From NCBI RefSeq assembly GCF_044324875.1, contig NZ_CP172185.1: a DNA stretch of 64,000 nt; one strand, written 5' to 3'. Below the pieces are notes generated by a model. The model saw nothing but the letters and a program-made list of their open reading frames with translations. It had not been told where the DNA came from and made no database searches. This DNA is from Escherichia coli. GTDB lineage: Bacteria > Pseudomonadota > Gammaproteobacteria > Enterobacterales > Enterobacteriaceae. Both the position numbers and the translations under genes were made by a program. This document shows, piece by piece, positions 1 through 64,000 of the stretch; positions within the stretch are counted from its first letter, which is position 1, and each line of letters begins with the position of its first letter.

Positions 1-10606: not shown

Positions 10607-10975
10607 TTACTTTTTCGTTTCGGGCGTCGGATAAACAGCCAGATAAACGTAACCACAGGAGCCGAGGGTGTCGGCTTCGCAGGTCAGCCCTTTCGCATAC
10701 AGCGTGACGGTATGCTGATGTCGGGGATTCAGTTCACCGCTGGTGAGCATGAGTTCCAGTTGTTTCATCAGCAGCGGAAAGGCCTGGTCCAGATGGTATG
10801 CATCTGCGTCGCTGAAGCGGCCTCTGATACCGGCGCGGTCGGCAAGGTAATGCAGGCGGTTACCCTCCTGCACCAGACGAGCGCCAAAACAGGGCCTCAC
10901 TGTGCAGGGAAGCCCCCACCAGGGGCGGTCGTGATTGTCGTCGGGATGAGTTATCCCGGAGAGTTTGTCTGACAC
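10607..10975 (-). CDS. cbeA: type IV toxin-antitoxin antitoxin CbeA/YeeU family
   Basis: 122 aa; strong identity to remembered YeeU ([40 protein letters not shown]). Confidence 0.9.
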
Positions 10976-11137
10976 GATAAAATCCTCTCTGAAAAGTGGT
11001 TAAGAATGGTTTAATGATGACAGGTCAGCCGGCGCGCTGACCGGTTTCGGTGAAGGTGTATTCGTTGATGAGAATGGCCTCATCCACAGCGGCGTCTGAG
11101 GTCATCTGGTCGTACTCGTTTCCCGGGTGACGGAACA

Positions 11138-11359
11138 TCAGTTCAGGGTGACACTCATCAGCCGGACATACGGGCCAAAACTGTCCTTACGGCGTTCTGC
11201 AAATACAGCCAGCACACCGGGAATATCCTGCACTTCACGACCGGTATACGCTTCAGTGCCACCATGCCAGCGGTATTTGCCGGTACAGAACGGAAAAAGA
11301 CGGGATGCAGGATGCTGACGGTGAATACGCATGGCTTCACCACGGGTGATGATTTTCAT
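11138..11359 (-). CDS. YeeT-like protein (DUF987)
   Basis: 73 aa, MKIITRGEAMRIH...VRLMSVTLN matches remembered YeeT. Confidence 0.8.
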   Translation of the reverse strand: MKIITRGEAMRIHRQHPASRLFPFCTGKYRWHGGTEAYTGREVQDIPGVLAVFAERRKDSFGPYVRLMSVTLN

Positions 11360-11427
11360 AGTGTGATACCTCTGAAGACAGAAGATAAAAGTGAAAACAG
11401 GTGTGATGTGGTTGTGACGGTGACGGG

Positions 11428-11904
11428 TTAAAGCAGACCGTGTTCCGCAAAGGAGAAAACCTGGCTGCCACCGATTATCAGATGGTCCGGCACCCGGATA
11501 TCCACCAGGGCCAGTGCCTGTACCAGACGTTCCGTAATAAGGCGGTCTGCCTTGCTGGGTGTGACTTCACCTGACGGGTGATTGTGTGCCAGCACCACGG
11601 CAGCGGCATTGTGATACAGGGCGCGTTTAATCACTTCCCGGGGATGGACTTCCGTGCGGTTGATGGTGCCGGTGAAGAGGGTTTCACCGGCAATCAGCTG
11701 ATTCTGGTTATTCAGATACAGCACCCGGAACTCTTCACGCTCCAGTCCCGCCATGTTCAGAATCAGCCATTCCCGTGCCGCACGGGTGGAGGTGAAGGCC
11801 ACACCGGGTTCATGAAGATGGCGGTCCAGGGTTTTCAGAGCCCGCAGAATGAGACTGCGCTCGCCGGGCGTCATTTCTCCGGGCAGAAAGGAAAGCTGCT
11901 GCAT
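11428..11904 (-). CDS. RadC-like JAB-domain protein (YeeS/YfjY family)
   Basis: JAB/MPN motif HNHPSGEVTPSKAD; start placed at the second ATG, which has a GGAGG RBS. Confidence 0.85.
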   Translation of the reverse strand: MQQLSFLPGEMTPGERSLILRALKTLDRHLHEPGVAFTSTRAAREWLILNMAGLEREEFRVLYLNNQNQLIAGETLFTGTINRTEVHPREVIKRALYHNAAAVVLAHNHPSGEVTPSKADRLITERLVQALALVDIRVPDHLIIGGSQVFSFAEHGLL

Positions 11905-11919
11905 TGTCCCTGCCTCCAT

Positions 11920-12405
11920 TCAGTCGATGATGCGCATAATGGCGCTGCATTCCGGATGCTGCAGGGCGTAATCCCGCAGCCGGTAATAATGGACCGTCAT
12001 GGCATAACACTCCGTACGACAGGCGTGATGACTGTACGTCATCAGACAGGCAGCAATGCCGGCGGCTTCCGGGCTCATTTCAGCGCGGTTACCGTTCATG
12101 GCATTGAACAGTACCCATGTTTCGCCATCATCGTCATCCGGTTCGGGCGCTATAAATGCGCCACCGTTGTTCAGTGTGTACAGATTCCAGATACCACCGC
12201 AGTAGTCTTCGCAAAGACGGTCCATCCAGCCGAAGATACGGGGCTCCAGGGTCACCCACTGTGGAATGAGGCAAAAATGCTGCGGCCAGAAGCTGATGCG
12301 CTGTTCATCAGGGACTATGGTGGCAACCAGCTGAGGCTGGTCATTCCCTGATGCAGCGGTTACGGAAACAGAAGATGTGGTGGAATTATGTGAAATGGTT
12401 TTCAT
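11920..12405 (-). CDS. antirestriction protein (ArdB/KlcA-like, YfjX family)
   Basis: 161 aa; position and acidic patch (EPDDDDGETW) as in island antirestriction proteins. Confidence 0.7.
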   Translation of the reverse strand: MKTISHNSTTSSVSVTAASGNDQPQLVATIVPDEQRISFWPQHFCLIPQWVTLEPRIFGWMDRLCEDYCGGIWNLYTLNNGGAFIAPEPDDDDGETWVLFNAMNGNRAEMSPEAAGIAACLMTYSHHACRTECYAMTVHYYRLRDYALQHPECSAIMRIID

Positions 12406-12459
12406 GAAATGACTCCTTAAAGGACAAATAAATGCGTGGTTTTCAGGGTAATGGCTGAA

Positions 12460-13278
12460 TCAGCGCAGGCTCTCCAGCAGCGTTTCCGCCATCACCCACA
12501 ATGCGCGGTTGAGCTTAATGTCAGTGTCAATGCTGTGAATGGCACGGGTATGGATACGTTTTCCTTTAGCGCTGCGACCTGAAATTCCGCCTTTCAGCAT
12601 ATTCTCCTGAATGGTCTGATAAGCACTCCACAGGTCCTTACCGTAATCCTCCCGGCGTCGTGGCGTCAGAATGTCGGCGGTGGTGACGGGCTGATGTTCG
12701 TCACCATAACGGTAAGTCAGTGCCGCCTGTGCCAGCGCCTGGCGTGCCGGTGGCGGCAGGACCAGCGACTGCATGGCATCACGCTTCTCCTCTATCCGGT
12801 CAAACACGCCCACCACCTCGTAAGCCCCTTCAATGACTCTGTCCACCACATTTCCCCGGTGCGGAACACGCACTTCCCCCCGAGACTGACCGCAGACGCA
12901 TCCGTTCTGGCAGACGAACCTGAAGTAACCCGGCAGCATCTGGTAGCTGGAGGTACCGTCATGAGAGTTGAGCAGAATAATTTCAGGGACATGTTCTCCG
13001 TTTATCTCTCCGGCCCGCCGCAGACGCAGCATGTGTTTTGTGTATCCCCGGCGGCCCGGGTCGCGCACACGGGTCTGGCAGGCGAAGAATGGCTGAAAGC
13101 CTTCCCGCTGCAGGCTTTCCAGTACGGTGATGGTGGGGATGTACGTATAGTTCTGGCTTCGGGACGTGTGTTTATCTTCCCCGAAAATCCCCGGCACATA
13201 GTGCATCAGTTCTTCGTGTGTCAGCGGACGGTCACGGCGTATCTGGTTCGCATAACCAAAACGACTGGCTAGTCGCAT
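12460..13278 (-). CDS. DUF932 protein (YfjQ/YafZ family)
   Basis: 272 aa; conserved position upstream of the antirestriction gene in CP4-type islands. Confidence 0.7.
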   Translation of the reverse strand: MRLASRFGYANQIRRDRPLTHEELMHYVPGIFGEDKHTSRSQNYTYIPTITVLESLQREGFQPFFACQTRVRDPGRRGYTKHMLRLRRAGEINGEHVPEIILLNSHDGTSSYQMLPGYFRFVCQNGCVCGQSRGEVRVPHRGNVVDRVIEGAYEVVGVFDRIEEKRDAMQSLVLPPPARQALAQAALTYRYGDEHQPVTTADILTPRRREDYGKDLWSAYQTIQENMLKGGISGRSAKGKRIHTRAIHSIDTDIKLNRALWVMAETLLESLR

Positions 13279-13377
13279 AATTTGCTCCTTATCGGTGGTT
13301 AAGATTTACTGGTGTAATAAATGAAAAAGCCACGTCTCCCGGAGAAGACGCGGCCTGATGGGTGAAATGAATGACGT

Positions 13378-13611
13378 TTATTGTCTGAGAAGACCGTCAC
13401 TGGCGAGCCGCGTATTAAGCACCTTTCCGGCATCGGGTTCAGAATTCCGGCAGCGCCAGCGTCGCTGACCTTCCGCGTTGCGGATAACCCGACGGAAATG
13501 CATTCCCGGGTCATCCTGGATAAACACATTGCGGTAAGCTGTTATGACAGCAACCGCCTGCCCGTATGAGAAAGATCCTTCAGCCAGGACATACTCTGTG
13601 TAACCCGGCAT
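13378..13611 (-). CDS. DUF905-like small protein (YkfF/YpjJ family)
   Basis: motif ...[45 protein letters not shown] resembles remembered YkfF; an overlapping alternative-frame ORF (13299-13529) was not called. Confidence 0.45.
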
Positions 13612-13689
13612 ATCTGTTTTCTCCTGATAAATAAAAAGCCTCTGCCACGCGTTGTGACAGAGGCTGAAGCATGAAACTGACTTCAGGGA

Positions 13690-14145
13690 TCAGTTAACGT
13701 TTTTTCCGGAAACGGTAATCAGCAGTGGATGGTAGTCCTGGGGATTGAAAACCGATAACGGCAGACTGACACGATGGCCGTTACTTTCTTCAGTTGCTTT
13801 AATGATTTCGGTTGTGGCGACATTTTCCACGCACTCCGTTTCCAGAAATGCGTCTGTGGTTCGCGTGGCATTACTGTCACCAAAAGCTTCCGTTTCCATT
13901 TTTCTGGTCACCAGCGTCTGACCATATTTGTCTTTGAGTTGCAGAGTGATGGTGAGGGGGCCAAATCCTTCATCGTTTCCGCCATTATCCAGCCGGAACT
14001 GGTAAGCACAAATATTTCCCGGGAGCCATATCGTATCTGTATTGCGTATACTGATGTAACGTTGATCCTGTGCCCGGAGTGGGGCAGACCACGTTAACCC
14101 CAGAATGAAGGCGGTAATCATGCAGGTTTTGAACAGGTGAATCAT
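13690..14145 (-). CDS. secreted/lipoprotein, YfjS/YafY-like
   Basis: 151 aa with N-terminal signal peptide (MIHLFKTCMITAFILGLTWSAPLRA). Confidence 0.6.
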   Translation of the reverse strand: MIHLFKTCMITAFILGLTWSAPLRAQDQRYISIRNTDTIWLPGNICAYQFRLDNGGNDEGFGPLTITLQLKDKYGQTLVTRKMETEAFGDSNATRTTDAFLETECVENVATTEIIKATEESNGHRVSLPLSVFNPQDYHPLLITVSGKNVN

Positions 14146-14220
14146 GGTATTTACCTCTCTGAGTCATGACGATGACACTGACAAATCAGGTGATAAAGCG
14201 TAAAAGGCGCAGAATAGCCG

Positions 14221-16743
14221 TTATGCCGGTAACTCCGGGGGTAATGCTTCTTCCAGTCGGTTAACCATATTGCCGAGATGGGATGCATCATATTCCATGA
14301 CGGGGCGTTGCCTGATGATACTGACCACCAGTGGTTTGATTAACATATTGGTCGCGGCCCGTTGTTGTATACCGGCGGCGAAAATGATCTCCAGAGCATT
14401 CTGATCGATAACACGGGCCAGATTCTCGTTCAGATTTTCAATCTCATGTCCGGTCAGCAGGAAACTGCCGGCAAGCCATGTCACCTGCTCCTGAATCATT
14501 GCCAGAATTTTGACGCGATCTTCTTCAACCAGCGCTCCGGCAATTTTTCCTGATACAGCGGAGGCAATCATTCCCCCCAGAACACCGCCAACCACACGCC
14601 CTGTCAGTGCACCAAATGGTCCCAGTGGACTGAACAGTATTCCGCCCGCCACTGACCCGACAGCACCACCTGCCACACCGGAAGATGCCACGGCAAGATT
14701 CCTGATGAACTGCGTACCGGAGATCCGTCCCCGCAACATTTTGATCATGTCAGGGCCGGTTGTGACAGCTACCAGTGCCAGAGATGTCACCAGCGTACCC
14801 TTCATCACTTTGTTCAGGGCACTGATATTTCCTGCACCGGTCCCCTTCTGAAGAGCCAGTCGGACAGTCGGGCTGGCAGTCGAAAAATCAATGTGCTTCA
14901 GCATACCCTGAACAACACTGAGCCGGTGGAGTTGCTGGGTTGTGACGTAGACAGCCAGTGTGCGGGTGAAGGTTTTTCCTGCCTGGACAGCAGCTGTCTG
15001 CAGGGCAGCATCGCGATCGCCGGTGCTGAGCCAGAAGACCGATGCCGTCAGGGCAAAACTGATCCCTCCGGCCGCCAGACTGACAACCGAACCCTCGGCA
15101 ATATCATAAGTGACCGATTCGATGGTCCCGAACCGGGTGATATTACGGGCCTGAGTATAAGTCAGATGTCCCCGACGAATCAGCCGGGATGCTTCTGCGG
15201 GATCGGTTACACCGGGTACTTTACCTTCGCGGATCTTATTCCTCATGGTTTCAACAGCGCCGGCATACTGATCACGGGGGACTTCCAGTTGCATGGGGCC
15301 ATTATTTCCCATGTAACGATACTGTCCGTTTTGTCCGTCGAATGCCGCACCGACGCTACGGGCTGCAGTTGAACAATATTTCGTCTGGATTTCTGTTCCG
15401 CTGACCAGTCTGTCTGCTCCATTTCTGGCATTATTATCACCGAGGATCCGTGCGTTTTTCAGACGGACTCTGTCGACAATATGGTTTCCCCGTTCAGCGG
15501 CAAACCCATGTCCCTGCCCTCCGGAAGCAAACATTTTCTCATTTGTACTCCAGGTTTCCGGCAGTTTCATGAGAATCAGACCATTCGCCGTTGCATCGGA
15601 AATAAAGCTGTTGTAAGGGCGTTCATAAATTTCCTGACACAGTGTTTCTGTTTCGCGACAAAGAGAGGAGCAGTACCATTCCGGATCCGGCTTATGATTT
15701 TCCGGGGCATGATGTACTTCTGTCAGCCCGCAGGAGGCACAGATACGAAGCTCATCCACGTGATGGAATGATACAAAACGGCGACCTTCTGAAAAGGGAT
15801 ACCAGTCACCGCCGTCCAGGCAACGATCGAGAAAATCGTCATTCGCTTCCGGTGATAAATTCAGGCGGTTCCGGAAGAGCGTTTTCAGTTCATCAGGTGT
15901 GAATGACAGGTTCTCTTTCAACTGTTCGTTAAACCCTGCCATGTTTCTTTCATACCAGGCATTGTTCAGTAACCAGTTTCCGTCTGCCAGTTCAAATTCC
16001 CTCAGCTCTCCCCGGGAAATCCGTTGAGAAATGAGCGTCAGCCAGATGCGCTCCGTCAGTGAGTCAGGAAGGCTGTAATCGTTTTGCAAACTGGTCAGCC
16101 ACGATTTACTGTTGAGCACCGGTTGTTCTTCCAGTGTCTGGCTGATGGCACAGGTCAGTTTTTTCAGCGCCTGGATTTGGCTGGCCGCCCATAGCAGCGT
16201 CACTAATGCAGCCAGCCAGTACAACAACCCGCCCCACCACATCAGTGACGGTGAAATATCGTACTGTAACGCGATCAATGGTGCGCATGCAGAACACGCC
16301 ATAAGGAAAAAGGCAGTATAAAAACAGCAGTAATACCCGTTAATTTCCTTGCTGATATCTTCTGGTGTGATCCCGTTCTGCTGAATGTTTTTGATCTGCA
16401 GGGGAACAGCCAGCAGACCACCGGCGAGAGCGGTGGTCAGAATAAATTTCACAGAGTCAAAGGTGTGAGCCTCCAGCGCGATATGTTTACCATCAAGTCC
16501 CCACATGAAGCTGATGATCATTCCGGCAATCGTCAGAAATACGCCTGCCAGCCAGCGAATATGGAACAACCGGGTTATGCGTTCGGTGATATAGCCAGCC
16601 AGTAAGGCCGGGCCGAACAGACACAGCAATATGAGCCCTGCCAGCGCAGAAGCCGTGCTGATTAATGCTCTGAACAAAAGGCGAAGAATGGCAAATCCTG
16701 CGATCAGCAGGATCAGCGCGCCGACTATCTGTAACATAGTCAC
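14221..16743 (-). CDS. large inner-membrane protein, YeeR-like (downstream of Ag43)
   Basis: 840 aa; N-terminal TM helices, Cys cluster (CASCG...CSSLC), C-terminal Gly-zipper-rich hydrophobic region; occupies the yeeR position. Confidence 0.7.
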   Translation of the reverse strand: MTMLQIVGALILLIAGFAILRLLFRALISTASALAGLILLCLFGPALLAGYITERITRLFHIRWLAGVFLTIAGMIISFMWGLDGKHIALEAHTFDSVKFILTTALAGGLLAVPLQIKNIQQNGITPEDISKEINGYYCCFYTAFFLMACSACAPLIALQYDISPSLMWWGGLLYWLAALVTLLWAASQIQALKKLTCAISQTLEEQPVLNSKSWLTSLQNDYSLPDSLTERIWLTLISQRISRGELREFELADGNWLLNNAWYERNMAGFNEQLKENLSFTPDELKTLFRNRLNLSPEANDDFLDRCLDGGDWYPFSEGRRFVSFHHVDELRICASCGLTEVHHAPENHKPDPEWYCSSLCRETETLCQEIYERPYNSFISDATANGLILMKLPETWSTNEKMFASGGQGHGFAAERGNHIVDRVRLKNARILGDNNARNGADRLVSGTEIQTKYCSTAARSVGAAFDGQNGQYRYMGNNGPMQLEVPRDQYAGAVETMRNKIREGKVPGVTDPAEASRLIRRGHLTYTQARNITRFGTIESVTYDIAEGSVVSLAAGGISFALTASVFWLSTGDRDAALQTAAVQAGKTFTRTLAVYVTTQQLHRLSVVQGMLKHIDFSTASPTVRLALQKGTGAGNISALNKVMKGTLVTSLALVAVTTGPDMIKMLRGRISGTQFIRNLAVASSGVAGGAVGSVAGGILFSPLGPFGALTGRVVGGVLGGMIASAVSGKIAGALVEEDRVKILAMIQEQVTWLAGSFLLTGHEIENLNENLARVIDQNALEIIFAAGIQQRAATNMLIKPLVVSIIRQRPVMEYDASHLGNMVNRLEEALPPELPA

Positions 16744-16857
16744 TCCGTGATGAATATCATGTTATTGTTAATGCCAGCGAATGTGGCGTTGAATATCCGT
16801 TGCGCCGGTCCGGGTCCCGATCATGATGACCGGGACCACAGAGAGGCGATGGTTCTG

Positions 16858-20239
<3,382 letters not shown>

Positions 20240-20394
20240 CCACTACAAAACAGCATGGTCAGATAAAGTGGTTTTTCCCGGACATAAATGTTTCCCCTCT
20301 CTCATCCGCCAGAGAAGCATCAGTCCGTTGTGTGCAATTCCGTTCTGCATGATGAAGAGATTCAGCTGCCTTTTCGCAGACCATTAACCACTAT

Positions 20395-20440
20395 AAACGA
20401 TCGATAGTAACGATCGATACCTGTTTTATCGATCGTTTTA
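20395..20440 (-). promoter_or_regulatory. agn43-type phase-variation switch: three GATC (Dam) sites within the OxyR binding region
   Basis: AACGATCGATAGTAACGATCGATACCTGTTTTATCGATCGTTTT with GATC at 20399, 20412 and 20431; lies between the YeeP-like gene and the flu remnant. Confidence 0.6.
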
Positions 20441-20553
20441 TTCTATTAACGGCAGGGAAGTCACGCAAGAGAAAGAGGTGGGTATGAGGGGGGGGGGGTC
20501 ATGTTTTCAGTTGGTTAACGCAATGTAATCAGGCATTTCCCCTGGCAGAGTGT

Positions 20554-21423
20554 TCAGAAGAAAATCCAGTTCCATACAGCGCGGGCAACAGAGACCACCG
20601 AGTCACGGACGGCACGCAGAACCGTGCGTGCAACAGAGGCAATACAGACGCTCTCCGCCGTGTCAAATATCCGGTCCACCGCACCGGTAAACTGTTCACG
20701 GGCCTGAGACCGGACAGATTCCGTGCGCAGCTCGTCCTGCAGGCGGGTCATCAGGGGACTGGCGGCATGGTCGGGAAGCGCTGTCATGAGCGCACTGACC
20801 AGCGTATCCAGTTCCCAGCCGGTGCGGGCCGATACGGCCACAACCGGATGTACGGGCCGGAACAGACGGAATACCGCCTCCGTTTTTTCGCGAATATTCT
20901 GTGCCTGTGCGGGAGAAGGCTGAATACCGGCCATATCCCATTCATGGCAGGGCTCCGTTTTGTCGGCCTGCGTCACCACAAACAGCACCTGCTGATGTCC
21001 CCGGTGCAGGATGTGTCGCCAGAAATACTCATCCACAGACAGGGCGCGGTCATCGGCTTTAATCAGCCACAGCACCAGGTCCAGTTCGGGCAGAATGTCA
21101 CGGTACAGGGCTTCATACTCTGCATCCCTGTCCCGGCTCTCGCCCACCCCGGGCAGGTCAGTGATAACCATGCTGTGACCGTGGCCACTCAGACGGAAGC
21201 GCCGCACTTCCCGGGTGCCGGCGTGAACATCACTGACCGGGGTGACCTCCCCCTGAAACAGTGCATTACAGAGTGAGGATTTACCGGCCCCGCTTTTACC
21301 CATAATGCCAATCACGGGTTCGTGACTGGTGAGTTTGCGCAGATGTTCCAGGATGTGACGGGAAAGTGAGTAAGGCAGGGAGGAGAGCGGTTTTTCAATT
21401 GCCTCAATGGCATCAGACGGATT
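20554..21423 (-). CDS. YeeP/YfjP/YkfA-family GTPase (50S ribosome-binding GTPase fold)
   Basis: P-loop GIMGKSGAGKSS, G3 DLPG; start placed at the internal ATG (MNPSDAIEA). Confidence 0.8.
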   Translation of the reverse strand, partial: NPSDAIEAIEKPLSSLPYSLSRHILEHLRKLTSHEPVIGIMGKSGAGKSSLCNALFQGEVTPVSDVHAGTREVRRFRLSGHGHSMVITDLPGVGESRDRDAEYEALYRDILPELDLVLWLIKADDRALSVDEYFWRHILHRGHQQVLFVVTQADKTEPCHEWDMAGIQPSPAQAQNIREKTEAVFRLFRPVHPVVAVSARTGWELDTLVSALMTALPDHAASPLMTRLQDELRTESVRSQAREQFTGAVDRIFDTAESVCIASVARTVLRAVRDSVVSVARAVWNWIFF

Positions 21424-22656
21424 CATACATGTATTCCCGGTGAAAAAAGACAAAACCCCGCGCACCGGAAAGGTGGCGGGGGATTCACGGAGATAATATC
21501 TGTCTGAAATTGTTTTGAATCGATGGGATTGTTGCGTATTAACATGAAGGAGATCAGGACTTATCCGTTACTGGGTGATCTCCTTCCATGAAAATACGCC
21601 GTTATTGTTAAACAGCAGGCTGATTTCTCCGTAAAGGGGAAAATATTTATCGGCTGTATGATTATCAGGTGTGTCTGTGTTTACTGCTGTGAGTATTTTT
21701 TAGTGTATTGTGGGGGAGATGTCAGTGGGAGATATTAAATTTACGTTTATAATTATCTTACTTCTTCTGTGTGTTTTTTATAAGAGTGCACACGTAATGA
21801 TATCTGTTGATACCATGTGGTTAAGTGTTTCCCTTCCTGGTCATGCGTAATGATTAAATGCTTTTGTGACACCATTCTTCCGGTCTGAATATTTATCCCG
21901 TTCTTTTTTATTTGTGCAGTGATACTGTCGGAAGAGAATTCAGTAATGTGAGGTGTCCTGGTCAGGATAATATCTGCTGAGATATTATTAGTTGAGGGTG
22001 TTTTTACTGAGCAAAAGCTGGCTTTTAATTCCTGTACTGAAACACTGTCGCTCGTCCGGGGTTAACTGAAACTGGATGATGATGTAAAATGAAGGCTGTT
22101 TTTGTGTTTGTCGAAGAAGTGTTATTTTAATCCATTCTCATCATTGGCTGGCGATTATACAGAAGTATTTGAAGAAAAAATGGTGCATTTTATCTGTGTC
22201 AGCAGGGAAGAAGTATTTTATTGATGTATCAGTATTAAATGGTTTTTGTTATTTATAAAAATGTCATCCTGTCCATAGAATATTGTACTCAGCATTCAGT
22301 GCAGGAACTGTAGTCTTCTTTATTTTATTCTTCTTCAGGAGGGGGGTGATTCCTGAAGGCGTTATTCCCGGTGTTCTGTTTATGATTCTTCCCGGCAGGA
22401 AACCGGTATCTGCAATACCCGGGATGATGCTTTTTGTTCGTACGTGGTTGTGTAAAATTTGAATAGTGGATGTGCTCCGAAGGGAAGGAGGGGACACACA
22501 GATTCATTTTGTCTTTCTTCAGCAGCAAAATACACTGTGGTTATTATTTAACCATTAAATCAACAAAAATTTTTACCTCATATTGATTTGACTGCTATTT
22601 TTGCTATTAATAGCCAGAATTGCAGTGCTTTTATATCTGTGTATAGTGAGGTTACT

Positions 22657-24141
22657 ATGTCATTCGGTCAGCCTTGTGATGAGTTTCCCCTGAGTTCGCT
22701 GCCTCCACTCATTCGTGATGCCGTTATTGAAGCTCAGCAAATTACGCAGGCTCCCCTTGGGCTTGTGGCAGCGTCTGCCCTGGGCGCTGTTTCACTTGTC
22801 TGCCAGAATCTGATTGATGTCTGCAGACTGAATACACTGCGGGGGCCGGTCTCTCTTTTTTTCCTGACGCTTGCCGAGTCCGGAGAACGAAAAACCGCAG
22901 TGGACAAATTATTAATGAAGCCCCTGTACCAGCAGGAGATGCAGTTATATTCCAGATACAAAAGTGAACTGGCTGTCTGGAAAAACAAGGAAGAGCTTTT
23001 AAAGGCTCAGAAAAAAGCATTGTTGTCAAAACTGAATAAAGAACTCCGCAAAGGCGCGGATGAGTCAGAAACCCTCAGACAACTGGAAGTACTTCAGAAA
23101 AACAGTGCGGAAGAACCTGTGAGGTATAAATTCATTTTTAATGATGCCACGACTGCGGCAATTAAGAATCAGCTTTGTGGTAAATGGCGTTCAGTTGGTA
23201 TTATGTCAGATGAAGCCGGTATTATATTTGATGGATATACCCTGTCTGAGTTGCCTTTTATTAACAAAATGTGGGATGGCTCTGTATTGTCTGTGGACAG
23301 AAAGAATGAACCCGAACAGATGATTGAAAATGCCAGAATGACGTTATCCCTCATGGTGCAACCCGGTCTTTTTGACCGATATATGGAGCGAAAAGGTTCT
23401 GTTGCCAGGGACAGTGGTTTTCTTGCCCGTTGTCTTATCAGTAAACCTGCAACCACGCAGGGGAAACGCTTTATTAACGGAGCTGTGATTCCGGGAGGAT
23501 CATTAACGGCATTTCATGAACGATTAATGGAACTGGCCAGAGGCAGTATTGAAAAATCCAGTGAGGATGAACGGTATTGTCTGCATTTTTCGCCTGAAGC
23601 GCAAAAAATATTTATTGAGCACTATAATGTTCTGGAGCAGGATTTATCCCCTTCCGGACCCTTAAGCCCGTTTCGGGGACATGTTTCAAAAAAAACAGAA
23701 AACATTGCAAGAATTGCAGCGTTATTTCAGTATTTCAGCTATGGTGAAGGGAAAATCTCTGCCGATATCATGACGTCTGCTGTCGTAATAAGTTCGTGGT
23801 ACACAGATGAATATAAAAAATTATTTGCGTTACCTGATGAATCTGAACTGCAGCAGAAGGACGCCGAGGAGCTGTTCGACTGGCTCATTGAGGAGTGCCG
23901 CGGAGAATGCCCGCCCCGTGTCAGGAAAAATTATATTCTCCAGTGTGGCCCGGGCCGGTTCAGAAACAGGAAAAAACTGAACGCATTGCTGAACATTCTT
24001 GAATCTCAGTTCAGGCTTTCTGTCGTGCCGGAAGGAAAAACCATGTATGTTCTGCTTCCCCAGATAGCCAGTTTAAAGTTGTCTGATGTCTCTGGTATTT
24101 TTACCTCGGGTTATCACTACAATAAGCTGAGAGCGAAGTAA
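22657..24141 (+). CDS. DUF3987-like protein (YfjI family, primase-associated C-terminal domain type)
   Basis: 494 aa from the ATG with GTGAGG RBS; typical P4-like island gene. Confidence 0.65.
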   Translation: MSFGQPCDEFPLSSLPPLIRDAVIEAQQITQAPLGLVAASALGAVSLVCQNLIDVCRLNTLRGPVSLFFLTLAESGERKTAVDKLLMKPLYQQEMQLYSRYKSELAVWKNKEELLKAQKKALLSKLNKELRKGADESETLRQLEVLQKNSAEEPVRYKFIFNDATTAAIKNQLCGKWRSVGIMSDEAGIIFDGYTLSELPFINKMWDGSVLSVDRKNEPEQMIENARMTLSLMVQPGLFDRYMERKGSVARDSGFLARCLISKPATTQGKRFINGAVIPGGSLTAFHERLMELARGSIEKSSEDERYCLHFSPEAQKIFIEHYNVLEQDLSPSGPLSPFRGHVSKKTENIARIAALFQYFSYGEGKISADIMTSAVVISSWYTDEYKKLFALPDESELQQKDAEELFDWLIEECRGECPPRVRKNYILQCGPGRFRNRKKLNALLNILESQFRLSVVPEGKTMYVLLPQIASLKLSDVSGIFTSGYHYNKLRAK

Positions 24142-24462
24142 CCGGTGAGCAGTTTTTCTCCATTATGCTTCAGACTTAGATGATTGATTATTATGGGGAT
24201 TTCATCACCGATATTCAGATGTATGAATATCGGTGATGAACTAAAGCTCAGGAGCTGCGTGGTGGTGATGAATCAACAGGCATATAACTGATACCCGCCG
24301 GTCAGAAGTTCCAGCCTGCGACTTTCCTGTCTGCGTGCCCGCAGTCCGGCGTTCAGGTGCAGCGTGTGACAGAACGCACGGAGAGCGAAACGGCAGGCAG
24401 ACAGGCCGTTCAGTCAGCCCTGGCACCCTGCCCGGATACCAGCTTCCCTGAAACAACTGGCA

Positions 24463-25071
24463 TCAGGTGCGCTTATCGTCAACCGTTGTGCGGTATGCCA
24501 GGAGCACGTACTGATCCATCAGATCCGTCAGTGCTGCGCTCTGCTTCTGACGGTTGATGATCCATTCCTCCAGCTCTTTTTCTGATTTCCGTTTCAGATT
24601 CTCCGTCCAGTCGTCAAGGCAGTTTCCGGTCATTAAATCAAGCCAGCAAAGCCAGACCAGTTTGAGGCGCAACTCCGTGCCACCAAACTGACGGAAGAGG
24701 CTGATCAGTTTATTTGCCAGCGAACGCTGCCTCAGACGTTCACATTCAGACAGGAGAATGCCTTCCAGCATCGGATGATGAACCAGCAGATGTTCACTGG
24801 TGCATAAATTCACTATCAGATCATCATCCAGGGGCGGCGTGGTCCGTTTGTCCGGACCATAAATCAGCCGGTGCAGACTCTGGGGTACGATGGCAATCTC
24901 CGGTTTTTCACCATTGAATGACACCCACCCGGGCGTCAGATTATGGAAGTAGTAGATATTCGGATGACACACGCCCCAGGATACGGCGTGCCGGGTGAAG
25001 CCGGTCAGCCATTTCTGGTAGCTTTCGTGGAGCAGCTCGTAACGGGTCTGATACTGTGGTTTCATTTTCAT
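24463..25071 (-). CDS. hypothetical protein downstream of the alpA-like gene
   Basis: 202 aa from the ATG with GAGG RBS; same strand as alpA. Confidence 0.5.
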   Translation of the reverse strand: MKMKPQYQTRYELLHESYQKWLTGFTRHAVSWGVCHPNIYYFHNLTPGWVSFNGEKPEIAIVPQSLHRLIYGPDKRTTPPLDDDLIVNLCTSEHLLVHHPMLEGILLSECERLRQRSLANKLISLFRQFGGTELRLKLVWLCWLDLMTGNCLDDWTENLKRKSEKELEEWIINRQKQSAALTDLMDQYVLLAYRTTVDDKRT

Positions 25072-25151
25072 ATTCCTCACGGGGGATAACAGGCAGCAGA
25101 ACGCCGCCGGCAGGCCGGAGACTGCGTCTGCTGCAGATGAACGGTTAAGAA

Positions 25152-25358
25152 TTACGGACGGGACTGTGCAATACGCGCCTGCAGCCAGGCTTCCACTTCG
25201 CTTTTCAGCCATCGGGAGCTGCGGCCCATTTTGATGGGCGCAGGAAAGTCACCATCCTTGATGAGTTTGTAAAACCACTTATCGGTCAGGCCGGTCAGTT
25301 GAGTGATAAATGCCATGTCGACCATCTGGTCATCCATCAGTGAAACTGGGGTGATCAT
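25152..25358 (-). CDS. AlpA-family phage/island transcriptional regulator (excisionase-like HTH)
   Basis: 68 aa from the ATG with GGAGG RBS; ...MAFITQLTGLTDKWFYKLIKDGDFPAPIKMGRSSRWLKSEVEAWL is the AlpA fold signature. Confidence 0.7.
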   Translation of the reverse strand: MITPVSLMDDQMVDMAFITQLTGLTDKWFYKLIKDGDFPAPIKMGRSSRWLKSEVEAWLQARIAQSRP

Positions 25359-26015
25359 GAGAATGTTCCTCCGGATGTTGTTAAACCAGCCGGTGTGGTC
25401 ATGAAAACAACGCACCACCTTCACCGGCATAACAACCGGGGAGAAACGTAAAAAATAATCGGGAATGTGACCGCCAGGAGATAAACGGGGAGGTTACGGT
25501 GGCTGAGCCGTACCGGTATGCCGGGTGGTTGTTACGAAACGATGCTTCCGCACGCGTGCGCGATAAAGAAGGGATGATTTTCGTGAGGAAGAGGGGAAAA
25601 CTGGCGTTCTGATAATTGCAGAGTTATTTACGGGGCGGTTACGATGGGGCAGACCGTGTCCGGTGGGCAGGCGACAGGTATCACCGATGGGATAAGACTG
25701 TCTGATTGGTATTATAAATATATAAGAGAGATCAAACACATGAGATCAAATACATGAGTTCATATATGTGAAATAAACACGGTGAGTGTGATCAGTGGGC
25801 ATGATGAGAACGCTGCAAAATGGCATCTGAATCGATCGCAGTTTGGCATTCGAATCGATCATGATTTGGCATCCATCTCCGATCACAGTTTGGCATCACA
25901 ATCGATCACGATTTGGCATGCTTCCGATCATTGATTGGCATCCTGCCAGTCACTCCGGGAATTAACTCTTTTCACCACAGTCTCCATTGCCGTGTTTAAA
26001 CCAGTGGAGACGTCA

Positions 26016-27581
26016 ATGTCCAGAAAGAGAAAATCCAGGAGCACTATGGAAACCTGTTTTAAGATCCTTCAGCTCAAGTTCGACAAGAAGCTGACTAACC
26101 GTTGTATCGGACTGACGTTACACATCAGCGCCTCAACCGTTTTTGAGGTTCTTGCCCGCTTCAAAGCCTCTTCTCTGTCATGGCCATTACCTGCTGATAT
26201 ATCCCATGACACGCTGGAGAAACTCATTTTTCCGCCCAAAGACACCTTTGCATCAGAGCTTGTAATGCCTGACATGTTGTACTTCGATACGGAAATGAGA
26301 AAACCAGGTGTGACGCGGCAACTGTTGTGGATGGAATACAAGGCACAGGCGGGTAACAAAGCGATGGGATACTCGCACTTCTGCCGTTGCTACCGGGAGT
26401 GGAAAAAAACGCGACGTCTCTCCATGCGCCAGGAGCATCGTGCCGGCGAAAAGCTTTTTATCGACTTCTGTGGTCCTACGGTTCCTGTTATTAATCCGGA
26501 CACCGGTGAGATACGCCGCGTGGCAATCTTCGTGGCCGTAATGGGGGCGTCCAACTATACCTACGTTGAAGCGTGCGAAGGTCAGGACATGATGTCATGG
26601 TTAAATGCCCACAGCCGTTGCCTGACCTTCCTGGGCGGCGTACCGAAGCTGCTCATCCCCGATAACCTCAGAAGCGCAGTGAAAAAGGCCGATCGATATG
26701 AGCCTGTCATCAACGACAGTTATCAGGCACTGGCTGAGCACTATGGCACGGTTATCATCCCGGCCCGACCACGCAAACCTAAAGATAAACCAAAAGCAGA
26801 AAACGGCGTCCTCATCGTTGAACGATGGCTTCTTGCCCGCATCCGTAATGAAACCTTCCACACGCTCAGGGCGCTGAATGCGCGCCTTAGGGAGTTACTG
26901 ACAGACATGAATAACCGGCCAATGAAGGGGTACGGCAATCAAACCCGTGCAGAACGCTTCCGCATACTGGATGCGCCAGCACTCTCTCCGCTGCCTCTGG
27001 CACCTTATGAATACACGGAATACAAAGCTGTGAAGGTTGGCCCTGACTACCACGTTGAATATGCCCGTCACTGGTACTCCGTTCCACACGAACTGGTCGG
27101 TCAGCGTCTGTCACTGAAGGCGGGGCAGTCGGTGGTACAGCTCTGGCACAAGGGGCAGTGTGTGGCGCAACATCCGCGCAGCACACATGAATATAAACAC
27201 ACAACCAATCCGCTTCACATGCCAGAGCGCCACCGGCAGCACGGGACATGGACACCGGAACGCCTGATCGAGCAGGGAAAACGTACGGGCCCGTCCACAG
27301 GCCGGGTGGTTGAATCCATGCTGAAGGCAAAACCCCATCCGGAACTGGCTTATCGTGCAGTTCTGGGGCTGCTGGCACTTCAGAAAAAATACGGCCCGGA
27401 ACGGCTGGAAAAGGCCTGTTACGTTGCCCTGCACTATAACGCCCCTGACAGACGCTTTATCGACAATCTGCTGCGTCACCATCGGGAGAACCTGGAGCTT
27501 CCATTATCCCGCCAGGGCGAACAACATCCGGCATATGCTTCAGAGCATGAAAACCTGCGTGGTCCGGGCTACTACCACTGA
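26016..27581 (+). CDS. IS21-family transposase IstA
   Basis: HTH N-terminus plus DDE domain; start placed at MSRKRKSRS. Confidence 0.85.
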   Translation: MSRKRKSRSTMETCFKILQLKFDKKLTNRCIGLTLHISASTVFEVLARFKASSLSWPLPADISHDTLEKLIFPPKDTFASELVMPDMLYFDTEMRKPGVTRQLLWMEYKAQAGNKAMGYSHFCRCYREWKKTRRLSMRQEHRAGEKLFIDFCGPTVPVINPDTGEIRRVAIFVAVMGASNYTYVEACEGQDMMSWLNAHSRCLTFLGGVPKLLIPDNLRSAVKKADRYEPVINDSYQALAEHYGTVIIPARPRKPKDKPKAENGVLIVERWLLARIRNETFHTLRALNARLRELLTDMNNRPMKGYGNQTRAERFRILDAPALSPLPLAPYEYTEYKAVKVGPDYHVEYARHWYSVPHELVGQRLSLKAGQSVVQLWHKGQCVAQHPRSTHEYKHTTNPLHMPERHRQHGTWTPERLIEQGKRTGPSTGRVVESMLKAKPHPELAYRAVLGLLALQKKYGPERLEKACYVALHYNAPDRRFIDNLLRHHRENLELPLSRQGEQHPAYASEHENLRGPGYYH

Positions 27582-27597
27582 CAGAAGGAACAACAGT

Positions 27598-28353
27598 ATG
27601 AGTGATAACCTGTTAAACAAACTGACCCAACTGAAACTCCCGGCGATGGCCGGGAGCCTGATACGGCAGCGGGAAACGCCTCAGACCTACGACGAACTGT
27701 CGTTCGAGGAAAGGCTGACGCTGCTGGTTGATGACGAGCTTCTGAGCAGGGAAAACAGCCGTGTGGCACGGTTGAGAAAAAATGCCGGCCTGAAATACCA
27801 GGCAACACCGGAAGGGCTGCGCTATCCGGCCTCAAGAGGTCTGCGGGCTGAACAGATGAGAGAACTGCTGAACGGCCACTACATAACCCACAGGAAAAAC
27901 CTGCTGATAACCGGTCCGACAGGATGTGGCAAGAGCTGGATAGCCAATGCGCTGGGCGAACAGGCATGTCGACAGAAACACAGCGTCCGGTACTGTAGAA
28001 CCGGGCGATTACTGGAACAACTGGCTCAGGGACGTGTTGATGGCAGCTGGCTGAAATATCTGAAACAGTTGCAAAAAATACAGGTTCTAATCCTGGACGA
28101 TCTGGGGCTGGAACAGTTAAGTAACGCCCAGTGTAATGACCTTCTGGAGCTCATAGAGGATCGTTACGGACAAAGCAGCACGATAGTGGTAAGCCAGTTC
28201 CCGGTAGATAAATGGCATGGTCTGATGGAGAACCCAACAACAGCAGATGCCATCCTGGACAGACTGGTACATAACTCACACCGAGTGGTCCTTCAGGGAG
28301 AGTCACTGAGGAAAAATCCCCCGGTAGTGGAAAGCAGCGAAAAAACGCGTTAA
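27598..28353 (+). CDS. IS21-family ATP-binding helper IstB
   Basis: Walker A GPTGCGKS, Walker B ILDDLG. Confidence 0.85.
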   Translation: MSDNLLNKLTQLKLPAMAGSLIRQRETPQTYDELSFEERLTLLVDDELLSRENSRVARLRKNAGLKYQATPEGLRYPASRGLRAEQMRELLNGHYITHRKNLLITGPTGCGKSWIANALGEQACRQKHSVRYCRTGRLLEQLAQGRVDGSWLKYLKQLQKIQVLILDDLGLEQLSNAQCNDLLELIEDRYGQSSTIVVSQFPVDKWHGLMENPTTADAILDRLVHNSHRVVLQGESLRKNPPVVESSEKTR

Positions 28354-29324
28354 AAAGCGGTAGAAAAAGTTAAGTTCCCGGTTGATCGAATGGATGCGAA
28401 TCGCTGATCGGACTTCGATGCCAATCCGTGATCGAATAGAGCGGAATACGCAAACGCAGTAGCAACAGACTGCGCTATCCCTGATAGCTGGCGTATAACC
28501 CGCGTATATAAAACGTATCTGCAATGTACGTGAACAGAGTGCATTAAGCATCCGTCTGAGCGGTAAACATATCCGACCTGGTGAGTGACAGTCTGAGAGA
28601 CCGGTTAAGTGGTGGCTCGGGAGTAATGAGTTTGGGGTGGGTACCAGAATGCCAGTCTGGCGGTATGCTGACAGTATCACGTTAATTGCAGCATAAAGTG
28701 ATGAGAGGCTAATGGAAGTTAAAACCAAAGCAGTTCCGTCGTTGTTCATCCCGGGAGACGCTGGAAAAAGTGATTTCCCACACGCGTTATAAACTTACCT
28801 CTGCGGAACTGGAAGCCTTCAACTCTGTGGTTGATCACTGGCTGGCAGAACTGACAATGAACAAGCTTTACGATCGTGTTCCCGCTTCAGTCTGGAAATA
28901 TGTCATCTGAGCGTTCGGTAATCACAACTGCATCGCGCCAGGTGTTATCCGCTTTGTGATTCTTATTGGCTCTTCTCAGGTTATTAAAAGCTGAATATGT
29001 TCCTGTTGTCGGGAACCAGGATAATACCGGGAACGTTAAGCGGTATAGCGACAACAAAGAATTCGAAATCAAAAGGGAATGGTGCCGGAGGCGTGGGCGG
29101 TAATGGGCTGATTTTCAGGTATTACCGGCTTACAGCGTGTGGTTGATATTGAGGGGCTGTGAGTTTCACGTATTTGTCAGAAACCCAGACGAGTTTTCCT
29201 GTATGGGACGAAATAAGGCAGCGGCAATACATGGAAAAATTTAATATGGTATGAAGGAGAACCTGTCGGTTACGCTTAATATAACCGGTACACTGTCAGC
29301 TCAGGGGATACATGAACCGTTATC

Positions 29325-29525
29325 TCACCAGCTACACAGTATATACACACTGACGCTGACAGTAGTCAGCAGGACCACAATAATCAGTGCCAGCAGTATG
29401 GTAACGATACGGTCTGTATTCCGGTAATAGCCGAAGGGGTCGACAGAACCACAATACGGGCAACACACAGTATTATGAGTAATCGCGTTTCCACAGTCCC
29501 AGCACTTCTTTTTGCGTATCACCAT
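29325..29525 (-). CDS. small zinc-ribbon membrane protein
   Basis: 66 aa; CWDCG...CCPYCG followed by a C-terminal TM helix; strong RBS GAGGAGGGAG. Confidence 0.6.
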   Translation of the reverse strand: MVIRKKKCWDCGNAITHNTVCCPYCGSVDPFGYYRNTDRIVTILLALIIVVLLTTVSVSVYILCSW

Positions 29526-29730
29526 AACTCCCTCCTCACAGCCTTACCCGTAACCGGTTTTTTTACATTAAAAAAACAACGCTGAAAATTCAACCGTCAG
29601 TCCGGAGACGACCGTTCGGGTTATCTCAGAGTGCCTGAGATATTGCCTGGTTGGAGATCACTTCAGGGACTCTGCGCATTTTTTACGGCGTGGTTAATCC
29701 GTATGAACGAAACCATACGGAGATTTAACC

Positions 29731-30300
29731 ATGACCTACAAATACAACCCCTTCTGGCAGCAACGTATTCGTGAGACGGTGCGGCACGCACTGGATGTTC
29801 ATCCCCGTCTGACGGCATTGCGGGTTGATCTGCGTCTCCCGGATGTACCGGCAGCAACGGACGCGGCTGTGATATCCCGCTTCATCAATGCCCTGAAAGC
29901 CCGAATCGACGCTTACCAGAAACGTAAGCATCGGGAAGGTAAACGCGTGCATTCCTCGACCCTGCATTACGCCTGGGCCCGGGAGTTCGGGGAGCTTAAA
30001 GGCAAAAAACACTATCACCTGCTGCTGCTGGTCAACCGGGATACCTGGTGTCGTGCCGGCGATTACCGCGCTCCGGGGTCACTGGCCGGAATGATTAAAC
30101 AGGCGTGGTGCAGTGCCCTGGGAGTGGATGTCGGGTGCCATGCCACGCTGGTGCATTTTCCGGCCTGGCCGGCGGTGTGGCTGGAACGCGATGATGACAC
30201 TGGCTTTCAGCAGGTGCTGGAACGTGCTGGCTATCTGGCGAAGGAGCATACCAAAGCTCGCGGCACCGGTGAGCGCAACTTTGGCTGCAGTCGTGGCTGA
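29731..30300 (+). CDS. hypothetical island protein (possibly YagK/YfjJ-like)
   Basis: 189 aa, ATG with GGAG RBS; family assignment is a weak recollection. Confidence 0.5.
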   Translation: MTYKYNPFWQQRIRETVRHALDVHPRLTALRVDLRLPDVPAATDAAVISRFINALKARIDAYQKRKHREGKRVHSSTLHYAWAREFGELKGKKHYHLLLLVNRDTWCRAGDYRAPGSLAGMIKQAWCSALGVDVGCHATLVHFPAWPAVWLERDDDTGFQQVLERAGYLAKEHTKARGTGERNFGCSRG

Positions 30301-30460
30301 GCCCGACAGACGACTTATCTGACCTTAGTGTGATGACGCGTTCACAGCGACCACACTGATTTTCCCTTCTGAGACTGAACTGAAAACCGCTATTCACACC
30401 TGACCACGCTGCCCGTACCGGGACGGCTGTTGCCTACGTGTCGTCTGGCGGCTGAGGAAT

Positions 30461-30850
30461 ATGACGATGTACGCAAAATCCTTTCTCGCACTTGATGGCA
30501 ACGGGCGTCTGACTGGTGCCCGTACCGCACAGACTGCACCTTACGATCGCTACACTTGCCACCTTTGCGGCAGTGCACTCAGATACCACCCGCAATACGA
30601 CACTGAACGTCCCTGGTTTGAACACACTGACGACGGGCTGACTAAGCACGGTCATGAGTGCCCTTATGTCAGACCGGAACGCAGGGAGGTACGCTTGATT
30701 AAGCGTCTGCAGCAATTCGTACCGGATGCCTTACCCGTGGTGCGTAAAGCCAGCTGGCACTGCAGACAATGTCACCACGATTATTATGGGGAGCGGTACT
30801 GCACTCACTGCCATACAGGGCACTTCAGTGAGGAGGGAGTGGCTGAATGA
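30461..30850 (+). CDS. Cys/His-rich putative zinc-binding protein, paralog 1
   Basis: 129 aa; CHLCG...WFEH...HECPY...WHCRQCHHDYYGERYCTHCHTG; GAGG RBS. Confidence 0.65.
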   Translation: MTMYAKSFLALDGNGRLTGARTAQTAPYDRYTCHLCGSALRYHPQYDTERPWFEHTDDGLTKHGHECPYVRPERREVRLIKRLQQFVPDALPVVRKASWHCRQCHHDYYGERYCTHCHTGHFSEEGVAE

Positions 30851-31272
30851 ACGGTATAAAAACGGGGCTGGGGATCACGCCGGGTGAACACATTATCAGT
30901 GCGGCCTCAGCCCTTAGCAGAAATATCAGGCATTGTTTCTGCCTTTCCTGTCGTGGTCGGTTGATTTTGCAGACAGATGCTCAGGGGGCGTGGTTTGAGC
31001 ACGATTTACATGCCCTGAGCGCGCAACAGAAGGCGGCCTGCGTGGTGCTGAATCCGGAAAAGTCCCACCCTTACATTGAGGATATGGCGATGTTTCTATC
31101 GCCATTACCGGTCGTGCTGGAGTGGCATTGTGTGATGTGCGGGCAGCATTTTCCCGGGAAAAAGTTCTGCGAAGCCTGTGGCACGGGGATCTATTCCAGA
31201 GCAACATGTACGAAGTCTGTTTACAGCTACCAGCCAGACTTGTTTCAGGACTGCGGAGGTGCGAGTACTTAA
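30847..31272 (+). CDS. Cys/His-rich putative zinc-binding protein, paralog 2 (translationally coupled)
   Basis: 141 aa; CFCLSCRG...WFEH...WHCVMCGQHFPGKKFCEACGTG; ATGA overlap with the preceding stop; GGAGGGAG RBS. Confidence 0.65.
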   Translation: MNGIKTGLGITPGEHIISAASALSRNIRHCFCLSCRGRLILQTDAQGAWFEHDLHALSAQQKAACVVLNPEKSHPYIEDMAMFLSPLPVVLEWHCVMCGQHFPGKKFCEACGTGIYSRATCTKSVYSYQPDLFQDCGGAST

Positions 31273-33725
<2,453 letters not shown>

Positions 33726-33793
33726 GTCTGAATCCGGCCGACCCAAAATTTTCCCCCAAGCTTCTCCCGGTATCTTTTAAGAGTATTGATTAC

Positions 33794-35002
33794 ATGAACG
33801 ACACCGTTTTAAACGTAATCCCGGTGCCTGTACGCACTTGGGTGGCTATAGCAGCGCTCGGTATCAGTGCATTTTCGATTGTGACCAGCGAGCTTGCGCC
33901 TGTTGGCATGCTTAGTATGCTAGCAAAGGACCTGAACCAGACTGAATCGGACACGGACCTTGTCGTGACTGCATACGGCTGGGTTGGGGCTCTGGCAGCA
34001 CTTTTGTCTGGATTGATACCAGCGAGAATTTCACGTAAGTCTTTGTTAGTGACTCTTATGGTAGTGTTTGCTTTGTCTTGTGTGGCGGCGACACAGTCAT
34101 CACTCGATGACCCTATTTATGGGGGCGCGTATGACAGGCGCTTTAGCACATGGTGCTTTCTGGGCTTTGATTGGAGCAGTGGCTTCACAGCTTGTTCCGG
34201 CTGAAAAACTAGGACTGGCCACCTCAGTTATTTTTGGCGGCGTTTCGGCTGCCAGCGTTCTGGGTGTGCCACTGTCGAGTTTTATTGCGGATATGGCCGG
34301 GTGGCGGAGTGCGTTTACGGCGATTTCTCTGCTGTCACTTGCCGCCGCCTGTGCTCTATTCTGGACGCTCCCCACACTGACGGTGCCACAACCACTGAGG
34401 CTGCGTGTTTACTACGGGATATTCAAAAACCCGGTGCTCCTTTCCCTCTATGGTGCCACTGCCTGTATTATTTCGGCTCATTTTGCGGCATTCACTTACC
34501 TCCAACCACTACTGACGAAGACTCAGGAAGTACCGACGGCTTCGATTTCTGGCCTACTGCTGATGTCCGGGCTCTCCGGTCTGGCCGGAAATATCATTGC
34601 CGGAAAGCTGATCGACCGTCATATCAAAGGGCTGATTTTCGCTTCACTGCTCCTGAGCGCAGGTGCGCTCGGCATACTTGGTATGAGGAGCGCTGCACCA
34701 CTGCCTTTCTGGTTCACAGGCATACTGCTCGCAGTTTGGGGCGCGGGTATCGCCATTGTATTCGTTGGGTTGCAGACAGGTTGCTCCGTAGCGCCGGGGA
34801 TGCTGTACAACCGGCGTCAGCCATTTACGTTACAATTTTTAACGCAGCGATCGGCACCGGTGCGCTTGTGGGAGGCCAGGTATTAGCCGTAAAAGGTATT
34901 CAGGGTATGGCCTTACTTGCTGCGGGCATCATTGCATGCAGCATAGCTCTGGTCGCAATGCTGAAAAGCCCCGCGAATAAGCTCAGGCCTGAAAGGTCGT
35001 GA
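33794..35002 (+). pseudogene. MFS efflux transporter (DHA1-like) disrupted by at least two frameshifts
   Basis: MFS helices continue across three reading frames (track ORFs 33722-34204, 34068-34886, 34301-35002). Confidence 0.7.
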
Positions 35003-35370
35003 CGAATTCAAAAACGCATTAACCGACAGTAATTAAATGAGAGGGACGTGTCAGAAGAGGCTTCCCCTTATTTTATACGTCCAGTTCGGTAAAGAGTATT
35101 AGCCCACAGGACGAGGCTTATCCGAAACTACAACTCTGAAGGATTTAGTTAATCGCTTTAGAATTTCCAACTTCCGTTCCTCGCTCACAGCAGACCTTAA
35201 GATCTAGGAGGGAGTCCGCTCAGTGCCATGGGCGGACCTTAAGCTTCAGTAATTTGATTAGCACAATCCCTATGATAAATAGACTGGCCCCCTGAATCTC
35301 CAGACAACCAGTATCACTTAAATAAGTGATAGTCTTAATACTAGTTTTTAGACTAGTCATTGGAGAACAG

Positions 35371-35736
35371 ATGATTGATGTCTTAGGGCCGGAGAAACGC
35401 AGACGGCGTACCACACAGGAAAAGATCGCAATTGTTCAGCAGAGCTTTGAACCGGGGATGACGGTCTCCCTCGTTGCCCGGCAACATGGTGTAGCAGCCA
35501 GCCAGTTATTTCTCTGGCGTAAGCAATACCAGGAAGGAAGTCTTACTGCTGTCGCCGCCGGAGAACAGGTTGTTCCTGCCTCTGAACTTGCTGCCGCCAT
35601 GAAGCAGATTAAAGAACTCCAGCGCCTGCTCGGCAAGAAAACGATGGAAAATGAACTCCTCAAAGAAGCCGTTGAATATGGACGGGCAAAAAAGTGGATA
35701 GCGCACGCGCCCTTATTGCCCGGGGATGGGGAGTAA
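35371..35736 (+). CDS. insC: IS2 transposase InsC (OrfA)
   Basis: [47 protein letters not shown] matches IS2 InsC. Confidence 0.9.
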
Positions 35737-36599
35737 GCTTAGTCAGCCGTTGTCTCCGGGTCTCACGTGCGCAACTGCATGCCATGGCCCGTCGGTCGAA
35801 GGACTGGCAGGATCGTCGGTGCAAGCGCAAGCCTGATGATACTGACGCGCTGGCCCGTATCCATACCGTTATCGGCGATCTGCCCACCTATGGTTATCGT
35901 CGGGTATGGGCACTGCTGCGCAGACAATCAGAAACTGACGACATGGCGGTGATCAATGCCAAACGCGTATACCGCATCATGCGTCAGAATGCGCTGCTGC
36001 TTGAGCGTAAACCGGAAATACCGCCATCGAAGCGGGCGCATACAGGGAAAGTGGCCGTTGGAGAAAGTAACCAGCGGTGGTGCTCTGACGGCTTCGAGTT
36101 CAGCTGTGATAACGGTGAAAAACTGCGGGTCACGTTCGCTCTGGACTGTTGCGATCGCGAGGCACTTTACTGGGCGGCCAGTAACGGTGGATATGACAGT
36201 GAAACCGTGCAGGACGTCATGCTGGGTGCCGTGGAGCGTCGTTTCGGTAACAGCCTGCCGACATCCCCAGTTGAGTGGCTGACAGACAACGGTTCAGCCT
36301 ACCGTTCTTATCAGACGCGTCAGTTCGCCAGAATGGTAGGACTGGAGCCTAAACATACGGCGGTACGTAGCCCGGAAAGCAACGGGATGGCAGAGAGCTT
36401 CGTGAAAACGATGAAGCGCGATTACATCAGCATCATGCCGAAACCCGACGGGTTAACAGCGGTAAAGAACCTTGCGGAGGCCTTCGAACATTACAACGAA
36501 TGGCATCCGCATAGTGCACTGGGGTATCGTTCGCCACGGGAATATCTGCGGCGGCGAACCAGTAATGGGTTAAGTGATAAAAAGTGTATGGAAATATAG
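35694..36599 (+). CDS. insD: IS2 transposase InsD (OrfB)
   Basis: 301 aa, matches IS2 InsD. Confidence 0.9.
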
Positions 36600-36610
36600 G
36601 GGCCAATCCA

Positions 36611-36967
36611 ATTGCACTGTTTCGAGGCTATCCGGCGACGATAAGAACTGACCAGGGGCCGGAGTTCACTTGCCGTGCACTGGATCAATGGGCCTTTGAG
36701 CATGGTGTTGAGTTGCGCTTAATCCAGCCGGGCAAGCCAACGCAGAACGGATTTATTGAGAGCTTTAACGGACGATTTCGCGATGAATGTTTGAATGAGC
36801 TCTGGTTCAGCGATATCGTTCATGCCAGGAAAATTATTAATGACTGGCGGCAGGATTATAACGAATGCCGCCCGCACTCCACGCTGAATTATCAGACACT
36901 GTCTGAATTTGCAGCGGGCTGGAGAAAGGGTCATTCTGAGAATGAAGATTCCGACGTTACTAACTGA
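36611..36967 (+). pseudogene. IS3-family (IS407-group-like) transposase, C-terminal fragment interrupted by IS2
   Basis: frame open from the IS2 end; integrase core C-terminus (TDQGPEFT...[21 protein letters not shown]...[10 protein letters not shown]). Confidence 0.7.
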
Positions 36968-36980
36968 GTGTTGTATCTAA

Positions 36981-37646
36981 TCGTGGGGGCAGGTCACAGC
37001 TATACGGACACGGTCAAATAGAGCACTTGCTATAACTGATCTTAAACATCCTAAATTTGATGTTAGAGTTCAGATACATAGTTCTGCCGCAAGGTATGCA
37101 GATAAGTTAGCTGCTGAAATAGTTTCAGCATATTATGATAACTCTGAGCTGGCATATGAAAGCGATTCTCCGTTTCAATTTGGTGTTATTCGAGTTCCTC
37201 GTAACGCTACTCACTTTGAGCATTCATTATATGAAAAGTACTCAGGACTTAATAAGTTCGAGGCTCCTTTTGCTGAGGCTTTAGATAGGTCTGGTTACCC
37301 TTGGCACAGAAACCTGAGCAGTGGCGGTTTTCATATCCCACTATTGACAGAGGGTGATACAAGCTCATTTTATCCAGACTTTTTAGTATGGAAGTCAGAC
37401 CTTGTCTATTGCCTTGATACCAAGGGGGGCCATCTATTGACTGCTGCCGTAGCGCGCAAGCTTTTTAATATTCATGAAGATGGTCGGAGTAAGATTCTAG
37501 TGAGATTTATCACAGAAGGAAAGCAGACAGAGCTGCGCGGCAAAGCAACAAAGGGAGGATATACTGTATGGAAAATGAAATCTGGGCATCCTACCCCAAT
37601 TTATGTGGCGGATTTAGACAAAGCTGTTAGGGAATGTCTAAAATAG
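36981..37646 (+). pseudogene. truncated ORF of unknown function, 222 codons open with no ATG start
   Basis: frame open from 36981 directly after the IS3-family fragment; the track ORF starts only at an internal TTG at 37344. Confidence 0.4.
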
Positions 37647-37792
37647 CGAAGCCATAGCATAGAATTTTTAATGGCATTATGATCAGGACATAAAGGACTT
37701 CATGCAGGGAAAAAATATCCCAAAAGAAACTGGTCATGTCAGCACACCAAAGGATCCTCGCCGGATCCTTTGGTTTTTCTCAGCCACAATCG

Positions 37793-37830
37793 CTTAACGT
37801 GAGTTTTCGTTCCACTGAGCGTCAGACCCC
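37793..37830 (-). repeat. Tn3-family 38-bp terminal inverted repeat (isolated copy)
   Basis: plus strand CTTAACGTGAGTTTTCGTTCCACTGAGCGTCAGACCCC is the rc of the Tn3 IR GGGGTCTGACGCTCAGTGGAACGAAAACTCACGTTAAG; flanking 60 bp resemble but are not identical to the Tn3 bla-distal region. Confidence 0.75.
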
Positions 37831-37905
37831 TATAAACACCTTAGTGAAGTCATCCTCGCAGGTAAGGCAACACATCCGTAAGGTATTTGGCCAAATCAAA
37901 TACAA

Positions 37906-38901
37906 CTAGATTGACTCGCGGGGAAGCCAGGGACTCTCAACTATCACTTTATCCCGGTGGGTGTCACCATTGATAATGTGCAGTGTACTTAAGCGCCCAA
38001 TTTCATAATGCGGTAGCTGGACCGTGGATAATGGGGGTAAAAATAAGTTTCCAATGCCTACAAGATTGTCATAGCCAAGAACGGCAATATCCTGTGGGAT
38101 TCTGATACCCTGCGTTAACAATGTTTGATACACCATAAATGCAATACGATCGTTACCACAGATGACCGAATCAAATCGCGGTTTCCCCTGTTCGATATGC
38201 GCCAGCAACATCTCCGGAATATCTCGGTAGTGCTCATCGCCGAATTGCATATAGCAGTGCTCAAGCGTATCAGGATCGATACTGGCTTCCCTGCAGGCGC
38301 GATCAAGCCCACGACGACGACGACGCGTCGCCAGATGGTTGACGGGTAAATGCAGGCATAGAGGGCGGCTGTATCCTGCTGCCAGCAGTGCCTGTACGGC
38401 CGTATACTGGCCATGTTCATCGTCAGGTATATAGCTGGCAACCGGCTCTCCCTTGTTCTCGCAGTTGGCCAGAACGCAAGGAAGCTCCAGTAACCGGGGA
38501 GGAATACTGACTTCACGCAGCCCCATGGTAGTAAAAATGATCCCCCCGGGTCGATGGGCGAGCAGCAGGTCGACAATATCGTCAGGATTATCATCGGTAA
38601 ACATATTCACCACAAAGCTGTTCCAGCCATACGCCCGCGCGGTTTCTTCAATAGACAGCGTGATTTCTACTGAAAAAGGAGTGGTGACCGTATCCAGCGC
38701 AAGCACACCAATCGTTTTGTTCCGGGTGCCAACACGACGAATCTGCTGGGCAGAAAGGTCTGGCACATAATTTAACTGCGTGATCGCCTCCTGCACCCGA
38801 GCCAGAGTCTCAGGCTTTACGCGTTTCGGGTCATTCAGCACCCGTGAAACCGTCATGAGCGATACATTGGCCAGTTTGGCCACATCCTTTAAAGACGCCA
38901 T
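37906..38901 (-). CDS. fosR: LacI-family transcriptional repressor of the fructooligosaccharide/sucrose locus
   Basis: 331 aa; HTH MASLKDVAKLANVSLMTVSRVLN; divergent from the transporter operon; symbol assigned from remembered fos locus gene order. Confidence 0.8.
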   Translation of the reverse strand: MASLKDVAKLANVSLMTVSRVLNDPKRVKPETLARVQEAITQLNYVPDLSAQQIRRVGTRNKTIGVLALDTVTTPFSVEITLSIEETARAYGWNSFVVNMFTDDNPDDIVDLLLAHRPGGIIFTTMGLREVSIPPRLLELPCVLANCENKGEPVASYIPDDEHGQYTAVQALLAAGYSRPLCLHLPVNHLATRRRRRGLDRACREASIDPDTLEHCYMQFGDEHYRDIPEMLLAHIEQGKPRFDSVICGNDRIAFMVYQTLLTQGIRIPQDIAVLGYDNLVGIGNLFLPPLSTVQLPHYEIGRLSTLHIINGDTHRDKVIVESPWLPRESI

Positions 38902-39033
38902 AGTTTTCCATTATCTGAATGCATACACCCGGTAAGGTGTTGTGAGCAAATGCGAATGCCCTATTCTAGGCACGGACACCCAGGGTTATGCAGACCACTC
39001 TGATAAATTTGAGCTAGATCTCAACATTTCAAT

Positions 39034-39045
39034 GTTAACGTTAAC
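39034..39045. promoter_or_regulatory. candidate LacI-family operator (perfect palindrome GTTAACGTTAAC centred on CG)
   Basis: located in the divergent fosR-transporter intergenic region. Confidence 0.3.
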
Positions 39046-39141
39046 TTTTGTGATTAACATCGACAAACAAATCAAAATCGAGTGTCCCCCCAAAATGATA
39101 ACGTTACCATATTAGCATATCCTTCTTACGAGATTACGTAG

Positions 39142-40380
39142 ATGAAAAAACGGCCTACTCGAAGTTACATGCTGCTCAGCGCTCTGCTGTTCTTTTTCTT
39201 TGTGACCTGGTCCTCATCAAGTTCACTGCTCTCAATCTGGCTTCACCAGGAAGTGGGGCTAAAAGCATCGGAAACCGGCATTATTTTTTCAGTATTATCC
39301 GTCTCCGCGCTCTTCGCGCAGGTCTGTTATGGCTTTATTCAGGACCGACTTGGTCTGCGCAAACATTTGTTATGGTTTATCACCGCGTTGTTGATCCTCT
39401 CCGGCCCGGCTTATCTGCTTTTTAGTTATTTGCTGAGCGTTAATATTCTGCTGGGCAGCGTATTCGGGGGCTTATTTATCGGGCTGACGTTTAATGGGGG
39501 TATCGGCGTTCTGGAGTCCTATACCGAGCGCGTCGCGCGTCAAAGTACCTTTGAGTTTGGGCGGGCACGCATGTGGGGGTCTCTGGGCTGGGCAGTTGCC
39601 ACGTTTTTTGCCGGGTTACTGTTTAATATCAACCCTGACCTTAACTTCCTGGTGGCTTCATGCTCAGGGTTAATCTTCTTCTGCCTCCTGGCCCGATTAA
39701 AGGTGGCCGCGCCGGCAAGCATGGAGAAACTCGAAATTGGCGCTAAAAAAGTTTCTCTGGAAGACGCCCTGCGTCTGCTTACTCTGCCGCGCTTCTGGGC
39801 ACTGATATTCTTCGTGGTCGGAACCTGCATTTACGGCGTATACGATCAGCAATTCCCGGTCTATTTCTCATCACAGTTCCCGACATTACGCGAAGGGAAC
39901 GAGATGTTTGGCTATTTAAACTCTTTCCAGGTCTTTCTCGAGGCCGCAGGTATGTTTTGTGCGCCGTGGCTGGTTAATCGCATTGGTGCTAAAAATGGTC
40001 TGATATTCGCAGGAATGGTGATGGCGCTGCGCATGATTACTTCAGGGCTGGTGGAAGGCCCCCTGCTTATCTCCATTACCAAACTGCTTCACGCGGTCGA
40101 ACTGCCAATATTGTTAGTCGCCATATTTAAATACAACAGTCTGAATTTCGACAAACGTCTCTCCTCCACCATTTATCTGGTGGGATTTGCCTGCACCAGC
40201 TCCGTCATTGGTACCGTATTGTCCCCGCTGGCAGGCTTTAGCTATGAGAGATTTGGCTTCGCCCAATCCTATCTGATCATGGGCATCATGGTGTTCAGCA
40301 CCACGTTTATTTCCATTTTCCTTTTGCGCTCAACTAAATCCTCATCTGAGCCATCTTTTCTGCAGCAAAAAGCTGTGTAA
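39142..40380 (+). CDS. fosT: oligosaccharide:H+ symporter (LacY/CscB/RafB family, MFS)
   Basis: 412 aa, 12 TM, similarity to remembered CscB (LNSFQV, KLLHA.E.P, FDKRLSSTI motifs). Confidence 0.8.
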   Translation: MKKRPTRSYMLLSALLFFFFVTWSSSSSLLSIWLHQEVGLKASETGIIFSVLSVSALFAQVCYGFIQDRLGLRKHLLWFITALLILSGPAYLLFSYLLSVNILLGSVFGGLFIGLTFNGGIGVLESYTERVARQSTFEFGRARMWGSLGWAVATFFAGLLFNINPDLNFLVASCSGLIFFCLLARLKVAAPASMEKLEIGAKKVSLEDALRLLTLPRFWALIFFVVGTCIYGVYDQQFPVYFSSQFPTLREGNEMFGYLNSFQVFLEAAGMFCAPWLVNRIGAKNGLIFAGMVMALRMITSGLVEGPLLISITKLLHAVELPILLVAIFKYNSLNFDKRLSSTIYLVGFACTSSVIGTVLSPLAGFSYERFGFAQSYLIMGIMVFSTTFISIFLLRSTKSSSEPSFLQQKAV

Positions 40381-40399
40381 TGTACTGAGAATAAAGACG

Positions 40400-41833
40400 A
40401 TGACATCCTTATTAGAACAGGCTGAACAGGTGCTTGAAAAAGCACAATCCGGGATTAATCCGCGCTGGTATCCGCGCTATCACCTCGCCCCTCGCGCAGG
40501 CTGGATGAATGATCCTAATGGCCTGGTATGGTTTGACGGCTGGTATCACGCCTTTTATCAACACCATCCCTACTCCCCGAAATGGGGTCCGATGCACTGG
40601 GGGCACGCCCGAAGCAAAGATCTGGTGCATTGGGAACATTTGCCCGTCGCGCTAGCGCCGGAAGGCCCGGCGGACAAAGACGGCTGTTTCTCAGGTTCCG
40701 CCGTGGTGGACGGCGATACGCTGGCGCTCATCTATACCGGACATAAATTTCACGGCCCGTCGGACACTGACGACAACCTCTACCAGGTGCAGTGTCTGGC
40801 GACCAGTCGTGACGGCATCCATTTTGAACGGCACGGCAAGGTGATTGATACACCGCCCGGACTGCATCACTTTCGCGATCCGAAGGTGTGGCGCGAAGGT
40901 GAGTTCTGGTACATGGTTGTCGGTTCCCGCGTGGAAAATACCGGTCAGGTGCGCCTGTACCGTTCCACCGATCTCCGCGAATGGCATGACGAAGGTATTT
41001 TCGCCGAGGCTGATGAAGGCAAGGGCTTTATGTGGGAATGCCCGGATTTCTTCCCCCTGGGAGAGAAGCGTGTCCTGATGTTCTCGCCGCAGGGCATGGC
41101 GGCGGAAGGGTATCACTATCGCAACCTGTTCCAGAGCGGTTATTTACTTGGGGACTGGCAGCCAGGTCAACCGTTCACCCACAGCGGACAATTTACTGAG
41201 CTGGACCACGGCCACGACTTTTATGCCCCGCAGAGTTTCCTGACCCCGGATGGCCGACGCATTGTCATCGGGTGGCTGGATATGTGGGAATCATCGATGC
41301 CCGAACAGCAGGATGGCTGGGCCGGAATGCTCTCGCTTCCTCGCGAATTAAGCCTTGTCGATGGTCGTGTGAGAATGAAACCTGCTGCCGAAGTGACCGC
41401 GCTGCGTGGCAGCTATTATCCCACGCCCGTCCGCTGTCTGAACAATCAGAACGTCCTTGTCGCGGCAAATGCCGACGCGGTCGAAGTTCAGTTGGCATGG
41501 GATTTGAGCGCATCGACGGCTGAACAGTTTGGTATCGCGTTGGGCGACGGGTTGAGAATTTACGTCGATGATCAGGCTGGGCGTCTGGTGGTGGAGCGCC
41601 GCTATCCGGAATATTCGCTGGAAGGCACTCGCAGTATTCCGCTTCCAGCAGACAGCGTTCTGTCACTGCGAATTTTTATTGACCGCTCATCGGTGGAAGT
41701 TTTTGTTAACGATGGTGACGCTTGCTTAAGCAGTCGTATTTATCCGCAGCCGGGCGAGCGTGATATTTCATTGTTTGCAAATCTGGGGAAGGCCTCATTA
41801 TACGATGCGGGATACTGGTCTTTAGATAAATAA
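40400..41833 (+). CDS. GH32 beta-fructofuranosidase, cytoplasmic (CscA-like)
   Basis: 477 aa; GH32 motifs WMNDPNG, FRDP, ECPDFF; no signal peptide; likely fosGH2. Confidence 0.9.
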   Translation: MTSLLEQAEQVLEKAQSGINPRWYPRYHLAPRAGWMNDPNGLVWFDGWYHAFYQHHPYSPKWGPMHWGHARSKDLVHWEHLPVALAPEGPADKDGCFSGSAVVDGDTLALIYTGHKFHGPSDTDDNLYQVQCLATSRDGIHFERHGKVIDTPPGLHHFRDPKVWREGEFWYMVVGSRVENTGQVRLYRSTDLREWHDEGIFAEADEGKGFMWECPDFFPLGEKRVLMFSPQGMAAEGYHYRNLFQSGYLLGDWQPGQPFTHSGQFTELDHGHDFYAPQSFLTPDGRRIVIGWLDMWESSMPEQQDGWAGMLSLPRELSLVDGRVRMKPAAEVTALRGSYYPTPVRCLNNQNVLVAANADAVEVQLAWDLSASTAEQFGIALGDGLRIYVDDQAGRLVVERRYPEYSLEGTRSIPLPADSVLSLRIFIDRSSVEVFVNDGDACLSSRIYPQPGERDISLFANLGKASLYDAGYWSLDK

Positions 41834-41925
41834 TTCTCCGTTCCGACCTGTTTCTTGCAGGGTGAGTTTTTATTTCTGCCAGTCTCTGGCTGGCATGTTA
41901 TTGTCTGGAATAATGAGAGAGCAAA

Positions 41926-43191
41926 ATGGATGAAAGCGTAATACCTCAAAATTGCATTACCTCGAAAGATAAAAATATATTTGTTCCAGGAAAACAGATG
42001 CTGGCATTAATGGTGACATTAGCAGCATTTCCTGCCATTGCTGAAGACGTTACAGGAAACTATCAAAGCTATTTTCAGGATGAATCAGACACCAACGGTA
42101 CGAGTGTTTCATTAGCCAATCAAGGCAATGAAAAATCATCCCTTAGCGCTTCATCTTCTCCGGTTGCTGCAGGTCAAAAACCTGAACTCACGACCTCGTC
42201 AAAGCCAGTGACGTTATCGGCACCAATGGAGAATAAGAAAACTGCAGTAGAAAAACGTCCTAAAGGGGATAACCCTAAAGATGTCAGTCTGTTGCGTTTA
42301 AGGCAGGAAGATCCGCCGGTTCACTGGAACAGTATTGGTCGTAACATGGAAGTGGGTAGCTTGCATGGGAACATTGGATCTCAGATAGAAATTGACGATG
42401 TTCGCTGGAGCAATAATAAGAAAAACAGCGGCAAGTTTAAACTCGCCACCATTCAGGCTTTTTTAAGGCACGATGAATTGCCTAACTGGTATTTCGGTTT
42501 CTGGAATGCCAGAGAAGACAGTTATAAAGGACAGTTCAGTAATCAGGACTATAAAGGCACCAATACCATCAATGAATTTTTTGTGGGCCATATTTTCGAA
42601 ACCTGGCGGGGTAATATCGGTACGGAAGTCATGGTCGGCTCCGAAACGGCAACTAAACGCTGGAAAAACCGGTTCAAAGTCTGGCAGGACCTGCGACTGT
42701 CCAACAAATGGAGCCTGGCCGGATACGCGTATGGCGAGTATCAGCCTCAGGGGAACGAACCGGGGAATGGCGATCTGGAGCAGTACATTTTCGAAATTGA
42801 GCCAGCCATTCAATACCGCGTGAATCCGGATCTCGGACTCTATTTGCGGCCCTATTATTACCATAACCGCCAGGAGCGTCAGAGCTGGGGCGACATTGTA
42901 GAAGAAGAATGGAAAGTCACGGCCGGGCTCTGGCGAAACTGGTATCCATTATTAACCTCCCTGTATGTTGGATTTGGCCAGGACAAAATAGATAACGCCA
43001 GCAATGCCAGCGAAGTTTTCTATGACGGCCGTTATAAGTTTATCGGTGGAACGCTGAGTTATCCGGTATTTGGTGAGGTGCGATTATATGGTGAATTCAA
43101 GGCACAATTTACGAAAGAAACCGGACTTTGGACATCAACCGGTCACTCATGGAATCCGTTTACCGTGGTTGGCGTGAATTATAACTTCTGA
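41926..43191 (+). CDS. putative outer-membrane beta-barrel protein (likely fosX); true start may be the internal ATG near 41998
   Basis: 421 aa; C-terminal aromatic residue (…VGVNYNF), alternating amphipathic strands, Ser/Thr-rich linker after the signal region. Confidence 0.55.
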   Translation: MDESVIPQNCITSKDKNIFVPGKQMLALMVTLAAFPAIAEDVTGNYQSYFQDESDTNGTSVSLANQGNEKSSLSASSSPVAAGQKPELTTSSKPVTLSAPMENKKTAVEKRPKGDNPKDVSLLRLRQEDPPVHWNSIGRNMEVGSLHGNIGSQIEIDDVRWSNNKKNSGKFKLATIQAFLRHDELPNWYFGFWNAREDSYKGQFSNQDYKGTNTINEFFVGHIFETWRGNIGTEVMVGSETATKRWKNRFKVWQDLRLSNKWSLAGYAYGEYQPQGNEPGNGDLEQYIFEIEPAIQYRVNPDLGLYLRPYYYHNRQERQSWGDIVEEEWKVTAGLWRNWYPLLTSLYVGFGQDKIDNASNASEVFYDGRYKFIGGTLSYPVFGEVRLYGEFKAQFTKETGLWTSTGHSWNPFTVVGVNYNF

Positions 43192-43205
43192 TATTCAGGT
43201 GTAGC

Positions 43206-44699
43206 ATGAAAAAATTAATAGTTGCGGCATCTTTCGCTCTGCTTGCGCTTTCGCTCGGCAATAACCCTGCCTGGTCACAGCCTTCGAAAGAGACATTACA
43301 GAATAAAAGCATCACCCATATTAATGGCTTTTTTCCGAGGGTTGAAGGTTCATTCGTGGGCGACCCTATGCCCGTTTTTAACGATGGCAAATTTGATATT
43401 TATTATCTTAATGATGTCCGAGGCGGCAGCGATCTGGGGGTACATGCTTTTCATCTCTTGTCGAGTGCCAACTTGTATGATTATCAGAACCATTCGGAAG
43501 TGATCCCCTACGTTAACGACGTTGACGATCCTGAACTGTTATTGGGAACCGGTTCGATTATTAAAGTCGGCGATACCTGGCATGCCTGGTACACCGCACA
43601 CAATGAAAATGTGTTCCCGGTTGAGTCTGTTATGCACGCGACCAGTAAGGACCGCCTTCACTGGGTGAAACACCCGCAGGACACCCTGTTACCCGGCGGT
43701 AACTATCGGGGTAATGATTTCAGGGACCCTCACGTCGTTTGGGTTGAGGAAAAGAAAGAATACTGGATGTTAATTACTACGCGCAGTAATGGTCGTGGGG
43801 TTATTGCCCGATACAGTTCAACGGATTTAAAGCACTGGGAAGATCGCGGCGTATTTTTTGATAACGACACCATCACCAGCAATGCCAACCTCGAATGCCC
43901 GACACTGGTTTACTTCAACGGACGCTGGTATCTCAGCTTTAGCGACCAATGGCCGTTACGCCTGACACAATACCGGGTTGCGGACAATCCGGAGGGGCCG
44001 TGGCGGAAACTGGACAATTATGTGGTCGACGGCTCAGGTTTTTACGCGGGTAAACTGGTTCTCAAAAACGATCGGCTGTTTGTTTTCGGCTGGATCCCGA
44101 CGAAAGCCGGTAACCGTGACAGCGGCAACATTGATTGGGCAGGGAATCTGGTTGCTCATGAGCTCACCGCAGATGCCCAGGGCCAGCTCAACAGCATCCT
44201 CCCCCAGGAGCTTCAGAAGGTCATCAGTGAGAATCCTGGCCCGGAAACCACCTTGACGAGCACTAAGACACTCAAAACGGACACGTCGTTCGGCCCCTTA
44301 CAGTCGGCGCTGTACCCGGCCTTGCCTGAGCGCGGTGAGTTGAGTGCAACCATCGATGTTCCTTCTGCCGGAATGGTGATGAGCTTTGGTCTGACCGACG
44401 ACAGAGTCAGTGATGCGATGCTGAACGTTGTGTTCAATAAGAGCAAAGGAAAAGTCTATTTTTTCAACGCGCCGCTAGCGTCGATTCATCAGGCTAACGC
44501 GGAATCCTGGGTGGACATTCCGATCGGGGAAAAAATTGAGTTACGCGTTCTCATACAAAACTCAATTGCTGTCTTTTATATAAACAACAAAGTGGCATTC
44601 AGTACCCGGATGTATTCCATGCAGGAGAAACCGTGGAGTATTAGCCTGCCTCAAAACGACCATTTTCACGCGACGTTGAAAATAAAAGAAATGATTTAA
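43206..44699 (+). CDS. GH32 fructan/fructooligosaccharide hydrolase, secreted
   Basis: 497 aa; signal peptide MKKLIVAASFALLALSLG; GH32 motifs (FRDPHVVW, ECP); likely fosGH1. Confidence 0.85.
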   Translation: MKKLIVAASFALLALSLGNNPAWSQPSKETLQNKSITHINGFFPRVEGSFVGDPMPVFNDGKFDIYYLNDVRGGSDLGVHAFHLLSSANLYDYQNHSEVIPYVNDVDDPELLLGTGSIIKVGDTWHAWYTAHNENVFPVESVMHATSKDRLHWVKHPQDTLLPGGNYRGNDFRDPHVVWVEEKKEYWMLITTRSNGRGVIARYSSTDLKHWEDRGVFFDNDTITSNANLECPTLVYFNGRWYLSFSDQWPLRLTQYRVADNPEGPWRKLDNYVVDGSGFYAGKLVLKNDRLFVFGWIPTKAGNRDSGNIDWAGNLVAHELTADAQGQLNSILPQELQKVISENPGPETTLTSTKTLKTDTSFGPLQSALYPALPERGELSATIDVPSAGMVMSFGLTDDRVSDAMLNVVFNKSKGKVYFFNAPLASIHQANAESWVDIPIGEKIELRVLIQNSIAVFYINNKVAFSTRMYSMQEKPWSISLPQNDHFHATLKIKEMI

Positions 44700-44711
44700 C
44701 GGGATATTATT

Positions 44712-45725
44712 ATGAAAAACTATCATGCCCTGTCTGTTATTTTTACTCTTATGTTACCCGCGCTGGCGAATGCGAGCATGAGCATCATGAAGGATCCGTC
44801 TGGAAAGGTTATCGCCGTGGACCCTTGGTCATATCTTGATGAAGATGTTATGTGGACCTCAGCCCGCTCCTCCAATCCTGCCGGTGGCCGCGTTCATGGC
44901 CAACTGAAAATGAAATATGCCATTGAGGATAATAACTGGCGTAACAGCCATTTCCACAACGGGAATGATTCGCTGACGTTTGTACAAGGTGTGATGCGGC
45001 ACGATGCGTTACCCGGTTGGTATCTGGCTTTCTCTGAGGGCAGAACCACTAACTATAACGGGACGTGGGAGGATCAGTCTTACCTCAGCCAAAACCAGTG
45101 GACTCAGTTGATCATCGGCCATGAATATTTTTACAAGCGTCTGCGCTATGGCTGGGATGTGATGGGAGGAAGCGCCTCAATCGAAGACCGCTGGCAAGGC
45201 CGCGTTAAGTTCTTTACCGATCTTCGGGTTACGGATAATTTCTCATTCTTTAACTACCTGTATCAGCAGATCGATCACCGGCGCAGCGGTGGGTCGCAAA
45301 ACGACCGTGACGTGCGTTCATTTCAGATTGAGCCAGGCGTGCAATACATTATTAATAACAACACCGGTGTCTGGTTCCGCCAGCAGTTCGCATCTGCCAT
45401 TTTAGACAGGGCGCAGTGGGGCGATATCGACGAAAAAAGCTGGACCACGTCAGTCGGCGTCTGGCGAAACTGGGGGAAGTTATCCACAACGCTCAGCGGC
45501 GGTTATGGTCATTATAAGAAATACAATGCGCAACCTGAGGATGGCGAAGTCTTTCAGAATACCCGCAATCGCTTCCTGAAGGTATCGGCAAATTATCCTT
45601 TGACCTCTCGTTTTACCGTGTCCGGAGAAGTTACTGGTTCGTTGATCAAACAGAACGGAAGTTGGGTCACTAACGGTGAGGCCATTACCACTGAGTATAA
45701 GCTGATGCTGGATTATAACTTTTAA
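44712..45725 (+). CDS. putative outer-membrane beta-barrel protein, paralog of 41926-43191 (likely fosY)
   Basis: 337 aa; signal peptide; shares motifs with the 421-aa protein (GVWRNW, GDI.E..W, C-terminal ...DYNF). Confidence 0.55.
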   Translation: MKNYHALSVIFTLMLPALANASMSIMKDPSGKVIAVDPWSYLDEDVMWTSARSSNPAGGRVHGQLKMKYAIEDNNWRNSHFHNGNDSLTFVQGVMRHDALPGWYLAFSEGRTTNYNGTWEDQSYLSQNQWTQLIIGHEYFYKRLRYGWDVMGGSASIEDRWQGRVKFFTDLRVTDNFSFFNYLYQQIDHRRSGGSQNDRDVRSFQIEPGVQYIINNNTGVWFRQQFASAILDRAQWGDIDEKSWTTSVGVWRNWGKLSTTLSGGYGHYKKYNAQPEDGEVFQNTRNRFLKVSANYPLTSRFTVSGEVTGSLIKQNGSWVTNGEAITTEYKLMLDYNF

Positions 45726-45838
45726 ACCGTACGCTGGATAATCCATGCCACCTGAACACGCTGAAGCGTTAGTAAAAATAGTGACCTTACCGCAGGTCAC
45801 GTTTAAAAAAACAAGTTAATTATTATTAAGGAAATATC

Positions 45839-46801
45839 ATGAATATCTGGACTCTTGGCGATGCTGTTGTTGATCTTCTACCCCTTACAGATATGCAATT
45901 TCGTGCTTGTGCAGGAGGTGCGCCATTTAATGTTGCGATAGGTACTGCACAATTGAAATGTCGTACCGGCTTTATAGGTCGCGTAGGGGATGACGATTTT
46001 GGCCATTTCCTGAGAAAAACTCTCGAAGATTCAGGAGTTTCTACACAATGTATCCAAATGGATAAATATCATCGTACAAGTACAGTACTGGTTTCTCTTA
46101 AAGATCAGGGAGAACGTGGTTTTACATTTCTTACGAACCCTTCAGCCGACCAATTTCTAACACAAGATGCCCTTCCAGCTTTTAGTGATGATATCCTGCA
46201 TTTTTGTTCACTTGCGCTGGTTGCTGCAGATTGCCGCACGACTTTGACTAAAGCAGTCCAGGAAGTCATTGACCACGGTGGACTTATCAGCTTTGATGTT
46301 AATTTACGAGACCAAATGTGGCGTGATAAGGAAGAAATGTTTGCGACAGTGAGTCAATTCGCTGAAAAAGCCGATATCCTTAAACTCTCTGAAGAAGAGT
46401 GGTACTGGTTAATGGGTACACATGATTATACAGAGGCGTTAGAAGCACTCAAAACCCATCCTGCCAGATTAAAAGTGGTCACCTTTGGTGCGAGAGGTTC
46501 ATTGGTATTATGGCAAGATATGGTGATACATTTCAGAGGATTTAATGTTAAAAGTATTGACACAACAGGCGCTGGAGATGCTTTTATGGCTGGGTTACTT
46601 GCCAGCATCGCCAATAAAGGTTTGCCAATGAATTTTCCAGAACTTCAATTAGCAATCACTCAGGCCAGTGCCACCGGAGCGCTCGCAACTACCAAAAAAG
46701 GTGCACTTACCGCCCTTCCTGATACAGCCGCACTGGAAACGTTCATTAATCATTTTCCATTACCGGGCTATGAGATCCTTGGAGCAACCGCTACGGTGTA
46801 A
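45839..46801 (+). CDS. fosK: PfkB-family fructokinase
   Basis: 320 aa; PfkB motifs GGAPFNVA and DTTGAGDAF. Confidence 0.85.
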   Translation: MNIWTLGDAVVDLLPLTDMQFRACAGGAPFNVAIGTAQLKCRTGFIGRVGDDDFGHFLRKTLEDSGVSTQCIQMDKYHRTSTVLVSLKDQGERGFTFLTNPSADQFLTQDALPAFSDDILHFCSLALVAADCRTTLTKAVQEVIDHGGLISFDVNLRDQMWRDKEEMFATVSQFAEKADILKLSEEEWYWLMGTHDYTEALEALKTHPARLKVVTFGARGSLVLWQDMVIHFRGFNVKSIDTTGAGDAFMAGLLASIANKGLPMNFPELQLAITQASATGALATTKKGALTALPDTAALETFINHFPLPGYEILGATATV

Positions 46802-47081
46802 CAACTTTTCATGCTGTATGGTGTAGGAATATAGCAAACGTATCTTCAATTGTTAGTTATGACCTCTAGAAGTATGAGATATCTTTTGTAGATAATCATG
46901 GCTGTGTATGGGCAGCCTTATACTGCCCCTTTTTCTATTACCTTAAGAAAGATAAGTACAGTTTGCTTTCCTGGAGATTAATGCATGCTCTGGATAGCAA
47001 TCCTCAACTATCAGCAGAAAGTAGATAAAATTTCAGGGTGGCCCTATAAAAATCATTAGATGCGTTTCTGACGTTACTTAG

Positions 47082-47424
<343 letters not shown>

Positions 47425-47454
47425 GTAAGCGACTCGTCAGAACCGTATTGATAT

Positions 47455-49026
47455 TTACTGAGAGCTCAGATCAACTTTCCAGGGCAACAGATCGCGTACC
47501 CGGTTTGCCGGCCAGTCCTGGATATGTTCAATGACGTAACGCAGCCACTTTTCTGGCTCCACATTGTTCAGACGGCATGTGCCGATCAGCGAGTACAACA
47601 CCGCCGCATGTTCACCACCGCTGTCGGAACCCGCGAACATCCAGTTTTTCCGGCCTACGGCCACTCCCCGTAAGGCGTTCTCTGCGATGTTGTTGTCGAT
47701 TTCCACCCAGCCATTACTGCAGTACACGTTCAGTGCATCCCACTGTTTCAGCAGGTATGCGAACGCTTTTGCCGTATCTGAGTGACGCGACAGTGTTTTC
47801 ATCTGTTGCTGTATCCAGTCATACAGTGACTGCATCAGTGGCGCGGCTCTGGCTTTTCTTGCCGCCAGACGCTGTTCTGCTGAACAGCCCCGGACCTCTG
47901 CCTCGATGGCATACAGTTCACCGATACGCTGCAGGGCTTCCGTGGTGATGTAGGTGGGCGCTCTTGCATGCACATCGTGGATTTTTCTCCGGGCATGAGC
48001 CATACACGCGGCTTCCGTTATTCTGCCGGATTCGTATAACGCCCGGTAACCACCGTAAGCATCGGCCTGAAGCACACCGCTGTAACCGGCCAGGTGATTT
48101 TGTGGATGGATACCTTTCCGGTCCGGACTGTACGCGAACCAGACCGCCGGGGGCATCTGTGAACCGGCGTTACGGTCATCACGGACGTAGACCCACAGCC
48201 GGGCTGTCCGGGTTTTACCGCTGCCCGGCTCCTGGACCGGGACGGGGATATCATCAGCATGGACTTTACCGGGCATCAGCACATACTGGCGCAGGACGTC
48301 ATACAGCGGCTCCAGCAGTTCAGCAACAGCACCTGTCCAGCGCCCCAGTGTGGCACGGCTCAGCTCCACTCCCTGACGACGGTATATTTCTGACTGGCGG
48401 TATAACGGCAGATGGTCTGCATATTTCCCGGTGACAACATGGGCCAGAAGCCCCGCTCCGGCATAACTGCGTGCAATGGGTTTTGAAGGTACTGGTGCCT
48501 GCACGATATGGTCGCACCGGCAACAGGCCTGTTTCGGACGTTGTGTTTCGATAACCTTAAAGGCGCTGCTGATAAGCTCCAGTTGCTCTGACACATCACA
48601 TCCCAGAGAACTGAGTTCACCACCACAGGCAGGACAGCATTCCTCTTCCGGCCGGATAACCCGGGTTTCACGGGGAAGTGAGGCCGGTAACGGTTTACGG
48701 GCTGAAGACTGGCGCAGGGCGGATGGCAGTACCGGGTCATATTGCTCACCCAGCGTTTCCGCCATTTCTTCCTGAAGTGCGCTGATTCGCTCCTGTGCTT
48801 CCTGTATCTGCCGTTCGGTTTTTGCACGAAGTTTTTCTGAGCTTTTACCGAACTGCATACGTTGCAGTTTCGCAACCAGCGCCTTCAGCCGGTTGATTTC
48901 GGAAGCATAAGCCGCCACCCGCTGTGAGAGCAGGCGGTTGTATTCAGCCATCTGGCGGATGGTGTCCTGTTGCGTCTGCAACAGTGCCCGCAGGCGGGCG
49001 TTCTCATGAGCAAGTGAGGTGTCCAT
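47455..49026 (-). CDS. IS66-family transposase TnpC
   Basis: 523 aa; N-terminal coiled coil/leucine zipper, zinc-finger CPACGG, DDE region. Confidence 0.9.
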
Positions 49027-49045
49027 ATCCTCACTTTACAACGGG

Positions 49046-49393
49046 TTATATGCGGATTCCAGCGCGTTCCGTTCGTTTCGGGTGCTTCCAGTTGATACCT
49101 TCAAGAAGCATGGATAACTGAGCCGGAGTAAGGTGCACCTTGCCGTCACGGGTGACTGGCCAGACGAAGCGGCCCCGCTCCAGGCGTTTGGTGAAGAGGC
49201 ACAGTCCGTCACTGTCAGCCCACAACACTTTTATCTGGTCACCCCGGCGTCCGCGGAAGATGAACAGGTGTCCGGAGAACGGGTCATCCTTCAGGACGTT
49301 CTGAACTTTTGATGCCAGGCCGTTAAAGCCATTTCGCATATCGGTGATACCTGCAACCAGCCAGATACGCGAACCTGCAGGGAGAGATATCAT
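49046..49393 (-). CDS. IS66-family TnpB
   Basis: 115 aa; MISLPAGSRIWLVAGITDMRNGFNGLA is the conserved IS66 Orf2 signature. Confidence 0.9.
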   Translation of the reverse strand: MISLPAGSRIWLVAGITDMRNGFNGLASKVQNVLKDDPFSGHLFIFRGRRGDQIKVLWADSDGLCLFTKRLERGRFVWPVTRDGKVHLTPAQLSMLLEGINWKHPKRTERAGIRI

Positions 49394-50070
49394 CAGTGGC
49401 TGCTCCCTTTTATTTCGCGGATAAGTGTCTGTAATAACGCCGGCGTCAGTTTACCTTTAAGCCTGAGAGTTCCGGCCGGCAGAACCAGCTCACAACACAG
49501 ACTGTCGGACGGTGTATTTATCTGCTCTGGTTCCTGTGCGGGGGCCGGGATTTTATTATCCGGCTCCGGCGTTAACGTCACGGGAAGCAGTGCCGGCATA
49601 TTTTTTCCGGAAGGCAGCAGGCCACCTTTCCGGTATTGATGGCGCCAGTTGAAGAGCAGGTTATCGTTGATTCCGTTTTCCCGGGCGATCTGCGCCACAC
49701 AGGCTCCGGGCTGCAGTGACTGCTCCACTAAGGCGATTTTAAACTCATAAGGGAAGTTGGGCCGCCGGGGACGTTTTTTTACCACGGGGGCTTCGGATAT
49801 AACGGTGCTTTCAGGACGTACGACTGGTACCGTGGAAAATTGTCCGTAAAGGCAGGCATCAAGTTCCTGCTCCGACATGCCTGCGGGCAAAGGCCACGAA
49901 AGGCCAGCTCTCCGAAAGCGCACGAACATACTACAAACTGTTGATTTTGGTACACCCAGGCGACGCCCGGCCACAACCCGGGGTAAATGTTCTTCAAAGT
50001 GAAGACGTAAAGCTTCAGTGATCCAGGTCCGGTGTTTCATACGATAGTGTCCATTAAAAATGATGGACAT
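49393..50070 (-). CDS. IS66-family accessory protein (TnpA/Orf1-like with HTH)
   Basis: 225 aa; start overlaps the tnpB stop; N-terminal HTH. Confidence 0.7.
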   Translation of the reverse strand: MSIIFNGHYRMKHRTWITEALRLHFEEHLPRVVAGRRLGVPKSTVCSMFVRFRRAGLSWPLPAGMSEQELDACLYGQFSTVPVVRPESTVISEAPVVKKRPRRPNFPYEFKIALVEQSLQPGACVAQIARENGINDNLLFNWRHQYRKGGLLPSGKNMPALLPVTLTPEPDNKIPAPAQEPEQINTPSDSLCCELVLPAGTLRLKGKLTPALLQTLIREIKGSSH

Positions 50071-50140
50071 TATTTTTGTAGAGCCGGAGGAAACAGACCA
50101 GACGGTTTAAATGAGCCGGTTACGATTTTAAGGTGCTTGC

Positions 50141-50416
50141 GTGGCTTCCATTTCCATCAGATGTCCTTCCTGCTCCGCTACTGAAGGCGTGGTGCGTAAC
50201 GGCAAAAGCACTGCCGGACATCAGCGCTATCTCTGCTCTCATTGCCGTAAAACATGGCAACTACAGTTCACTTACACCGCCTCTCAGCCCGGTACGCACC
50301 AGAAAATCATTGATATGGCCATGAATAGCGTCGGATGTCGCGCCAGTGCACGCATTATGGGCGTTGGCCTCAACACGGTTTTACGTCACTTAAAAAACTC
50401 AGGCCGCAGTCGGTAA
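50141..50416 (+). CDS. insA: IS1 InsA
   Basis: 91 aa, [40 protein letters not shown]. Confidence 0.9.
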
Positions 50417-50790
50417 CCTCGCGCATACAACCGGGCAGTGATGTGATTGTCTGCGCTGAAATGGACGAACAGTGGGGCTACGTCGGTGCTAAATCACGTC
50501 AGCGCTGGCTGTTTTACGCGTATGACAGGATACGGAGGACGGTTGTGGCGCACGTCTTCGGTGAACGCACTCTGGCCACACTGGAGCGTCTTCTGAGCCT
50601 GCTGTCGGCCTTTGAGGTCGTGGTATGGATGACGGATGGCTGGCCGCTGTATGAATCACGCCTGAAGGGAAAGCTGCACGTTATCAGCAAGCGTTACACT
50701 CAGCGCATTGAGCGACATAATCTGAATCTGAGATCTGGCAAGGCTGGGACGGAAGTCACTGTCGTTCTCAAAATCGGTGGAGCTGCATGA
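50335..50790 (+). CDS. insB: IS1 InsB (expressed as InsAB by frameshift)
   Basis: matches the IS1 InsB region. Confidence 0.85.
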
Positions 50791-51430
50791 CAAGGTCATC
50801 GGGCATTATCTGAACATAAAACACTATCAGTAAGTTGGAGTCATTACCAACGGTAAATATCCATAAGTGTGGGCTTGCGGAATAAATAGTTTGGTTAAAG
50901 ATAAGGTGGTTTAATACTGCTGAGTATTTTATAGGAGATATGATGTTGTTTTATAAACAAACTAAAAAACATGAAGTTTAATTGATAGGGGACAATGAAA
51001 TCTCCTTTTTAAACTCAATTGCTATGTTGGGTTTATGGGGTTGCTATAAACGGTTTTGAATAAACGCTTTACTATTCTCATGAAAACAGTGTTATGTTGT
51101 TATTTTAACAACCCCGCATTGTTTTTTGATGGGATGGGTATTAAGACTTTAGAGAAACTTTATAAATAAATATATGTATTCAATAGTGGCGAAAATAATA
51201 ACCCATCTTATTATTACATTGTGGAAGTGCTCTTTTTTATTATCGCTCATGTTTTACCTTTCTGTTAAAACATATTCTTTCGGATATGTAAAATGGTAAG
51301 AGATAGTTAATCTACGTATGCATGGGGGCGTTTCATTGCATGGCGTTATAATCTGGCTTGTATATAAAGGCACTATAAGTTTTACTCTTACAGTGCCTTT
51401 ATTTGGCCATGATTTACCCTCTACAATAAA

Positions 51431-53818
51431 TTAATCATTACAGGATAGGTTCATATTCCATTCATAAGCCTCAATGCCGTTAATCAGTAGTTGACGACTT
51501 TCTCCCTGAGGAATTATCACTTTCAATGTTTCCCATGCAGGGCGATAATCTCCATGAGTGTTTATTCTTAACTCAATTGTAGTGGCTGTGCAGTCCAGCT
51601 CCCATTCAAGCCACAGAGCATTACCTTCAGTATATCCCCAAGTTTCGCCATCATCTTCAAACAGAAGTCCGGTGGATTTACCCGTTCCTTTAATTGGGAA
51701 TAATTTCAATTTACGATGATTATCTTCCGCTTCACTCACGTATGTTATACGTTCACTAAGAGGAATACCTGCACCTGCACGTACTAATAATGGTAGTTTT
51801 TCCAGTGGCGCGTCGATTGTTATCCATTGACCACCACAGAACCATTCGCCATTGTAAAAGTCGTACCATCCTGTTTTGTTGTCGGGTAACCATACTCGTC
51901 GTTGTCGTTGCCCTGCTTCCACGACACTTGCAACCAGAATATCGCGTCCCAGCATAAAATCATCACATTCTTCAAATGTCTGAACATCGTGCTCATGATC
52001 AAGGAAGGTTGGACGTAATATTGGCTCATCATCGGCATGTGCCTGCCACAATAATGTATATAAATAAGGCATAAGACGATAACGTAACTCAATTGCACTA
52101 CGAATCGCGGGTGTTACTTCCGGATACATCCATGGTTCATTGACAGTATGATCATCATTCCACGAGTGGATCGTAAATCGGGGGTGCATAACACCGTTCT
52201 GAACCCAACGAACAAATAATTCTGGATCAGGCTTATCACCAGAAAAACCACCGACATCATGACCAATGTTATACAATCCTGAGAGGCTCATTCCCAGCCC
52301 CATGCGGGTGTTGTATCGAAGGGTATCCCAGTTAGTTCGGTTGTCCCCACTCCATGTCTGAACATAACGCTGCAATCCGGCGCATCCAGAGCGGGAAATC
52401 AAATATGGTCGTTTGTTCGGTGCAAATTTTTGCTGTGCTTCCATAGATGCTCTGCACATTAAAAGAGGCATTACTGGCCGAATGTGTTTAATGGCGATTT
52501 CTTTGCCAAAACCATGACAGCGCGCTTCCCCATCCCATACTTCAAACTCATTGTTATCATTCCAGGTGGAATCAATTCCCATTTCAAGTAGTTGTGTGGT
52601 TACACCTTCCTGCCACCATGCGACTGTTTGTGGGTTCGTAAAGTCCAGATGAGAACCCTCATCATCCCAGAAGCTGGAGCGTTCCGGGACGTTGTATTCA
52701 GAGTCACGAATAAAGAGCTCTTGTTCTGCTACTTCGTTATAGCGAGGATGATCCTGCAATAAACATGGTTTTATATTAGCGGCCAGGTGTATCCCTGCAT
52801 TATGAAACTCCTGACTCATCATTTTAGGGTGTGGAACTTTGTCGTAATTCCAGTTGAATACGTAGCGTTTACCATTAATAGAAGTATAACCAGAAGATAG
52901 CTGGAAAGAATCACATGGAATAGCATGTTCCTTACAAAGACGAATAAACTGCATCAATTGATTCTGAGCATCCGGTGCATCTGTATAGTGCATCGTGGAA
53001 CCGCTGTACCCAAGACTCCATTTTGGACCGAAGAGTGTTTTCCCCGTCAAACGAACAAAGGCTTTGGTGATATCAAGTACACATCTGCCAGTGAAAAGAT
53101 AATAATCAATATCTCCCGCCTCAGCCTGCCAACGGCGGTAAGTTGTATGATAATTATCTATTTCATTACCTAAATCCAGCCAACTATTGCTGAGGTTATC
53201 ATAAAATAATCCAAAGCTAATATCGCTACGGTGAGTAATTGTAAATGGAATATGTTTATAAAGAGGGTCTGTACTTACTGCATTATATCCCATTGCGTCC
53301 AGGTTCCGCATTTCATAGCGTTTTCCTGTGCGTTGCAGATCCCCGGATTTATCACCAAGTCCATAAAAACGCTCGTCATTACGTCGACTTTGATAGTGTG
53401 CAACACCATCACCATGAGCGTTTATCAGATAAGCACTGGTAGGGCGATCATTAACAAGTTCCTGCCACTGACCAGCATTATCCTTATAATGCCATTCAAG
53501 CCATAAAGGCTTGTGAATAATTACGCGTAATGAACTGGTCGTGATTGTCAGTAATTCATCATTCTGCTCCATGTTCCAGGTCGGCAGTGAAAAACCGCTA
53601 ATATCTTCGCGATGACGCCCTTCCCACGGGACATCCTTTTCCGGAGCAATGCTCCAGGTTCGGTCCAGCGACAAAACCCCCTTCCGTTTTAATAGAACCC
53701 GGAACATATTTTCTTCGAGTATATACAGGCAAAGAGAATGCTGACCATCAACTAATAGCTCTATATGATGGGCTGACTGATTTTGTAGTTTCCAGTTTTT
53801 TAATGTTTTCATCTCCAC
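51431..53818 (-). CDS. glycoside hydrolase family 31 (alpha-glucosidase/alpha-xylosidase-like)
   Basis: 795 aa; GH31 catalytic region (WSGDN, GHDVGGF). Confidence 0.9.
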   Translation of the reverse strand: MEMKTLKNWKLQNQSAHHIELLVDGQHSLCLYILEENMFRVLLKRKGVLSLDRTWSIAPEKDVPWEGRHREDISGFSLPTWNMEQNDELLTITTSSLRVIIHKPLWLEWHYKDNAGQWQELVNDRPTSAYLINAHGDGVAHYQSRRNDERFYGLGDKSGDLQRTGKRYEMRNLDAMGYNAVSTDPLYKHIPFTITHRSDISFGLFYDNLSNSWLDLGNEIDNYHTTYRRWQAEAGDIDYYLFTGRCVLDITKAFVRLTGKTLFGPKWSLGYSGSTMHYTDAPDAQNQLMQFIRLCKEHAIPCDSFQLSSGYTSINGKRYVFNWNYDKVPHPKMMSQEFHNAGIHLAANIKPCLLQDHPRYNEVAEQELFIRDSEYNVPERSSFWDDEGSHLDFTNPQTVAWWQEGVTTQLLEMGIDSTWNDNNEFEVWDGEARCHGFGKEIAIKHIRPVMPLLMCRASMEAQQKFAPNKRPYLISRSGCAGLQRYVQTWSGDNRTNWDTLRYNTRMGLGMSLSGLYNIGHDVGGFSGDKPDPELFVRWVQNGVMHPRFTIHSWNDDHTVNEPWMYPEVTPAIRSAIELRYRLMPYLYTLLWQAHADDEPILRPTFLDHEHDVQTFEECDDFMLGRDILVASVVEAGQRQRRVWLPDNKTGWYDFYNGEWFCGGQWITIDAPLEKLPLLVRAGAGIPLSERITYVSEAEDNHRKLKLFPIKGTGKSTGLLFEDDGETWGYTEGNALWLEWELDCTATTIELRINTHGDYRPAWETLKVIIPQGESRQLLINGIEAYEWNMNLSCND

Positions 53819-53826
53819 ATACTCCC

Positions 53827-55128
53827 TCAGGTGCGTTTTTTGCGACGTTCTGCAATAAAAGTAACCAGAAAAAAAGCACCAATAAGATCAAAAAATCCCA
53901 TGGCGATAAATAGCGGGTTAAAGCCTATTTTGTCAGCAGTAACGCCAATAATCAGTGAGAACAAAAAGCTGGCAATCCATGCGGCTGAACCACGCATTCC
54001 ATTAACAGTGGCCATCTGCCCCTTATCAAAAGATTCAACGACCAGGGCACTTAACATGCAGGAAATTATCTGATGACCAAAACCACCAATGGAGATAAGT
54101 ACAATAGCAATATATGGATTGTCGATAAAAGCAATCACAGCAAGCGAAACCATTAGAAATGCTCCGCTTACAGAGGACGCAATAACAGAATTTACTCTGC
54201 TTAACCCAAACAGACGGGTATAGAGTTTTGTCAGATATCCGCTGGCAATACTTCCTAAATCAGCGCAAAGAAATGGTAACCATGCAAACAGAGCTATTTG
54301 TTTAAGGTCCATGCCATATGCTTTTGCAAGATATAATGGCACCCAAAAGCTCATTACAGCCCATGCTGGCTCTGCCATAAATGCAGGGATAGCGATTCCA
54401 TAAAAGCGTTTATTTTTACTAACTGTTTTTAACGCGGTCAGAAAAGGCATTTTTACCGGAGGAGCTTCGTTATCCTGTCGGATAAAGTTGAGCTCATTTT
54501 TACTTAAGTTTGGGTGCTCTTCTGGTGTGTTATAACACGCCCACCAAAGGAAAACCCAAAGAATTGCAAGTGCACCTGTAAACATAAATGCACCCTGCCA
54601 ACCAAATGACGCATGTGCAAAGTAAATAATTGGTGGTGCAAGCATTGCACCGATAGAAAAACCGACACCCGCCCAGCCAGCAGCAACAGGACGTTCAGAT
54701 TTTGGAAACCACTCACCTATAATTTTTGCATTTGCAGGTGTCGCAGAAGCCTCAGCACCTCCCATGAAAAAACGAAGCAACGCAAGCTGTATCCAGCTTC
54801 CTGCTCCTGCATGCAGAAGACAAGCAATTCCCCATAATGAAGCACAAATCATAAATCCAATCTTGAGCCCAATAACATCAATTAGCCATCCACAAAGTGG
54901 CTGAAAAAGGGTATATGCAAGCTGAAATCCACCAACAATCCAGGAGTATTGTTCAGTTGTAATTCCAAGGCTGTCTTTTAACTCTGGTGCCAAAATACCT
55001 AATGAGTTTCTGGTAATATAATTGACAGTGACACCCATTAGAAAAAGGATTAACATCCACCACCGTAGTTGTCTTATTATTCGACGGTGTTTGCTGACAG
55101 CTATATTATTATTTATATCCTGACTCAT
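53827..55128 (-). CDS. MFS transporter (anion:cation symporter-like)
   Basis: start placed at the internal ATG (MSQDINNN) with RBS; 12 TM; operonic with the GH31 gene. Confidence 0.8.
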   Translation of the reverse strand: MSQDINNNIAVSKHRRIIRQLRWWMLILFLMGVTVNYITRNSLGILAPELKDSLGITTEQYSWIVGGFQLAYTLFQPLCGWLIDVIGLKIGFMICASLWGIACLLHAGAGSWIQLALLRFFMGGAEASATPANAKIIGEWFPKSERPVAAGWAGVGFSIGAMLAPPIIYFAHASFGWQGAFMFTGALAILWVFLWWACYNTPEEHPNLSKNELNFIRQDNEAPPVKMPFLTALKTVSKNKRFYGIAIPAFMAEPAWAVMSFWVPLYLAKAYGMDLKQIALFAWLPFLCADLGSIASGYLTKLYTRLFGLSRVNSVIASSVSGAFLMVSLAVIAFIDNPYIAIVLISIGGFGHQIISCMLSALVVESFDKGQMATVNGMRGSAAWIASFLFSLIIGVTADKIGFNPLFIAMGFFDLIGAFFLVTFIAERRKKRT

Positions 55129-55389
55129 AATCACCCCACCGGATGTAATAAATGATCGAGCGACAACGCAGCTCGGGGTTGCCACATCCCACTTTACCTT
55201 TCGGCTTAATACTTAAACCGGAACTACTCATTCACAATAAAAGAGGGGGGCGATGAAAAAAAGTTGGTATTGTGCACGTTTTTTCATAAGTAGTTCATAT
55301 AAATTCTAAAAATAGTCAGAAGTCCTTGCAGTCAGGCTATTCCATCCCATGAGAATTTTTTCATTTTGAAATTAGAGATAGATCACAAT

Positions 55390-56460
55390 ATGGAAAAAAA
55401 ACTAAAGATTGCTGATATTGCCATGCGAACAGGCCTTTCATCCAGCACCGTGTCACGGGTTTTAGCGGGTAAAGCTAATACCAGTTATCGTGCCCGCGAG
55501 AAAGTATTGGCGTGTGCCAGAGAGCTTGGGGTTATGGATGGAATGGCATCCGGCCGTATGTTGTTAAACAACCTTGTCATTTTTGCTCCTCAACGGGCTT
55601 TTGATGAGCGAACAGACATTTTTTATTTCCGCGTAATCCAAAGCATCAGCAAGGCATTATCGCATTATGAGGTTCGGTTGCGTTACTGTGCCCTTGATGA
55701 GTTCGATAGTACACCTTCAAAATTCCTGGCGCGCATGAATGAGGCAGAAACACAGGCTGCAATATTGCTTGGTATTGATGATCCTCATATACATGATCTT
55801 GCAGCAGATTTTTCTAAGCCGTGCGTAATGATTAACTGCCATGATCGACGTATGCGTCTTCCCACAGTTGCTCCAGATCACAAAAACATTGGTGCTTTTG
55901 CGTCTCACTTTCTGTTTGAAATGGGGCATCGCAGAGTAATGAACATTATGTGTTTACGTCGATACACAATGGAACTGCGACTTGCCGGAATTAAAGAAGC
56001 ATGGGAGAGACAGAATCAGAACTTTAAAGATGACAGAGATTTACTCACTATTAATAGTTTCAGCGCCAAAGAAGCCGAAGAAAAAGTCGGAGCATGGCTG
56101 GATATGACAGAGAAAAGTATGCTACCGACTGCTTTTTTGGCAAGTGGGGACTTCATTGCTGCAGGTATAATTAACGCTTTAAAAAAACGTAATATACGAG
56201 TGCCACAAGATGTGTCCGTAATGAGTATTGATGGGTTTAATCTGGCTGCAATAGAAGATGTGCCACTTACGGCAGTACATGTACCTCGCGATGAACTGGG
56301 TACTGAAGCGGTACATATGTTACAACAAAGACTTGTACGTCCTGATGCAACTGTTGGTGCATTACTTTTGTATGGGAAACTGGTAATACGAGAATCTGTT
56401 CGCCGTATACGGCCAGGGAAAGAGCCAACTCCGATTAAAGGAGATGGACTGTATGACTGA
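55390..56460 (+). CDS. LacI-family transcriptional regulator
   Basis: HTH KIADIAMRTGLSSSTVSRVLAG; the track ORF begins at an upstream TTG, the ATG at 55390 is preferred; divergent from the MFS-GH31 operon. Confidence 0.8.
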   Translation: MEKKLKIADIAMRTGLSSSTVSRVLAGKANTSYRAREKVLACARELGVMDGMASGRMLLNNLVIFAPQRAFDERTDIFYFRVIQSISKALSHYEVRLRYCALDEFDSTPSKFLARMNEAETQAAILLGIDDPHIHDLAADFSKPCVMINCHDRRMRLPTVAPDHKNIGAFASHFLFEMGHRRVMNIMCLRRYTMELRLAGIKEAWERQNQNFKDDRDLLTINSFSAKEAEEKVGAWLDMTEKSMLPTAFLASGDFIAAGIINALKKRNIRVPQDVSVMSIDGFNLAAIEDVPLTAVHVPRDELGTEAVHMLQQRLVRPDATVGALLLYGKLVIRESVRRIRPGKEPTPIKGDGLYD

Positions 56461-56857
56461 AACCACAGCCTCTGATTCTTCCGGTCAAGGGAAAATAAGC
56501 GTAATGTTCATCACCAGATTATGTACGATGAGTTTTCCACTGTTTATAGCAATTATCTTGCTAATAACCAGACAGGAGTAACCAGACCAACCGAAAACAC
56601 CGGGAAGGTGATTACCCGCTGGCAGAGGAAATCCGGTTTTTTTTGATGTCAGCCATAACGTGTTTGACAATAAAGCATTATGAAAGGGTGTTAATGAGTC
56701 CATGGGATAATTCATAAAAATAATTTACTGTGTTATCCTTTTCAAAAGAAATATTCAGAAGATAACCCCTGGCTGACAACCAGGGGAAGGGGACATTAAC
56801 AGTGTTATTATTGGTGGATAAATTATTACTTGTGTGCAGGATACACTAATGCAATAT

Positions 56858-57901
56858 CTACTGATACTGTATGCCAGTATGTTTCATGCCTGCCGCTGAA
56901 AACGGCAATATCCAGGGCCAGACATATTCACCATTCATATTTCTGCATTTCTGTACAATTTTTTCAGAAAGCGTCTCATCAATTCTTTCACGCAACTTCT
57001 CCTGCTGTCTTAAAATACTTTCGCATATTTCGAAATCACCTTCCTGCATCAGCATTTCGGCGCATTTAATGATTTCTGCCCGTTCATGCAGCACAGAGGA
57101 ATGATTATAGAGCCAGTTTACAAACAGCAATGCTTCCGGATATTGTCCCCATAATGGTGAGTATGTTGCATAGTAATCTTCTGCCGTATCCAGAGAGCCG
57201 GAGAAGTCATGCCACACAGCAAGTGGAAATGGATGCAGATTTCCGCACAGCATTTCTGCGATGTAAGTGTTTGTGGCAAAGCCATGGCGAAAATCTGTGG
57301 CGGCCTTAACATGTTCCCCGTTCAGAAAATGCAGGAGACCGAGTTCATACCAGTAAGGTGAAAATTCATCAGCATGCTCTTTCAGTACACTGAAGGCTCG
57401 CTCATGATCGCCGGTGCGTAACAGCTCTGAACCCAACAACCAGCGAGCCCCCTGATTATCTTCAGGATTGTATGCCAGTATTTTATCAGTGAGCATAACC
57501 GCATCCTGATGGCGCTGTAAGTGCACATTTGCGAGAATTGCTGCATAAAGCGCGCGCAGATAAGGCCGGTTTTCGGGATGCATCCAGATTATTTCACCAC
57601 AGAAACTTTCCGGGATGATACGATTACCTGCCGCCAGTCCTTTAAGAGCGGCGTTCAGTGCCTTACGCGGGGCATTCTGTTCCAGAAATGCATATGCCAG
57701 ATGAGCGTGTATATCAATAAAATCCGGCTCCCGTTGAGCAAGGCGTCGGAGTTTGTTGATGTAACTCGTCTCGCTGATTTCATCAGCGTCGTATGCATCA
57801 AGCACTTCTTCAAACTCCCCCAGCAATGGGCCAAACCAGGTATCCGGAAATACGAAATAACCCTGGTTATCGTGCACTTCAAAGCATAATCTATCGTTCA
57901 T
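56858..57901 (-). CDS. TPR-like repeat protein of unknown function
   Basis: 347 aa, helical repeat pattern; single gene between the integrase and the sugar cluster. Confidence 0.6.
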   Translation of the reverse strand: MNDRLCFEVHDNQGYFVFPDTWFGPLLGEFEEVLDAYDADEISETSYINKLRRLAQREPDFIDIHAHLAYAFLEQNAPRKALNAALKGLAAGNRIIPESFCGEIIWMHPENRPYLRALYAAILANVHLQRHQDAVMLTDKILAYNPEDNQGARWLLGSELLRTGDHERAFSVLKEHADEFSPYWYELGLLHFLNGEHVKAATDFRHGFATNTYIAEMLCGNLHPFPLAVWHDFSGSLDTAEDYYATYSPLWGQYPEALLFVNWLYNHSSVLHERAEIIKCAEMLMQEGDFEICESILRQQEKLRERIDETLSEKIVQKCRNMNGEYVWPWILPFSAAGMKHTGIQYQ

Positions 57902-58311
57902 TTTCTGAGCCTGTAAAACATGTGGTGATATAGTCTGAGAGCATAAAAGTTGAGATTCTGTGTATCAAGTCCTGTCTTGGCACTGAATGAATATTGCTTA
58001 CAAAGCCCCTTCATGCTTTCCTTGAGAACAATAATTTTATCTTTATGTGAATCTCATTTTTTATAATGATGTCAGATGATTGAAATGCTAAATTATATCT
58101 GAATCAACTTTTCCTTTGCTAAAGGTATCGAAATAACTGCAAGGCTGTATTTTGTAATTGCCAATTTTAAAATGTCAATTTGCTTTTAATTATGTTTTTG
58201 TAATAAGTTTGAAGACGCAAAAAATAATATAATAACAAAAATCCTCCAGCCTTGTAGGCCAGAGGATAAAATACTTAATTGAGGAAAACATCAGGGAAAA
58301 GTATTTTTGAC

Positions 58312-59496
58312 TTAACTTTCCCGGCTGGAGAGTGAATCAATGTAATCAGCGTACCATTGCATCATTTCACGGCGGCCATCGAGATACAGGGCATGATTAT
58401 AGGTACCCCTGATGGAATTTTTATCCACATGAGCTAACTGCATTTCAATCCAGGCGGAATTAAAGCCTTGTTCATGCAGAATTGTACTCATGGTGTGTCT
58501 GAAACCGTGCCCTGTGAGTCTTCCCTTATATCCAAGTAATTCAATTACTTGGTTAATGCTTTCCTTACTAATTGGTTTGCGGGGATCATTTCTACCGATA
58601 AAGACTAGGGGATGATGTTTTGAGATTGGTTCAAGCTGCTTAAATAGCATAATGACCTGCTCAGAGAGCGGCACAATATGAGGTCGCTTCATCTTCATTA
58701 CTTCTGCCGGGATCTCCCACAATTTTGTCTCAAAATCGATATCTTCCCAGCGTGCAAAACGCAGTTCTTGTGTTCGTACGCCGGTTAACATAATGATCTG
58801 AGTAGCTGTCTTAGTGATTATACTTCCGGTATAACCCGCCAGATCGTTGAGGAAGTGGGGAAGTTCATTAGCAGTAAGAAAGGGAAAATGTACTTTTTTC
58901 GGTGTAGCTAAAGCACTGGCAAGATCGGGGGCTGGGTTATAGTCTGCCCGGCCAGTAACAATTGCATAGCGGAACACCTCACCACAGCGCTGGCGGACCT
59001 TGCGCATTTTCTCCAGAGCTCCACGTTTTTCCATTTTACGCAGTGCTTCCAGTAACTCCATTGGTTTGATTTCGGCAATAGGGCGCTTGCCAATGTAGGG
59101 AAAAATGTCTTTTTCAAAGGTATCAATGATTTCATCACGATAGCGTAATGACCACCGATCGGCTTTTGACTGGTGCCATTCGCGAGCAATAGCCTCGAAC
59201 GTATTTTGCAGACTCATTTGCTGCGCGATTTTTTCTTCCTTTTTTGCCTCCCCTGGATCGCCTCCAGCAGCGAGGAGTTTCCTGGCTTCACTGCGTTTCT
59301 CGCGAGCATCGGCTAGCGTTACATCGGGGTATACGCCAATAGAAAGCATCTTTTCTTTACCAGCAAAGCGGTACTTCATGCGCCAGTATTTAGAACCATT
59401 AGTGTTAATCAGTAGATACATACCGCCGCCATCAGCAAGCTTATAGGGTTTGTCTTTGGGTTTTGCGGTTTTCACTTTGATATCGGTTAATGCCAT
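58312..59496 (-). CDS. P4-type tyrosine integrase
   Basis: 394 aa; N-terminus MALTDIKVKTAKPKDKPYKLADGGGMYLLI; catalytic R...H..R...Y region; adjacent to the tRNA. Confidence 0.9.
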   Translation of the reverse strand: MALTDIKVKTAKPKDKPYKLADGGGMYLLINTNGSKYWRMKYRFAGKEKMLSIGVYPDVTLADAREKRSEARKLLAAGGDPGEAKKEEKIAQQMSLQNTFEAIAREWHQSKADRWSLRYRDEIIDTFEKDIFPYIGKRPIAEIKPMELLEALRKMEKRGALEKMRKVRQRCGEVFRYAIVTGRADYNPAPDLASALATPKKVHFPFLTANELPHFLNDLAGYTGSIITKTATQIIMLTGVRTQELRFARWEDIDFETKLWEIPAEVMKMKRPHIVPLSEQVIMLFKQLEPISKHHPLVFIGRNDPRKPISKESINQVIELLGYKGRLTGHGFRHTMSTILHEQGFNSAWIEMQLAHVDKNSIRGTYNHALYLDGRREMMQWYADYIDSLSSRES

Positions 59497-59780
59497 GACA
59501 TCCTCCGGCTTTTGATGAATTCATGTTCCTGAGGGGGATTTCTGCCAGTAACTAACCTGATACCCCCAATACACCCCTTGTATAACAAAGATGTTGTTAA
59601 AAGCCGTTGTTATATATCATATTTTTCCTATTATGGGGGTGCTGGTATTTCAATAGGAAATAACACCCCCTAAAGTACCCCCAAAAGAAACTTGATACGG
59701 GGTGAAGTAGGTTGACCTCTGGATACAAATAAATACTGATATACAAGGGATTAGAAGAGATTTATTGACATTGGGAGAGT

Positions 59781-59819
59781 TCAGAAGAGGTAAACTGGCG
59801 GAAGATCACAGGAGTCGAA
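59781..59819. repeat. island attachment-site repeat, selC-proximal copy (overlaps the 3' end of selC)
   Basis: direct repeat of 8348-8386. Confidence 0.7.
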
Positions 59820-59890
59820 CCTGCCCGGGACCGCTGGCGGCCCCAACTGGATTTGAAGTCCAGCCGCCTCACCGGAGACGACGATCTTCC
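59796..59890 (-). tRNA. selC: tRNA-Sec (selenocysteine, UCA anticodon)
   Basis: rc of 59796-59890 reads GGAAGATCGTCGTCTCCGGTGAGGCGGCTGGACTTCAAATCCAGTTGGGGCCGCCAGCGGTCCCGGGCAGGTTCGACTCCTGTGATCTTCCGCCA, the E. coli selC sequence (95 nt). Confidence 0.95.
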
Positions 59891-60182
59891 GCGCCTCGAT
59901 TGCTACATGGAGGCGGGGCGCATTATAGCTACTTCCTTGAGTTTCTACATCCCCCAGATCAGTTTTTTCCGCCTAATACACGCAGCGTATTATCACGGAA
60001 GCATTATAATTCATATAAAACCCATATTTTACAATGATATATGAGCGGAATTAACGCTACCACGATCACATAAAACAAGAATCATAAATTAATAACCAGA
60101 TATCGGAATATTCGCTCTCACAGGGATGGTTTACAAAATGCGTTATCGGTCTCAGCACCCCTATAGCATCAAGGAAAAGCAG

Positions 60183-64000: not shown

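Follow-up and report, generated by a model that had tools for sequence, protein, structure and literature searches.

SNIPE, a GIY-YIG nuclease bound to the membrane, cleaves phage DNA as it is injected and becomes toxic if its tether is lost (bioRxiv 10.1101/2025.11.03.685801). PDC-M09, a candidate defence system in PADLOC, is a pair composed of PDC-M09A, a coiled-coil and glycine-zipper membrane protein, and PDC-M09B (~480 aa), which needs M09A as its partner. Nucleases of the PD-(D/E)xK superfamily include CdiA-CT of B. pseudomallei 1026b, NgoMIV/Cfr10I, Hjc, NucS and HamA; to our knowledge, no characterised member of this superfamily has its nuclease domain inserted between two membrane modules. 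YeeR of Escherichia coli is compared here with these systems. Its gene is among the commonest uncharacterised island genes of this species, being present in about half of the complete genomes, often in several copies, and its partners in the operon encode Ag43, an adhesin, and IrmA, a vaccine antigen. No paper in the literature was found to tie YeeR to a nuclease, to defence or to PDC-M09.

Like SNIPE, and by analogy only, YeeR would join an anchor in the inner membrane to a module that binds DNA and a nuclease domain in the cytoplasm, and its N-terminal membrane part varies among homologues. However, whereas SNIPE has just one TM helix, with DUF4041 and a GIY-YIG domain, YeeR is predicted to be polytopic and to carry a PD-(D/E)xK-like domain and, in addition, a glycine-zipper module. 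The two are unrelated in sequence: no Pfam matches to DUF4041 or GIY-YIG were found in YeeR, and the predicted fold differs as well. We propose that YeeR is a membrane-anchored nuclease-type effector of genomic islands, acting in conflict with phages or mobile DNA. We infer its catalysis, substrate, topology and role in defence, and we give the proposal an even chance of being correct.

The window, i.e., the whole stretch of E. coli DNA that was analysed, is 64,000 nucleotides long. In it, yeeR sits between agn43 and irmA, on a CP4-44/AGI-3-type island, with the following features in the order of transcription:

16858..19041, minus strand: C-terminal 727-aa remnant of agn43 (Ag43), the upstream neighbour (ORF list; annotation of the BEN2908 region)
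14221..16737, minus strand: full-length yeeR coding sequence, 838 codons and a stop, with the ATG at 16737 as likely start
16171..16737, minus strand: N-terminal helical membrane bundle, residues 1-189, five to six hydrophobic helices (hydropathy, AF2)
15751..16128, minus strand: tandem winged-helix-like region, residues ~204-329 (winged-helix matches)
15625..15750, minus strand: Cys4 zinc-ribbon/treble-clef-like motif, C333-x2-C336 ... W-Y-C356-S-x2-C360 (all four Cys invariant in 30/30 full-length homologues)
15121..15528, minus strand: predicted PD-(D/E)xK (restriction-endonuclease-fold) domain, residues ~404-539 (domain model, invariant signature)
15217..15219, minus strand: codon 507, the last residue in common with K-12 YeeR (507/507 identity, then divergence)
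14536..15090, minus strand: conserved C-terminal membrane module, residues ~550-734 (family-averaged hydropathy and K/R profile, 70 sequences)
14224..14535, minus strand: C-terminal soluble helical domain, residues ~735-838 (AF2 helices, pLDDT ~75-89; conserved across the family)
13690..14145, minus strand: irmA (151 aa), the downstream neighbour (ORF list, RefSeq; operon agn43-yeeR-irmA in PMC4807369)

An uninterrupted ORF fills positions 14221..16743 of the minus strand; the plus-strand translation of this segment is full of stops. The ORF is the full-length yeeR of E. coli, which is shortened in K-12. It is not a chance ORF, since copies with 100% identity are present in many E. coli strains and full-length homologues, with 35-68% identity, in other Proteobacteria. 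A match was found in 2,582 of 5,426 complete genomes, with at least 80% coverage in 1,800 of them. An earlier note on this DNA, which omitted the strand, had described the largest intact ORF of a yee-type module, in the yeeR position downstream of Ag43. It is indeed the largest between window positions 9000 and 22000, with agn43 directly upstream and irmA downstream of it. The size of 840 aa given in that note is correct for the ORF but probably not for the protein. The count runs from a GTG at 16743 that overlaps the Shine-Dalgarno sequence, whereas the ATG at 16737 is preceded at 5 nt by GGAG and is the start of both RefSeq WP_001315618.1 (838 aa) and K-12 yeeR. Thus, yeeR likely starts at this ATG and encodes 838 aa.

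YeeR is probably a polytopic inner-membrane protein, as judged from its sequence. The N-terminal TM helices described in the earlier note were recovered in the hydropathy profile at residues ~1-189, and AF2 predicts helices at residues 2-58, 62-83, 94-121, 126-160 and 164-205, with pLDDT above 90. This bundle is found only in the full-length (proteobacterial) type of YeeR, which accounts for 80 of the 233 family members. A positive-inside loop pattern in the family K/R profile would place residues ~190-550 in the cytoplasm. The central soluble region with CxxC...CxxxC was also read correctly in that note; at the Cys4 motif, AF2 predicts a beta-hairpin knuckle and the N-terminus of a helix, and the module was detected in 118 of the 233 family members. 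What the note had overlooked is the most conserved part of the protein, i.e., the predicted restriction-endonuclease-fold domain, which is preceded by the tandem winged-helix region.

The model of this domain has a pLDDT of 89.9 and a predicted alpha-beta-beta-beta-alpha-beta core. Its signature consists of H410-G-x-x-A-E415 in helix 1, D442-R443 at the start of strand 2, Q451-x-K453 in strand 3 and E485-V-P in strand 4. E415, D442, Q451, K453 and E485 are 100% conserved among 318 sequences, and E415, D442 and Q451-x-K453 sit on the elements that are canonical for PD-(D/E)xK. Residues ~404-539 are predicted from the model to adopt a fold and an active site of the restriction-endonuclease type. 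The predicted core, the acidic residue in helix 1, the D in strand 2 and the xK in strand 3 are as in the PD-(D/E)xK superfamily. In contrast to its members, however, YeeR has a Q, in all 318 sequences, in place of the D/E that usually precedes the K, shows no sequence-profile similarity and carries the domain between two membrane modules. Because of this Q, the domain could bind rather than cleave. The carboxylate that is lacking might come from E485, on strand 4, in the manner of NgoMIV/Cfr10I-type sites, and we take TnsA to be a precedent for the QxK variant.

Profile comparisons with Pfam, NCBIfam and PDB revealed no described nuclease family to which YeeR is similar. Against Pfam-A and NCBIfam, the entire protein gave nothing but a sub-threshold C19orf12 match, and a Pfam scan of 60 core-domain sequences, with E values up to 10, gave only noise. 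PDB sequence searches, with the protein or with the domain profile, yielded only chance matches to Hsp70 and L7Ae, and PHROGs only weak, tape-measure-like low-complexity matches. An alignment over the whole length to a characterised family of known function, which would have refuted the reading in the earlier note, was not obtained in the Pfam-A, NCBIfam and PDB sequence searches.

As a membrane-anchored effector, YeeR would be built of the N-terminal membrane bundle, a cytoplasmic nucleic-acid-handling unit, a second membrane module with the zipper hairpin and the C-terminal helical domain, in this order. The nucleic-acid-handling unit would combine the tandem winged-helix region, the Cys4 zinc ribbon and the PD-(D/E)xK domain with a TnsA/NgoMIV-like 'D...QxK plus extra E' site. 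The membrane tether would keep the active site off the chromosome and close to DNA that enters through the envelope, and the glycine-zipper module might mediate oligomerisation or a membrane-coupled switch. The domain analysis thus turns a 'hypothetical membrane protein' into a specific proposal, i.e., a membrane-tethered PD-(D/E)xK enzyme with E415, D442 and K453 as key residues. If the proposal is true, the few membrane-bound immunity nucleases would gain a new architecture, and part of the CP4-44/AGI-3 island module would gain a function.

The C-terminal membrane module contains hydrophobic helices at residues ~550-571 and ~647-663 and a charge-free glycine-zipper hairpin at residues ~680-734 (window 14536-14700). 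This hydrophobic hairpin shows repeated (G/A/S)xxxG motifs, GGAVGSVAGGILFSPLGPFGALTGRVVGGVLGGMIASAVSG, and the Gly-rich string given in the earlier note stands at residues ~689-734. In 70 relatives, the zipper segment is likewise hydrophobic and free of charges, and the membrane module is conserved in all short forms. AF2 models the zipper poorly, with pLDDT below 50 for residues 686-737 of an 839-residue model (~685-736 in the 838-aa numbering), a point against the proposed effector. YeeR resembles the glycine-zipper proteins (C19orf12-like PF20721, Gly-zipper_Omp PF13488, DUF1269) in its small-xxx-small repeats and in a charge-free hydrophobic hairpin of ~50 residues, and YeeR or its relatives match families of these types weakly. 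However, the zipper in YeeR is one module of a much larger protein, unlike in those families, and it scores below the curated cut-off of every Pfam glycine-zipper family (C19orf12, 16.2 bits vs. a cut-off of 30). Thus, the C-terminal glycine zipper proposed in the earlier note is present, but its designation as membrane-perturbing is an analogy only. The C-terminal helical domain that follows matches nothing known; the family profile reaches position ~815 in the short forms.

Alternatively, YeeR could be an abortive-infection or toxin-like pore former, in which the nuclease-fold domain, instead of catalysing, senses a nucleic acid or nucleotide ligand and, once activated, makes the zipper helices oligomerise and depolarise the inner membrane. 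The charge-free hairpin is conserved in every family member, there are weak matches to C19orf12-like and LeoBC membrane regions, and a glycine zipper is also found in PDC-M09A, the partner of a paralogue (see below). Moreover, the QxK variant could mean that catalysis was lost, and WYL-type repressors, which are found near some family members, typically control toxic abortive-infection effectors (PMC9122588). Against these points, a catalytic site would be expected to show just such an invariant set as E, D, Q, K and E in 318 diverse sequences, and no glycine-zipper family threshold is reached by the zipper. We consider a pore former unlikely. Pore formation and nuclease activity are not mutually exclusive.

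The C-terminal half of YeeR corresponds to Pfam PF27347 (YeeR_C), for which precomputed matches exist on the 99%-identical cluster representative P0001 and on nearly all homologues. Members of this family occur in many phyla and, when grouped at 50% identity, form at least 1,767 clusters; the widespread unit consists of the nuclease-fold part of the nucleic-acid-handling unit, the zipper membrane module and the C-terminal helical domain. The analysis thus connects YeeR with a family that exceeds 1,700 clusters, with WYL regulators and with PDC-M09. In Enterobacter, Serratia and some E. coli strains, a 68%-identical YeeR is encoded directly after the PDC-M09A/B pair. Sequence comparison identifies PDC-M09B as a distant paralogue of YeeR, and YeeR is not itself a member: the PDC-M09B model scores 23.3 bits (E 4.8e-6) with YeeR vs. 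704-710 bits with true M09B proteins. PADLOC HMMs match YeeR and its short relatives at E values of 1e-5 to 1e-7, and hhalign of YeeR_C with M09B gave only a local alignment of 85 columns, with a probability of 27%. Both proteins contain HG..AE, (P/G)AD...QxK(F/Y) and xPKD motifs, and in both the C-terminal half after these is hydrophobic and Gly-rich, but PDC-M09B lacks the N-terminal membrane bundle, the winged-helix region and the putative zinc ribbon of YeeR. Furthermore, YeeR occurs here without the partner that PDC-M09B needs, as the PDC-M09A gene is absent from the window.

HTH-WYL-WCX (BrxR/CapW-type) regulators, which co-localise with defence systems (PMC9122601, PMC9122588), are encoded near 18 of 80 loci of the family, mostly upstream and co-oriented. 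Together with the motifs common to M09B and YeeR, they speak for a link with defence, and SNIPE is a precedent for the logic of the proposed mechanism. Family members are found in neighbourhoods with integrase, relaxase, IS, TA, RM and TIR genes, which also speaks for the proposal. The window and most E. coli strains have no WYL or M09 neighbours of yeeR. At most of the 80 loci, a recurrent partner is absent, and a universal operon partner was rejected because the nearest neighbours at 50 loci are heterogeneous; the recurrent ones are lineage-specific, i.e., WYL, a 115-aa Firmicute ORF, Sel1/EF-Tu-like proteins and M09A/B. This lack of a partner, and the co-transcription of yeeR with genes for an adhesin and for a secreted immune-mimic protein (PMC4807369), are observations against the proposed effector.

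Perhaps, YeeR_C and PDC-M09B constitute an undescribed class of immune or conflict effectors, in which a restriction-endonuclease-type site resides in a polytopic zipper protein and the cleavage of DNA (or RNA) is linked to the membrane, either where DNA enters or through the opening of a pore. In E. coli, such an effector would be wired into the phase-variable, OxyR/Dam-controlled agn43 operon, and immunity would switch with the aggregative state. We regard this extension as possible rather than probable.

Instead of in anti-phage defence of the host, YeeR might serve the island itself, for instance in entry exclusion, or by processing or protecting the DNA of the island while this is transferred or becomes established. 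The E. coli gene lies in the module of an integrative element that also holds antirestriction, RadC/JAB, DUF932, CbtA/CbeA and inovirus-Gp2-like genes, and some other members lie beside relaxase, resolvase or integrase genes. The scarcity of the family in phage contigs, with 9 loci, mostly at contig ends, among 2.9 million viral contigs, also fits such a role, and on the same count a phage gene or superinfection exclusion was rejected. However, many members are solitary chromosomal genes without transfer genes nearby, and the association with WYL and PDC-M09 points to defence-type regulation. A role in serving the island is distinctly unlikely.

A role tied to Ag43 display or aggregation and to IrmA is most improbable, even though agn43, yeeR and irmA are co-transcribed under OxyR regulation (PMC4807369) and their order is kept in many E. 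coli strains. IrmA is released without YeeR or Ag43 (PMC4807369), and in strain 042 irmA has its own promoter (PMC9431211). Moreover, neither Ag43 nor IrmA is encoded next to the homologues from Pseudomonas, Methylomonas, Firmicutes and other groups. K-12 makes functional Ag43 despite its truncated YeeR, which also counts against such a role. In the window, the 5' end and promoter of agn43 are replaced by an IS3-family element, according to the annotation of the 99.6%-identical BEN2908 region. No sigma-70-like site for a promoter of yeeR itself was found in the agn43-yeeR spacer, and a terminator-like hairpin follows irmA at 13637-13665.

An ADP-ribosyltransferase-like enzyme of the R-S-E type, suggested by R443, S461 and E485, of which R443 and E485 are invariant, and by the fusion of PARG and ARH domains to YeeR_C in P0254, was rejected as next to impossible, since the R, S-T-S and (Q/E)xE pattern on an ART fold was not found (S461 is replaced by Cys in 36% of the members, Q483 is conserved in only 71%, and the fusion is one cluster among 65 scanned).

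The YeeR of K-12 (b2001, 'inner membrane protein YeeR' of the CP4-44 prophage) is encoded by the same gene in the same place after flu/agn43. Its truncation has already been reported (PMC4807369, PMC6480617), and the suspicion in the earlier note that K-12 carries a shorter version is borne out by the alignment: the K-12 protein has 510 aa, of which 507/507 are identical to the YeeR of the window, followed by three unrelated residues and a stop that overlaps yeeS. By sequence comparison, the K-12 copy is the product of a deletion, by which the nuclease-like domain lost its end and the membrane/zipper module and the C-terminal domain disappeared entirely. The same deletion took away irmA and all further genes up to yeeS, so that the K-12 island lacks the stretch from irmA to the antirestriction gene. 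The presence of only a truncated copy in this laboratory strain may explain why yeeR was never assigned a phenotype. K-12 lives without the C-terminal third of YeeR, an observation that counts against the proposed effector.

The open reading frame at 14221-16743, which the earlier note had described as an intact 840-aa protein, is a single uninterrupted frame on the minus strand; the plus-strand translation of this segment is full of stops. The length of 840 codons had been counted from a GTG within the ribosome-binding site. The start region reads ...cacGGAGtgactATG..., and the likely start is the ATG at 16737, with a GGAG located 5 nt upstream. RefSeq uses this ATG (838 aa, WP_001315618.1, "hypothetical protein"), as does yeeR of K-12. 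Residue positions follow the 838-aa numbering; those in the alignments and the AF2 model are one higher. The ORF was said to be the largest intact one in the yee-type module, and it is the largest between 9000 and 22000 of the window. The hydrophobic helices at the N terminus, the Cys cluster (C333-x2-C336 ... C356-x3-C360) and the Gly-rich string near the C terminus were all recovered in the translated sequence.

The suspicion that K-12 carries a shortened version proved correct. K-12 YeeR (b2001) consists of 510 aa and is identical over 507 residues, after which three unrelated residues precede a stop codon overlapping yeeS. Thus, a deletion in K-12 took the final third of yeeR along with irmA and the following genes as far as yeeS. 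Both gene and truncation are already known in the literature: a large deletion was reported to disrupt yeeR in MG1655 (Moriel et al., PMC4807369), and the K-12 gene has been called truncated (PMC6480617). Copies with 100% identical DNA exist in many E. coli genomes. A match to yeeR is found in 2,582 of 5,426 complete E. coli genomes and covers at least 80% of the gene in 1,800 of them; a genome can carry as many as five copies.

As had been proposed, yeeR lies downstream of agn43, encoding Ag43; on its other side is irmA. It is located in a CP4-44-type island module, together with genes for a GTPase, DUF905, DUF932, an antirestriction protein, RadC/YeeS, YeeT, CbeA/CbtA and YeeW. The window is 99.6% identical to the AGI-3-like island of APEC strain BEN2908 that adjoins yicL/nlpA. 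Relevant neighbours are:

16858-19041, minus strand, agn43 remnant, an ORF for only the C-terminal 727 aa of Ag43
13637-14145 including a hairpin, minus strand, irmA, 151 aa, intact
10143-10975, minus strand, CbtA/CbeA-type toxin-antitoxin pair, ORFs of 124 and 122 aa, apparently intact

An IS3-family element (about 19040-20300) occupies the place of the 5' end of agn43 and its phase-variable OxyR/Dam promoter, which leaves yeeR and irmA of this island without the published operon promoter. The 120-bp spacer between agn43 and yeeR contains no sigma-70-like site. Strain 042 has a separate promoter for irmA (PMC9431211). Downstream of irmA in the window lies a strong terminator-like hairpin (12-bp stem plus T-run, 13637-13665). 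In the BEN2908 island, irmA is frameshifted and the CbtA homologue is annotated as such.

The whole YeeR protein has no sequence match in Pfam-A, NCBIfam or PDB; its homologues in a large protein database are labelled with the new Pfam family PF27347, "YeeR_C". Alignments and an AF2 model based on 70 homologues (mean pLDDT 82) together predict the following modules:

Residues 1-189, N-terminal bundle of five to six hydrophobic helices (pLDDT >90)
Residues about 330-371, Cys4 knuckle-plus-helix motif, with all four Cys kept in every one of 30 full-length homologues
Residues about 404-539, core domain (alpha-beta-beta-beta-alpha-beta), the most conserved part
Residues about 550-734, membrane module formed by a pair of conserved hydrophobic helices plus a charge-free, Gly-rich hairpin of ~50 residues
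Residues about 735-838, conserved C-terminal helical domain

The membrane module is kept in all 70 aligned relatives and is modelled with pLDDT <50. The Cys4 motif, C-x2-C ... (F/Y)CS-x2-C, has a spacing that we take to resemble FCS/TRASH-type zinc ribbons; Pfam gave no confirmation of this identity. Family-averaged K/R contents of the loops agree with the positive-inside rule, suggesting that the central soluble region is cytoplasmic.

A separate model of the core domain, made with 60 diverse sequences, reached a pLDDT of 89.9 and a pTM of 0.83, and the invariant residues of the domain coincide with the positions of a PD-(D/E)xK site. These are E415 in the first helix, D442 at the start of strand 2, Q451-x-K453 in strand 3 and E485 in strand 4, all 100% conserved in 318 family sequences, in which R443 is essentially invariant (K in <0.5%) and H410 is conserved in 98%. 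The replacement of D/E by Q has precedents, in TnsA and, as S/Q-x-K with a recruited Glu, in NgoMIV/Cfr10I. With Q451 at this position, catalysis by the YeeR core stays putative.

When 1.84 billion cluster representatives were searched with a profile, 1,767 relatives were obtained at E ≤1e-3 and 751 at ≤1e-30. The conserved unit comprises the nuclease-like domain, the membrane module and the C-terminal domain. Of 233 members in which this unit is complete, 80 have a YeeR-type bundle, winged-helix region and zinc motif, 38 the zinc motif without the bundle (with or without winged helices) and one the winged-helix region alone, while all three are absent from 114. Further extensions include Sel1/TPR repeats, TM2, DUF805, TerB and FGE-sulfatase. 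Scanning one genome per species revealed 192 loci in Proteobacteria, Firmicutes, Actinobacteria, Cyanobacteria, Chlamydiae, Lentisphaerae and other groups; 2.9 million viral contigs contained only nine.

Individual YeeR_C loci lie among integrases, relaxases, IS elements, HicAB, PIN, RM and TIR genes; at others, the gene stands alone. In a sample of 80 loci, neighbour clustering placed HTH-WYL-WCX regulators near 18, in most cases upstream and on the same strand; both Enterobacteria and Firmicutes are represented. Regulators of this class are found alongside diverse phage-defence systems (PMC9122601, PMC9122589, PMC9122588). YeeR_C is also linked to a candidate defence pair of PADLOC, PDC-M09A/B. 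Judged by sequence, PDC-M09B is a distant paralogue: its models match YeeR and short relatives (E 1e-5 to 1e-7), and the motifs HG..AE, (P/G)AD..QxK and xPKD are common to both. PDC-M09A is a coiled-coil and glycine-zipper membrane protein. The window contains no WYL, M09A or M09B gene, and the nearest neighbours of 50 YeeR_C loci include no universal partner. In 10 Firmicute loci of the 80, the YeeR_C gene start is overlapped or abutted by a conserved ORF of ~115 aa (range about 110-127 aa, with the motif DFPF...NGFYLQELMH) on the same strand; this ORF matches nothing in Pfam or PADLOC and probably represents a lineage-specific partner. Large proteins of one family, Sel1-repeat or EF-Tu-like, occur in 13 of the 80 loci, adjoining YeeR_C genes in Veillonella, Selenomonas and Clostridia. 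Examples, by locus, are:

L046, 6057-6440; L077, 6091-6438; L073, 6103-6435; and seven further loci: Firmicute ORF
L079, 4163-6316 and 8575-11019; L038, 8976-10982; L096 and others: large Sel1/EF-Tu-like neighbours

Three large neighbours were scanned with Pfam; two match Sel1/TPR (one weakly), and the third matches an EF-Tu-type GTPase domain. Sel1 repeats are also found fused to some YeeR_C proteins.

All functional statements on YeeR are based on prediction. We give an about even chance to YeeR being a membrane-tethered PD-(D/E)xK enzyme that cuts nucleic acid at the envelope. In this reading, nucleic-acid binding would fall to the winged-helix and zinc modules, and membrane anchoring would spare the chromosome by confining cleavage to envelope-located DNA (or RNA); the glycine zipper would serve oligomerisation or act as a membrane-coupled switch. 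Such tethered-nuclease logic was demonstrated for SNIPE (bioRxiv 10.1101/2025.11.03.685801), a GIY-YIG protein that is alike in logic but unrelated to YeeR. YeeR would then belong to the membrane-associated nuclease-type conflict proteins, as a widespread, experimentally tractable member with specific mutants to test. The C-terminal family is already catalogued by Pfam, and its distant paralogue is listed as a candidate by PADLOC. In the searchable literature, we came across nothing on the nuclease-fold core and its invariant site, on the winged-helix and zinc modules, on the placement of the nuclease-fold domain between two membrane modules, or on the linkage to WYL and PDC-M09.

Alternatively, YeeR could be a sensor-plus-pore effector of abortive infection, which we consider unlikely, or, more doubtful still, it could serve the island itself, e.g., in exclusion or DNA processing. 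A role as an accessory of Ag43/IrmA is improbable, since IrmA release is independent of YeeR and homologues exist without Ag43 nearby. An R-S-E ADP-ribosyltransferase, prompted by R443, S461 and E485 and by one PARG/ADP-ribosylglycohydrolase fusion, was rejected as highly improbable, as 36% of sequences have Cys in place of S461 and the hits include no ART fold. In a single family member, the metagenomic protein P0254 (1,335 aa), microbial PARG and ADP-ribosylglycohydrolase domains are fused N-terminally to YeeR_C, and residues 729-838 of this protein match BnzA of PADLOC.

Follow-up and report, generated by a model that had tools for sequence, protein, structure and literature searches.

An uninterrupted tract of 11 G residues is located at positions 20488-20498 (+ strand) of the window, the stretch of 64,000 nucleotides of Escherichia coli DNA analysed in this study, and reads as C11 on the strand that encodes the neighbouring GTPase and agn43 genes. 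We consider this tract to be probably a neutral, self-extending GnT mutation hotspot, further modified by replication slippage, in spacer DNA at approximately −54 to −64 of an orphaned agn43 promoter. We regard the site as one more case of mutational phenomena already described, rather than a novel device of regulation. Beyond the initial annotation, which had noticed the tract from the sequence, the analysis adds that the tract is derived and was generated by directional T-to-G changes, that it is located upstream of the core promoter, and that the adjacent agn43 gene is truncated by an insertion sequence (IS).

Position of the tract between the GTPase gene and the agn43 switch

The window represents a selC-associated genomic island with the tRNA-Sec gene (selC) at the island edge (59796-59890, − strand). 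A segment of the genome of BEN2908, an avian pathogenic strain (L001, NZ_LR740776.1), is nearly identical to it, and there the island is likewise associated with selC. On the − strand, the GTPase gene is followed by a 54-nt spacer, the tract, 19 nt, the hexamer TTGCGT, a 17-nt spacer, the hexamer TAGAAT, and three GATC sites. The elements at the site are as follows:

20399-20402, 20412-20415 and 20431-20434: the three GATC sites of the Dam/OxyR agn43 switch, read from the sequence and kept in K-12 and in all alleles
20440-20468, − strand: putative agn43 core promoter, with the −35 element TTGCGT (20463-20468), a 17-nt spacer and the −10 element TAGAAT (20440-20445), from the K-12 alignment
20486-20501, + strand: full GnT hotspot motif comprising GA, G11, T (20499) and CA; the motif definition and the effect of the GA...C flanks are from PMC12344412
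20488-20498, + strand: G11 homopolymer, at about −54 to −64 from the putative agn43 start, by homology to the 5′-end of K-12 isrC
20500-20553, − strand: 54-nt spacer from the GTPase stop to the tract, unusually conserved
20554-21426, − strand: YeeP-like GTPase family gene of 290 aa, with the start as annotated by PGAP in relatives (Pfam MMR_HSR1)

The initial annotation had described an 11-G run, C11 on the coding strand of its neighbours, between a YeeP-like GTPase gene and the GATC region of agn43, about 55 bp past the GTPase stop and about 50 bp from the GATC cluster. The sequence agrees with this description throughout: the run occupies exactly 20488-20498, the TGA stop codon at 20554-20556 leaves a gap of 55 bp, and the closest GATC site is 53 bp away. 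Such tracts had also been called uncommon, and G11 is indeed the only G or C run longer than six within the 64-kb window, the next longest runs being A8 and T8. For independent bases at the composition of the window, 0.011 G runs and 0.006 C runs (about 0.017 together) of at least 11 nt would be expected per 64 kb. The same 81-mer including G11 is present in 12 complete E. coli genomes, so the call is not peculiar to one assembly, and A+C11 was read directly in four further loci (FDAARGOS_1058, O103:H2 20151001, L065 and L068).

We infer the agn43 promoter from the K-12 alignment, because a consensus scan does not call this site (8 of 12 matches). Its coordinates are taken from the K-12 annotation, in which the 5′-end of isrC is located 6 nt after the same TAGAAT, and the agn43 start would correspondingly lie at about 20434. 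IsrC is the leader of agn43, and its antitermination controls flu (PMC5389530). The Dam/OxyR phase variation of agn43 was worked out in K-12, and the mechanism is summarised in PMC2909390. Scanning both strands of 20200-20800 for promoters and terminators yielded no promoter-like site, and the only "terminators" were the GATC palindromes; no intrinsic terminator was detected in the interval from the GTPase stop to the agn43 promoter. Likewise, an Rfam search returned nothing for the tract and the 54-nt spacer; RF01387 (isrC), the one match nearby, is inside the IS element described below. The GTPase open reading frame itself stays open up to 21465.

With these assignments, the tract is located 19 nt upstream of the putative −35 element, outside the −35/−10 spacer and outside any real coding region. 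It would thus lie upstream of the core promoter, at approximately −54 to −64, and outside the Dam/OxyR GATC switch. The next change to G is predicted at T20499, whose counterpart on the gene strand is the A in CATGA.

The spacer on the other side of the tract is conserved to an unusual degree, with a mean nucleotide diversity (pi) of 0.014 at spacer positions 1-40 and of 0 at positions 41-54, the latter (14 of the 54) falling inside the search pattern used to find the metagenome loci, as compared to 0.057 at third codon positions in the GTPase gene. The spacer is also near-invariant in six diverged genomes found by BLAST, and alleles that diverge strongly beyond the tract keep it. We further observed that the spacer (20500-20553, − strand) holds a 9-codon ORF (ATGCCTGATTACATTGCGTTAACCAACTGA) preceded by AGGGGAA.

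Truncation of agn43 by an insertion sequence

Comparison with the intact locus of FDAARGOS_1058, which is otherwise 99.9% identical to the window, revealed two further features downstream of the promoter:

16858-18989, − strand: agn43 remnant comprising the C-terminal approximately 710 codons, without start codon or promoter, from the ORF list and the FDAARGOS_1058 comparison
18990-20247, + strand: IS3-family insertion sequence of 1258 bp with the ends TGTAGTGG...CCACTACA, from the comparison with the intact FDAARGOS_1058 locus

The element, which PGAP labels "IS3 family transposase" in BEN2908, stands in place of 1050 bp, namely 62 nt of the leader and the first 329 agn43 codons. The IS junction is common to the window and BEN2908 only. 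Since the end of the leader and the first 329 codons have been replaced, the tract cannot affect Ag43 in the window. The Dam/OxyR switch and the promoter are intact and now point into the IS element, the switch having been orphaned by insertion and deletion.

The Rfam family RF01387, annotated as "isrC Hfq binding RNA" and based on Salmonella, matches 19058-19180 (+ strand) with 147 bits, within the left end of the IS element and the start of its orfA. This match is not E. coli IsrC, which is the agn43 leader, and the family may simply be an IS fragment.

Stepwise T-to-G changes in relatives

To follow the history of the site, it was read in 70 sequences: the window, 39 metagenome contigs, 20 loci from complete genomes, and 10 NCBI assemblies that encode an identical GTPase protein. 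The spacer region is present in 2,664 of 5,426 complete E. coli genomes, i.e., in about half of them. The alleles read on the + strand comprise GGTGTTTGT(G/A)T, GGGGGTTGTGT, GGGGGGTGTAT together with a form that is one shorter, GGGGGGGGTGT, G9-TAT, G9 to G13 followed by T, and pure G7 to G12 without T. The lengths read directly on the gene strand are A+C9, 10, 11, 12 and 13, and C7, 8, 9, 10, 11 and 12.

These alleles fall into an ordered series of G2, G5, G6 and G8, then G9-13 with T, and then G7-12 without T. Each of the 70 sequences consists of a G run and an intact 3′ suffix of the ancestral site, save for two unrelated point changes, and the 5′ boundary ATGA|G is fixed in all alleles. The interrupted form is found in all six of the most diverged alleles (O157:H7, HUSEC2011, A2, P31_YH1, TUM14664 and Ecol_656; 84-88% identity over the 111-bp query). 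Therefore this form is ancestral, which sets the direction of change. As judged from the aligned alleles, the series shows that an 11-nt + strand site, GGTGTTTGT(G/A)T, was turned stepwise into an uninterrupted G run through T-to-G changes. At the end of the series, the final T is lost (C7-C12 with no preceding A) in nine loci (L003, L004, L005, L020, L024, L058, L064, L066 and L070).

When the sequences were clustered on 1.2 kb of flanks, the long-run alleles formed one clade beside ACACAACCCCC and ACACCCCCCCC, and the haplotype clade around the window includes ACACAAC5, ACAC8, A+C9-11 and C10-11. By identity bands, only a minority of records are in the long-run state: 194 of the 2,586 records with a match to the 81-mer reach at least 95% identity, and the approximately 92% of matching genomes that are less than 95% identical to the long-tract query were taken as a proxy for the interrupted, stable form. 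A scan with the flanking pattern, using one genome per species, gave no match in other species. The GTDB representative of E. coli is, we believe, K-12, whose upstream sequence differs. The allele seems to be restricted to lineages of E. coli.

We also considered, and rejected, that a rearrangement had its breakpoint at the tract, as one BLAST match (H100) ended there: the real breakpoint is located after TCATAC, past an ordinary ACACAAACACC site. In this strain, PK-F-10132 (L073 1440-1570), a deletion joins TCATAC past the ACACAAACACC site to the C-terminal beta-barrel part of the autotransporter, which removes the agn43 promoter and most of the gene.

Proposed extension by a GnT hotspot and replication slippage

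At GnT hotspots, a T that immediately follows a G run on its 3′ side changes to G, at a rate that climbs with the length of the run (PMC12344412). A 5′ dinucleotide ending in A raises the rate, with GA being the strongest for G4. The combination of 5′ GA and 3′ C represents the most mutagenic G4 flanks examined experimentally, with an increase of about 1112-fold over baseline, or about 360-fold with A at +2. As the underlying mechanism, the authors propose that the strands slip and then realign, and they observed a stronger effect on the leading strand (PMC12344412); the GnT effect is cited for several bacterial species in PMC13250602.

The site in the window has the corresponding sequence, that is, a run of more than three G residues followed by T, 5′ GA and 3′ C, with A at +2, the fold values quoted above having been published for G4. 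Moreover, the T-to-G change at the predicted base recurs in relatives, as seen in the nine loci without the final T. With regard to the strand, tRNA-Sec is encoded on the − strand, and the GC skew of the window is +0.026. Together with the position and orientation of selC in K-12, these two features suggest that the + strand G run is on the leading strand.

The ancestral site became a pure G run in steps, with each T-to-G change affecting the base next to the 3′ end of the growing run, and we propose that these changes reflect the GnT hotspot in its GA-Gn-T-C context. Once the run had reached about 8-9 residues, replication slippage would have added length changes, giving rise to lengths of 7-13. 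In line with this proposal, alleles with a run of at most 8 all have a total site length of 11, except for the G5/G6 pair, and those with a run of at least 9 mostly have another length. The tract would have arisen recently, in non-essential spacer DNA, by a known mutational mechanism.

The site resembles the published GnT hotspots (Cherry 2023; Horton et al. 2025, PMC12344412) in the G run followed by T, the 5′ GA and 3′ C, the T-to-G change at that base, the stepwise self-extension, and a G run that is apparently on the leading strand. It differs in that the published cases comprise G3-G5, mostly in coding DNA of Pseudomonas and Salmonella, whereas the site described here is a natural E. coli series of alleles, not rates, which is located in intergenic DNA, spans G2 to G13 and has slippage on top. 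If the GnT reading is correct, the site provides a natural record of the birth of a long homopolymer, from a GT-rich 11-mer to G13 in the order predicted for GnT, with all intermediates kept in this one GTPase-agn43 spacer and instability appearing once the run is long. Models of mutation bias could also use it as a worked example. For comparative genomics the site carries a warning, as the length calls vary with the quality of the assembly.

We noticed a second G run in the window, G6-T-G-A at 22341-22347 (+ strand), in the loop of a hairpin at 22334-22359 (CTTCAGGA...TCCTGAAG). It is located between a YfjI-family gene and the GTPase gene, upstream of the latter. The alleles in relatives are G6TGA, G7TGA, G9A, G8A and G7A, the same pattern of T-to-G extension and slippage.

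Tract length and agn43 regulation

Because the tract is located outside the −35 and −10 elements and outside the Dam/OxyR GATC switch, its length would most likely have little or no effect on the expression of Ag43. Neither its position nor the comparison with relatives gave a positive sign of function, and a literature search retrieved no described homopolymer at agn43. That the tract would be without function is an argument from position and dispensability. If the hotspot reading is correct, the knowledge of Ag43 regulation remains unchanged.

Homopolymers in promoters that vary by slipped-strand mispairing include the poly-C of Bordetella fim and the poly-C/G/A tracts of Neisseria opc, porA and nspA. 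By analogy, the tract could act as a contingency element, with its length shifting the spacing and helical phase of the 54-nt segment, or of an alpha-CTD/UP contact, relative to the agn43 core promoter. This would amount to a genetic rheostat atop the epigenetic Dam/OxyR switch, like the Bordetella fim poly-C. The likeness to such simple-sequence contingency loci is that a long G:C homopolymer is located near the promoter of a surface adhesin and is polymorphic in length among isolates. The tract is only 19 nt upstream of the −35, the lengths of 7-13 correspond to half a helical turn, the neighbouring 54 nt are conserved below the synonymous level, and several genomes have long-tract alleles beside intact agn43 or cah genes. 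If a factor were bound to the conserved 54 nt, the tract length would alter its helical phase relative to the promoter.

However, several observations argue against such a function, which we regard as unlikely. In K-12, the model of agn43 phase variation in which the Dam/OxyR switch was defined, the sequence that precedes the −35 is unrelated and contains neither such a run nor the 54-nt segment. A third unrelated upstream sequence is found in L071, and therefore the DNA upstream of the −35 is interchangeable. In contrast to the known contingency loci, the tract is located upstream of the −35, neither in the −35/−10 spacer nor in an interval that separates the promoter from a known activator site; to our knowledge, no activator has been described for agn43. 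Moreover, most strains have an interrupted, stable form, as do about 92% of the matching genomes by the identity proxy given above. The length distribution is broad and unimodal and not clustered, and agn43 already has an epigenetic switch. The likeness to contingency loci is here drawn from sequence. As to the Dam/OxyR switch of agn43 (flu), the tract shares the locus with it, and the three GATC sites (at 20399, 20412 and 20431, kept in K-12), as expected for an OxyR site where the transcript begins, and the core promoter are intact, 53 bp away. The G tract is, however, outside the element and no part of the switch.

For strains with intact agn43 or cah, we likewise deem it rather improbable that slippage between C7 and C13 tunes the ON level or the switching bias via helical phase or Rho loading. 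If tract length did tune agn43, this would constitute a rare slipped-strand contingency element in E. coli atop a textbook epigenetic switch, and the GnT hotspot would be the route by which a contingency element arises anew in this species.

At least three unrelated sequences occur upstream of the agn43 −35 (window 20469-20553, K-12 in L002, and L071), and they join the conserved core near the CTTG of the −35. This arrangement suggests that recombination has recurred at the −35 junction.

C-rich RNA downstream of the GTPase gene

Against the neutral reading, both sub-lineages, ACAC... and ATAC..., moved toward C-richness, which could also be explained by selection, for instance for a C-rich Rho loading site. 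The C run would then strengthen a rut site after the GTPase stop, which would stop read-through short of the agn43 switch, and selection would have favoured the changes from A to C on the gene strand. The transcript has the composition of a rut site, which is approximately 70-80 nt of C-rich, G-poor, unstructured and untranslated RNA. The 98 nt of the gene strand from the GTPase stop to the −35 contain 37 C and 14 G, with a peak C/G ratio of 4.8 in a 60-nt window, and the RNA after the stop is less structured than shuffled sequences (fold z = +1.2). The lack of an intrinsic terminator between the stop and the promoter in the terminator scan would fit with this proposal, as would the C/A-rich and G-poor composition of every allele, the ancestral ACACAAACACC included. 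We nevertheless rate selection for Rho loading as quite unlikely. The resemblance to rut sites just past a stop codon is limited to composition, and the gain from a pure C run is doubtful given that the ancestral allele was already C-rich. In addition, the strict order of substitutions outward from the run is predicted by a mutational hotspot and not by selection for C content alone.

Length polymorphism and assembly errors

The initial annotation had further regarded the tract as prone to slippage, and the length is in fact not invariant: runs of 7-13 were read directly among isolates, including close ones, although part of the spread is technical. Four groups with identical 540-nt flanks contain 2-4 different alleles each, for example A+C9, C10, C11 and A+C11, and pi at the site is 0.227, as compared to 0.057 at third codon positions in the GTPase gene. 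Among the best 60 of the 194 complete genomes with at least 95% identity to the 81-mer, the matched length differed from that of the window by −2 to +2; seven of these 60 were verified by reading the sequence.

We asked whether the tract might be stable in cells and its length polymorphism an artefact of sequencing or assembly at a long homopolymer. The closest relative, BEN2908, which is the sole genome with the same IS junction, has C9 as compared to C11 in the window with zero differences in the flanks. However, over the 13.6 kb corresponding to 12224-25813 of the window, its assembly has 48 gap positions, mostly deletions of a single base in runs of A, T or G or at CCWGG (Dcm) sites, along with small clusters of substitutions. 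This pattern is the signature of long-read errors, and we therefore dropped the C9 of BEN2908 as a sign of rapid change. Because of the same signature, the "frameshifted" pseudogenes annotated by PGAP in this region of BEN2908 are probably artefacts. Two short-tract genomes also have agn43 annotated as "frameshifted", which speaks for an artefact of length.

In spite of this technical component, we find it improbable that the polymorphism as a whole is artefactual. The substitution alleles, with their interruptions and the loss of the flanking T/A, are not miscalls of length and form an ordered series. The over-long alleles A+C12, A+C13 and C12 exist, whereas the long-read errors in BEN2908 are all deletions. 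Furthermore, metagenome contigs, presumed to be derived from short reads, give C10, C11 and, twice independently, ATAC9, and G11 recurs in at least 12 independent complete genomes. Neither the substitution series nor these over-long and metagenome alleles can be explained as technical.

G-quadruplex motif and antisense reading frames

A regular-expression search for canonical G-quadruplex motifs (four runs of at least three G with loops of 1-7 nt) on either strand of the 64-kb window returned a single match, 20480-20498 on the + strand. Here, G11 and the GGG upstream of it (GGG-TATGA-GGG-G-GGG-G-GGG) could fold on the template strand and locally affect transcription or replication. We judge such an effect to be highly improbable, since the match is one of sequence and the motif is restricted to the small minority of alleles with at least 11 G, shows no conservation, and has to take two of its 1-nt loops from the run itself.

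The tract is also contained in a short reading frame on the + strand:

20484-20528, + strand: 14-codon ORF, with an ATG preceded by GAGGTG, which contains the tract (shadow ORF)

Only with a site of 8 or 11 nt does the frame starting with the ATG at 20484 extend to 263 aa antisense to the GTPase gene; with the 12 nt of the window it ends after 14 aa. Near the 5′-end of a 263-aa antisense gene, the tract would then constitute a translational frame switch, ON at 8 or 11 nt and OFF in the window. The start codon, the Shine-Dalgarno sequence GAGGTG and the 263-codon frame at the 11-nt site speak in favour of such a switch, as does the probability of about 2e-4 for an antisense run of this length under the average codon usage of the window. 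We consider this explanation extremely unlikely and rejected the 263-aa ORF as a gene, as the paralogues ykfA and yfjP carry 5-9 stops in the same frame. The variable sites are distributed 51:15:13 over the sense codon positions 3:1:2, so that the most variable position is the first position of the antisense codons. Therefore the antisense frame is under no protein constraint, and the frame conservation and purifying selection in relatives that mark a coding gene are not observed. Premature stops are present in 4 of 31 alleles, antisense open runs of 238-358 codons occur at other GC3-rich genes in the window, no + strand promoter was called, and the start region is absent from K-12.

Finally, the last 240 codons of the GTPase gene contain no TTA, CTA or TCA, which leaves an antisense open frame of 241 codons (20554-21276, + strand). 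This frame is a shadow of codon usage and not a conserved gene.

Follow-up and report, generated by a model that had tools for sequence, protein, structure and literature searches.

A 1.23-kb gap between divergent GTPase and yfjI genes of a common Escherichia coli island probably consists of two regulatory ends and a near-neutral AT-rich spacer

We describe here a non-coding interval of 1,230 nt (21427-22656, 38% GC) in a window of 64,000 nucleotides of E. coli DNA, the window being the whole stretch that was analysed. The interval lies in a selC-associated genomic island that is common in E. coli. On one side it is flanked by a YeeP/YfjP-type GTPase gene on the - strand (profile match to MMR_HSR1, E 9e-15) and on the other by yfjI on the + strand, which encodes a DUF3987 protein (E 1.3e-95). 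The interior of the gap occurs in E. coli as three alleles (A, B and C) with many indels and inserted hairpin cassettes. Strains BEN2908 and ETEC1731 have the present allele, and Nissle 1917 and CFT073 have allele B. The features considered below are as follows.

21427..22656, no strand: the whole gap, from the GTPase ATG (21426, - strand) to the yfjI ATG (22657, + strand)
21443..21481, - strand: predicted intrinsic terminator of the GTPase leader, with the stem-loop at 21481-21456 (CCCCGCCACC/GGTGCGCGGGG) and the U-tract at 21455-21443
21493..21519, - strand: putative sigma-70 promoter box of the GTPase gene, TTCAAA-15-TATTAT
21521..22590, no strand: variable AT-rich interior with no detectable gene or conserved structure
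21534..21599, no strand: long, imperfect hairpin cassette with an inner perfect 11-bp stem (21546-21556 / 21576-21586)
22264..22528, - strand: two overlapping ORFs singled out by the original prediction, spurious (indels in alleles B and C, no phase bias, no homologue)
22389..22436, no strand: best-conserved interior block, TTCCCGGCAGGAAACC...GGATGATGCTTTTTG
22591..22626, no strand: palindromic operator-like site of 36 bp, ACTGCTATTTTTGCTATTAATAGCCAGAATTGCAGT (inverted repeat I2)
22648..22659, + strand: yfjI ribosome-binding site (GAGG, 22648-22651) and start codon (22657-22659; start as in PGAP)

The GTPase start was placed at the ATG at 21426 from the PGAP annotation and the N-termini of homologues. 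The original prediction had described an AT-rich, gene-free stretch of about 1.2 kb between divergent GTPase and DUF3987 genes, and both the gap and its character are borne out. Its left limit, 21466, was derived from a GTG-extended ORF (20554..21465) that would cross the terminator hairpin, and the true gap is slightly larger. The GC content of the interior is 0.378; the GTPase gene has 0.588, yfjI 0.451 and the window as a whole 0.484. Few long ORFs are what chance leads one to expect in AT-rich DNA; the unusual part is the 1.23-kb gap without a CDS, which is the largest between annotated CDSs in a 50-kb homologous stretch of strain BEN2908 and recurs in 1,857 complete E. coli genomes (coverage at least 80%). 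In none of the 90 listed matches that extend past the first 55 nt of the gap does PGAP annotate a feature under it. The DNA immediately ahead of this GTPase leader differs in other islands.

The two largest ORFs of the gap, at 22264..22497 (77 aa) and 22325..22528 (67 aa), both on the - strand, have no upstream Shine-Dalgarno sequence, in agreement with the earlier reading of them as lacking a ribosome-binding site, and in alleles B and C their frames are broken by indels of 2 and 7 nt. The absence of any credible ORF is likewise upheld by comparison of the alleles. No interior ORF of at least 12 aa is intact across all of them, and over the whole interior the substitutions show no bias by codon phase (chi-square p 0.2-0.96). 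A period-3 signal is missing from the interior overall (power ratio 1.08, p 0.39), as against ratios of 8.1 and 6.4 for the flanking genes.

The slot occupied by the interior is gene-bearing in sister islands, which raises the alternative that the interior is cargo eroded past recognition. Upstream of the GTPase leader there is a ~340-aa gene in two islands and a TIR-domain gene in one, and the corresponding slot of K-12 CP4-57 holds yfjJ-abpBA-yfjM-rnlAB. The interior itself has a stop-free frame of 102 codons on the - strand (21756-22061), and a weak period-3 signal appears in the segment 22271-22570 (ratio 2.3, p 0.03 uncorrected for the number of segments scanned). We regard this alternative as unlikely. 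By our estimate an open frame of that length arises with a chance of ~0.1-0.2 at this composition, and the substitution and periodicity statistics given above are those of non-coding DNA. A concatenated six-frame query of the gap against 5.8 billion proteins returned no match at E <= 0.01, searches of the interior against Pfam and PHROGs returned none, and tblastn/blastx against the same-slot genes of sister islands and 16 loci from other genera found no similarity. Alignment thus identified no decayed gene in the protein, Pfam, PHROGs or neighbouring-island comparisons, and the interior was rejected as a pseudogene in view of this lack of detectable protein or profile similarity and of residual coding statistics.

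The interior diverges between alleles much as silent sites do. Its Jukes-Cantor distances are 0.12-0.30 (with 111-182 gap columns), compared with dS of 0.16-0.23 for yfjI and 0.07-0.13 for the GTPase gene; identity between alleles is mostly 95-100% for the flanking genes and 60-90% for the gap. The interior would therefore appear to be near-neutral, diverging at roughly the synonymous rate of its neighbors under little or no sequence constraint. Two observations speak against a purely neutral spacer: the gap length is kept at 1.14-1.30 kb in all three alleles, and the + strand is strongly and uniformly skewed toward G+T (T 36%, G 23%, A 26%, C 15%). Some 40-nt interior windows are also 80-88% invariant and, as only three alleles are available, weak constraint could act on parts of the interior. 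The best-conserved block contains runs that are invariant across six sequences (22389-22404 and 22422-22436); its folding is no better than that of shuffled sequences, and it was rejected as a structural element. The 10-11 bp phasing of AA/TT dinucleotides expected of curved DNA was not found in the gap.

The hairpin cassette at 21534..21599 is present in alleles A and B and missing from allele C. It folds well (z -3.4 on the + strand, -5.9 on the - strand), and copies of ~84% identity lie downstream of eaaC in phage P-EibC, where the element is annotated as a stem_loop, and downstream of cdtC on pVir68; further chromosomal copies were also found. We rejected the hairpin at 21546-21586 as a conserved regulator because it carries uncompensated mutations in allele B, is deleted in allele C and recurs elsewhere as a cassette.

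The original prediction had suggested regulatory DNA or non-coding RNA at this position. The second suggestion is not supported in the sense of a free-standing structured RNA. A covariance-model scan of 21300-22800 with Rfam matched no family at gathering level, and at E <= 10 the best hit was ciliate telomerase RNA (25.7 bits, where the threshold is 52). An alignment-fold scan found conserved structure confined to the two ends of the gap, with an interior structure conservation index below 0.5. Comparison across islands gave a matching picture, conservation holding for the two ends and failing for the interior, which drifts. The one RNA element in the gap with support from the sequence is the predicted cis-acting terminator of the GTPase leader.

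An unannotated RNA could nevertheless act through its sequence instead of its structure, whether as a small RNA, as an antisense transcript or as an extended leader. It might be, for instance, a Rho target on the - strand, rich in C and poor in G, or a lengthy 5' UTR of yfjI. Promoter-like hexamers are present on both strands (for example at 22252-22281 on the + strand and 21824-21797 on the - strand), a - strand RNA would have more C than G and be A-rich, and the complementarity between promoter box and ribosome-binding site in two related leaders, described below, is suggestive of transcripts initiated upstream in relatives. The promoter-like sites are not enriched, however, with 5 found where 3.5 are expected, and no conserved terminator was identified within the interior. 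Together with the lack of an Rfam match and of conserved interior structure, and with approximately neutral divergence accompanied by large indels, this leaves only a small chance that such an RNA exists.

The left end of the gap (21427-21519, - strand) has the organization of a self-contained expression leader for the GTPase gene, in which a sigma-70 promoter would fire into a strong intrinsic terminator. The putative promoter comprises a -35 element TTCAAA (21519-21514), a spacer ACAATTTCAGACAGA (21513-21499) and a -10 element TATTAT (21498-21493). Our generic promoter scan missed it because its 15-nt spacer falls outside the scanned range of 16-18 nt. The predicted terminator has a GC-rich stem-loop of 10 pairs (dG -18.8 kcal/mol) followed directly by a U-tract, with 10 T in the 12-nt tail, and its stem ends 29 nt before the GTPase ATG. 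It was also picked up by a terminator scan, and the 111-nt leader as a whole has a fold z-score of -2.95.

This architecture recurs in nine leaders, down to 51% protein identity. The hexamers retain their positions in all nine (9/9), with a 15-nt spacer, a distance of 11-22 nt to a GC-rich hairpin of 7-10 bp, and a T-rich tail. In the eight tabulated leaders (those other than ykfA) the tail has 9-10 T in 12 positions and 27-30 nt separate the end of the stem from the ATG. The hairpins belong to at least four unrelated sequence kinds that share the same architecture; since they are unrelated in sequence, a joint MAFFT/RNAalifold alignment is unsuitable and the leaders were tabulated one by one. 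The promoter spacer, AATTTCAGAYAGA, is by comparison nearly invariant in 7 of the 8 leaders (alignment A2). The leader module is present in 4,255 of 5,426 genomes (identity at least 95%), or ~78% of the complete genomes of E. coli, most often as two copies. Where the upstream DNA of other islands differs, homology extends only to the -35 element, at about 21520.

The closest parallels are the promoters of K-12 ykfA (CP4-6) and yfjP (CP4-57), where TTGAAA-15-TATCAT appears among the RpoD-holoenzyme genomic SELEX promoters (PMC3946193). These share with the present leader the gene family, the hexamer positions, the unusual 15-nt spacer with its core TTCAGAYAGA, and the geometry of hairpin and U-tract. 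They differ in that the -35 and -10 elements here are TTCAAA and TATTAT and the hairpin is unrelated in sequence. RNA polymerase binding is thus known for the K-12 paralogues, although the SELEX entries list the promoter only and not the leader terminator (PMC3946193). The K-12 Term-seq supplements have no yfjP or ykfA entry.

Some features fit less well with the promoter interpretation. The -35 element matches at only 4 of 6 positions and a 15-nt spacer is short for sigma-70. In the IMG/VR leaders L035 and L036 the spacer box is perfectly complementary to sequence beside the Shine-Dalgarno site, which a simple promoter reading does not predict and which points to an origin further upstream for at least some transcripts. 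In some sister islands the gene upstream ends inside the box, and there the hairpin could simply be the terminator of that gene.

If the promoter and terminator function as predicted, most transcripts should stop after ~45 nt unless termination is overridden, the terminator lying between the promoter and the ATG. We infer, assuming that termination is efficient, that the leader works as a switch, by attenuation or antitermination, controlling the GTPase gene and the genes that follow it in the same direction.

A small protein might also be encoded in the gap, and there are two candidates. One is a + strand ORF at 22384-22462, across the best-conserved block, of 26 aa, or 38 aa if started from the GTG at 22348, which has a good AGGAGG ahead of it. 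This ORF was rejected: alleles A and B differ by 8 non-synonymous changes to 1 synonymous, the GTG is lost in B, and the frame is truncated in C. The other is a 21-codon leader ORF running from GTG 21488 to TGA 21423 (VNPPPPFRCAGFCLFSPGIHV), whose stop overlaps the GTPase ATG as ATGA. It is intact in all E. coli alleles, and its proline run falls on the 5' arm of the terminator, so that a ribosome stalled at PPPP would make a neat antitermination device. The leader ORF has no Shine-Dalgarno sequence, however, and its conservation follows from that of the underlying DNA. The peptide is absent from the K-12 yfjP and ykfA leaders and from leaders L035-L037, all of which retain the terminator. Taken together, we consider a small protein from either ORF extremely unlikely.

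The right end of the gap contains a 36-bp palindrome of two direct and two inverted GCTATT units, with its center 49 nt ahead of the yfjI start codon. Nothing else in the gap matches the DNA upstream of YfjI homologues in other genera. K-12 CP4-57 has the palindrome in front of yfjI, as do 14 of 16 loci from other genera, and its center lies 59-62 nt before the start in most of these. The palindrome occurs once in the 64-kb window and its units occur nowhere else there. About 90% of its cells are symmetric and there is no covariation beyond that of shuffled alignments, and it was rejected as an RNA hairpin because it is conserved in sequence and not by compensatory change. An inverted repeat that is held at a fixed position upstream of yfjI and conserved in sequence in distant relatives has the characteristics of an operator. 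The palindrome would accordingly be a protein-binding site of the yfjI promoter.

The context of the palindrome differs from that in CP4-57. All 16 loci from other genera, and K-12 as well, have an AlpA-like gene whose end lies 110-140 nt ahead of yfjI, an arrangement that recalls the int-alpA-replication module of Gram-negative phage-inducible chromosomal islands (PICIs; PMC6092414), and in CP4-57 and 14 of the 16 loci the palindrome lies between the two genes. Here, unlike in CP4-57, yfjI and the GTPase gene diverge, the AlpA-family gene lies past yfjI on the other strand, and ~1.1 kb of additional spacer precedes the palindrome. The palindrome has stayed with yfjI although the AlpA-family gene is no longer adjacent, and elsewhere it is found downstream of two unrelated AlpA classes. 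It thus tracks YfjI and not the type or position of AlpA, which favors autoregulation by YfjI, a putative replication protein.

Replication-initiator genes, such as F RepE and pPS10 RepA, have autoregulatory inverted-repeat operators. The palindrome resembles these in being a compact inverted repeat of short units directly upstream of a putative replication gene and in being conserved with yfjI and not with the neighboring genes; it differs in that matching direct iterons were not found elsewhere in the 64-kb window. Besides YfjI, the favored candidate, possible binders are the AlpA-family protein and the host regulator YbaO/DecR, a table in PMC6237786 placing K-12 yfjI among the previously identified targets of the latter. 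A search by sequence for a relative of YfjI with a solved structure found none, and the palindrome sequence was not found in the literature searched.

A palindrome made of repeated hexamers beside AT-rich DNA could alternatively mark a replication or transfer origin served by YfjI, with the palindrome as initiator site and the AT-rich DNA as melting region. DUF3987 is used as a primase marker of phage-satellite elements (PMC10803314), and in PICI-type islands sets of iterons flank an AT-rich region (PMC6092414). In PICIs, though, the origin follows the replication gene and comprises two iteron arrays (PMC6092414), whereas the gap has a single compact palindrome, set at a constant distance ahead of a start codon as is typical of an operator. 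No iteron family was found in the gap and no further copies of the palindrome in the 64 kb; the hexamer TATCTG is present six times in the gap, within the range that shuffled sequences give for some 6-mer. In other genera the alpA-yfjI spacer that contains the palindrome is only 110-140 nt long and has no large AT-rich block. An iteron-type (PICI/SaPI) origin was rejected, as two direct-repeat arrays around an AT-rich segment are not present, and an origin of any kind is very unlikely.

From these comparisons it is probable that the gap consists of two regulatory ends, the GTPase leader and the yfjI palindrome, with a near-neutral AT-rich spacer between them. The earlier suggestion of regulatory DNA would then hold for ~95 nt at the left end (promoter and leader terminator) and ~70 nt at the right (palindrome), and not for the rest. 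The ~1.07 kb in the middle, filling the slot that carries cargo genes in sister islands, would be under little or no constraint, gaining substitutions approximately neutrally together with indels and hairpin cassettes. Any role it has would probably depend on its bulk alone, as a spacer or insulator separating the divergent promoters, and it would be a likely target of the AT-binding silencer H-NS. On this interpretation the gap hides no new gene or RNA family and annotators can safely leave its interior empty. Both cis-elements, the leader and the palindrome, occur very widely in E. coli and related bacteria, and descriptions of them were not found in the literature searched. The leader terminator offers a handle on how the genes of common CP4-type islands, the GTPase gene first among them, stay low or are switched on, and the palindrome a starting point for the function of the uncharacterized YfjI.

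The most likely means of overriding the leader terminator would be an island-encoded processive antiterminator, for which the promoter spacer is a candidate loading site. The island has an AlpA-family ORF at 25152-25430 on the - strand (PF05930 Phage_AlpA, E 1.8e-8; PGAP calls its orthologue an AlpA family regulator). [quoted passage not shown] The leader has in common with such Q/AlpA cassettes (lambda PR'-tR' and P. aeruginosa PalpB-tB, PMC7969949) a conserved -35/-10 spacer, a terminator that separates the promoter from the first gene, a long run of genes in the same direction behind it, and an AlpA-family gene carried by the element itself. It departs from the lambda Q cassette in being much shorter, and from the P. 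aeruginosa system in that the AlpA-binding motif GGGACGN5GGTA known there is missing from the promoter; nor is this motif enriched in the window (44 occurrences against 37 expected). BLAST found no similarity between the AlpA-family protein of the island and K-12 AlpA.

We advance only as a tentative and rather doubtful proposal that leaders of YeeP/YfjP/YkfA-type GTPase genes are Q-like loading sites for the island AlpA-family protein, induction of which would make RNA polymerase terminator-resistant. Were this so, AlpA induced by a helper phage or by stress would bring about read-through of the leader and of further terminators in the long array, and cryptic CP4-type islands would be a single inducible regulon with a defined switch, the yfjI palindrome setting expression of the replication gene separately. 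The array behind the leader includes the GTPase gene and genes for Ag43/Cah adhesins, anti-restriction functions, RadC, CbeA and CbtA-family toxins.

The stretch between the divergent GTPase (- strand) and yfjI (+ strand) genes is gene-free, as the original prediction held, with bounds that shift to 21427-22656 (1,230 nt). These bounds follow from the start codons of the two genes: the GTPase starts at ATG 21426 and not at the GTG-extended position 21465, as indicated by the PGAP annotation, the N-termini of homologues and a terminator lying inside the GTG extension, and yfjI starts at ATG 22657, which is preceded by GAGG. The listed records that span the gap carry no annotated feature under it, and the 50-kb annotated homologous stretch of strain BEN2908 contains no larger CDS-free interval. 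Gap sequence is found in 2,794 of 5,426 complete E. coli genomes, at a median of two places per genome, and 1,857 genomes carry at least 80% of it. The interior of the gap (~21521-22590) has a GC content of 37.8%, versus 58.8% and 45.1% for the flanking genes, and is uniformly skewed throughout 21521-22590 (36% T, 23% G, 26% A and 15% C on the + strand). This strong G+T skew coexists with the lack of any coding signal.

The gap lies in a genomic island that adjoins tRNA-Sec (59800-59890) and is nearly identical to the selC-associated island of BEN2908, an avian pathogenic strain. The main features in and around it are as follows.

Left of the gap (-): co-directional array of GTPase, Ag43-type autotransporter, DUF932, anti-restriction, RadC, DUF987, YeeU/CbtA, DUF5983, DUF957 and DUF4942 genes
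19026-20239 (+): IS3-family element, with orfA at 19026-19373 and orfB at 19493-20239
21481-21456 (-): predicted terminator hairpin of the GTPase leader, 10 bp, GC-rich, 11 nt past the -10 box and followed by UUUUGUCUUUUUU
21519-21514 and 21498-21493 (-): predicted promoter box of the GTPase leader, TTCAAA and TATTAT with a 15-nt spacer
21534-21599: hairpin cassette of ~66 nt, z -3.4 (+) and -5.9 (-), missing from allele C
Right of the gap: yfjI (DUF3987); on the opposite strand a hypothetical gene and an AlpA-family gene; then an Hha-family gene

The IS3-family insertion shortens the Ag43/Cah-type autotransporter (16858-19041, -) to 727 aa; in BEN2908 the same gene is annotated as partial, with its N-terminus missing. 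The sole Rfam match near the gap, to isrC (RF01387, 147 bits) at 19058-19180 (+), overlies the start of the orfA transposase gene (HTH_Tnp_1) of the element inside the Ag43 gene. In K-12, isrC shares its strand with yeeP and flu, and the match here is on the opposite strand from that expected, so that it seems to derive from the IS and not to be the yeeP-flu small RNA of K-12.

We found no evidence for a hidden or dead gene in the gap. The largest ORFs are the 77-aa (22264-22497, -) and 67-aa (22325-22528, -) frames that the original prediction had already judged not credible, and both contain indels between alleles, of 2 and 7 nt. No interior ORF of at least 12 aa is intact in every allele, inter-allele substitutions are spread evenly across the three codon phases, and the period-3 power ratio is 1.08 (p 0.39), versus 8.1 and 6.4 in the flanking genes. 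Sister islands carry a ~340-aa gene or other cargo immediately upstream of the same GTPase leader; neither these genes nor any ORF from 19 related loci shows similarity to the gap. Likewise, six-frame segments of at least 28 aa, searched as a pooled query against 5.8 billion proteins, gave no match at E <= 0.01, and Pfam and PHROGs searches returned nothing significant.

The proposal that the region carries regulatory DNA holds for the two ends, which make up ~165 of the 1,230 nt and are kept across islands and genera; the remainder is spacer-like. The alternative of a non-coding RNA finds no support as far as a free-standing structured RNA is concerned: Rfam gives no match in the gap, and an alignment-fold scan detects high structure conservation at the two ends only. 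Six sequences group as three alleles, A (the window), B (Nissle 1917 and CFT073) and C (an ETEC lineage). Identity between alleles is mostly 95-100% in the flanking genes and a mosaic of 60-90% in the gap, the interior alignment containing 111-182 gap columns. The Jukes-Cantor (JC) distance of the interior (0.12-0.30) is similar to the synonymous divergence of yfjI (0.16-0.23) and the GTPase gene (0.07-0.13), and thus the interior overall changes approximately neutrally. All alleles keep the gap at 1.14-1.30 kb. The large indels are hairpin cassettes. Copies ~84% identical to the 21534-21599 cassette lie 3' of eaaC in phage P-EibC, where one is annotated as a stem_loop, and 3' of cdtC on pVir68, with others elsewhere in chromosomes. 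The cassette may represent a portable terminator or else a small mobile hairpin. Allele B has a 71-nt palindromic insertion (~6430-6500 of its locus, L002; after window position ~21855) that includes a perfect 26-nt palindrome (GATCACGGTTTGGCCAAACCGTGATC) between CACGTAATGAT-like direct repeats, suggesting another small inserted element. Within the interior, block 22389-22436 is well conserved and contains GGCAGGAAACCGGTA at 22394-22408 (+). This differs at 2 positions from the P. aeruginosa AlpA motif GGGACGN5GGTA and lacks flanking promoter hexamers, and matches of that grade are about as frequent as chance predicts (44 in the window versus 37 expected). Outside the two ends the gap behaves as spacer, for which a bulk role is plausible, for example as an H-NS target, an insulator between divergent promoters or an empty cargo slot.

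At the right end, 22591-22626 is the only gap segment that matches the upstream regions of 16 YfjI homologues (~50% identity), drawn from Dickeya, Pectobacterium, Siccibacter, Kluyvera, Citrobacter, Erwinia and others. Its consensus, CTGCTATTTCTGCTATTAATAGCGGAATAGCA, is a palindrome of two direct and two inverted GCTATT units. K-12 CP4-57 and 14 of the 16 loci have it, and in most loci its center precedes the start codon by 59-62 nt (49 nt here). The arms are 90% symmetric with no compensating change between them, a pattern that fits a candidate protein-binding operator better than an RNA hairpin. An iteron array was ruled out, since the palindrome is single-copy in the window. In the other genera, yfjI follows the end of an AlpA-like gene by 110-140 nt, and the palindrome is common to two unrelated AlpA classes; here it remains with yfjI while the AlpA-family gene has moved. 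The palindrome thus tracks yfjI and not the class or position of AlpA, making YfjI itself or a host factor the more likely binder. Autoregulation is typical of replication initiators. DUF3987 serves as a 'primase' marker for phage satellites (PMC10803314), and a table in PMC6237786 includes K-12 yfjI among earlier-identified YbaO/DecR targets. A search by sequence for a solved structure among YfjI relatives found none.

At the left end, 4,255 of 5,426 genomes carry a ~95-nt leader module (>=95% identity), its homology ending at ~21520, at the -35 element, regardless of the upstream DNA. A common geometry is seen in nine leaders. Four are the three variants from E. coli and one that is 76% identical, two belong to K-12 yfjP and ykfA, and the last three come from IMG/VR contigs, where GTPase identity falls to 51-60%. 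The eight tabulated leaders keep the hexamers and 15-nt spacing, with a hairpin of 7-10 bp, a tail of 9-10 T in 12 and 27-30 nt from stem end to ATG (29 nt here); the ninth, ykfA, shares the box and likewise has a hairpin and a T-rich tail. The hairpins comprise at least four unrelated sequences; conservation lies in structure and position, and not in sequence. The box derived from these leaders coincides exactly with the 'TTGAAA-15-TATCAT' promoter listed for ykfA and yfjP in a genomic SELEX study with RpoD holoenzyme (PMC3946193), which supports the promoter independently. The promoter spacer, AATTTCAGAYAGA, is conserved above the level of the leader or first codons, and in some leaders this box is complementary to the Shine-Dalgarno or start region. 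Complementarity of the form 5'-(C/G)UGAA...UUCA(C/G)-3' flanks the terminator in 7 of the 9 leaders, including a G:C to C:G swap. A 21-codon ORF at 21423-21488 (-), VNPPPPFRCAGFCLFSPGIHV, has a PPPP run with four proline codons on the terminator 5' arm and ends in ATGA at the GTPase start, without a Shine-Dalgarno sequence. It would make an attractive stalling-based attenuator; it is not conserved in other leaders and so is treated as chance.

What immediately precedes the leader is a slot whose DNA varies from island to island, as in these retrieved loci:

L007, 3045-4067
L008, 3071-4090
L031, 1853 onward
L032, 1-2856

Slot contents elsewhere include a ~340-aa gene annotated as 'transcriptional regulator' or hypothetical, a TIR-domain gene, and the AbpAB and RnlAB defence genes (K-12 CP4-57). 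The slot looks like a cargo or defence hotspot with its edge at the promoter's -35 element.

Because the promoter box would fire straight into the leader terminator, the GTPase gene may be controlled through attenuation. Of the described systems, Q/AlpA-type antitermination comes closest in its logic: in P. aeruginosa, AlpA binds DNA between -35 and -10, and RNA polymerase then passes a terminator just before the first gene (PMC7969949). As in that system, the island codes for an AlpA-family protein; unlike it, the leader lacks the Pseudomonas binding motif, and we infer AlpA-type antitermination here by analogy only. The elements of the gap all belong to known kinds; the two at its ends appear undescribed in the searched literature, and both are testable. 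Strong intrinsic-terminator-like hairpins (10-13 bp stems and T-runs) also occur at 13327-13356, 13637-13665 and 9395-9421, all (-), within the co-directional array downstream of the GTPase gene, and would matter if a terminator-resistant polymerase transcribes the array.

Follow-up and report, generated by a model that had tools for sequence, protein, structure and literature searches.

Proteins of the Hha/YmoA family, of about 70 residues, are described as small four-helix bundles (PMC6491433). They have no DNA binding of their own and dock on the N-terminal dimerisation domain of H-NS or StpA (PMC6936261). Hha contacts the N-terminal domain of H-NS at its first two helices, presents a positively charged surface, and enhances both DNA bridging and the silencing of foreign genes (PMC6936261). 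Two paralogues, hha2 and hha3, were named by Prieto et al. 2016 in EAEC 042 and are enriched in EAEC, STEC, and ST131 isolates (PMC4864382). They are reported to act with hha in modulating one of the ag43 copies, and deletion of hha3 affected the ag43 copy EC042_2242 (PMC4864382).

In the current study, we analyzed a stretch of 64,000 nt of an Escherichia coli contig (NZ_CP172185.1; hereafter, the window), in which a first-pass annotation had pointed to a possible frameshifted small gene downstream of an IS21-family element. We propose that this locus is very probably an inactivated or severely truncated island-borne paralogue of the hha2/hha3 type, as found in EAEC 042. The gene belongs to the known H-NS co-regulators of the Hha/YmoA family, hha2/hha3 type, and the remnant itself is already known and annotated in RefSeq. 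What the result settles is the nature of one small interrupted ORF, in all likelihood a disabled H-NS co-regulator of this type on an ag43 island, and its wider import is small.

Reading frames and the 14-nt deletion

The features of the locus are given below in window coordinates; L numbers designate the loci compared with the window.

25814 to 28452, plus strand: IS21-family (ISSso4-like) element with istA and istB, 2,639 bp, with TG...CA ends, delimited by BLAST of empty-site loci
28703 to 28708, plus strand: Shine-Dalgarno-like GAGAGG, read from the sequence, ending 3 nt 5' of the ancestral ATG
28712 to 28730, plus strand: ancestral ATG and first six codons (MEVKTK) plus one base, in the original frame, with the same bases at the start of the intact CDSs of L003 and EAEC 042
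28712 to 28792, plus strand: out-of-frame ORF of 26 codons made by the deletion, translated as MEVKTK, then AVPSLFIPGDAGKSDFPHAL, then a stop
28730 to 28731, plus strand: deletion junction, where DNA alignments show that AGGACTGGCTGTAT (L003) or AAGACTGGCTGTAT (042) is missing
28731 to 28910, plus strand: rest of the Hha coding sequence (QFRRCSS...WKYVI and TGA), +1 relative to the ATG, with the whole Pfam HHA domain inside
28761 to 28910, plus strand: 49-aa PGAP CDS from CTG 28761 (WP_052318419.1), to which the CDS 6202-6351 of L001 maps, with an alternative start at GTG 28770
28839 to 28841, plus strand: TGG (Trp) codon, where 15 of 15 aligned homologues have Arg (DH-R-LAELT; equivalent of Hha R50)

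The ATG at 28712, with its GAGAGG ribosome-binding site, opens the frame MEVKTKAVPSLFIPGDAGKSDFPHAL, which stops after 26 codons at TAA 28790-28792, all as described in the first-pass annotation; a Pfam search with the 26-aa peptide gave 0 matches. The same annotation had the +1 frame continue for 46 codons to 28910. These codons (VISHTRYKL...WKYVI, listed as an ORF at 28770-28910 from GTG) are indeed present inside the +1 frame, but the frame is open for 65 codons rather than 46, running from 28713 to the TGA at 28908-28910, directly after a TAA at 28710-28712 that overlaps the ATG. It begins WKLKPKQFRRCSSRETLEKVISHTRYKL and reads in full, by translation, WKLKPKQFRRCSSRETLEKVISHTRYKLTSAELEAFNSVVDHWLAELTMNKLYDRVPASVWKYVI. 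The 65 codons matched PF05321 (HHA) over positions 3-57 of the 57-position profile, at E=2.2e-25 and 89.1 bits, the curated Pfam cut-off for HHA being 25 bits; this match is far above chance and places the +1 frame of the window within the family. Between the TAA at 28710 and the GTG at 28770, the Hha frame holds no ATG, GTG, or TTG, the sole other candidate start being CTG 28761. In 28300-29800, no Rfam family was matched at E<=1, and no promoter or terminator was found in a consensus scan of 28300-29300.

Uninterrupted 70-aa homologues with the same ATG and ribosome-binding site were found, which bears out the earlier suggestion of a disrupted, frameshifted small gene. Intact alleles are present in L003 (NZ_CP124337, WP_000453334.1; protein MEVKTKEDWLYQFRRCSSRETLEKVISHTRYKLTPAELETFNSAVDHRLAELTMNKLYDRVPASVWKYVI) and in EAEC 042 (L007 48505-48717, WP_000453331.1), and GAGAGG also precedes the annotated start of these intact alleles. 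Based on its position near ag43, at a distance of a few genes, we take the EAEC 042 gene (EC042_RS24130) to be, probably, the one encoding Hha2 (EC042_4516). The intact allele also matched the PDB structures of Hha, YmoA, and Cnu, and homologues of 67-70 aa are frequent in E. coli, Salmonella, Klebsiella, Citrobacter, and Yersinia.

In DNA alignments with the intact alleles, the window lacks 14 nt at 28730|28731, after codon 6. The lesion is thus located in codon 7 and not near the stop at 28790, where the first-pass annotation had implied a join of the two frames. The missing nucleotides encode E7-D8-W9-L10-Y11, the equivalents of Hha T9-M13, which are helix-1 residues conserved in Hha. Residues 5-69 of the intact protein align without gaps to Hha 7-71 (E=1.7e-22), and EDWLY corresponds to TDYLM of Hha and to QEWLY of the Salmonella homologues; on these grounds we consider the intact allele as the ancestral state and the deletion as derived. 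A recurrent slipped-strand deletion was also considered, but no direct repeat flanking the deletion is visible in the sequence.

The deletion removes the start of helix 1 and moves the remaining ORF into the +1 frame. Ribosomes initiating at the native ribosome-binding site and ATG would then yield a meaningless peptide of 26 residues, and any product in the Hha frame would comprise 46-49 residues, with helix 1 and the beginning of helix 2 missing. We infer that such a product is most likely non-functional, because helix 1 and part of helix 2 would be lost and an otherwise invariant Arg is replaced by Trp. This substitution was confirmed in both protein and DNA alignments, in which the window alone has Trp after DH. 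Among the core residues (RRC, DHRLAELTMNKLYD), the RRC motif is also present in the window. There is no complete ORF of ~67-72 aa in which the entire domain, with its helix 1, follows a start codon, and because the deletion separates the ATG from the HHA domain, the locus is a remnant and not an intact family member. The changes on the window branch comprise three non-synonymous ones (P-to-S, A-to-V, and R-to-W) versus about two synonymous ones, numbers that are tiny but would fit relaxed constraint.

Annotation in RefSeq and island context

Hundreds of finished E. coli genomes share a 441-nt stretch with the window at 100% identity, and RefSeq labels it there as "Hha/YmoA family nucleoid-associated regulatory protein". 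The 49-aa CDS with the CTG start is called on identical or near-identical DNA in L001, L006, L009, and L011, whereas in L002 and L008 PGAP annotates an hha pseudogene "missing N-terminus", which begins exactly at the deletion junction. The same lesion is therefore annotated inconsistently, either as a 49-aa CDS from CTG or as a pseudogene.

The locus shows the hallmarks of the hha2/hha3 island paralogues, as it lies on an ag43-carrying, IS-flanked island, has the expected neighbors, and is closely similar to the gene of EAEC 042. The gene order of the island is shared with both 042 loci and with L001, i.e., Ag43, a GTPase, a YfjI-like gene, a hypothetical gene, an HTH regulator, hha, and further genes downstream. 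Those downstream of hha are a small zinc-ribbon ORF on the minus strand, an inovirus-Gp2/YfjJ-family gene, and two zinc-ribbon genes. At the expected position of Ag43 in the window, the ORF at 16858-19041 on the minus strand encodes only 727 aa versus the 3,120-nt agn43 CDSs of L001 and EAEC 042, and may be a truncated or disrupted copy of a putative Ag43. The small zinc-ribbon ORF (29325-29525, minus strand; 66 aa) combines a CxxC...CxxC zinc ribbon with a hydrophobic tail and has the hha remnant on one side and the inovirus-Gp2/YfjJ-family gene (29731-30300) on the other; its RefSeq equivalent in L001 is a hypothetical protein (WP_001297900.1).

The ISSso4-like element, which is complete and named after the RefSeq annotation of its matches, is inserted in the intergenic region that separates the hha remnant from the AlpA-like HTH gene, at 259 bp on the 5' side of the ATG at 28712, and could affect the transcription of the remnant. 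It is flanked by a 5-bp target duplication, AACGC, at 25809-25813 and 28453-28457. The exact insertion junction was detected in 0 of 5,426 complete E. coli genomes. The two zinc-ribbon genes (30461-31272) are closely followed by a second IS21-family element (31378-33179, minus strand), whose istB (31378-32160) and istA (32157-33179) match genes that are annotated as IS100/IS100kyp in L001.

Distribution of intact and deleted alleles

The gene was found in about 2,571 of the 5,426 complete E. coli genomes, at 3,846 places, many genomes having two to five copies. Among the 5,426 genomes, about 1,740 carry the deleted junction and 693 the intact one. The predominance of the deleted junction among complete E. 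coli genomes counts against a simple pseudogene, as does the finding that, in nearly all sampled deleted alleles, the PF05321-containing frame after the deletion is still open for 60 codons. On the other hand, the locus bears the marks of a pseudogene, with an intact orthologue that has the same start, a defined lesion, the R-to-W substitution, and independent decay within the family. This decay includes an A5-to-A4 frameshift in L004, a change of ATG to ATA with several indels in L010, and the replaced 5' end of the 58-aa second copy in EAEC 042, all independent lesions. Neither a pattern spanning the deleted and intact junctions nor a 29-nt core invariant in all fetched alleles had a match in the GTDB species-representative contigs.

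At least two classes of deleted alleles exist. The window type retains the TAA before the ATG, whereas in the second class this TAA is replaced by CGA, and the Hha frame extends upstream to a TTG, so that PGAP annotates a 74-aa "hha" (MQHKVTRDEWKLKPEQFRRC...). The class, to whose junction about 720 E. coli records are >=95% identical, may represent a rescue of the reading frame after the deletion. An example is the following.

L005 1527 to 1751 (NZ_CP124367), window equivalent 28686 to 28910: 74-aa class, with an N-terminus derived from the former 5' UTR

The comparison of the window (28731-28910) with L002, L005, L006, L008, and L011 gave pairwise dN/dS values of 0.04-0.19 among deleted alleles, with dS up to 0.31-0.35 and dN of 0.015, and the haplotypes that carry the deletion have diverged from each other on either side of it. 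Such a pattern is not what neutral decay after an old deletion would leave. However, the deleted alleles are mosaic; that of L011, for example, has an L002-like 5' end and a 042-like 3' end. Recombination with intact island copies may lie behind the low dN/dS, and could yield it because the alleles are mosaic and many genomes carry several copies. The mosaic structure is also the reason why we did not adopt dN/dS as evidence of function.

The intact junction is present in only about 693 of the roughly 2,570 gene-positive complete genomes. Where hha2/hha3 serves as a virulence marker (PMC4864382) and its presence is scored by PCR or BLASTN, the count may include many alleles that are unable to make the 70-aa protein.

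Alternative explanations

Instead of a remnant, the locus could encode a working mini-Hha of 46-49 residues, translated from CTG 28761 or GTG 28770 and perhaps translationally coupled to the overlapping 26-codon ORF. Such a protein would keep helices 3-4, with which Cnu/Hha-family proteins are described to bind H-NS, and might itself be an H-NS ligand or a competitor; for Cnu, helices 3 and 4 are reported to take part in the binding face (PMC6491433). PGAP annotates exactly this 49-aa CDS on identical DNA, and the frequency of the deleted junction, the open frame across diverged deleted alleles, and their dN/dS values all point in this direction. Besides, a GGGAGA is present upstream of the GTG, and the copy at the hha3 position of EAEC 042 is likewise altered N-terminally (58 aa), the deletion of hha3 having affected ag43 EC042_2242. 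We nevertheless regard this explanation as unlikely. CTG is rare as a start codon, and the GGGAGA is poorly spaced for either start, with 3 nt to the CTG and 12 nt to the GTG. An AlphaFold model of the Hha frame of the window, of low confidence (pLDDT 62) and used for approximate helix positions only, has helices at residues 14-24, 30-55, and 58-61, and both alternative starts, L17 (CTG) and V20 (GTG), fall inside the helix at 14-24, so that initiation there would be within helix 2, with the loss of helix 1 and part of helix 2. In addition, the window carries Trp at the otherwise invariant Arg, the same lesion is annotated as a pseudogene in other genomes, some deleted alleles have decayed further (L010), and the dN/dS argument is unsafe for mosaic alleles.

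A broader version, for which we see little probability, is that the deleted alleles are a maintained class making shortened or remodeled Hha-like proteins, of 46-49 aa or, via the upstream TTG, of 74 aa. If this were true, such proteins could modulate or antagonise H-NS/Hha complexes in a way unlike Hha2, and the low dN/dS of the deleted alleles would reflect real selection and not recombination.

It is highly improbable that an early +1 slip, e.g., of tRNA-Lys on the A4 run of GTT-AAA-A (28721-28724), restores a near-full-length Hha-like protein (MEVK-PKQFRRC...). The A4 run precedes the HHA domain, and a slip at this point would enter the Hha frame; the ATG, the ribosome-binding site, and GTTAAAACC are also conserved in most deleted alleles. 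However, four A's are too short for efficient slippage, as known from prfB-type and A-run frameshifting. The locus lacks a prfB-like stop/Shine-Dalgarno context, has no Rfam match in the scanned region, offers neither a stop nor a rare codon behind the AAA at which ribosomes would stall, and has no internal Shine-Dalgarno sequence at a stimulatory distance. The homologues with a continuous frame differ by 14 extra nucleotides and not by a conserved shift site, the ATG has been lost in L010, and the product would still be without the EDWLY of helix 1.

Finally, an assembly or sequencing error in a gene that is really intact, for which nothing specific speaks beyond short indels being a common type of error, is rejected as next to impossible, since the same 14-nt gap is found in about 1,740 finished genomes and the identical 441-nt stretch in hundreds of independently finished ones, and a gap of 14 nt without a homopolymer is atypical of such errors.

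Comparison with known Hha proteins

Considering these alternatives, we retain the reading of the locus as an inactivated or severely truncated hha2/hha3-type paralogue, for which Hha2 of EAEC 042 is the closest reference. Both genes have the same ATG and ribosome-binding site, align at the nucleotide level over their full length except for the 14-nt gap, and contain the Pfam HHA domain. They also share their neighbors, i.e., ag43, the GTPase, the AlpA-like HTH regulator, the inovirus-Gp2 (YfjJ-like) gene, and the zinc-ribbon genes. In contrast to Hha2, the window gene is without 14 nt after codon 6 and therefore frameshifted, carries R48W and three other substitutions, and has an IS21-family element 259 bp upstream.

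A second point of comparison is the copy at the hha3 position of EAEC 042.

L012 18133 to 18309 (NC_017626.1 5138133 to 5138309), minus strand: hha3-position copy, 58 aa (EC042_RS25585 / WP_001344112.1)

From its expected position, we assume that EC042_RS25585 is probably the published hha3 (EC042_4796). Its product has an unrelated N-terminus (VAARNTSGDAGKVNSH...) and is without the RRC motif and the region that aligns with helix 1 of Hha; the published hha3 phenotype may thus come from a truncated protein, judging by its predicted sequence. Like the window gene, this copy is island-borne, has Ag43-family and inovirus-Gp2-family neighbors, and is non-canonical in its N-terminal part. However, its 5' part has been replaced by unrelated sequence and its A-run is A4, whereas the window shows a clean deletion of 14 nt.

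Core Hha, YmoA, and Cnu/YdgT (PDB 1JW2/2MW2, 4ICG, 2K5S, and 2JQT) belong to the same family as the window gene, and the window frame retains both LAELTMNKLYD, from the core, and the Asp that corresponds to D48 of Hha. While core hha is a conserved chromosomal gene encoding 72 aa, the window copy is a horizontally acquired island paralogue, about 52% identical to Hha and disrupted.

Follow-up and report, generated by a model that had tools for sequence, protein, structure and literature searches.

A predicted HUH endonuclease and paired putative zinc-binding proteins, probably part of the backbone of a selC genomic island in Escherichia coli

Introduction

Four short genes of Escherichia coli, the last two of which encode Cys-rich paralogs, lie between two IS21-family elements, and their position raises the question of what they encode and whether they are cargo or a part of the element that carries them. 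The window analyzed here, a stretch of 64,000 nucleotides of contig NZ_CP172185.1, represents a selC island of E. coli, which is of the CP4-57/SRL type and has an integrase gene and tRNA-SeC at its end. A sequence-only reading of the same DNA had treated the four genes as one compact unit, could not assign any product to a family and expected unannotated biology. The latter two points did not hold, as the Pfam families PF11726, PF25165 and PF11682 were all matched and none of the four genes is unannotated in RefSeq, where the names are 'inovirus Gp2 family protein' and 'putative zinc ribbon protein' and 100% identical proteins are present in many genomes. Our literature search found no functional study of the zinc-ribbon family; YfjJ, YagK, DUF7828, DUF3279, 'putative zinc ribbon protein' and Ybl85 were encountered as annotation mentions only.

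Results

Gene structure and flanking IS elements

In the ORF list, the small membrane zinc-ribbon gene (66 aa) was placed at 29325-29525 on the minus strand, and the HUH gene of the YagK/YfjJ ('inovirus Gp2') family (189 aa) and znB (141 aa) were placed on the plus strand at 29731-30300 and 30847-31272, respectively. The intervening znA lies at 30467-30850 on the plus strand; its start in RefSeq and all orthologs is ATG 30467 (MYAKS..., 127 aa) and not ATG 30461, from which the product would have 129 aa. Read from the sequence, the Shine-Dalgarno motif GGAGGGAG precedes both the 66-aa frame and znB, GGAG precedes the 189-aa frame, and GAGGAA stands 9 nt ahead of ATG 30467. When compared with the copy in one O145 strain, pN/pS was 0.16-0.48 across all four genes, which indicates that all of them are under purifying selection. 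The four ORFs, with their coordinates and good ribosome-binding sites, were confirmed as real, as was the ATGA overlap in which the ATG of znB overlaps the TGA of znA. The two frames overlap in all genera and are probably translationally coupled. The genes are not fragments of a larger gene, and Gp2-znA-znB is a conserved unit.

The flanks also agree with the sequence-only reading. The upstream IS21-family element carries IstA/IstB at 26016-28353, and IS100 lies on the minus strand at 31312-33250 (right end approximate; IstB 31378-32160, IstA 32157-33179), where it was delimited by comparison with IS100-free genomes, to which similarity stops at 31311, 40 bp past the znB stop. A truncated hha-like ORF at 28770-28910, absent from the earlier reading, also lies between the two elements. 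At the position of IS100, the IS100-free relatives carry a YagK/YfjJ fragment or McrBC, and elsewhere znA-znB is followed by a dead HUH paralog that has lost the catalytic motif and that is often split or truncated in E. coli. Compared with these relatives, this island has IS100 in place of the dead paralog and of the junction to the cargo. The description of a three-gene operon ending in paralogs is thus correct for the conserved Gp2-znA-znB order but not for its end, since the dead HUH paralog naturally continues the unit and was lost to IS100. We rejected a composite IS21 transposon, because the flanking elements are different IS21-family members, strain BEN2908 is without the upstream one, and in relatives the unit is found where neither IS is present. 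Both IS elements are incidental to the unit, which belongs to the selC island backbone.

The 189-aa protein is a predicted HUH endonuclease

The 189-aa protein belongs to the YagK/YfjJ family (Pfam PF11726, E 1e-45). Motif I is LRVDLRLP at residues 30-37, the HUH motif is H94-Y-H96 (30010-30018) followed by LLLLV, and the tyrosine motif is Y168-L-A-K171 (30232-30243). In the predicted model, which has the Rep-type α/β fold of HUH nucleases, H94-Y95-H96 sits on strand 93-102 and Y168-L-A-K171 at the end of helix 156-170. The protein had no detectable sequence similarity to any solved structure. Gp2(a), YfjJ, YagK and two other subfamilies all keep the HUH motif, and the downstream paralog alone has lost it; every subfamily that is putatively active has the tyrosine motif in the form Y(L/M)(A/T)K. 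From its motifs and model, the 189-aa protein is probably a single-tyrosine HUH endonuclease. A scan of the DNA for repeats that might mark an origin or nick site gave no striking hairpin or iteron.

The RefSeq name points to gpII of filamentous phages. The context does not support this identity, as the 189-aa gene lies not in an inovirus genome with ssDNA-binding, coat and Zot-type assembly genes but in the backbone of an approximately 52-kb selC island. The sole 'phage' match is an unverified 4.5-kb low-coverage contig.

ZnA and ZnB are putative zinc-binding paralogs

ZnA and ZnB share 32% identity over 84 aa (BLASTP E 1e-11), and both match Pfam DUF7828 (E 9e-31 for ZnA and 7e-22 for ZnB) and Zn_ribbon_11 (E 1e-8 and 2e-16), so that their common motif architecture, already noticed in the sequence-only reading, is far beyond chance. 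In the 129-aa numbering, the ligand set of ZnA is C33, C36, H55 and C67 in DUF7828 and C101, C104, C114 and C117 in Zn_ribbon_11. That of ZnB is C32, C35, H52 and C65 with C95, C98, C108 and C111, and these eight positions are invariant or nearly so in a 41-sequence family alignment, which gives the pattern C-x2-C ... (W)FEH ... C, then W-x-C-x2-C ... C-x2-C-x-x-G. The fourth ligand, the C after (W)FEH, had been missed before. While a tandem duplication of a zinc-binding domain, as proposed earlier, is supported by the paralogy and the same Pfam domains, the duplication is ancient and not recent, because ZnA is 65-77% identical to ZnA of other genera and only 32% identical to the adjacent ZnB. 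From the conserved ligands we infer zinc binding, and each protein would consist of a CoiA_N-like CCHC finger and a C4 ribbon.

The AF2 model of ZnB had a pLDDT of 87, and a fold search with the whole model returned nothing informative. The pI values of ZnA and ZnB are near-neutral (7.0-7.7), which is atypical for DNA binders. A natural DUF7828-DUF7828-ribbon fusion protein exists (P0159). The 279-aa Gp2+DUF7828 protein P0235, a candidate 'Rosetta-stone' fusion, was rejected as a deletion product in which the Gp2 end is joined to the middle of a zinc protein and C-x2-C is lost. P0197, P0204 and other larger proteins that match the C-terminal ribbon were set aside as generic repeated zinc ribbons, which are uninformative on function.

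The pattern C-x2-C ... aromatic-F-x-H ... C is common to DUF7828 and CoiA_N (PF25164), and one homolog is auto-annotated as 'competence protein'. Matches of CoiA_N within the zinc family are weak, with 9 of the 41 members at E ≤ 0.1, none at E ≤ 0.001 and a best E of 1.3e-3; ZnA and ZnB of the window did not match it even at E ≤ 10. CoiA, a DNA-structure nuclease, has a zinc finger at its N-terminus and resolves transformation D-loops with its PD-(D/E)XK domain (bioRxiv 10.1101/2024.02.06.579203). In contrast, ZnA and ZnB do not contain a PD-(D/E)XK nuclease domain, their 127-141 aa being wholly covered by the two zinc domains, and they end in a C4 ribbon.

The HUH and zinc genes keep a fixed place in the island

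Upstream of the cluster lie three further backbone genes of the module: yfjI, which encodes a DUF3987 predicted DNA helicase (22588-24141, plus strand; PHROG 'DNA helicase', E 3e-82), and two genes on the minus strand, namely p200 for an approximately 200-aa protein (24463-25212) and an AlpA/excisionase-like HTH gene (25152-25430 as ORF; the real gene has about 68 aa). In K-12, yfjI and yfjJ are adjacent. Synteny was compared among the window, 8 distinct E. coli/Citrobacter/Klebsiella loci and 15 loci from other genera. A HUH gene precedes every one of the zinc genes for which enough upstream sequence is available. These HUH genes belong to at least three subfamilies and lie next to alpA and near the DUF3987 helicase gene. 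The order of alpA and p200 relative to the HUH-zinc genes is fixed across genera, whatever the cargo, and the downstream cargo varies among McrBC, Dpd, methyltransferase, OLD nuclease, CdiBA or sugar genes and is often defensive. Because of this fixed order and variable cargo, the cluster appears to be conserved backbone of the tRNA-integrated (selC) island rather than cargo. In intY/alpA islands of Pseudomonas, a Gp2-like protein is listed among the likely core genes (10.1101/2024.08.29.610337).

DNA related to znA-znB was found in 3769 of 5426 complete E. coli genomes (about 70%), at a median of 2 and up to 7 places per genome, and relatives occur in more than 12 other enterobacterial genera. 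Core genes of mobile elements typically show such a common, multi-copy distribution. Many HUH genes of this family lack neighboring zinc genes, among them yfjJ and yagK of K-12 and those of Rouxiella and Pectobacterium, so the zinc proteins are not obligatory cofactors. Furthermore, znA-znB copies of 90-95% identity were found behind unrelated HUH subfamilies, which argues against a tightly co-evolved HUH-zinc pair, and znA or znB sometimes occurs singly.

The 66-aa gene, transcribed divergently from the HUH gene, behaves differently. Its product contains C-x2-C-x10-C-x2-C, a GYYRNTDR motif and a C-terminal transmembrane helix, and the Cys/GYYRNTDR core and hydrophobic tail are conserved in the family alignment; pN/pS against the O145 copy was 0.21. 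The family comprises 73 clusters, almost all from E. coli/Shigella, with single Salmonella and Klebsiella records. No homolog was present in any non-E. coli locus examined, and the gene is missing from E. coli islands that have 90-95% identical znA-znB behind a different HUH gene. The neighborhood check upheld conserved co-occurrence for HUH-znA-znB but not for the 66-aa gene, which does not complete a four-gene unit. The 66-aa protein is a lineage-specific neighbor, not a partner of the HUH-zinc unit.

Two conserved non-coding elements precede the HUH gene and znA

Alignment of the upstream regions of 10 loci revealed a conserved non-coding element 5' of the HUH gene (29682-29722, plus strand). 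It contains a T-run and the core TATGAACGA(A/T)AACC flanked by a stem of CCGTATG (29699-29705) and CATACGG (29714-29720), the 3' arm of which overlaps the Shine-Dalgarno GGAG (29719-29722). In other genera the stem sequence is changed (CCGGT/ACCGG) and the core is kept. An upstream ATG shares the frame of the gene in only part of the loci, which shows that coding does not account for the conservation. The variable stem and constant core were considered as a possible origin or nick site, but the element overlaps the Shine-Dalgarno and could be a translational operator.

A second leader of about 70 nt (30384-30454, plus strand) was delimited by nhmmer, alignment and predicted folds. Each locus has a single copy, which always precedes znA (nhmmer E 1e-5 to 1e-22), and the predicted folds are nested hairpins of which the 3' arm abuts the Shine-Dalgarno. 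In the covariation test, 32 of 500 shuffles reached the observed count of compensatory pairs, which is not convincing support for an RNA structure, and no Rfam 15 covariance model matched at E ≤ 1 within 28300-31400, which covers both leaders. We regard the znA leader as a candidate regulatory RNA or operator, and both conserved leaders may do no more than control translation or transcription. With its own strongly conserved leader, znA-znB may be a transcription unit separate from the 189-aa gene. A HUH nick site in the znA leader is unlikely, as the leader is near-constant while the upstream HUH gene switches among unrelated subfamilies. When a 14-base degenerate core of this leader was searched for in metagenomes, the matches were mostly due to chance, and the real leader was found in 4 of the at least 120 metagenome loci listed.

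Discussion

The closest relatives of the 189-aa protein are K-12 YfjJ (CP4-57) and YagK (CP4-6), which have 36-39% identity to it and the same HUH and Y-x-x-K motifs. Their genes occupy the same place: they adjoin alpA and yfjI in an island integrated at a tRNA or tmRNA gene, and variable or defense cargo comes directly after them. Unlike here, no zinc-ribbon genes or dead paralog follow them, and the comparison supplies a family for the 189-aa protein but not a mechanism. The rolling-circle replication initiators and HUH nickases pMV158 RepB, parvovirus NS1, CRESS-DNA virus Rep, SIRV1 ORF119 and, by name, filamentous-phage gpII work in a plasmid or virus setting, whereas the gene studied here lies in a large chromosomal island, its helicase is a separate DUF3987 protein, and the zinc proteins and dead paralog are without counterpart there. 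Rolling-circle replication after excision is a further comparison: in the integrated elements pSAM2 and ICEBs1, RepSA and the relaxase NicK are nickases/initiators that act on the excised circle. Both elements are conjugative and their initiators come from other families than the 189-aa protein, the sole link found being an insignificant match to RepSA (E 0.09). In the IS91 family and Helitron/Helraiser, zinc motifs are fused N-terminally to a two-tyrosine enzyme that also carries the helicase. Here, in contrast, a single-tyrosine enzyme is accompanied by zinc modules that are duplicated and encoded as proteins of their own, and there are no transposon ends.

Tentatively, we prefer to see the cluster as a core DNA-processing module that would nick the excised island and serve its rolling-circle replication or mobilization, and in which the zinc pair would have an accessory or regulatory part. 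Excision of the island, stimulated by AlpA, would come first. The 189-aa HUH endonuclease would then nick a specific site in the circular island and, with the DUF3987 helicase (YfjI) or a host helicase, would lead to rolling-circle-type replication or single-strand transfer. ZnA and ZnB would assist or regulate this processing, probably in the form of a hetero-oligomer and probably jointly with the catalytically dead HUH paralog that IS100 has removed here, and their own leader would give separate, possibly auto-regulated, control. We infer each of these parts, from nicking and the role in replication or mobilization to zinc binding, contacts of ZnA with ZnB or of the zinc proteins with the HUH protein, and regulation through the leader. 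A bolder form, which we consider rather improbable, joins the active HUH nickase, ZnA/ZnB and the dead HUH paralog in an unrecognized multi-subunit initiation complex, which together with the DUF3987 helicase would replicate or mobilize the excised circle of the commonest family of pathogenicity and defense islands in enterobacteria, the znA leader being its autoregulatory switch.

In a rival explanation, ZnA and ZnB are zinc-finger transcription factors like P2 Ogr and P4 Delta, which would switch on genes of the island, of its cargo or of a helper phage, or would control excision jointly with AlpA; the HUH gene would then be a mere neighbor. Like ZnA and ZnB, Ogr and Delta are small zinc proteins and occur in integrative elements that have a P4-type integrase, and P4 Delta is a tandem duplication. 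The two-zinc proteins adjoin alpA in most genera and are encoded immediately upstream of the variable cargo, their highly conserved leader or operator suggests autoregulation, and znA-znB is independent of the HUH subfamily. The family profile also matches the two-ribbon RNA polymerase subunit RPB9 (E 0.008), a weak, borderline match that may reflect cysteine spacing only. We nevertheless find this explanation rather unlikely: no Ogr_Delta or other transcription-factor Pfam matched the window proteins or the 41 relatives, no copies of znA/znB were found in sequenced phages, there are no P2/P4-type genes nearby, and the zinc genes never occur without an upstream HUH gene in the loci examined.

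The neighborhood itself suggests another function, namely that the HUH protein, ZnA, ZnB and perhaps the dead HUH paralog form an anti-phage, anti-plasmid or anti-defense system, which for example nicks incoming single-stranded or rolling-circle DNA, as the first item of the defense cargo. The unit borders a hotspot with McrBC, Dpd, OLD-family nucleases and methyltransferases, AbpAB and RnlAB follow yfjJ in K-12, and a nuclease with zinc-ribbon sensor proteins is a common defense design. This is distinctly unlikely, since the order relative to alpA and p200 is constant across genera despite differing cargo, genomes carry multiple copies, and defense systems are normally patchy, not near-universal in an element family. 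Among the PADLOC-DB v2 defense models, the lone match was that of ZnB to PDC-S64 (E 0.014), over the ribbon motif and insignificant, and in another, independent family of islands a Gp2-like gene is counted among the likely core genes (10.1101/2024.08.29.610337). Finally, the heavy IS disruption of the island, the absence of the downstream dead HUH paralog here and its frequent splitting or truncation in E. coli could mean that the genes are functionless, decaying remnants of an ancestral element. Four intact ORFs with pN/pS of 0.16-0.48, catalytic motifs and metal ligands conserved across genera, and two conserved leaders make this very improbable, and the population data already speak against decay.

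What the window itself offers is more modest, as its genes are already catalogued, the local unit is truncated by IS100 and nothing is unique to the strain. The type of island, in contrast, includes CP4-57, SRL, AGI-3 and many tRNA-linked pathogenicity or defense islands and is present in most E. coli genomes, and the HUH-zinc unit is a standard part of this commonest family of E. coli genomic islands. A working hypothesis is now available for two uncharacterized Pfam families found in about 70% of complete E. coli genomes. A conserved, predicted and probably active HUH nickase by a helicase, with lineage-specific zinc-protein partners and a dead paralog, gives a testable handle on replication or transfer of the island after excision. 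If it exists, the initiation complex would explain how such an island can persist once excised, and spread, although it is neither a conjugative element nor phage-like.

Conserved motifs of the HUH and zinc proteins

The HUH and zinc genes of the cluster likely represent a conserved mobile-element backbone module that contains a probably active HUH endonuclease. All four open reading frames lay where the sequence-only reading had placed them, with a Shine-Dalgarno sequence readable for each, and an ATGA overlap joined the last two, the Cys-rich zinc genes znA (30467-30850, + strand) and znB (30847-31272, +). RefSeq and all orthologs agree that znA most likely starts at the ATG at 30467, giving 127 aa (MYAKS...), and not at 30461. 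ZnA and ZnB, which had been read as duplicates, are true paralogs (BLASTP E 1e-11), and both matched DUF7828 and Zn_ribbon_11 of Pfam. What did not stand was the suggestion that the genes are unassigned and unannotated: in RefSeq two of them already bear the name 'putative zinc ribbon protein', one is an 'inovirus Gp2 family protein' and one a 'hypothetical protein'.

The 189-aa protein (29731-30300, +) matched YagK_YfjJ_C at E 1e-45 and REP_ORF2-G2P weakly. When it was aligned with orthologs of ten genera and with YfjJ and YagK of K-12, three motifs were kept in all putatively active members, namely a motif-I-like strand LRVDLRLP, H94-Y-H96 (HUH) and Y168-L-A-K171. Based on these motifs, we infer that the protein is a single-tyrosine HUH endonuclease with nuclease activity. 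A 94% identical Gp2 gene was present at 265-831 of OR844780.1, a low-coverage contig of 4.5 kb recorded as 'UNVERIFIED_ORG' that came from phage prepared on E. coli O111. This contig probably represents DNA of the host or of a transduced island and not a phage genome.

In a 41-sequence alignment, invariant or nearly invariant residues of the zinc proteins made up two metal sites, C-x2-C ... FEH ... C and W-x-C-x2-C ... C-x2-C. The confidently predicted structure of ZnB (pLDDT 87) consisted of two small beta-rich zinc modules with a helix between them, and a structure search with this model returned no informative neighbour. The family is small and essentially limited to Enterobacterales: it falls into 340 clusters at 90% identity, and among 1.84 billion proteins it has no more than 106 representatives at 50% identity. 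Weak Pfam matches to the N-terminal domain of CoiA, found in nine of the 41 aligned members, give a modest hint of a nucleic-acid-related role for ZnA and ZnB. CoiA, a PD-(D/E)XK enzyme with a small zinc finger at its N-terminus, resolves the D-loops of transformation (bioRxiv 10.1101/2024.02.06.579203). Whereas CoiA contains a nuclease domain, ZnA and ZnB have none and are therefore not members of the CoiA family. A natural DUF7828-DUF7828-ribbon fusion was seen in a 238-aa relative (P0159), and in a Salmonella locus (L155, 4972-5701) a divergent full-length zinc member is followed by a DUF7828-only protein, whose 'HFMH' motif is like the HFAH of CoiA.

Gene neighbourhood across genera

Of 5426 complete E. 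coli genomes, 3769 contained DNA related to znA-znB, almost always on the chromosome, at a median of two places per genome and at up to seven. We compared loci of Citrobacter and Klebsiella, further E. coli islands and 15 loci from other genera (among them Salmonella diarizonae, Mixta, Trabulsiella, Serratia, Superficieibacter, Tenebrionibacter, Siccibacter, Leclercia, Yokenella and Erwinia), annotating them with locally built profiles. In the loci examined, an HUH gene preceded every zinc gene that had enough upstream sequence, and alpA and a ~200-aa protein were always alongside. The preceding HUH genes fell into three subfamilies, that of the window, one with HHYHAH and YMTK, and one with HIH and YLAK; within E. 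coli, znA-znB pairs of 90-95% identity stood behind unrelated HUH subfamilies. Starting from the HUH orthologs, zinc genes were found in only some loci, and K-12 yfjJ and yagK have none. The zinc genes thus need an HUH context, but not vice versa.

The commonest full order was active HUH, alpA, a short ribbon-only ORF, znA and znB (overlapping), and a dead HUH paralog in which both the HUH and the tyrosine motifs are lost. This paralog follows znB in many genera and other E. coli islands (L019, 10909-11457; L018, 10839-11474; L151, 7285-7851; a fragment in L029, 14311-14610). It is missing from the window, where IS100 has removed it. Directly behind znB, an O145 strain and two further islands of E. 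coli still have the paralog, whole or as fragments. The ribbon-only ORF (~44 aa, Zn_ribbon_11-like) sits between alpA and znA in several genera, partly overlapping the end of alpA in another frame (L018, 9722-9856; L019, 9584-9865; L020, 9730-9867; L025, 9732-9866), and is absent from the window. Downstream content varied by locus (McrBC, Dpd cluster, methyltransferase, OLD-family nuclease, CdiBA), that of the window being IS100 and sugar-utilisation genes. The site directly downstream of the module acts as a hotspot for cargo in which defence genes are frequent (Dpd cluster, McrBC, OLD-family nuclease and DNA methyltransferase at L004, 8651-16390; L028, 14946-18282; L153, 4926-6570; L154, 5106-6570).

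The neighbourhood therefore bore out only part of the proposed four-gene unit: the zinc genes with enough upstream sequence always stood behind an HUH gene, but the 66-aa gene (29325-29525, -), thought to complete the unit, is a real gene that is a neighbour and not part of the conserved unit. Besides a C-x2-C-x10-C-x2-C ribbon, its protein has the conserved motif GYYRNTDR and a transmembrane helix, and the gene is under purifying selection. Its region occurred in 3519 genomes, and the family is limited to Escherichia/Shigella, single records aside; the gene was missing from all non-E. coli loci examined and from E. coli islands having another HUH subfamily.

Island setting

The region is 100% identical to the chromosome of avian pathogenic E. 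coli BEN2908, and lies within an island delimited by tRNA-SeC (59796-59890) and an integrase of the P4 type (58312-59496). The surroundings are a classic CP4-57/SRL-type backbone, with YfjI/DUF3987, an AlpA-like HTH, an hha-like ORF, a YfjP-like GTPase, Ag43, DUF932, an antirestriction protein, RadC and CbtA/YeeU. The gene order resembles that of the Shigella SRL island, which runs orf38 (no similarity), YfjJ-like orf39, Hha and Vis/AlpA (PMC6980539). The YfjI/DUF3987 gene (22588-24141, +) is an intact 517-aa ORF matching PHROG 2373 'DNA helicase' (E 3e-82), and in K-12 the DUF3987 gene adjoins yfjJ; in BEN2908 and the O145 strain it is annotated as frameshifted. The ~200-aa family (24463-25212, -, in the window; L009, 6466-7059; L028, 10008-10610) always adjoins alpA and the HUH gene as another backbone component, and had no match in Pfam, NCBIfam or PHROG.

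IS21-family elements do flank the cluster on both sides, IS100 lying 40 bp after znB as had been noted. The second element (IstA/IstB; 25935-28353, +), inserted with the alpA-like gene on one side and the hha-like ORF on the other, is missing from the otherwise identical BEN2908 region, so that the window must stem from another strain. The hha/ymoA-like ORF (28770-28910, +; 46-49 aa), between this element and the 66-aa gene, covers the C-terminal two thirds of Hha and is labelled Hha/YmoA family protein in RefSeq.

Conserved non-coding elements

Directly upstream of znA lies a non-coding leader of ~70 nt (30384-30454, +), which occurred exactly once in every znA locus, was kept across more than 12 genera and was more conserved than the coding sequence. 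In its predicted fold, nested hairpins are possible, with a 3' arm that adjoins the Shine-Dalgarno sequence. On the plus strand, one-sided changes mostly retained G-U pairs, but a test for compensatory changes was not convincing; Rfam gave no match. The leader travels with znA-znB even behind another HUH subfamily, and such constancy across changes of the upstream subfamily makes it an unlikely origin for the nickase. It looks like a candidate znA-specific control element.

Another conserved element, 5' of the HUH gene (29682-29722, +), includes a T-run as well as the constant core TATGAACGA(A/T)AACC. Its stem overlaps the Shine-Dalgarno sequence and varies by lineage (CCGTATG/CATACGG in the window, CCGGT/ACCGG elsewhere). 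An upstream ATG in the element is in frame at some loci and out of frame at others, so its conservation is not coding. Candidate roles for the element are those of a translational operator or of a nick-site hairpin.

Possible role of the module

On the best-supported reading, which is still tentative, the HUH nickase, the DUF3987 helicase and an accessory zinc pair with the dead HUH paralog may form a core DNA-processing module of the island. The nickase would act on the excised island circle, the DUF3987 protein would serve as helicase, and the zinc pair and dead paralog would be accessory or regulatory subunits. Several features fit this reading: the genes keep their place relative to alpA regardless of the cargo, they are distributed in multiple copies, and three HUH subfamilies have retained the catalytic motifs. 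It also fits an independent report of a Gp2-like gene in the likely core of Pseudomonas intY/alpA islands with defence cargo (bioRxiv 10.1101/2024.08.29.610337). It is weakened in that no origin was identified, and in that the zinc genes are facultative, do not track one HUH subfamily and encode proteins that are not basic, the pI of both being near neutral.

ZnA and ZnB could instead be transcription factors of the Ogr/Delta kind, which we consider unlikely; none of the 41 aligned members matched Ogr_Delta in the Pfam scan, and no zinc-family relatives were found in sequenced phages. That the module is a defence or anti-defence system seems more doubtful still: a PADLOC search returned nothing significant. 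It is highly improbable that the genes are functionless remnants, pN/pS being 0.16-0.48 across all four when they are compared with their O145:H28 counterparts in one strain.

The databases already contain these sequences and families, and the name given there to the HUH protein implies its affinity. We found no description of the recurrent active HUH-ZnA-ZnB-dead HUH architecture, of the CoiA_N-like nature of DUF7828 or of the conserved znA leader. Taken together, the finding would belong among the HUH initiator modules of mobile elements, of which the window carries a truncated copy.

Follow-up and report, generated by a model that had tools for sequence, protein, structure and literature searches.

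The fos locus of the selC island AGI-3 of Escherichia coli: a probable horizontally mobile scFOS-use pathway with two predicted outer-membrane channels and a BT1760-like secreted GH32 enzyme

The window, by which we mean the whole 64,000-nucleotide stretch of E. coli DNA analyzed here (contig NZ_CP172185.1), contains seven ORFs lying exactly at positions 37906-46801, where the initial annotation had placed a seven-gene fructooligosaccharide-type locus; both the ORF coordinates and the family matches agree with that assignment. The genes, the candidate sites in the spacer between fosR and fosT and the flanking island features are the following.

37906..38901, - strand: fosR, divergent LacI/GalR-family repressor (ORF and LacI-family NCBIfam matches)
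39031..39048, no strand assigned: upstream FosR operator candidate AATGTTAACGTTAACTTT, with a perfect, CG-centred 12-bp core at 39034-39045
39049..39064, no strand assigned: CRP-like site TGTGA-TTAACA-TCGAC, abutting the upstream operator candidate
39095..39110, no strand assigned: downstream FosR operator candidate ATGATAACGTTACCAT, palindromic at 14 of its 16 positions, half-site match at 39096-39108
39142..40380, + strand: fosT, LacY-type oligosaccharide:H+ symporter of the inner membrane (NCBIfam matches)
40400..41833, + strand: fosE1 (fosGH1), cytoplasmic GH32 beta-fructofuranosidase (TIGR01322)
41926..43191, + strand: fosX, predicted 14-stranded outer-membrane channel with a signal peptide (PF16946)
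43206..44699, + strand: fosE2 (fosGH2), predicted secreted (periplasmic) BT1760-like GH32 enzyme (signal peptide and Pfam)
44712..45725, + strand: fosY, predicted 14-stranded outer-membrane channel, a FosX paralogue without the long extension
45839..46801, + strand: fosK, PfkB-family putative fructokinase
46910..46928, + strand: terminator-like hairpin followed by a T run, 3' of fosK (consensus scan only)
58312-59496, within a - strand context block (58312..59890): island integrase
59796-59890, within the same - strand block: tRNA-Sec gene selC, insertion site of the island carrying fos

The fos locus of strain BEN2908 and its island AGI-3 were reportedly described by Schouler in 2009 and by Porcheron in 2011 and 2012. 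The locus of this avian E. coli (island AGI-3, GenBank AY857617), the strain in which fos was defined, served as our reference. Both loci have the same seven genes in the same order, orientation and selC island context, and they differ at 4 of 8,896 nt (99.96% nucleotide identity). Five of the seven Fos proteins, FosR among them, are identical to their BEN2908 counterparts, and the amino-acid changes number two in all, K118E in FosX and L151F in FosE2. The gene content and order, a divergent fosR followed by fosT-E1-X-E2-Y-K, is that of the published description (PMC3325963). The locus is the published fosR / fosT-E1-X-E2-Y-K cluster and as such already known; the resemblance to the AGI-3 locus of avian pathogenic E. 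coli that had been pointed out in the initial annotation is borne out by these few differences and by the tRNA-Sec and integrase genes found downstream in the window. The same selC and integrase arrangement occurs in BEN2908 and in strain 510016. The two loci part after fosK, where an IS66 element directly adjoins in the window whereas IS5/IS1 remnants are found in BEN2908. An Rfam search gave no match inside the fos locus. Among 5,426 complete E. coli genomes, 37 carry fos; 44 plasmids in Escherichia, Klebsiella and Salmonella carry it as well, and of these 37 are predicted to be conjugative.

The fos locus confers growth on scFOS, which is abolished by deletion of fosT, so that growth is not limited to sucrose; the locus also aids gut colonisation (PMC3325963). 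Moved into MG1655, it gave better growth with scFOS (bioRxiv 10.64898/2026.02.25.707879). The inner half of the pathway is readily assigned. FosT scored above the curated cut-offs of both the galactoside-permease and the oligosaccharide MFS subfamilies (NF007077, 529.7 bits against a cut-off of 429; TIGR00882, 419 bits against 220). FosE1 matched TIGR01322 at 476.9 bits, has 7vco as its nearest solved structure (E=2.5e-163) and carries the GH32 motifs WMNDPN35, RDP159 and ECP213; a signal peptide is absent from its sequence, and the enzyme is cytoplasmic. FosK reached 345.8 bits with the fructokinase model NF006957, under its cut-off of 450, and is named aminoimidazole riboside kinase or PfkB kinase by PGAP; fructokinase FosK is the name used in PMC3325963.

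It was shown previously that FosR binds two operators, that a fosR deletion derepresses the fos promoter, that repression is relieved by scFOS and that the operon is under catabolite repression, and a CRP-cAMP site was reported for the fosR-fosT region (PMC3325963). FosR has LacI-family matches over aa 1-315, with a LacI/GalR HTH and a periplasmic-binding-protein-like fold, and its target promoter, a divergent region of 240 bp, contains two CG-centred candidate sites. The initial annotation had proposed as an operator the 12-bp palindrome GTTAACGTTAAC at 39034-39045. This palindrome is indeed perfect, conserved and paired, but alone it is not statistically unusual, since the window holds 15 perfect 12-bp palindromes and shuffled sequences 15.9 +/- 3.9, a count not above chance. 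What makes it meaningful is a second copy matching its half-site, its place in the divergent promoter and its conservation in orthologous promoters that have otherwise diverged. The operator motif had 3 matches against 0.28 expected, a number reached in 0 of 100 shuffles, and the palindrome forms the conserved core of a motif that occurs in pairs at orthologous promoters. The upstream candidate lies within a 31-nt block that is 100% conserved though the promoter flanks have diverged, and its 13-mer is also found at the orthologous promoters of Affinibrenneria and Orbus. The downstream candidate, 39.5 bp 5' of the fosT ATG and at a distance of 63 bp from its upstream counterpart, is kept in loci L002 and L003; L009 likewise has paired operator-type sites, 62-71 bp apart. 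In the CRP-like site, which is kept in L002 and L009, only the left half fits the consensus well, the right half being weak. Both operator candidates and the CRP-like site are conserved across genera. Neither the second operator candidate nor the CRP-like site figured in the initial annotation.

On this sequence evidence, the palindrome at 39034-39045 very probably represents one of the pair of FosR operators to which PMC3325963 refers. FosR would bind two CG-centred TG(T/A)TAACGTTA(A/C)C sites at a spacing of 63 bp, of which the upstream one abuts the CRP-like site and the downstream one covers the probable core promoter, 40 bp 5' of fosT. A sigma-70 consensus scan detected no promoter in the fosR-fosT spacer; the promoter that we infer would be weak, depend on CRP and overlap the downstream operator candidate. 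A full-text literature search with the operator sequences returned unrelated papers only.

In the searchable fos literature FosX and FosY are described as of 'unknown function', and this literature contains no experiment on fosX, fosY or fosE2. Both proteins matched PF16946 (Porin_OmpG_1_2), FosX with 433.6 bits and FosY with 429.3 bits, over model positions 1/2-294 of 294, and PGAP names them 'OmpG porin family protein'. They are paralogues (31% identity, E=1e-52), each with a signal peptide and a terminal YNF. Their AlphaFold models are 14-stranded barrels of high confidence, for which the best structural matches are CymA and OmpG. The initial annotation had described two paralogous outer-membrane beta-barrels sharing motifs, and their identity, their common Pfam family and the barrel topology predicted for each are in accord with it. 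At the sequence level these relationships are faint: FosX and FosY have no detectable homology to E. coli OmpG (2f1c), among all PDB chains FosY had only a chance sequence match (E=0.84), and NCBIfam has no model matching either protein. The family itself is small: an exhaustive representative search of 1.84 billion proteins yielded 18 clusters at 50% identity, and thus no deeper homologues by which the models might be improved. A full-text literature search for PF16946 or 'OmpG-porin 1' found no experimental paper on any of its members. In FosX the barrel spans aa 146-420 and is separated by a disordered linker of about 80 aa from an N-terminal motif, YQSYF (aa 46-50), that sits on this disordered tether. 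A reading of the FosX N-terminus as a TonB box was rejected, as it has no likeness to the consensus and there is no plug domain. Where X-E2-Y would be expected, a truncated fos-like plasmid locus carries a LamB/ScrY-type carbohydrate porin, apparently as a functional substitute. From the models, FosX and FosY are predicted to be outer-membrane sugar channels.

FosE2 has a Sec-type signal peptide, MKKLIVAASFALLALSLGNNPAWS, without Cys, and the E. coli protein lacks a lipobox. Its Pfam architecture is GH32N followed by a GH32_BT1760-like_C domain (PF16346, E=1.4e-7), and its GH32 motifs, FVGDPM50, RDP173 and ECP230, leave the catalytic triad intact. Like FosE1, it has the five-bladed propeller domain of GH32, the first motif including the nucleophile Asp. 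The nearest solved structures are the BT1760 entries 6r3r, 7znr and 8a9y (E ~1e-45, aa 37-480); in the alignment the nucleophile, the RDP and EC motifs and Thr104, Gln239, Arg244 and Cys222 (BT1760 numbering) are conserved. These features suggest that FosE2 is a secreted, periplasmic, BT1760-like fructan-cutting enzyme. BT1760, the characterised enzyme closest to it, is active on levan, whose linkage is beta-2,6, whereas that of scFOS is beta-2,1; the actual range of substrates may therefore not be the one studied so far. Conceivably, the main substrates of the locus are longer or levan-type (beta-2,6) fructans, with FosE2 an endo-fructanase cutting pieces for FosT and scFOS one of several substrates. 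That the endo-levanase BT1760 is the sole close solved relative of FosE2, with the triad, the pocket residues and the C-terminal domain all shared, speaks for such a role, and two distinct channels would suit two size or linkage classes. Nevertheless, inulin-type scFOS was the substrate in the published work on induction and growth (PMC3325963), similarity at this level does not fix linkage or endo/exo specificity in GH32, and polymers such as levan would be too large for a 14-stranded channel; we regard a mainly levan-directed function as possible but somewhat unlikely.

The three genes fosX, fosE2 and fosY are separated in the window by gaps of only 14 and 12 nt. The locus order is T-E1-X-E2-Y in Orbus, T-X-E2-Y in L012 and R-X-E2-Y in Affinibrenneria; in L007 and L011 an E2-like GH32 lies directly 5' of the porin gene, with a porin identity of about 27%. 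As read from gene order, the conserved unit is X-E2-Y, or an E2-like GH32 plus a porin, with both barrels flanking the secreted enzyme. The proposal in the initial annotation that each barrel is paired with one GH32 enzyme has to be abandoned, because FosE1 is cytoplasmic and distant loci couple the porin solely with an E2-type enzyme. Another reading is that the locus is a mere csc-like sucrose cluster in which both barrel genes are accessory or decaying. Its core, consisting of a LacY-type symporter, a cytoplasmic invertase-like GH32, a fructokinase and a LacI repressor, is the same as that of sucrose regulons, and truncated versions devoid of X-E2-Y exist. This explanation is contradicted by the published fosT-dependent growth on scFOS (PMC3325963); furthermore, none of the genes X, E2 and Y is disrupted, purifying selection acts on all three across the span from E. 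coli to Orbus, and both barrels were modelled with high confidence. We consider it highly improbable.

Such close association could reflect a physical outer-membrane complex of FosX, FosE2 and FosY, a proteobacterial counterpart of the Bacteroides utilisome in which the enzyme stays attached to the channels, the FosX tether being one conceivable means, or is even surface-exposed. The strictly conserved X-E2-Y order with its short gaps, the occurrence of YQSYF on the disordered tether in 75 of 77 FosX orthologues, and the lipoboxes of the E2-like enzymes of L007 and L011, which would anchor them in the membrane beside their porin, are all consistent with a complex. In addition, BT1760 works bound to an outer-membrane transporter (bioRxiv 10.1101/2022.08.15.503959; PMC6560043). 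Against this, a lipobox is missing from FosE2 of E. coli, the Brenneria/Affinibrenneria clade has X-E2-Y yet lacks YQSYF, and simple co-expression accounts equally well for the adjacency of the genes. We consider a complex quite unlikely. A broader conjecture, to which we also give a low though slightly higher probability, is that X-E2-Y may be a dedicated fructan-harvesting outer-membrane module of Enterobacterales and Orbales, with two CymA-like channels working with, and perhaps physically holding, a BT1760-like fructanase, and with the YQSYF tether as a docking or gating element. If true, the module would be a TonB-independent analogue of the Bacteroides utilisome, and fos+ pathogens would use more dietary fructans, levan-type included, than the scFOS tested to date.

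We thus favor, with good confidence, the reading of the fos locus of AGI-3 as a horizontally mobile pathway for scFOS use, in which the roles of the channels, FosE2 and the operators are those inferred here. FOS, which at low concentration is too bulky to pass general porins, would enter through FosX and FosY, monomeric 14-stranded channels of the CymA/OmpG type. FosE2, encoded between the channel genes, would act on incoming fructans or FOS and shorten them, either within the periplasm or on the inner side of the outer membrane. The short products would be carried into the cytoplasm by FosT acting as a LacY-type proton symporter. There, FosE1 would hydrolyse them to fructose and glucose, and FosK would phosphorylate the fructose. 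It is already known that fos enables E. coli, extra-intestinal pathogens among them, to feed on a prebiotic that is sold widely; what is added here is the predicted assignment of three uncharacterised genes, two for channels of the CymA/OmpG kind and one for a secreted GH32 enzyme resembling BT1760, to one conserved module. These assignments bear on predicting which fructans fos+ strains compete for, and they are relevant to groups using the fos locus as selectable cargo on engineered plasmids (bioRxiv 10.64898/2026.02.25.707879).

Compared with known systems, the predicted channels resemble CymA, the cyclodextrin channel of Klebsiella oxytoca (4d5b), and E. coli OmpG (2f1c) in fold, with 9-17% identity in structural alignments; OmpG proper belongs to a different Pfam family, and the N-terminal extension of FosX, about 100 aa long, is absent from both. 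LamB and ScrY share with FosX and FosY the inferred role of an operon-encoded outer-membrane entry for oligosaccharides. However, they are 18-stranded trimers of an unrelated fold class, without sequence similarity to the predicted 14-stranded monomers. ScrY, too, has an N-terminal periplasmic extension. The csc sucrose regulon of E. coli consists of cscB, cscK, cscA and cscR. It is like fos in the inner half of the pathway (LacY-type symporter, cytoplasmic GH32, fructokinase and LacI-type repressor) but possesses neither outer-membrane channels nor a secreted GH32 enzyme, whereas fos handles GF2-GF4. Finally, BT1760, from the levan utilisome of Bacteroides thetaiotaomicron, is the nearest solved relative of FosE2 across both domains, and both enzymes are encoded beside outer-membrane transporter genes. 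BT1760 is described as acting at the cell surface with a SusC/D pair (PMC6560043); FosE2, in contrast, has a plain Sec signal peptide and, as the models suggest, is paired with small passive barrels.

The initial annotation had described seven genes between 37906 and 46801, with a family label for each. The ORF listing agrees exactly with these coordinates, and the labels were borne out by family searches:

37906-38901 (-), gene 1, fosR, long ORF, LacI family match
39142-40380 (+), gene 2, fosT, long ORF, NF007077 galactoside-permease subfamily and TIGR00882 oligosaccharide MFS subfamily
40400-41833 (+), gene 3, fosE1, long ORF, GH32
41926-43191 (+), gene 4, fosX, long ORF, PF16946
43206-44699 (+), gene 5, fosE2, long ORF, GH32
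44712-45725 (+), gene 6, fosY, long ORF, PF16946
45839-46801 (+), gene 7, fosK, long ORF, PfkB kinase
46910-46928, terminator-like hairpin after fosK, the last gene

fosT exceeded the cut-offs of both its subfamilies (NF007077, 529.7 bits vs 429; TIGR00882, 419 vs 220), and the best match of fosK in the family search is the fructokinase NF006957, at 345.8 bits, below the cut-off of 450. FosX and FosY each match the Pfam porin family PF16946 at ~430 bits, with the full model covered, and are paralogues as proposed (31% identity, E=1e-52). The gaps between the plus-strand genes are, in order, 19, 92, 14, 12 and 113 nt; the 92-nt fosE1-fosX gap holds a GC-rich hairpin followed by a weak T tail (41877-41895, +), a possible attenuator of transcription between the inner half of the operon (T-E1) and the outer one (X-E2-Y). 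The start of fosX is ambiguous: the ATG at 41926 yields a 24-aa n-region ahead of the hydrophobic core, and the ATG at 41998 (Met25), with AGGA 8 nt upstream, is the annotated start in some database orthologues.

The avian strain BEN2908 served to define the fos locus of island AGI-3, with FosR as its divergent LacI/GalR regulator (PMC3325963). A base-by-base comparison with BEN2908 revealed 4 differences in 8,896 nt, with two amino-acid changes (FosX K118E and FosE2 L151F). Thus, the match to AGI-3 noted initially is correct and the locus is already published. Among 5,426 complete E. coli genomes searched by megablast, 37, including BEN2908, carry the whole fos stretch, on chromosomes and plasmids. 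Since tRNA-Sec, an integrase and left-end core genes are all present, the window spans the whole selC island:

left end of the window, core genes yicS, nlpA, yicL and setC
16858-19041 (-), Ag43 autotransporter gene
51431-53818 (-), GH31 glycosidase, second sugar locus
53827-55185 (-), MFS transporter, second sugar locus
55366-56460 (+), LacI-family regulator, second sugar locus
58312-59496, integrase
59796-59890, tRNA-Sec

Directly downstream of fosK is a complete IS66-family element (tnpA, tnpB, tnpC; 47455-50070, -), whereas BEN2908 has IS5/IS1 remnants at this site. IS3-family copies (35326-36967) flank fosR upstream; insertion sequences bracket the fos block, which is also found on 44 plasmids. 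The second sugar locus (51431-56460) comprises three genes. The Hfq-binding sRNA isrC (19058-19180, +; Rfam RF01387, 147 bits) adjoins the Ag43 gene, and type III secretion genes (a needle-tip protein fragment, a YopB/SseC-family translocon subunit and a SycD/LcrH chaperone; 1-3881, -) lie just outside the island, by yicS.

It was shown by others that scFOS use is fosT-dependent, growth being lost in a fosT deletion and regained with a locus-bearing plasmid; that deletion of fosR derepresses a fos promoter reporter; and that FosR binds two operators, with catabolite repression by glucose also acting on fos expression (PMC3325963). The perfect palindrome GTTAACGTTAAC (39034-39045) had been put forward as a candidate operator. 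The window contains 15 perfect 12-mer palindromes, vs 15.9 +/- 3.9 in shuffles; the palindrome by itself is therefore no proof of function. Functional support comes from its context. An extended motif, TG(T/A)TAACGTTA(A/C)C, has copies at 39033-39045 and 39096-39108 (3 strand-wise matches vs 0.28 expected), with centres 63 bp, or six helical turns, apart, the downstream one lying 39.5 bp before the fosT ATG. Abutting the upstream site is TGTGATTAACATCGAC, the left half of which matches a CRP site well. Both this CRP-like site and the second operator-like site were missed in the earlier reading. In a plasmid variant with diverged flanks, a 31-nt block, AATGTTAACGTTAACTTTTGTGATTAACATC, is 100% identical to the window, and the downstream site is also kept. 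The fosR-fosX spacer of Affinibrenneria (FosR 70% identical) contains TGTTAACGTTAAC then TATTGTGATTAACATC, with another copy of TGTTAACGTTAAC 71 bp on; in Orbus the extended motif lies just 5' of the transporter gene. The two candidate sites and the CRP-like site fit the published two operators plus CRP site. A further TGTTAACGTTAAC pair in Affinibrenneria (L009, 14434-14508), 62 bp apart and upstream of a second, BT1760-like GH32 gene, suggests that a FosR-type regulon includes at least two promoters.

FosX and FosY carry Sec-type signal peptides, and both C-termini end in YNF. AlphaFold, given alignments of 42-43 homologues, predicts a 14-stranded barrel for each, in keeping with the topology proposed for them (FosY, mean pLDDT 82.5, pTM 0.77; FosX, aa 146-420, pLDDT about 90). 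The modelled fold is that of CymA and OmpG, at only 9-17% identity in structural alignments, and searching the PDB by sequence returned no match. OmpG orthology was rejected on both counts; the PGAP name 'OmpG porin family protein' echoes the Pfam family name. We infer with good support that FosX and FosY are outer-membrane channels, probably working like CymA and OmpG. Their family is small, a search of 1.84 billion proteins yielding 18 clusters at the 50% identity level, and its named members are mostly Enterobacterales with some Aeromonas and Orbaceae. Our literature search found no experimental or other paper on PF16946, and no function was assigned to FosX or FosY in PMC3325963 or in a 2026 preprint in which moving the fos locus onto RP4 improved growth of MG1655 with scFOS (bioRxiv 10.64898/2026.02.25.707879).

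Loci of relatives were compared with the fos locus:

L004, Orbus wheelerorum (FosX 42%, FosY 46%): LacY-type, cytoplasmic GH32, X, E2, Y
L012, metagenomic contig: LacY-type, X, E2, Y
L009, Affinibrenneria: LacI, X, E2, Y
L007 and L011, porins about 27% identical: E2-like GH32 immediately 5' of the porin; LacI, ABC importer and cytoplasmic GH32 also present
L006, one distant family member: porin within a non-fructan sugar locus
L002, truncated plasmid fos-like locus (FosT 94%, GH32 87% to FosE1, FosR 88%): LamB/ScrY-type 'carbohydrate porin', without X-E2-Y

The conserved unit is X-E2-Y. Each barrel had been thought to pair with one GH32 enzyme; this is corrected by these loci and by FosE1, which has no signal peptide (best solved relative 7vco, E=2.5e-163) and is the cytoplasmic hydrolase. 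The porin swap in L002 is as expected if the outer-membrane step falls to X and Y. That locus (plasmid p98197-contig_8, 5112-12170; some 14 E. coli records resemble it, most of them plasmids) contains a transporter, cytoplasmic GH32, kinase and LacI regulator, and keeps both operator-like sites.

At the start of the mature N-terminus, FosX-type proteins share a conserved Y-x-S-Y-[F/Y/L] motif, which in the window protein reads YQSYF (aa 46-50; codons about 42061-42075, in the N-terminal region aa 40-125, 42040-42300). Of 77 full-length orthologues, with identities as low as 40%, 75 have Y[QE]SY[FY] and the remaining two YQSYL and YHSYF; the Y-x-S-Y motif is absent from the Brenneria/Affinibrenneria clade only. 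The linker that follows is of variable length and rich in Ser, Thr, Ala, Pro and Lys, and aa 34-143 are disordered in the AlphaFold model (pLDDT below 50).

In the mechanism that we propose, which is well supported, FosE2 would act outside the cytoplasm, FosT would import the products, FosE1 would hydrolyse them and FosK would phosphorylate fructose. More tentatively, FosE2 might trim fructans of greater length or other linkage, substrates might differ between the two channels, and O-site looping might be part of control. The overall fos reading of the initial annotation is thus supported, with corrections to the barrel-GH32 pairing, the missed promoter sites and the significance of the palindrome. 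In this already published locus, interest lies only in the tether motif of FosX and the uncharacterised X-E2-Y module.

FosE2 consists of a GH32 N-domain and a BT1760-like C-domain, and its only close solved relatives are entries of BT1760 (6r3r, 7znr, 8a9y; E about 1e-45, aa 37-480), a Bacteroides endo-levanase (PMC6560043). The BT1760 nucleophile Asp41, RDP Asp169 and acid/base Glu221, as well as the pocket residues Thr104, Cys222, Gln239 and Arg244, all align with identical residues in FosE2. The signal peptide of E. coli FosE2 has no cysteine and no lipobox, whereas the E2-like GH32 of each of the two most distant loci, directly upstream of the PF16946 porin, bears one (LAAC|GG and TAAC|GG; L007 5318-6847, L011 3472-4968) and is therefore probably membrane-anchored. 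Together, the YQSYF motif, these distant lipoboxes and the kinship with BT1760 are compatible with a module in which channel and enzyme might be physically coupled.

Follow-up and report, generated by a model that had tools for sequence, protein, structure and literature searches.

A GH31 glycosidase and an ExuT-like transporter in the selC island of Escherichia coli: a candidate uptake and hydrolysis system for anionic alpha-glycosides

The window, by which we mean the whole stretch of 64,000 nt analysed here, carries an island integrated at selC, in whose integrase-proximal part a cluster of three genes occupies positions 51431–56460. A GH31 glycosidase gene and an MFS transporter gene lie on the minus strand, and a gene for a LacI-family regulator is divergent from them; the earlier note on this DNA had claimed these three genes, and all three open reading frames are present. 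A direct repeat of the selC 3' end places the distal boundary of the island, which thus spans about 8.4–59.8 kb. The features of the locus are as follows.

8363–8388, plus strand: direct repeat of the selC 3' end (24/26 nt), distal island boundary
51149–51250, minus strand: small membrane protein of 33 aa, YkgR-like, downstream of the GH31 gene
51431–53812, minus strand: GH31 glycosidase Aec-37 (WP_001313395.1, 793 aa); open reading frame 51431–53818, likely start ATG 53812
53827–55128, minus strand: MFS transporter Aec-36 (WP_001329026.1, 433 aa); open reading frame 53827–55185, likely start ATG 55128
55129–55389: divergent control region between the MFS and LacI genes
55390–56460, plus strand: LacI-family repressor Aec-35 (WP_000412404.1, 356 aa); open reading frame 55366–56460, likely start ATG 55390
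56858–57901, minus strand: TPR-repeat protein of the integrase-proximal island module
58312–59496, minus strand: P4-type tyrosine integrase of the selC island
59796–59890, minus strand: tRNA-Sec (selC), the integration site
60126–61565: yicJ, GPH family, core neighbour
61575–63893: yicI, core neighbour (1430 bits on the alpha-xylosidase equivalog profile, cut-off 606)

All 5,030 bases of the cluster are identical to the chromosome of BEN2908 (NZ_LR740776.1), the type strain of AGI-3, and the RefSeq protein accessions are also the same. Given this identity, it is close to certain that the three genes are the published aec-35/36/37 cluster of the selC island AGI-3, the island that the earlier note had named. 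The cluster was described as module 1 of AGI-3 in the APEC strain BEN2908 (Chouikha et al. 2006, J Bacteriol 188:977), with GenBank entry AY857617 as given in PMC3325963. The locus itself is therefore already known: it was catalogued in 2006, and aec35-37 serves as a marker of APEC. Both islands have the order selC, integrase, TPR, LacI, MFS, GH31, with a fos locus upstream of the cluster. They differ in the IS66 element (at 47455–50070 here, further upstream in BEN2908), in an additional insert at 25813–28453 here, and in 106 positions of the core flank, so that the window represents another strain. About 6% of complete E. coli genomes carry the cluster, among them CFT073, the ST131 strain EC958 and the BL21(DE3)-derived BLK16, and the system would extend to most Enterobacterales.

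Aec-35 has the features of the LacI/GalR family, namely a helix-turn-helix domain (PF00356), a Peripla_BP-type effector domain (PF13377 and PF00532) and, nearby, a palindrome that is the predicted operator. The earlier description of the regulator as dedicated to this locus agrees with its divergent orientation and with the conservation of that palindrome upstream of its gene. Three elements are distinguished in the control region.

55260–55270: half-site resembling an ExuR/UxuR operator, AAAGTTGGTAT; a full box stands at the equivalent place in other genera and is degenerate here
55272–55287: weaker LacI-type box O2, GTGCACGTTTTTTCAT, of which only one half matches well
55349–55364: predicted LacI-type operator O1, ATGAGAATTTTTTCAT, with 25 nt between its end and the LacI start codon

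Of 71 regions taken from other species, 68 have a box whose offset matches that of O1, and 0.7% of shuffled sequences reach the threshold. O2 forms one arm of an inverted repeat (55253–55287), and its offset is that of the second box found in 15 other species. A search for the ExuR/UxuR box AAATTGGTATACCAATTT, a consensus checked against four K-12 regions only, returned no match of at least 13/18 upstream of the operon in this window, only the half-site. A promoter and terminator scan of 50900–56900 gave nothing convincing in the control region, and a CRP site considered there was rejected by eye, its right half being mismatched.

Aec-36 matches Pfam MFS_1 (E 4e-58) and is a paralogue of the K-12 hexuronate transporter ExuT, with 43% identity over the full length, in the anion:cation symporter family. 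Its best solved relative is DgoT (E 8e-37). Arg40 and Glu126 of Aec-36 align with Arg47 and Glu133 of DgoT, the substrate arginine and the coupling glutamate, respectively, i.e., the carboxylate-binding arginine is kept; the residue aligned with Asp46 of DgoT is a threonine, as in ExuT. The TIGR00893 profile scores 266 bits, under the subfamily cut-off of 395, and Aec-36 is thus not a DgoT orthologue. That the transporter is of another subfamily than YicJ had been proposed before, and the profiles agree: YicJ is an MFS_2 protein of the GPH family, whereas Aec-36 has no MFS_2 match and no significant similarity to YicJ in BLASTP (E 0.65).

Aec-37 contains the GH31 N-terminal domain (PF13802), the TIM-barrel (PF01055, E 1e-89) and the C-terminal domain (PF21365), all above their cut-offs, plus DUF5110; the start codon at 53812 agrees with the RefSeq annotation and with the orthologues. 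By sequence prediction the enzyme has no signal peptide and is cytoplasmic. The predicted nucleophile is Asp419 (WNDNNE, of the family pattern WxDxxE) and the predicted acid/base is Asp490 (WSGDN, of the pattern WxGD). Both residues are invariant in 99 clade representatives and align with Asp416 and Asp482 of YicI and with Asp405 and Asp472 of YihQ, and also with the site of a D-to-A mutant of FjDex31A. The best NCBIfam match is the alpha-glucosidase MalA (314 bits, cut-off 800), and the nearest characterised or solved relatives, which are alpha-glucosidases, ER glucosidase II and the dextranase FjDex31A, all act on neutral substrates.

Aec-37 belongs to a large GH31 clade that is without a solved structure and carries the signature Ser306, Ser307, Arg316, Asn346, Lys348 and Asn420. 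The aspartate of the canonical DIDYM motif, the isoleucine and aspartate of the IxDP strand, and the methionine that follows the nucleophile are replaced in Aec-37 by Ser306, Asn346, Lys348 and Asn420, respectively, and these replacements are held throughout the clade, in contrast to D/I/D/M in 15 canonical-type representatives. Two acidic positions conserved in canonical GH31 enzymes are thereby turned into Ser306 and Lys348 across 99 representative clusters, in which Arg316 is a further, invariant addition. The pocket residues of canonical alpha-glucosidases (MalA, glucosidase II and MGAM type) are not found in Aec-37. In other GH31 structures, the substituted positions belong to the sugar pocket. 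An AlphaFold2 model built from an alignment of 18 orthologues is poor (mean pLDDT 57).

The genomic surroundings were compared in 85 loci from about 85 other species of Enterobacterales and Pseudomonas. In about 80 of them the MFS and GH31 genes are adjacent, 10–15 bp apart, and this adjacency holds whatever the regulator or the chromosomal context. About 70 loci carry a LacI gene in divergent orientation; in 11, from 10 species (among Erwinia, Pantoea, a Klebsiella sp. and Enterobacter cancerogenus), it is replaced by a divergent uxuA-(uxuB)-uxaC-uxuR set. In the 33 kb that precede the MFS genes, ExuR/UxuR-type boxes of at least 14/18 occur 31 times, spread over 29 species, versus twice in the remaining 1.46 Mb; on the same box, the hexuronate promoter regions known from K-12 reach 13–14/18. 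The E. coli copy lacks a box of even 13/18, and the link to the ExuR/UxuR regulon is thus a property of other genera, not of this window. In Edwardsiella, the triad adjoins uidABC-like genes for a GH2 protein, a GPH transporter and a porin. Its flanks in Serratia, Rahnella and Enterobacter are unrelated housekeeping genes (xseA, guaBA, der, bamB, ybiU and ybiT), which carry no functional information. Three distant clade members (P0122, P0125 and P0143) are on contigs of 3–7 kb, where the context is little informative.

We propose, with a probability of roughly 0.6, that the cluster encodes a LacI-repressed system for the uptake and hydrolysis of an anionic, hexuronate-linked alpha-glycoside that feeds the hexuronate pathway. 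Aec-35 would bind the palindromic operator ATGAAAAnnTTTTCAT in the divergent control region and keep the aec-36/aec-37 operon, as well as its own gene, off until the inducer arrives. Aec-36, as an ExuT-like proton symporter, would import an alpha-glycoside that bears a carboxylate, i.e., one that contains a hexuronate, and Aec-37, a predicted cytoplasmic retaining alpha-glycosidase, would cleave it. The freed hexuronate, most likely D-glucuronate, would then enter the UxaC/UxuB/UxuA (Ashwell) pathway. In the enzyme, Arg316 and Lys348 would touch a carboxylate at C6, with Ser306 in place of the aspartate that normally holds O4 and O6. The pointer to an acidic, hexuronate-type glycoside, which comes from the type of transporter and from the comparative context, was absent from the earlier note.

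The neutral substrates of the nearest characterised GH31 enzymes weigh against this proposal, and they favour an ordinary system for a neutral alpha-glucoside (trehalose, maltose, isomaltose or similar), in which the MFS protein imports a disaccharide and Aec-37 is a conventional alpha-glucosidase. Some sources indeed name orthologues 'alpha-glucosidase', in line with the best NCBIfam match, and the published phenotype includes trehalose, a neutral alpha-glucoside: a review sums up the BEN2908 deletion as the loss of trehalose uptake genes. However, the MalA score is far under its cut-off, the four sugar-pocket positions differ from the canonical residues throughout the clade, and the transporter is an ExuT paralogue of an organic-anion family rather than a sugar porter or a GPH protein. 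A neutral system would also leave the recurrent pairing with uxu genes and ExuR/UxuR boxes unexplained, and we regard it as unlikely. We consider it quite improbable, too, that Aec-36 is only an extra permease for hexuronate monomers (galacturonate or glucuronate) while the GH31 enzyme acts on an unrelated cytoplasmic substrate. Its resemblance to ExuT would suit such a role, and in Erwinia and Pantoea the MFS gene is placed, relative to the uxu and uxaC genes, as exuT would be, so that there it could simply be the hexuronate monomer transporter of the cell. Moreover, growth of the BEN2908 mutant on galacturonate was reportedly slowed as well, as might be expected if an ExuT-like transporter were lost. 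Yet the tight adjacency of the MFS and GH31 genes in nearly all of the loci compared argues for one shared substrate, and an enzyme without a signal peptide needs its glycoside to be imported.

The core yicJ-yicI pair likewise joins an MFS-superfamily transporter to a GH31 enzyme next to selC, about 4 kb away as the earlier note had it (the LacI gene ends 3.7 kb before yicJ begins), and a recent duplication of that pair with retained specificity would account for such an arrangement. This origin, named in the earlier note as what would overturn its view of a distinct second GH31 enzyme, is exceedingly improbable and the yicI-duplicate reading was rejected. The two GH31 proteins are 25% identical over 538 residues, and Aec-37 reaches 232 bits on the YicI-type alpha-xylosidase profile NF007940, well below the equivalog cut-off that YicI itself far exceeds; the transporters have no detectable similarity, and yicJI is without an adjacent LacI regulator. 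In addition, the G+C content is 42–44% in the cluster versus 49–52% in yicJI, and the closest relatives are orthologues in Klebsiella, Enterobacter and Kluyvera (81–85% identity). The best explanation of the cluster is a catabolic module, complete in itself, that came from elsewhere within the Enterobacterales, in agreement with the newly acquired alpha-glycoside specificity that the earlier note had suggested.

[quoted passage not shown] The enzyme might be an alpha-glucuronidase whose substrates are, for example, aldobiouronic acid derived from xylan, glucuronosyl-glycerol or glucuronosyl-inositol, or else an alpha-glucosidase with specificity for glucosyl-glucuronate. When the literature was searched for an alpha-glucuronidase of family GH31, it gave CAZyme inventories only. 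The proposed logic resembles that of the beta-glucuronide operon uidABC (gus), the system that neighbours the triad in Edwardsiella, in which a repressor specific to the system, a transporter for the glycoside and a glycosidase in the cytoplasm lead to the Uxu pathway, with UxuR as a second layer of control. The protein families are unrelated, however: UidA is a GH2 beta-glucuronidase, UidB a GPH transporter and UidR a TetR-family repressor, whereas the cluster is predicted to act on alpha-linked substrates. The exuT/uxaCA/uxuAB system of K-12 resembles the cluster in its transporter and, through the operons of other species, in the ExuR/UxuR-type boxes or uxuA-uxuB-uxaC-uxuR neighbours. It differs in that ExuT has no glycosidase partner and transports hexuronates in free form, and in that the E. 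coli cluster comes with a LacI-type repressor of its own and shows no more than a degenerate half-site for ExuR/UxuR.

The yihOPQ system offers a GH31 precedent for an anionic group at C6, namely the sulfoquinovosidase YihQ, whose sulfonate pocket is formed by Arg301, Trp304 and Tyr508 (PMC8006165). Only the arginine of this triad has a counterpart in Aec-37 (Arg316), the tryptophan and the tyrosine both aligning with phenylalanine, and a sulfoquinovosidase activity was rejected as a reading of Aec-37. YihQ is also distant from Aec-37 (E 1e-31), and the transporters of yihOPQ are of the GPH family.

The earlier note had further named a link of the cluster to virulence. According to papers citing Chouikha et al. 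(2006), deletion of the cluster in BEN2908 affected carbohydrate assimilation and attenuated the strain in chickens, and this part of the claim stands. As a general statement the link is weak, because the cluster is also carried by the BL21(DE3)-derived BLK16 and its reported frequency among high-risk APEC isolates is 0%; a single deletion study underlies its reputation as a virulence determinant. We offer the hypothesis that an ExuT-like transporter and a GH31 enzyme, the latter with a sugar pocket that has been remodelled and is more basic, are both linked to the catabolism of glucuronate. If true, it would add a new activity to GH31, explain the use of acidic alpha-glycosides by many gut and plant-associated Enterobacterales, and recast the 'virulence' phenotype as an effect on nutritional fitness. 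The searchable literature yielded no description of the ExuT paralogy, the hexuronate context across species or the residues of the GH31 clade. We note, finally, that the YkgR-like protein of 33 aa downstream of aec-37 is encoded beside the module in each of the five annotated E. coli loci that were inspected, whereas the loci of other genera lack it.

The cluster of a LacI-family regulator, an MFS transporter and a GH31 glycosidase beside the core yicJ–yicI pair is real, was correctly interpreted in the earlier note and is already published. What the present analysis adds is a concrete hypothesis on function that can be tested and, from alignments, a large GH31 clade with a putatively altered sugar pocket and without a solved structure. 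The three long open reading frames (ORF list and Pfam) occupy 51431–56460, exactly where they had been placed:

51431–53818, minus strand, GH31 ORF, 795 aa as an ORF (Pfam glycoside hydrolase family 31 N-terminal, TIM-barrel and C-terminal domains, and DUF5110)
53827–55185, minus strand, MFS ORF, 452 aa as an ORF (Pfam MFS_1)
55349–55364, LacI-type palindrome, window form ATGAGAATTTTTTCAT, predicted operator
55366–56460, plus strand, LacI ORF, 364 aa as an ORF (Pfam LacI family, helix-turn-helix and periplasmic-binding-protein-like domains)
58312–59496, P4-type integrase, right of the triad
59796–59890, tRNA-Sec (selC), right of the integrase

The RefSeq annotation of the identical DNA and the orthologue lengths indicate shorter predicted products for all three, of 793 aa for the GH31 protein (ATG 53812), 433 aa for the transporter (ATG 55128) and 356 aa for the regulator (ATG 55390). 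Rightward of the triad follow a TPR protein, the integrase, tRNA-Sec, yicJ and yicI, with 3.7 kb between the end of the LacI gene and yicJ; G+C content is 42–44% in the triad genes versus 49–52% in yicJI. A recent duplication of yicJI is refuted by the 25% identity of the island GH31 to YicI over 538 residues and by the dissimilar transporters (no significant similarity between the island transporter and YicJ in pairwise comparison), and the proposal of a second GH31 distinct from YicI stands. YicI and YicJ clear their own NCBIfam equivalog cut-offs by a wide margin, whereas the island proteins fall below every cut-off.

With 24 kb of the island as query, the top match is the chromosome of the APEC strain BEN2908, from which Chouikha et al. 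reportedly described the selC island AGI-3 in 2006. Because the 5,030 bp of the cluster are base-for-base identical to BEN2908, and the fos locus of AGI-3 is also in the window, upstream of the cluster, the window genes are aec-35 (LacI), aec-36 (MFS) and aec-37 (glycosidase) of that study. APEC gene panels also use ‘aec35-37’ as a marker. The window is not BEN2908 itself, as IS66 is placed differently, an extra insert is present at 25813–28453 and the core flank carries mismatches. In the window, IS66 (47455–50070) has the fos locus on one side and IS1 on the other; in the BEN2908 assembly it is upstream of the fos locus, and the 2.6-kb segment 25813–28453 is missing from BEN2908. Within 50124–64000, each of the 106 mismatches to BEN2908 lies at or beyond 59500 (selC and the core yicJI flank); the flank 59500–64000 is diverged by ~2.4% and the neighbouring 9.4 kb of island are identical, and therefore the same island module sits in different strain backgrounds. 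Megablast with the 5,030-bp query recovers the cluster from 337 of the 5,426 complete E. coli genomes (6.2%), and 336 of these copies are identical to it at 99% or more of positions. At selC, CFT073, the ST131 strain EC958 and the BL21(DE3) derivative BLK16 also carry the integrase-proximal module (integrase, TPR protein, small ORF, LacI, MFS, GH31 and YkgR-like ORF).

The nucleophile D419 (WNDNNE) and the acid/base D490 (WSGDN) of Aec-37 align with D416/D482 of YicI and D405/D472 of the sulfoquinovosidase YihQ, and the catalytic residues also align with the engineered D-to-A site of the dextranase FjDex31A; no signal peptide is found in Aec-37. Of the 116 full-length top representatives that an exhaustive search of 1.8 billion representative proteins yielded, 99 fall, on alignment, into the Aec-37 clade, which extends down to ~30% identity. 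Across this clade we call six positions invariant, i.e., S, G or A at 306 (canonical-type D), S at 307 (I), R at 316 (Y or F), N at 346 (I), K at 348 (D) and N at 420 (M), and other conserved family residues (R474, W487, D519, F523 and H549) are retained. The signature occurs in no solved structure among those compared. Pairwise HMMER alignments place S306 against the DIDYM Asp of FjDex31A and 5djw; in the alpha-galactosidase PsGal31A its counterpart is a Glu. In GH31 structures, it is the DIDYM Asp that holds the −1 subsite sugar by its O4 and O6, with the Ile and Met lining the pocket. The loss of two acidic residues and the gain of two basic residues would suit a carboxylate-bearing sugar. 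An analogue is found in YihQ, where an Arg binds the sulfonate (PMC8006165); the rest of the YihQ triad differs, and since the Arg alone aligns, Aec-37 is not a sulfoquinovosidase. We note that N346 (~52775–52777) is an invariant Asn at the Ile/Asn hydrolase/lyase position, GH31 alpha-glucan lyases having Asn where hydrolases have Ile, according to a review (PMC12441222).

The best NCBIfam model for Aec-36 is the D-galactonate/anion:cation symporter subfamily (score under cut-off), and the closest solved relative is DgoT. R40 and E126 of Aec-36 are the conserved equivalents of DgoT Arg 47 and Glu 133 in the alignment, the former of which reportedly binds the substrate carboxylate in the DgoT structure, and DgoT position 46 is Thr in Aec-36, likewise in ExuT. 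Judged by its sequence, Aec-36 belongs with transporters of organic anions, not with those of neutral disaccharides.

Orthologues of Aec-37 (67–85% identity) occur throughout Enterobacterales and in some Pseudomonas species, and ~70 of the 85 loci compared by tblastn have a divergent LacI orthologue. Another 11, belonging to 10 species (Erwinia amylovora, E. psidii, five Pantoea, a Klebsiella sp., Enterobacter cancerogenus and one metagenome-assembled genome), carry in place of the LacI gene a divergent uxuA-(uxuB)-uxaC-uxuR, which makes up the glucuronate branch of hexuronate catabolism with its regulator. The triad of Edwardsiella adjoins a uidABC-like set of GH2, GPH transporter and porin. 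At other loci the neighbours are housekeeping genes with no relation to it (ybiU and ybiT on either side in Enterobacter, Klebsiella and Citrobacter; xseA and guaBA alongside in Serratia and Rahnella), and the triad is therefore a self-contained module. In loci such as L003 and L091, from Enterobacter, Citrobacter and Kluyvera, the triad between ybiU and ybiT also lies beside ybiW-ybiY; E. coli K-12 has the ybiU/ybiT neighbourhood without the triad, and YbiW is, in a review's account, a glycyl-radical enzyme for 1,5-anhydroglucitol-6-phosphate. At L099:575-7082, genes for a 2-hydroxyacid dehydrogenase, a PfkB kinase and a DeoC-type aldolase come after that of P0143, which belongs to the GH31 clade at a distance (38% identity); such a set would suit sugar-acid catabolism.

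In 68 of 71 regions, the palindrome ATGAAAAAATTTTCAT, whose score is reached by only 0.7% of shuffled sequences, stands at a constant 25-nt offset from the start codon of the LacI gene; 15 species have a weaker second box ~77 nt beyond it, partly present in the window (55272–55287). These predicted operators, typical of the LacI family, support a dedicated autoregulated repressor. For ExuR/UxuR-type sites, a consensus, AAATTGGTATACCAATTT, was scored on four K-12 hexuronate control regions (13–14 of 18 positions). In the 33 kb that precede the MFS genes, 31 sites match it at 14/18 or better, versus 2 in the remaining 1.46 Mb, a ~700-fold enrichment spread over 29 species, with LacI-type loci of Yersinia, Serratia, Pectobacterium, Hafnia, Budvicia and Kluyvera among them. 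The same scan gives no match of at least 13/18 in the E. coli copy, where a half-site (55260–55270) is the sole remnant; the predicted hexuronate-regulon link is thus strong for the module family, not for the E. coli copy.

An anionic, hexuronate-linked substrate class is the reading we favour, at a probability of roughly 0.6. Aec-35 would repress the divergent promoter pair, Aec-36 would import an anionic alpha-glycoside containing hexuronate, Aec-37 would hydrolyse it in the cytoplasm, and the released hexuronate, probably glucuronate, would be catabolized by UxaC, UxuB and UxuA. That Aec-37 itself acts directly on uronic-acid glycosides, a new GH31 activity, is a tentative and rather doubtful suggestion. 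An ordinary neutral alpha-glucoside system would accord with the nearest solved structures to Aec-37 (FjDex31A, ER glucosidase II and MalA-type enzymes, ~30% identity) and is unlikely in view of the transporter type. A hexuronate monomer permease merely beside an unrelated glycosidase would accord with the 43% full-length identity of Aec-36 to the K-12 hexuronate transporter ExuT and is quite improbable, the MFS and GH31 genes being side by side in ~80 of the 85 loci.

The tie between this carbohydrate cluster of AGI-3 and virulence reportedly rests on one deletion mutant in chickens. According to one review, deletion of the aec genes reduced experimental colibacillosis; a poultry survey gives the frequency of the cluster as 5.4% among clinical isolates from broilers and 0% among ‘high-risk’ APEC, and BLK16, a laboratory B-strain derivative, has it. 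Nutritional fitness is a more plausible role for the cluster than virulence as such.

A direct repeat of the selC 3′ end (24/26 nt) is present at 8363–8388 and 59796–59821; the copy at 8363–8388 marks the other island end, and the island therefore spans ~51 kb. Located 3′ of the GH31 gene, a small membrane protein of 33 aa (51149–51250, minus), about one-third identical to K-12 YkgR, accompanies the module in five strains (7/2, BEN2908, CFT073, EC958 and BLK16), and tblastn against the loci of other genera gives nothing significant (best E 4.3). Left of the 8363–8388 repeat lie a yicK-like MFS gene, yicL and nlpA and, beyond nlpA (212–3881, minus), type III secretion translocon and chaperone genes (SipB/SseC-like protein, TPR_3 chaperone) similar to the eip/ETT2-associated locus as annotated in strain 7/2. 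An 840-aa ORF without a Pfam match (14221–16743, minus) adjoins an Ag43/AIDA-type autotransporter (16858–19041), and its BEN2908 counterpart is annotated as a frameshifted hypothetical.
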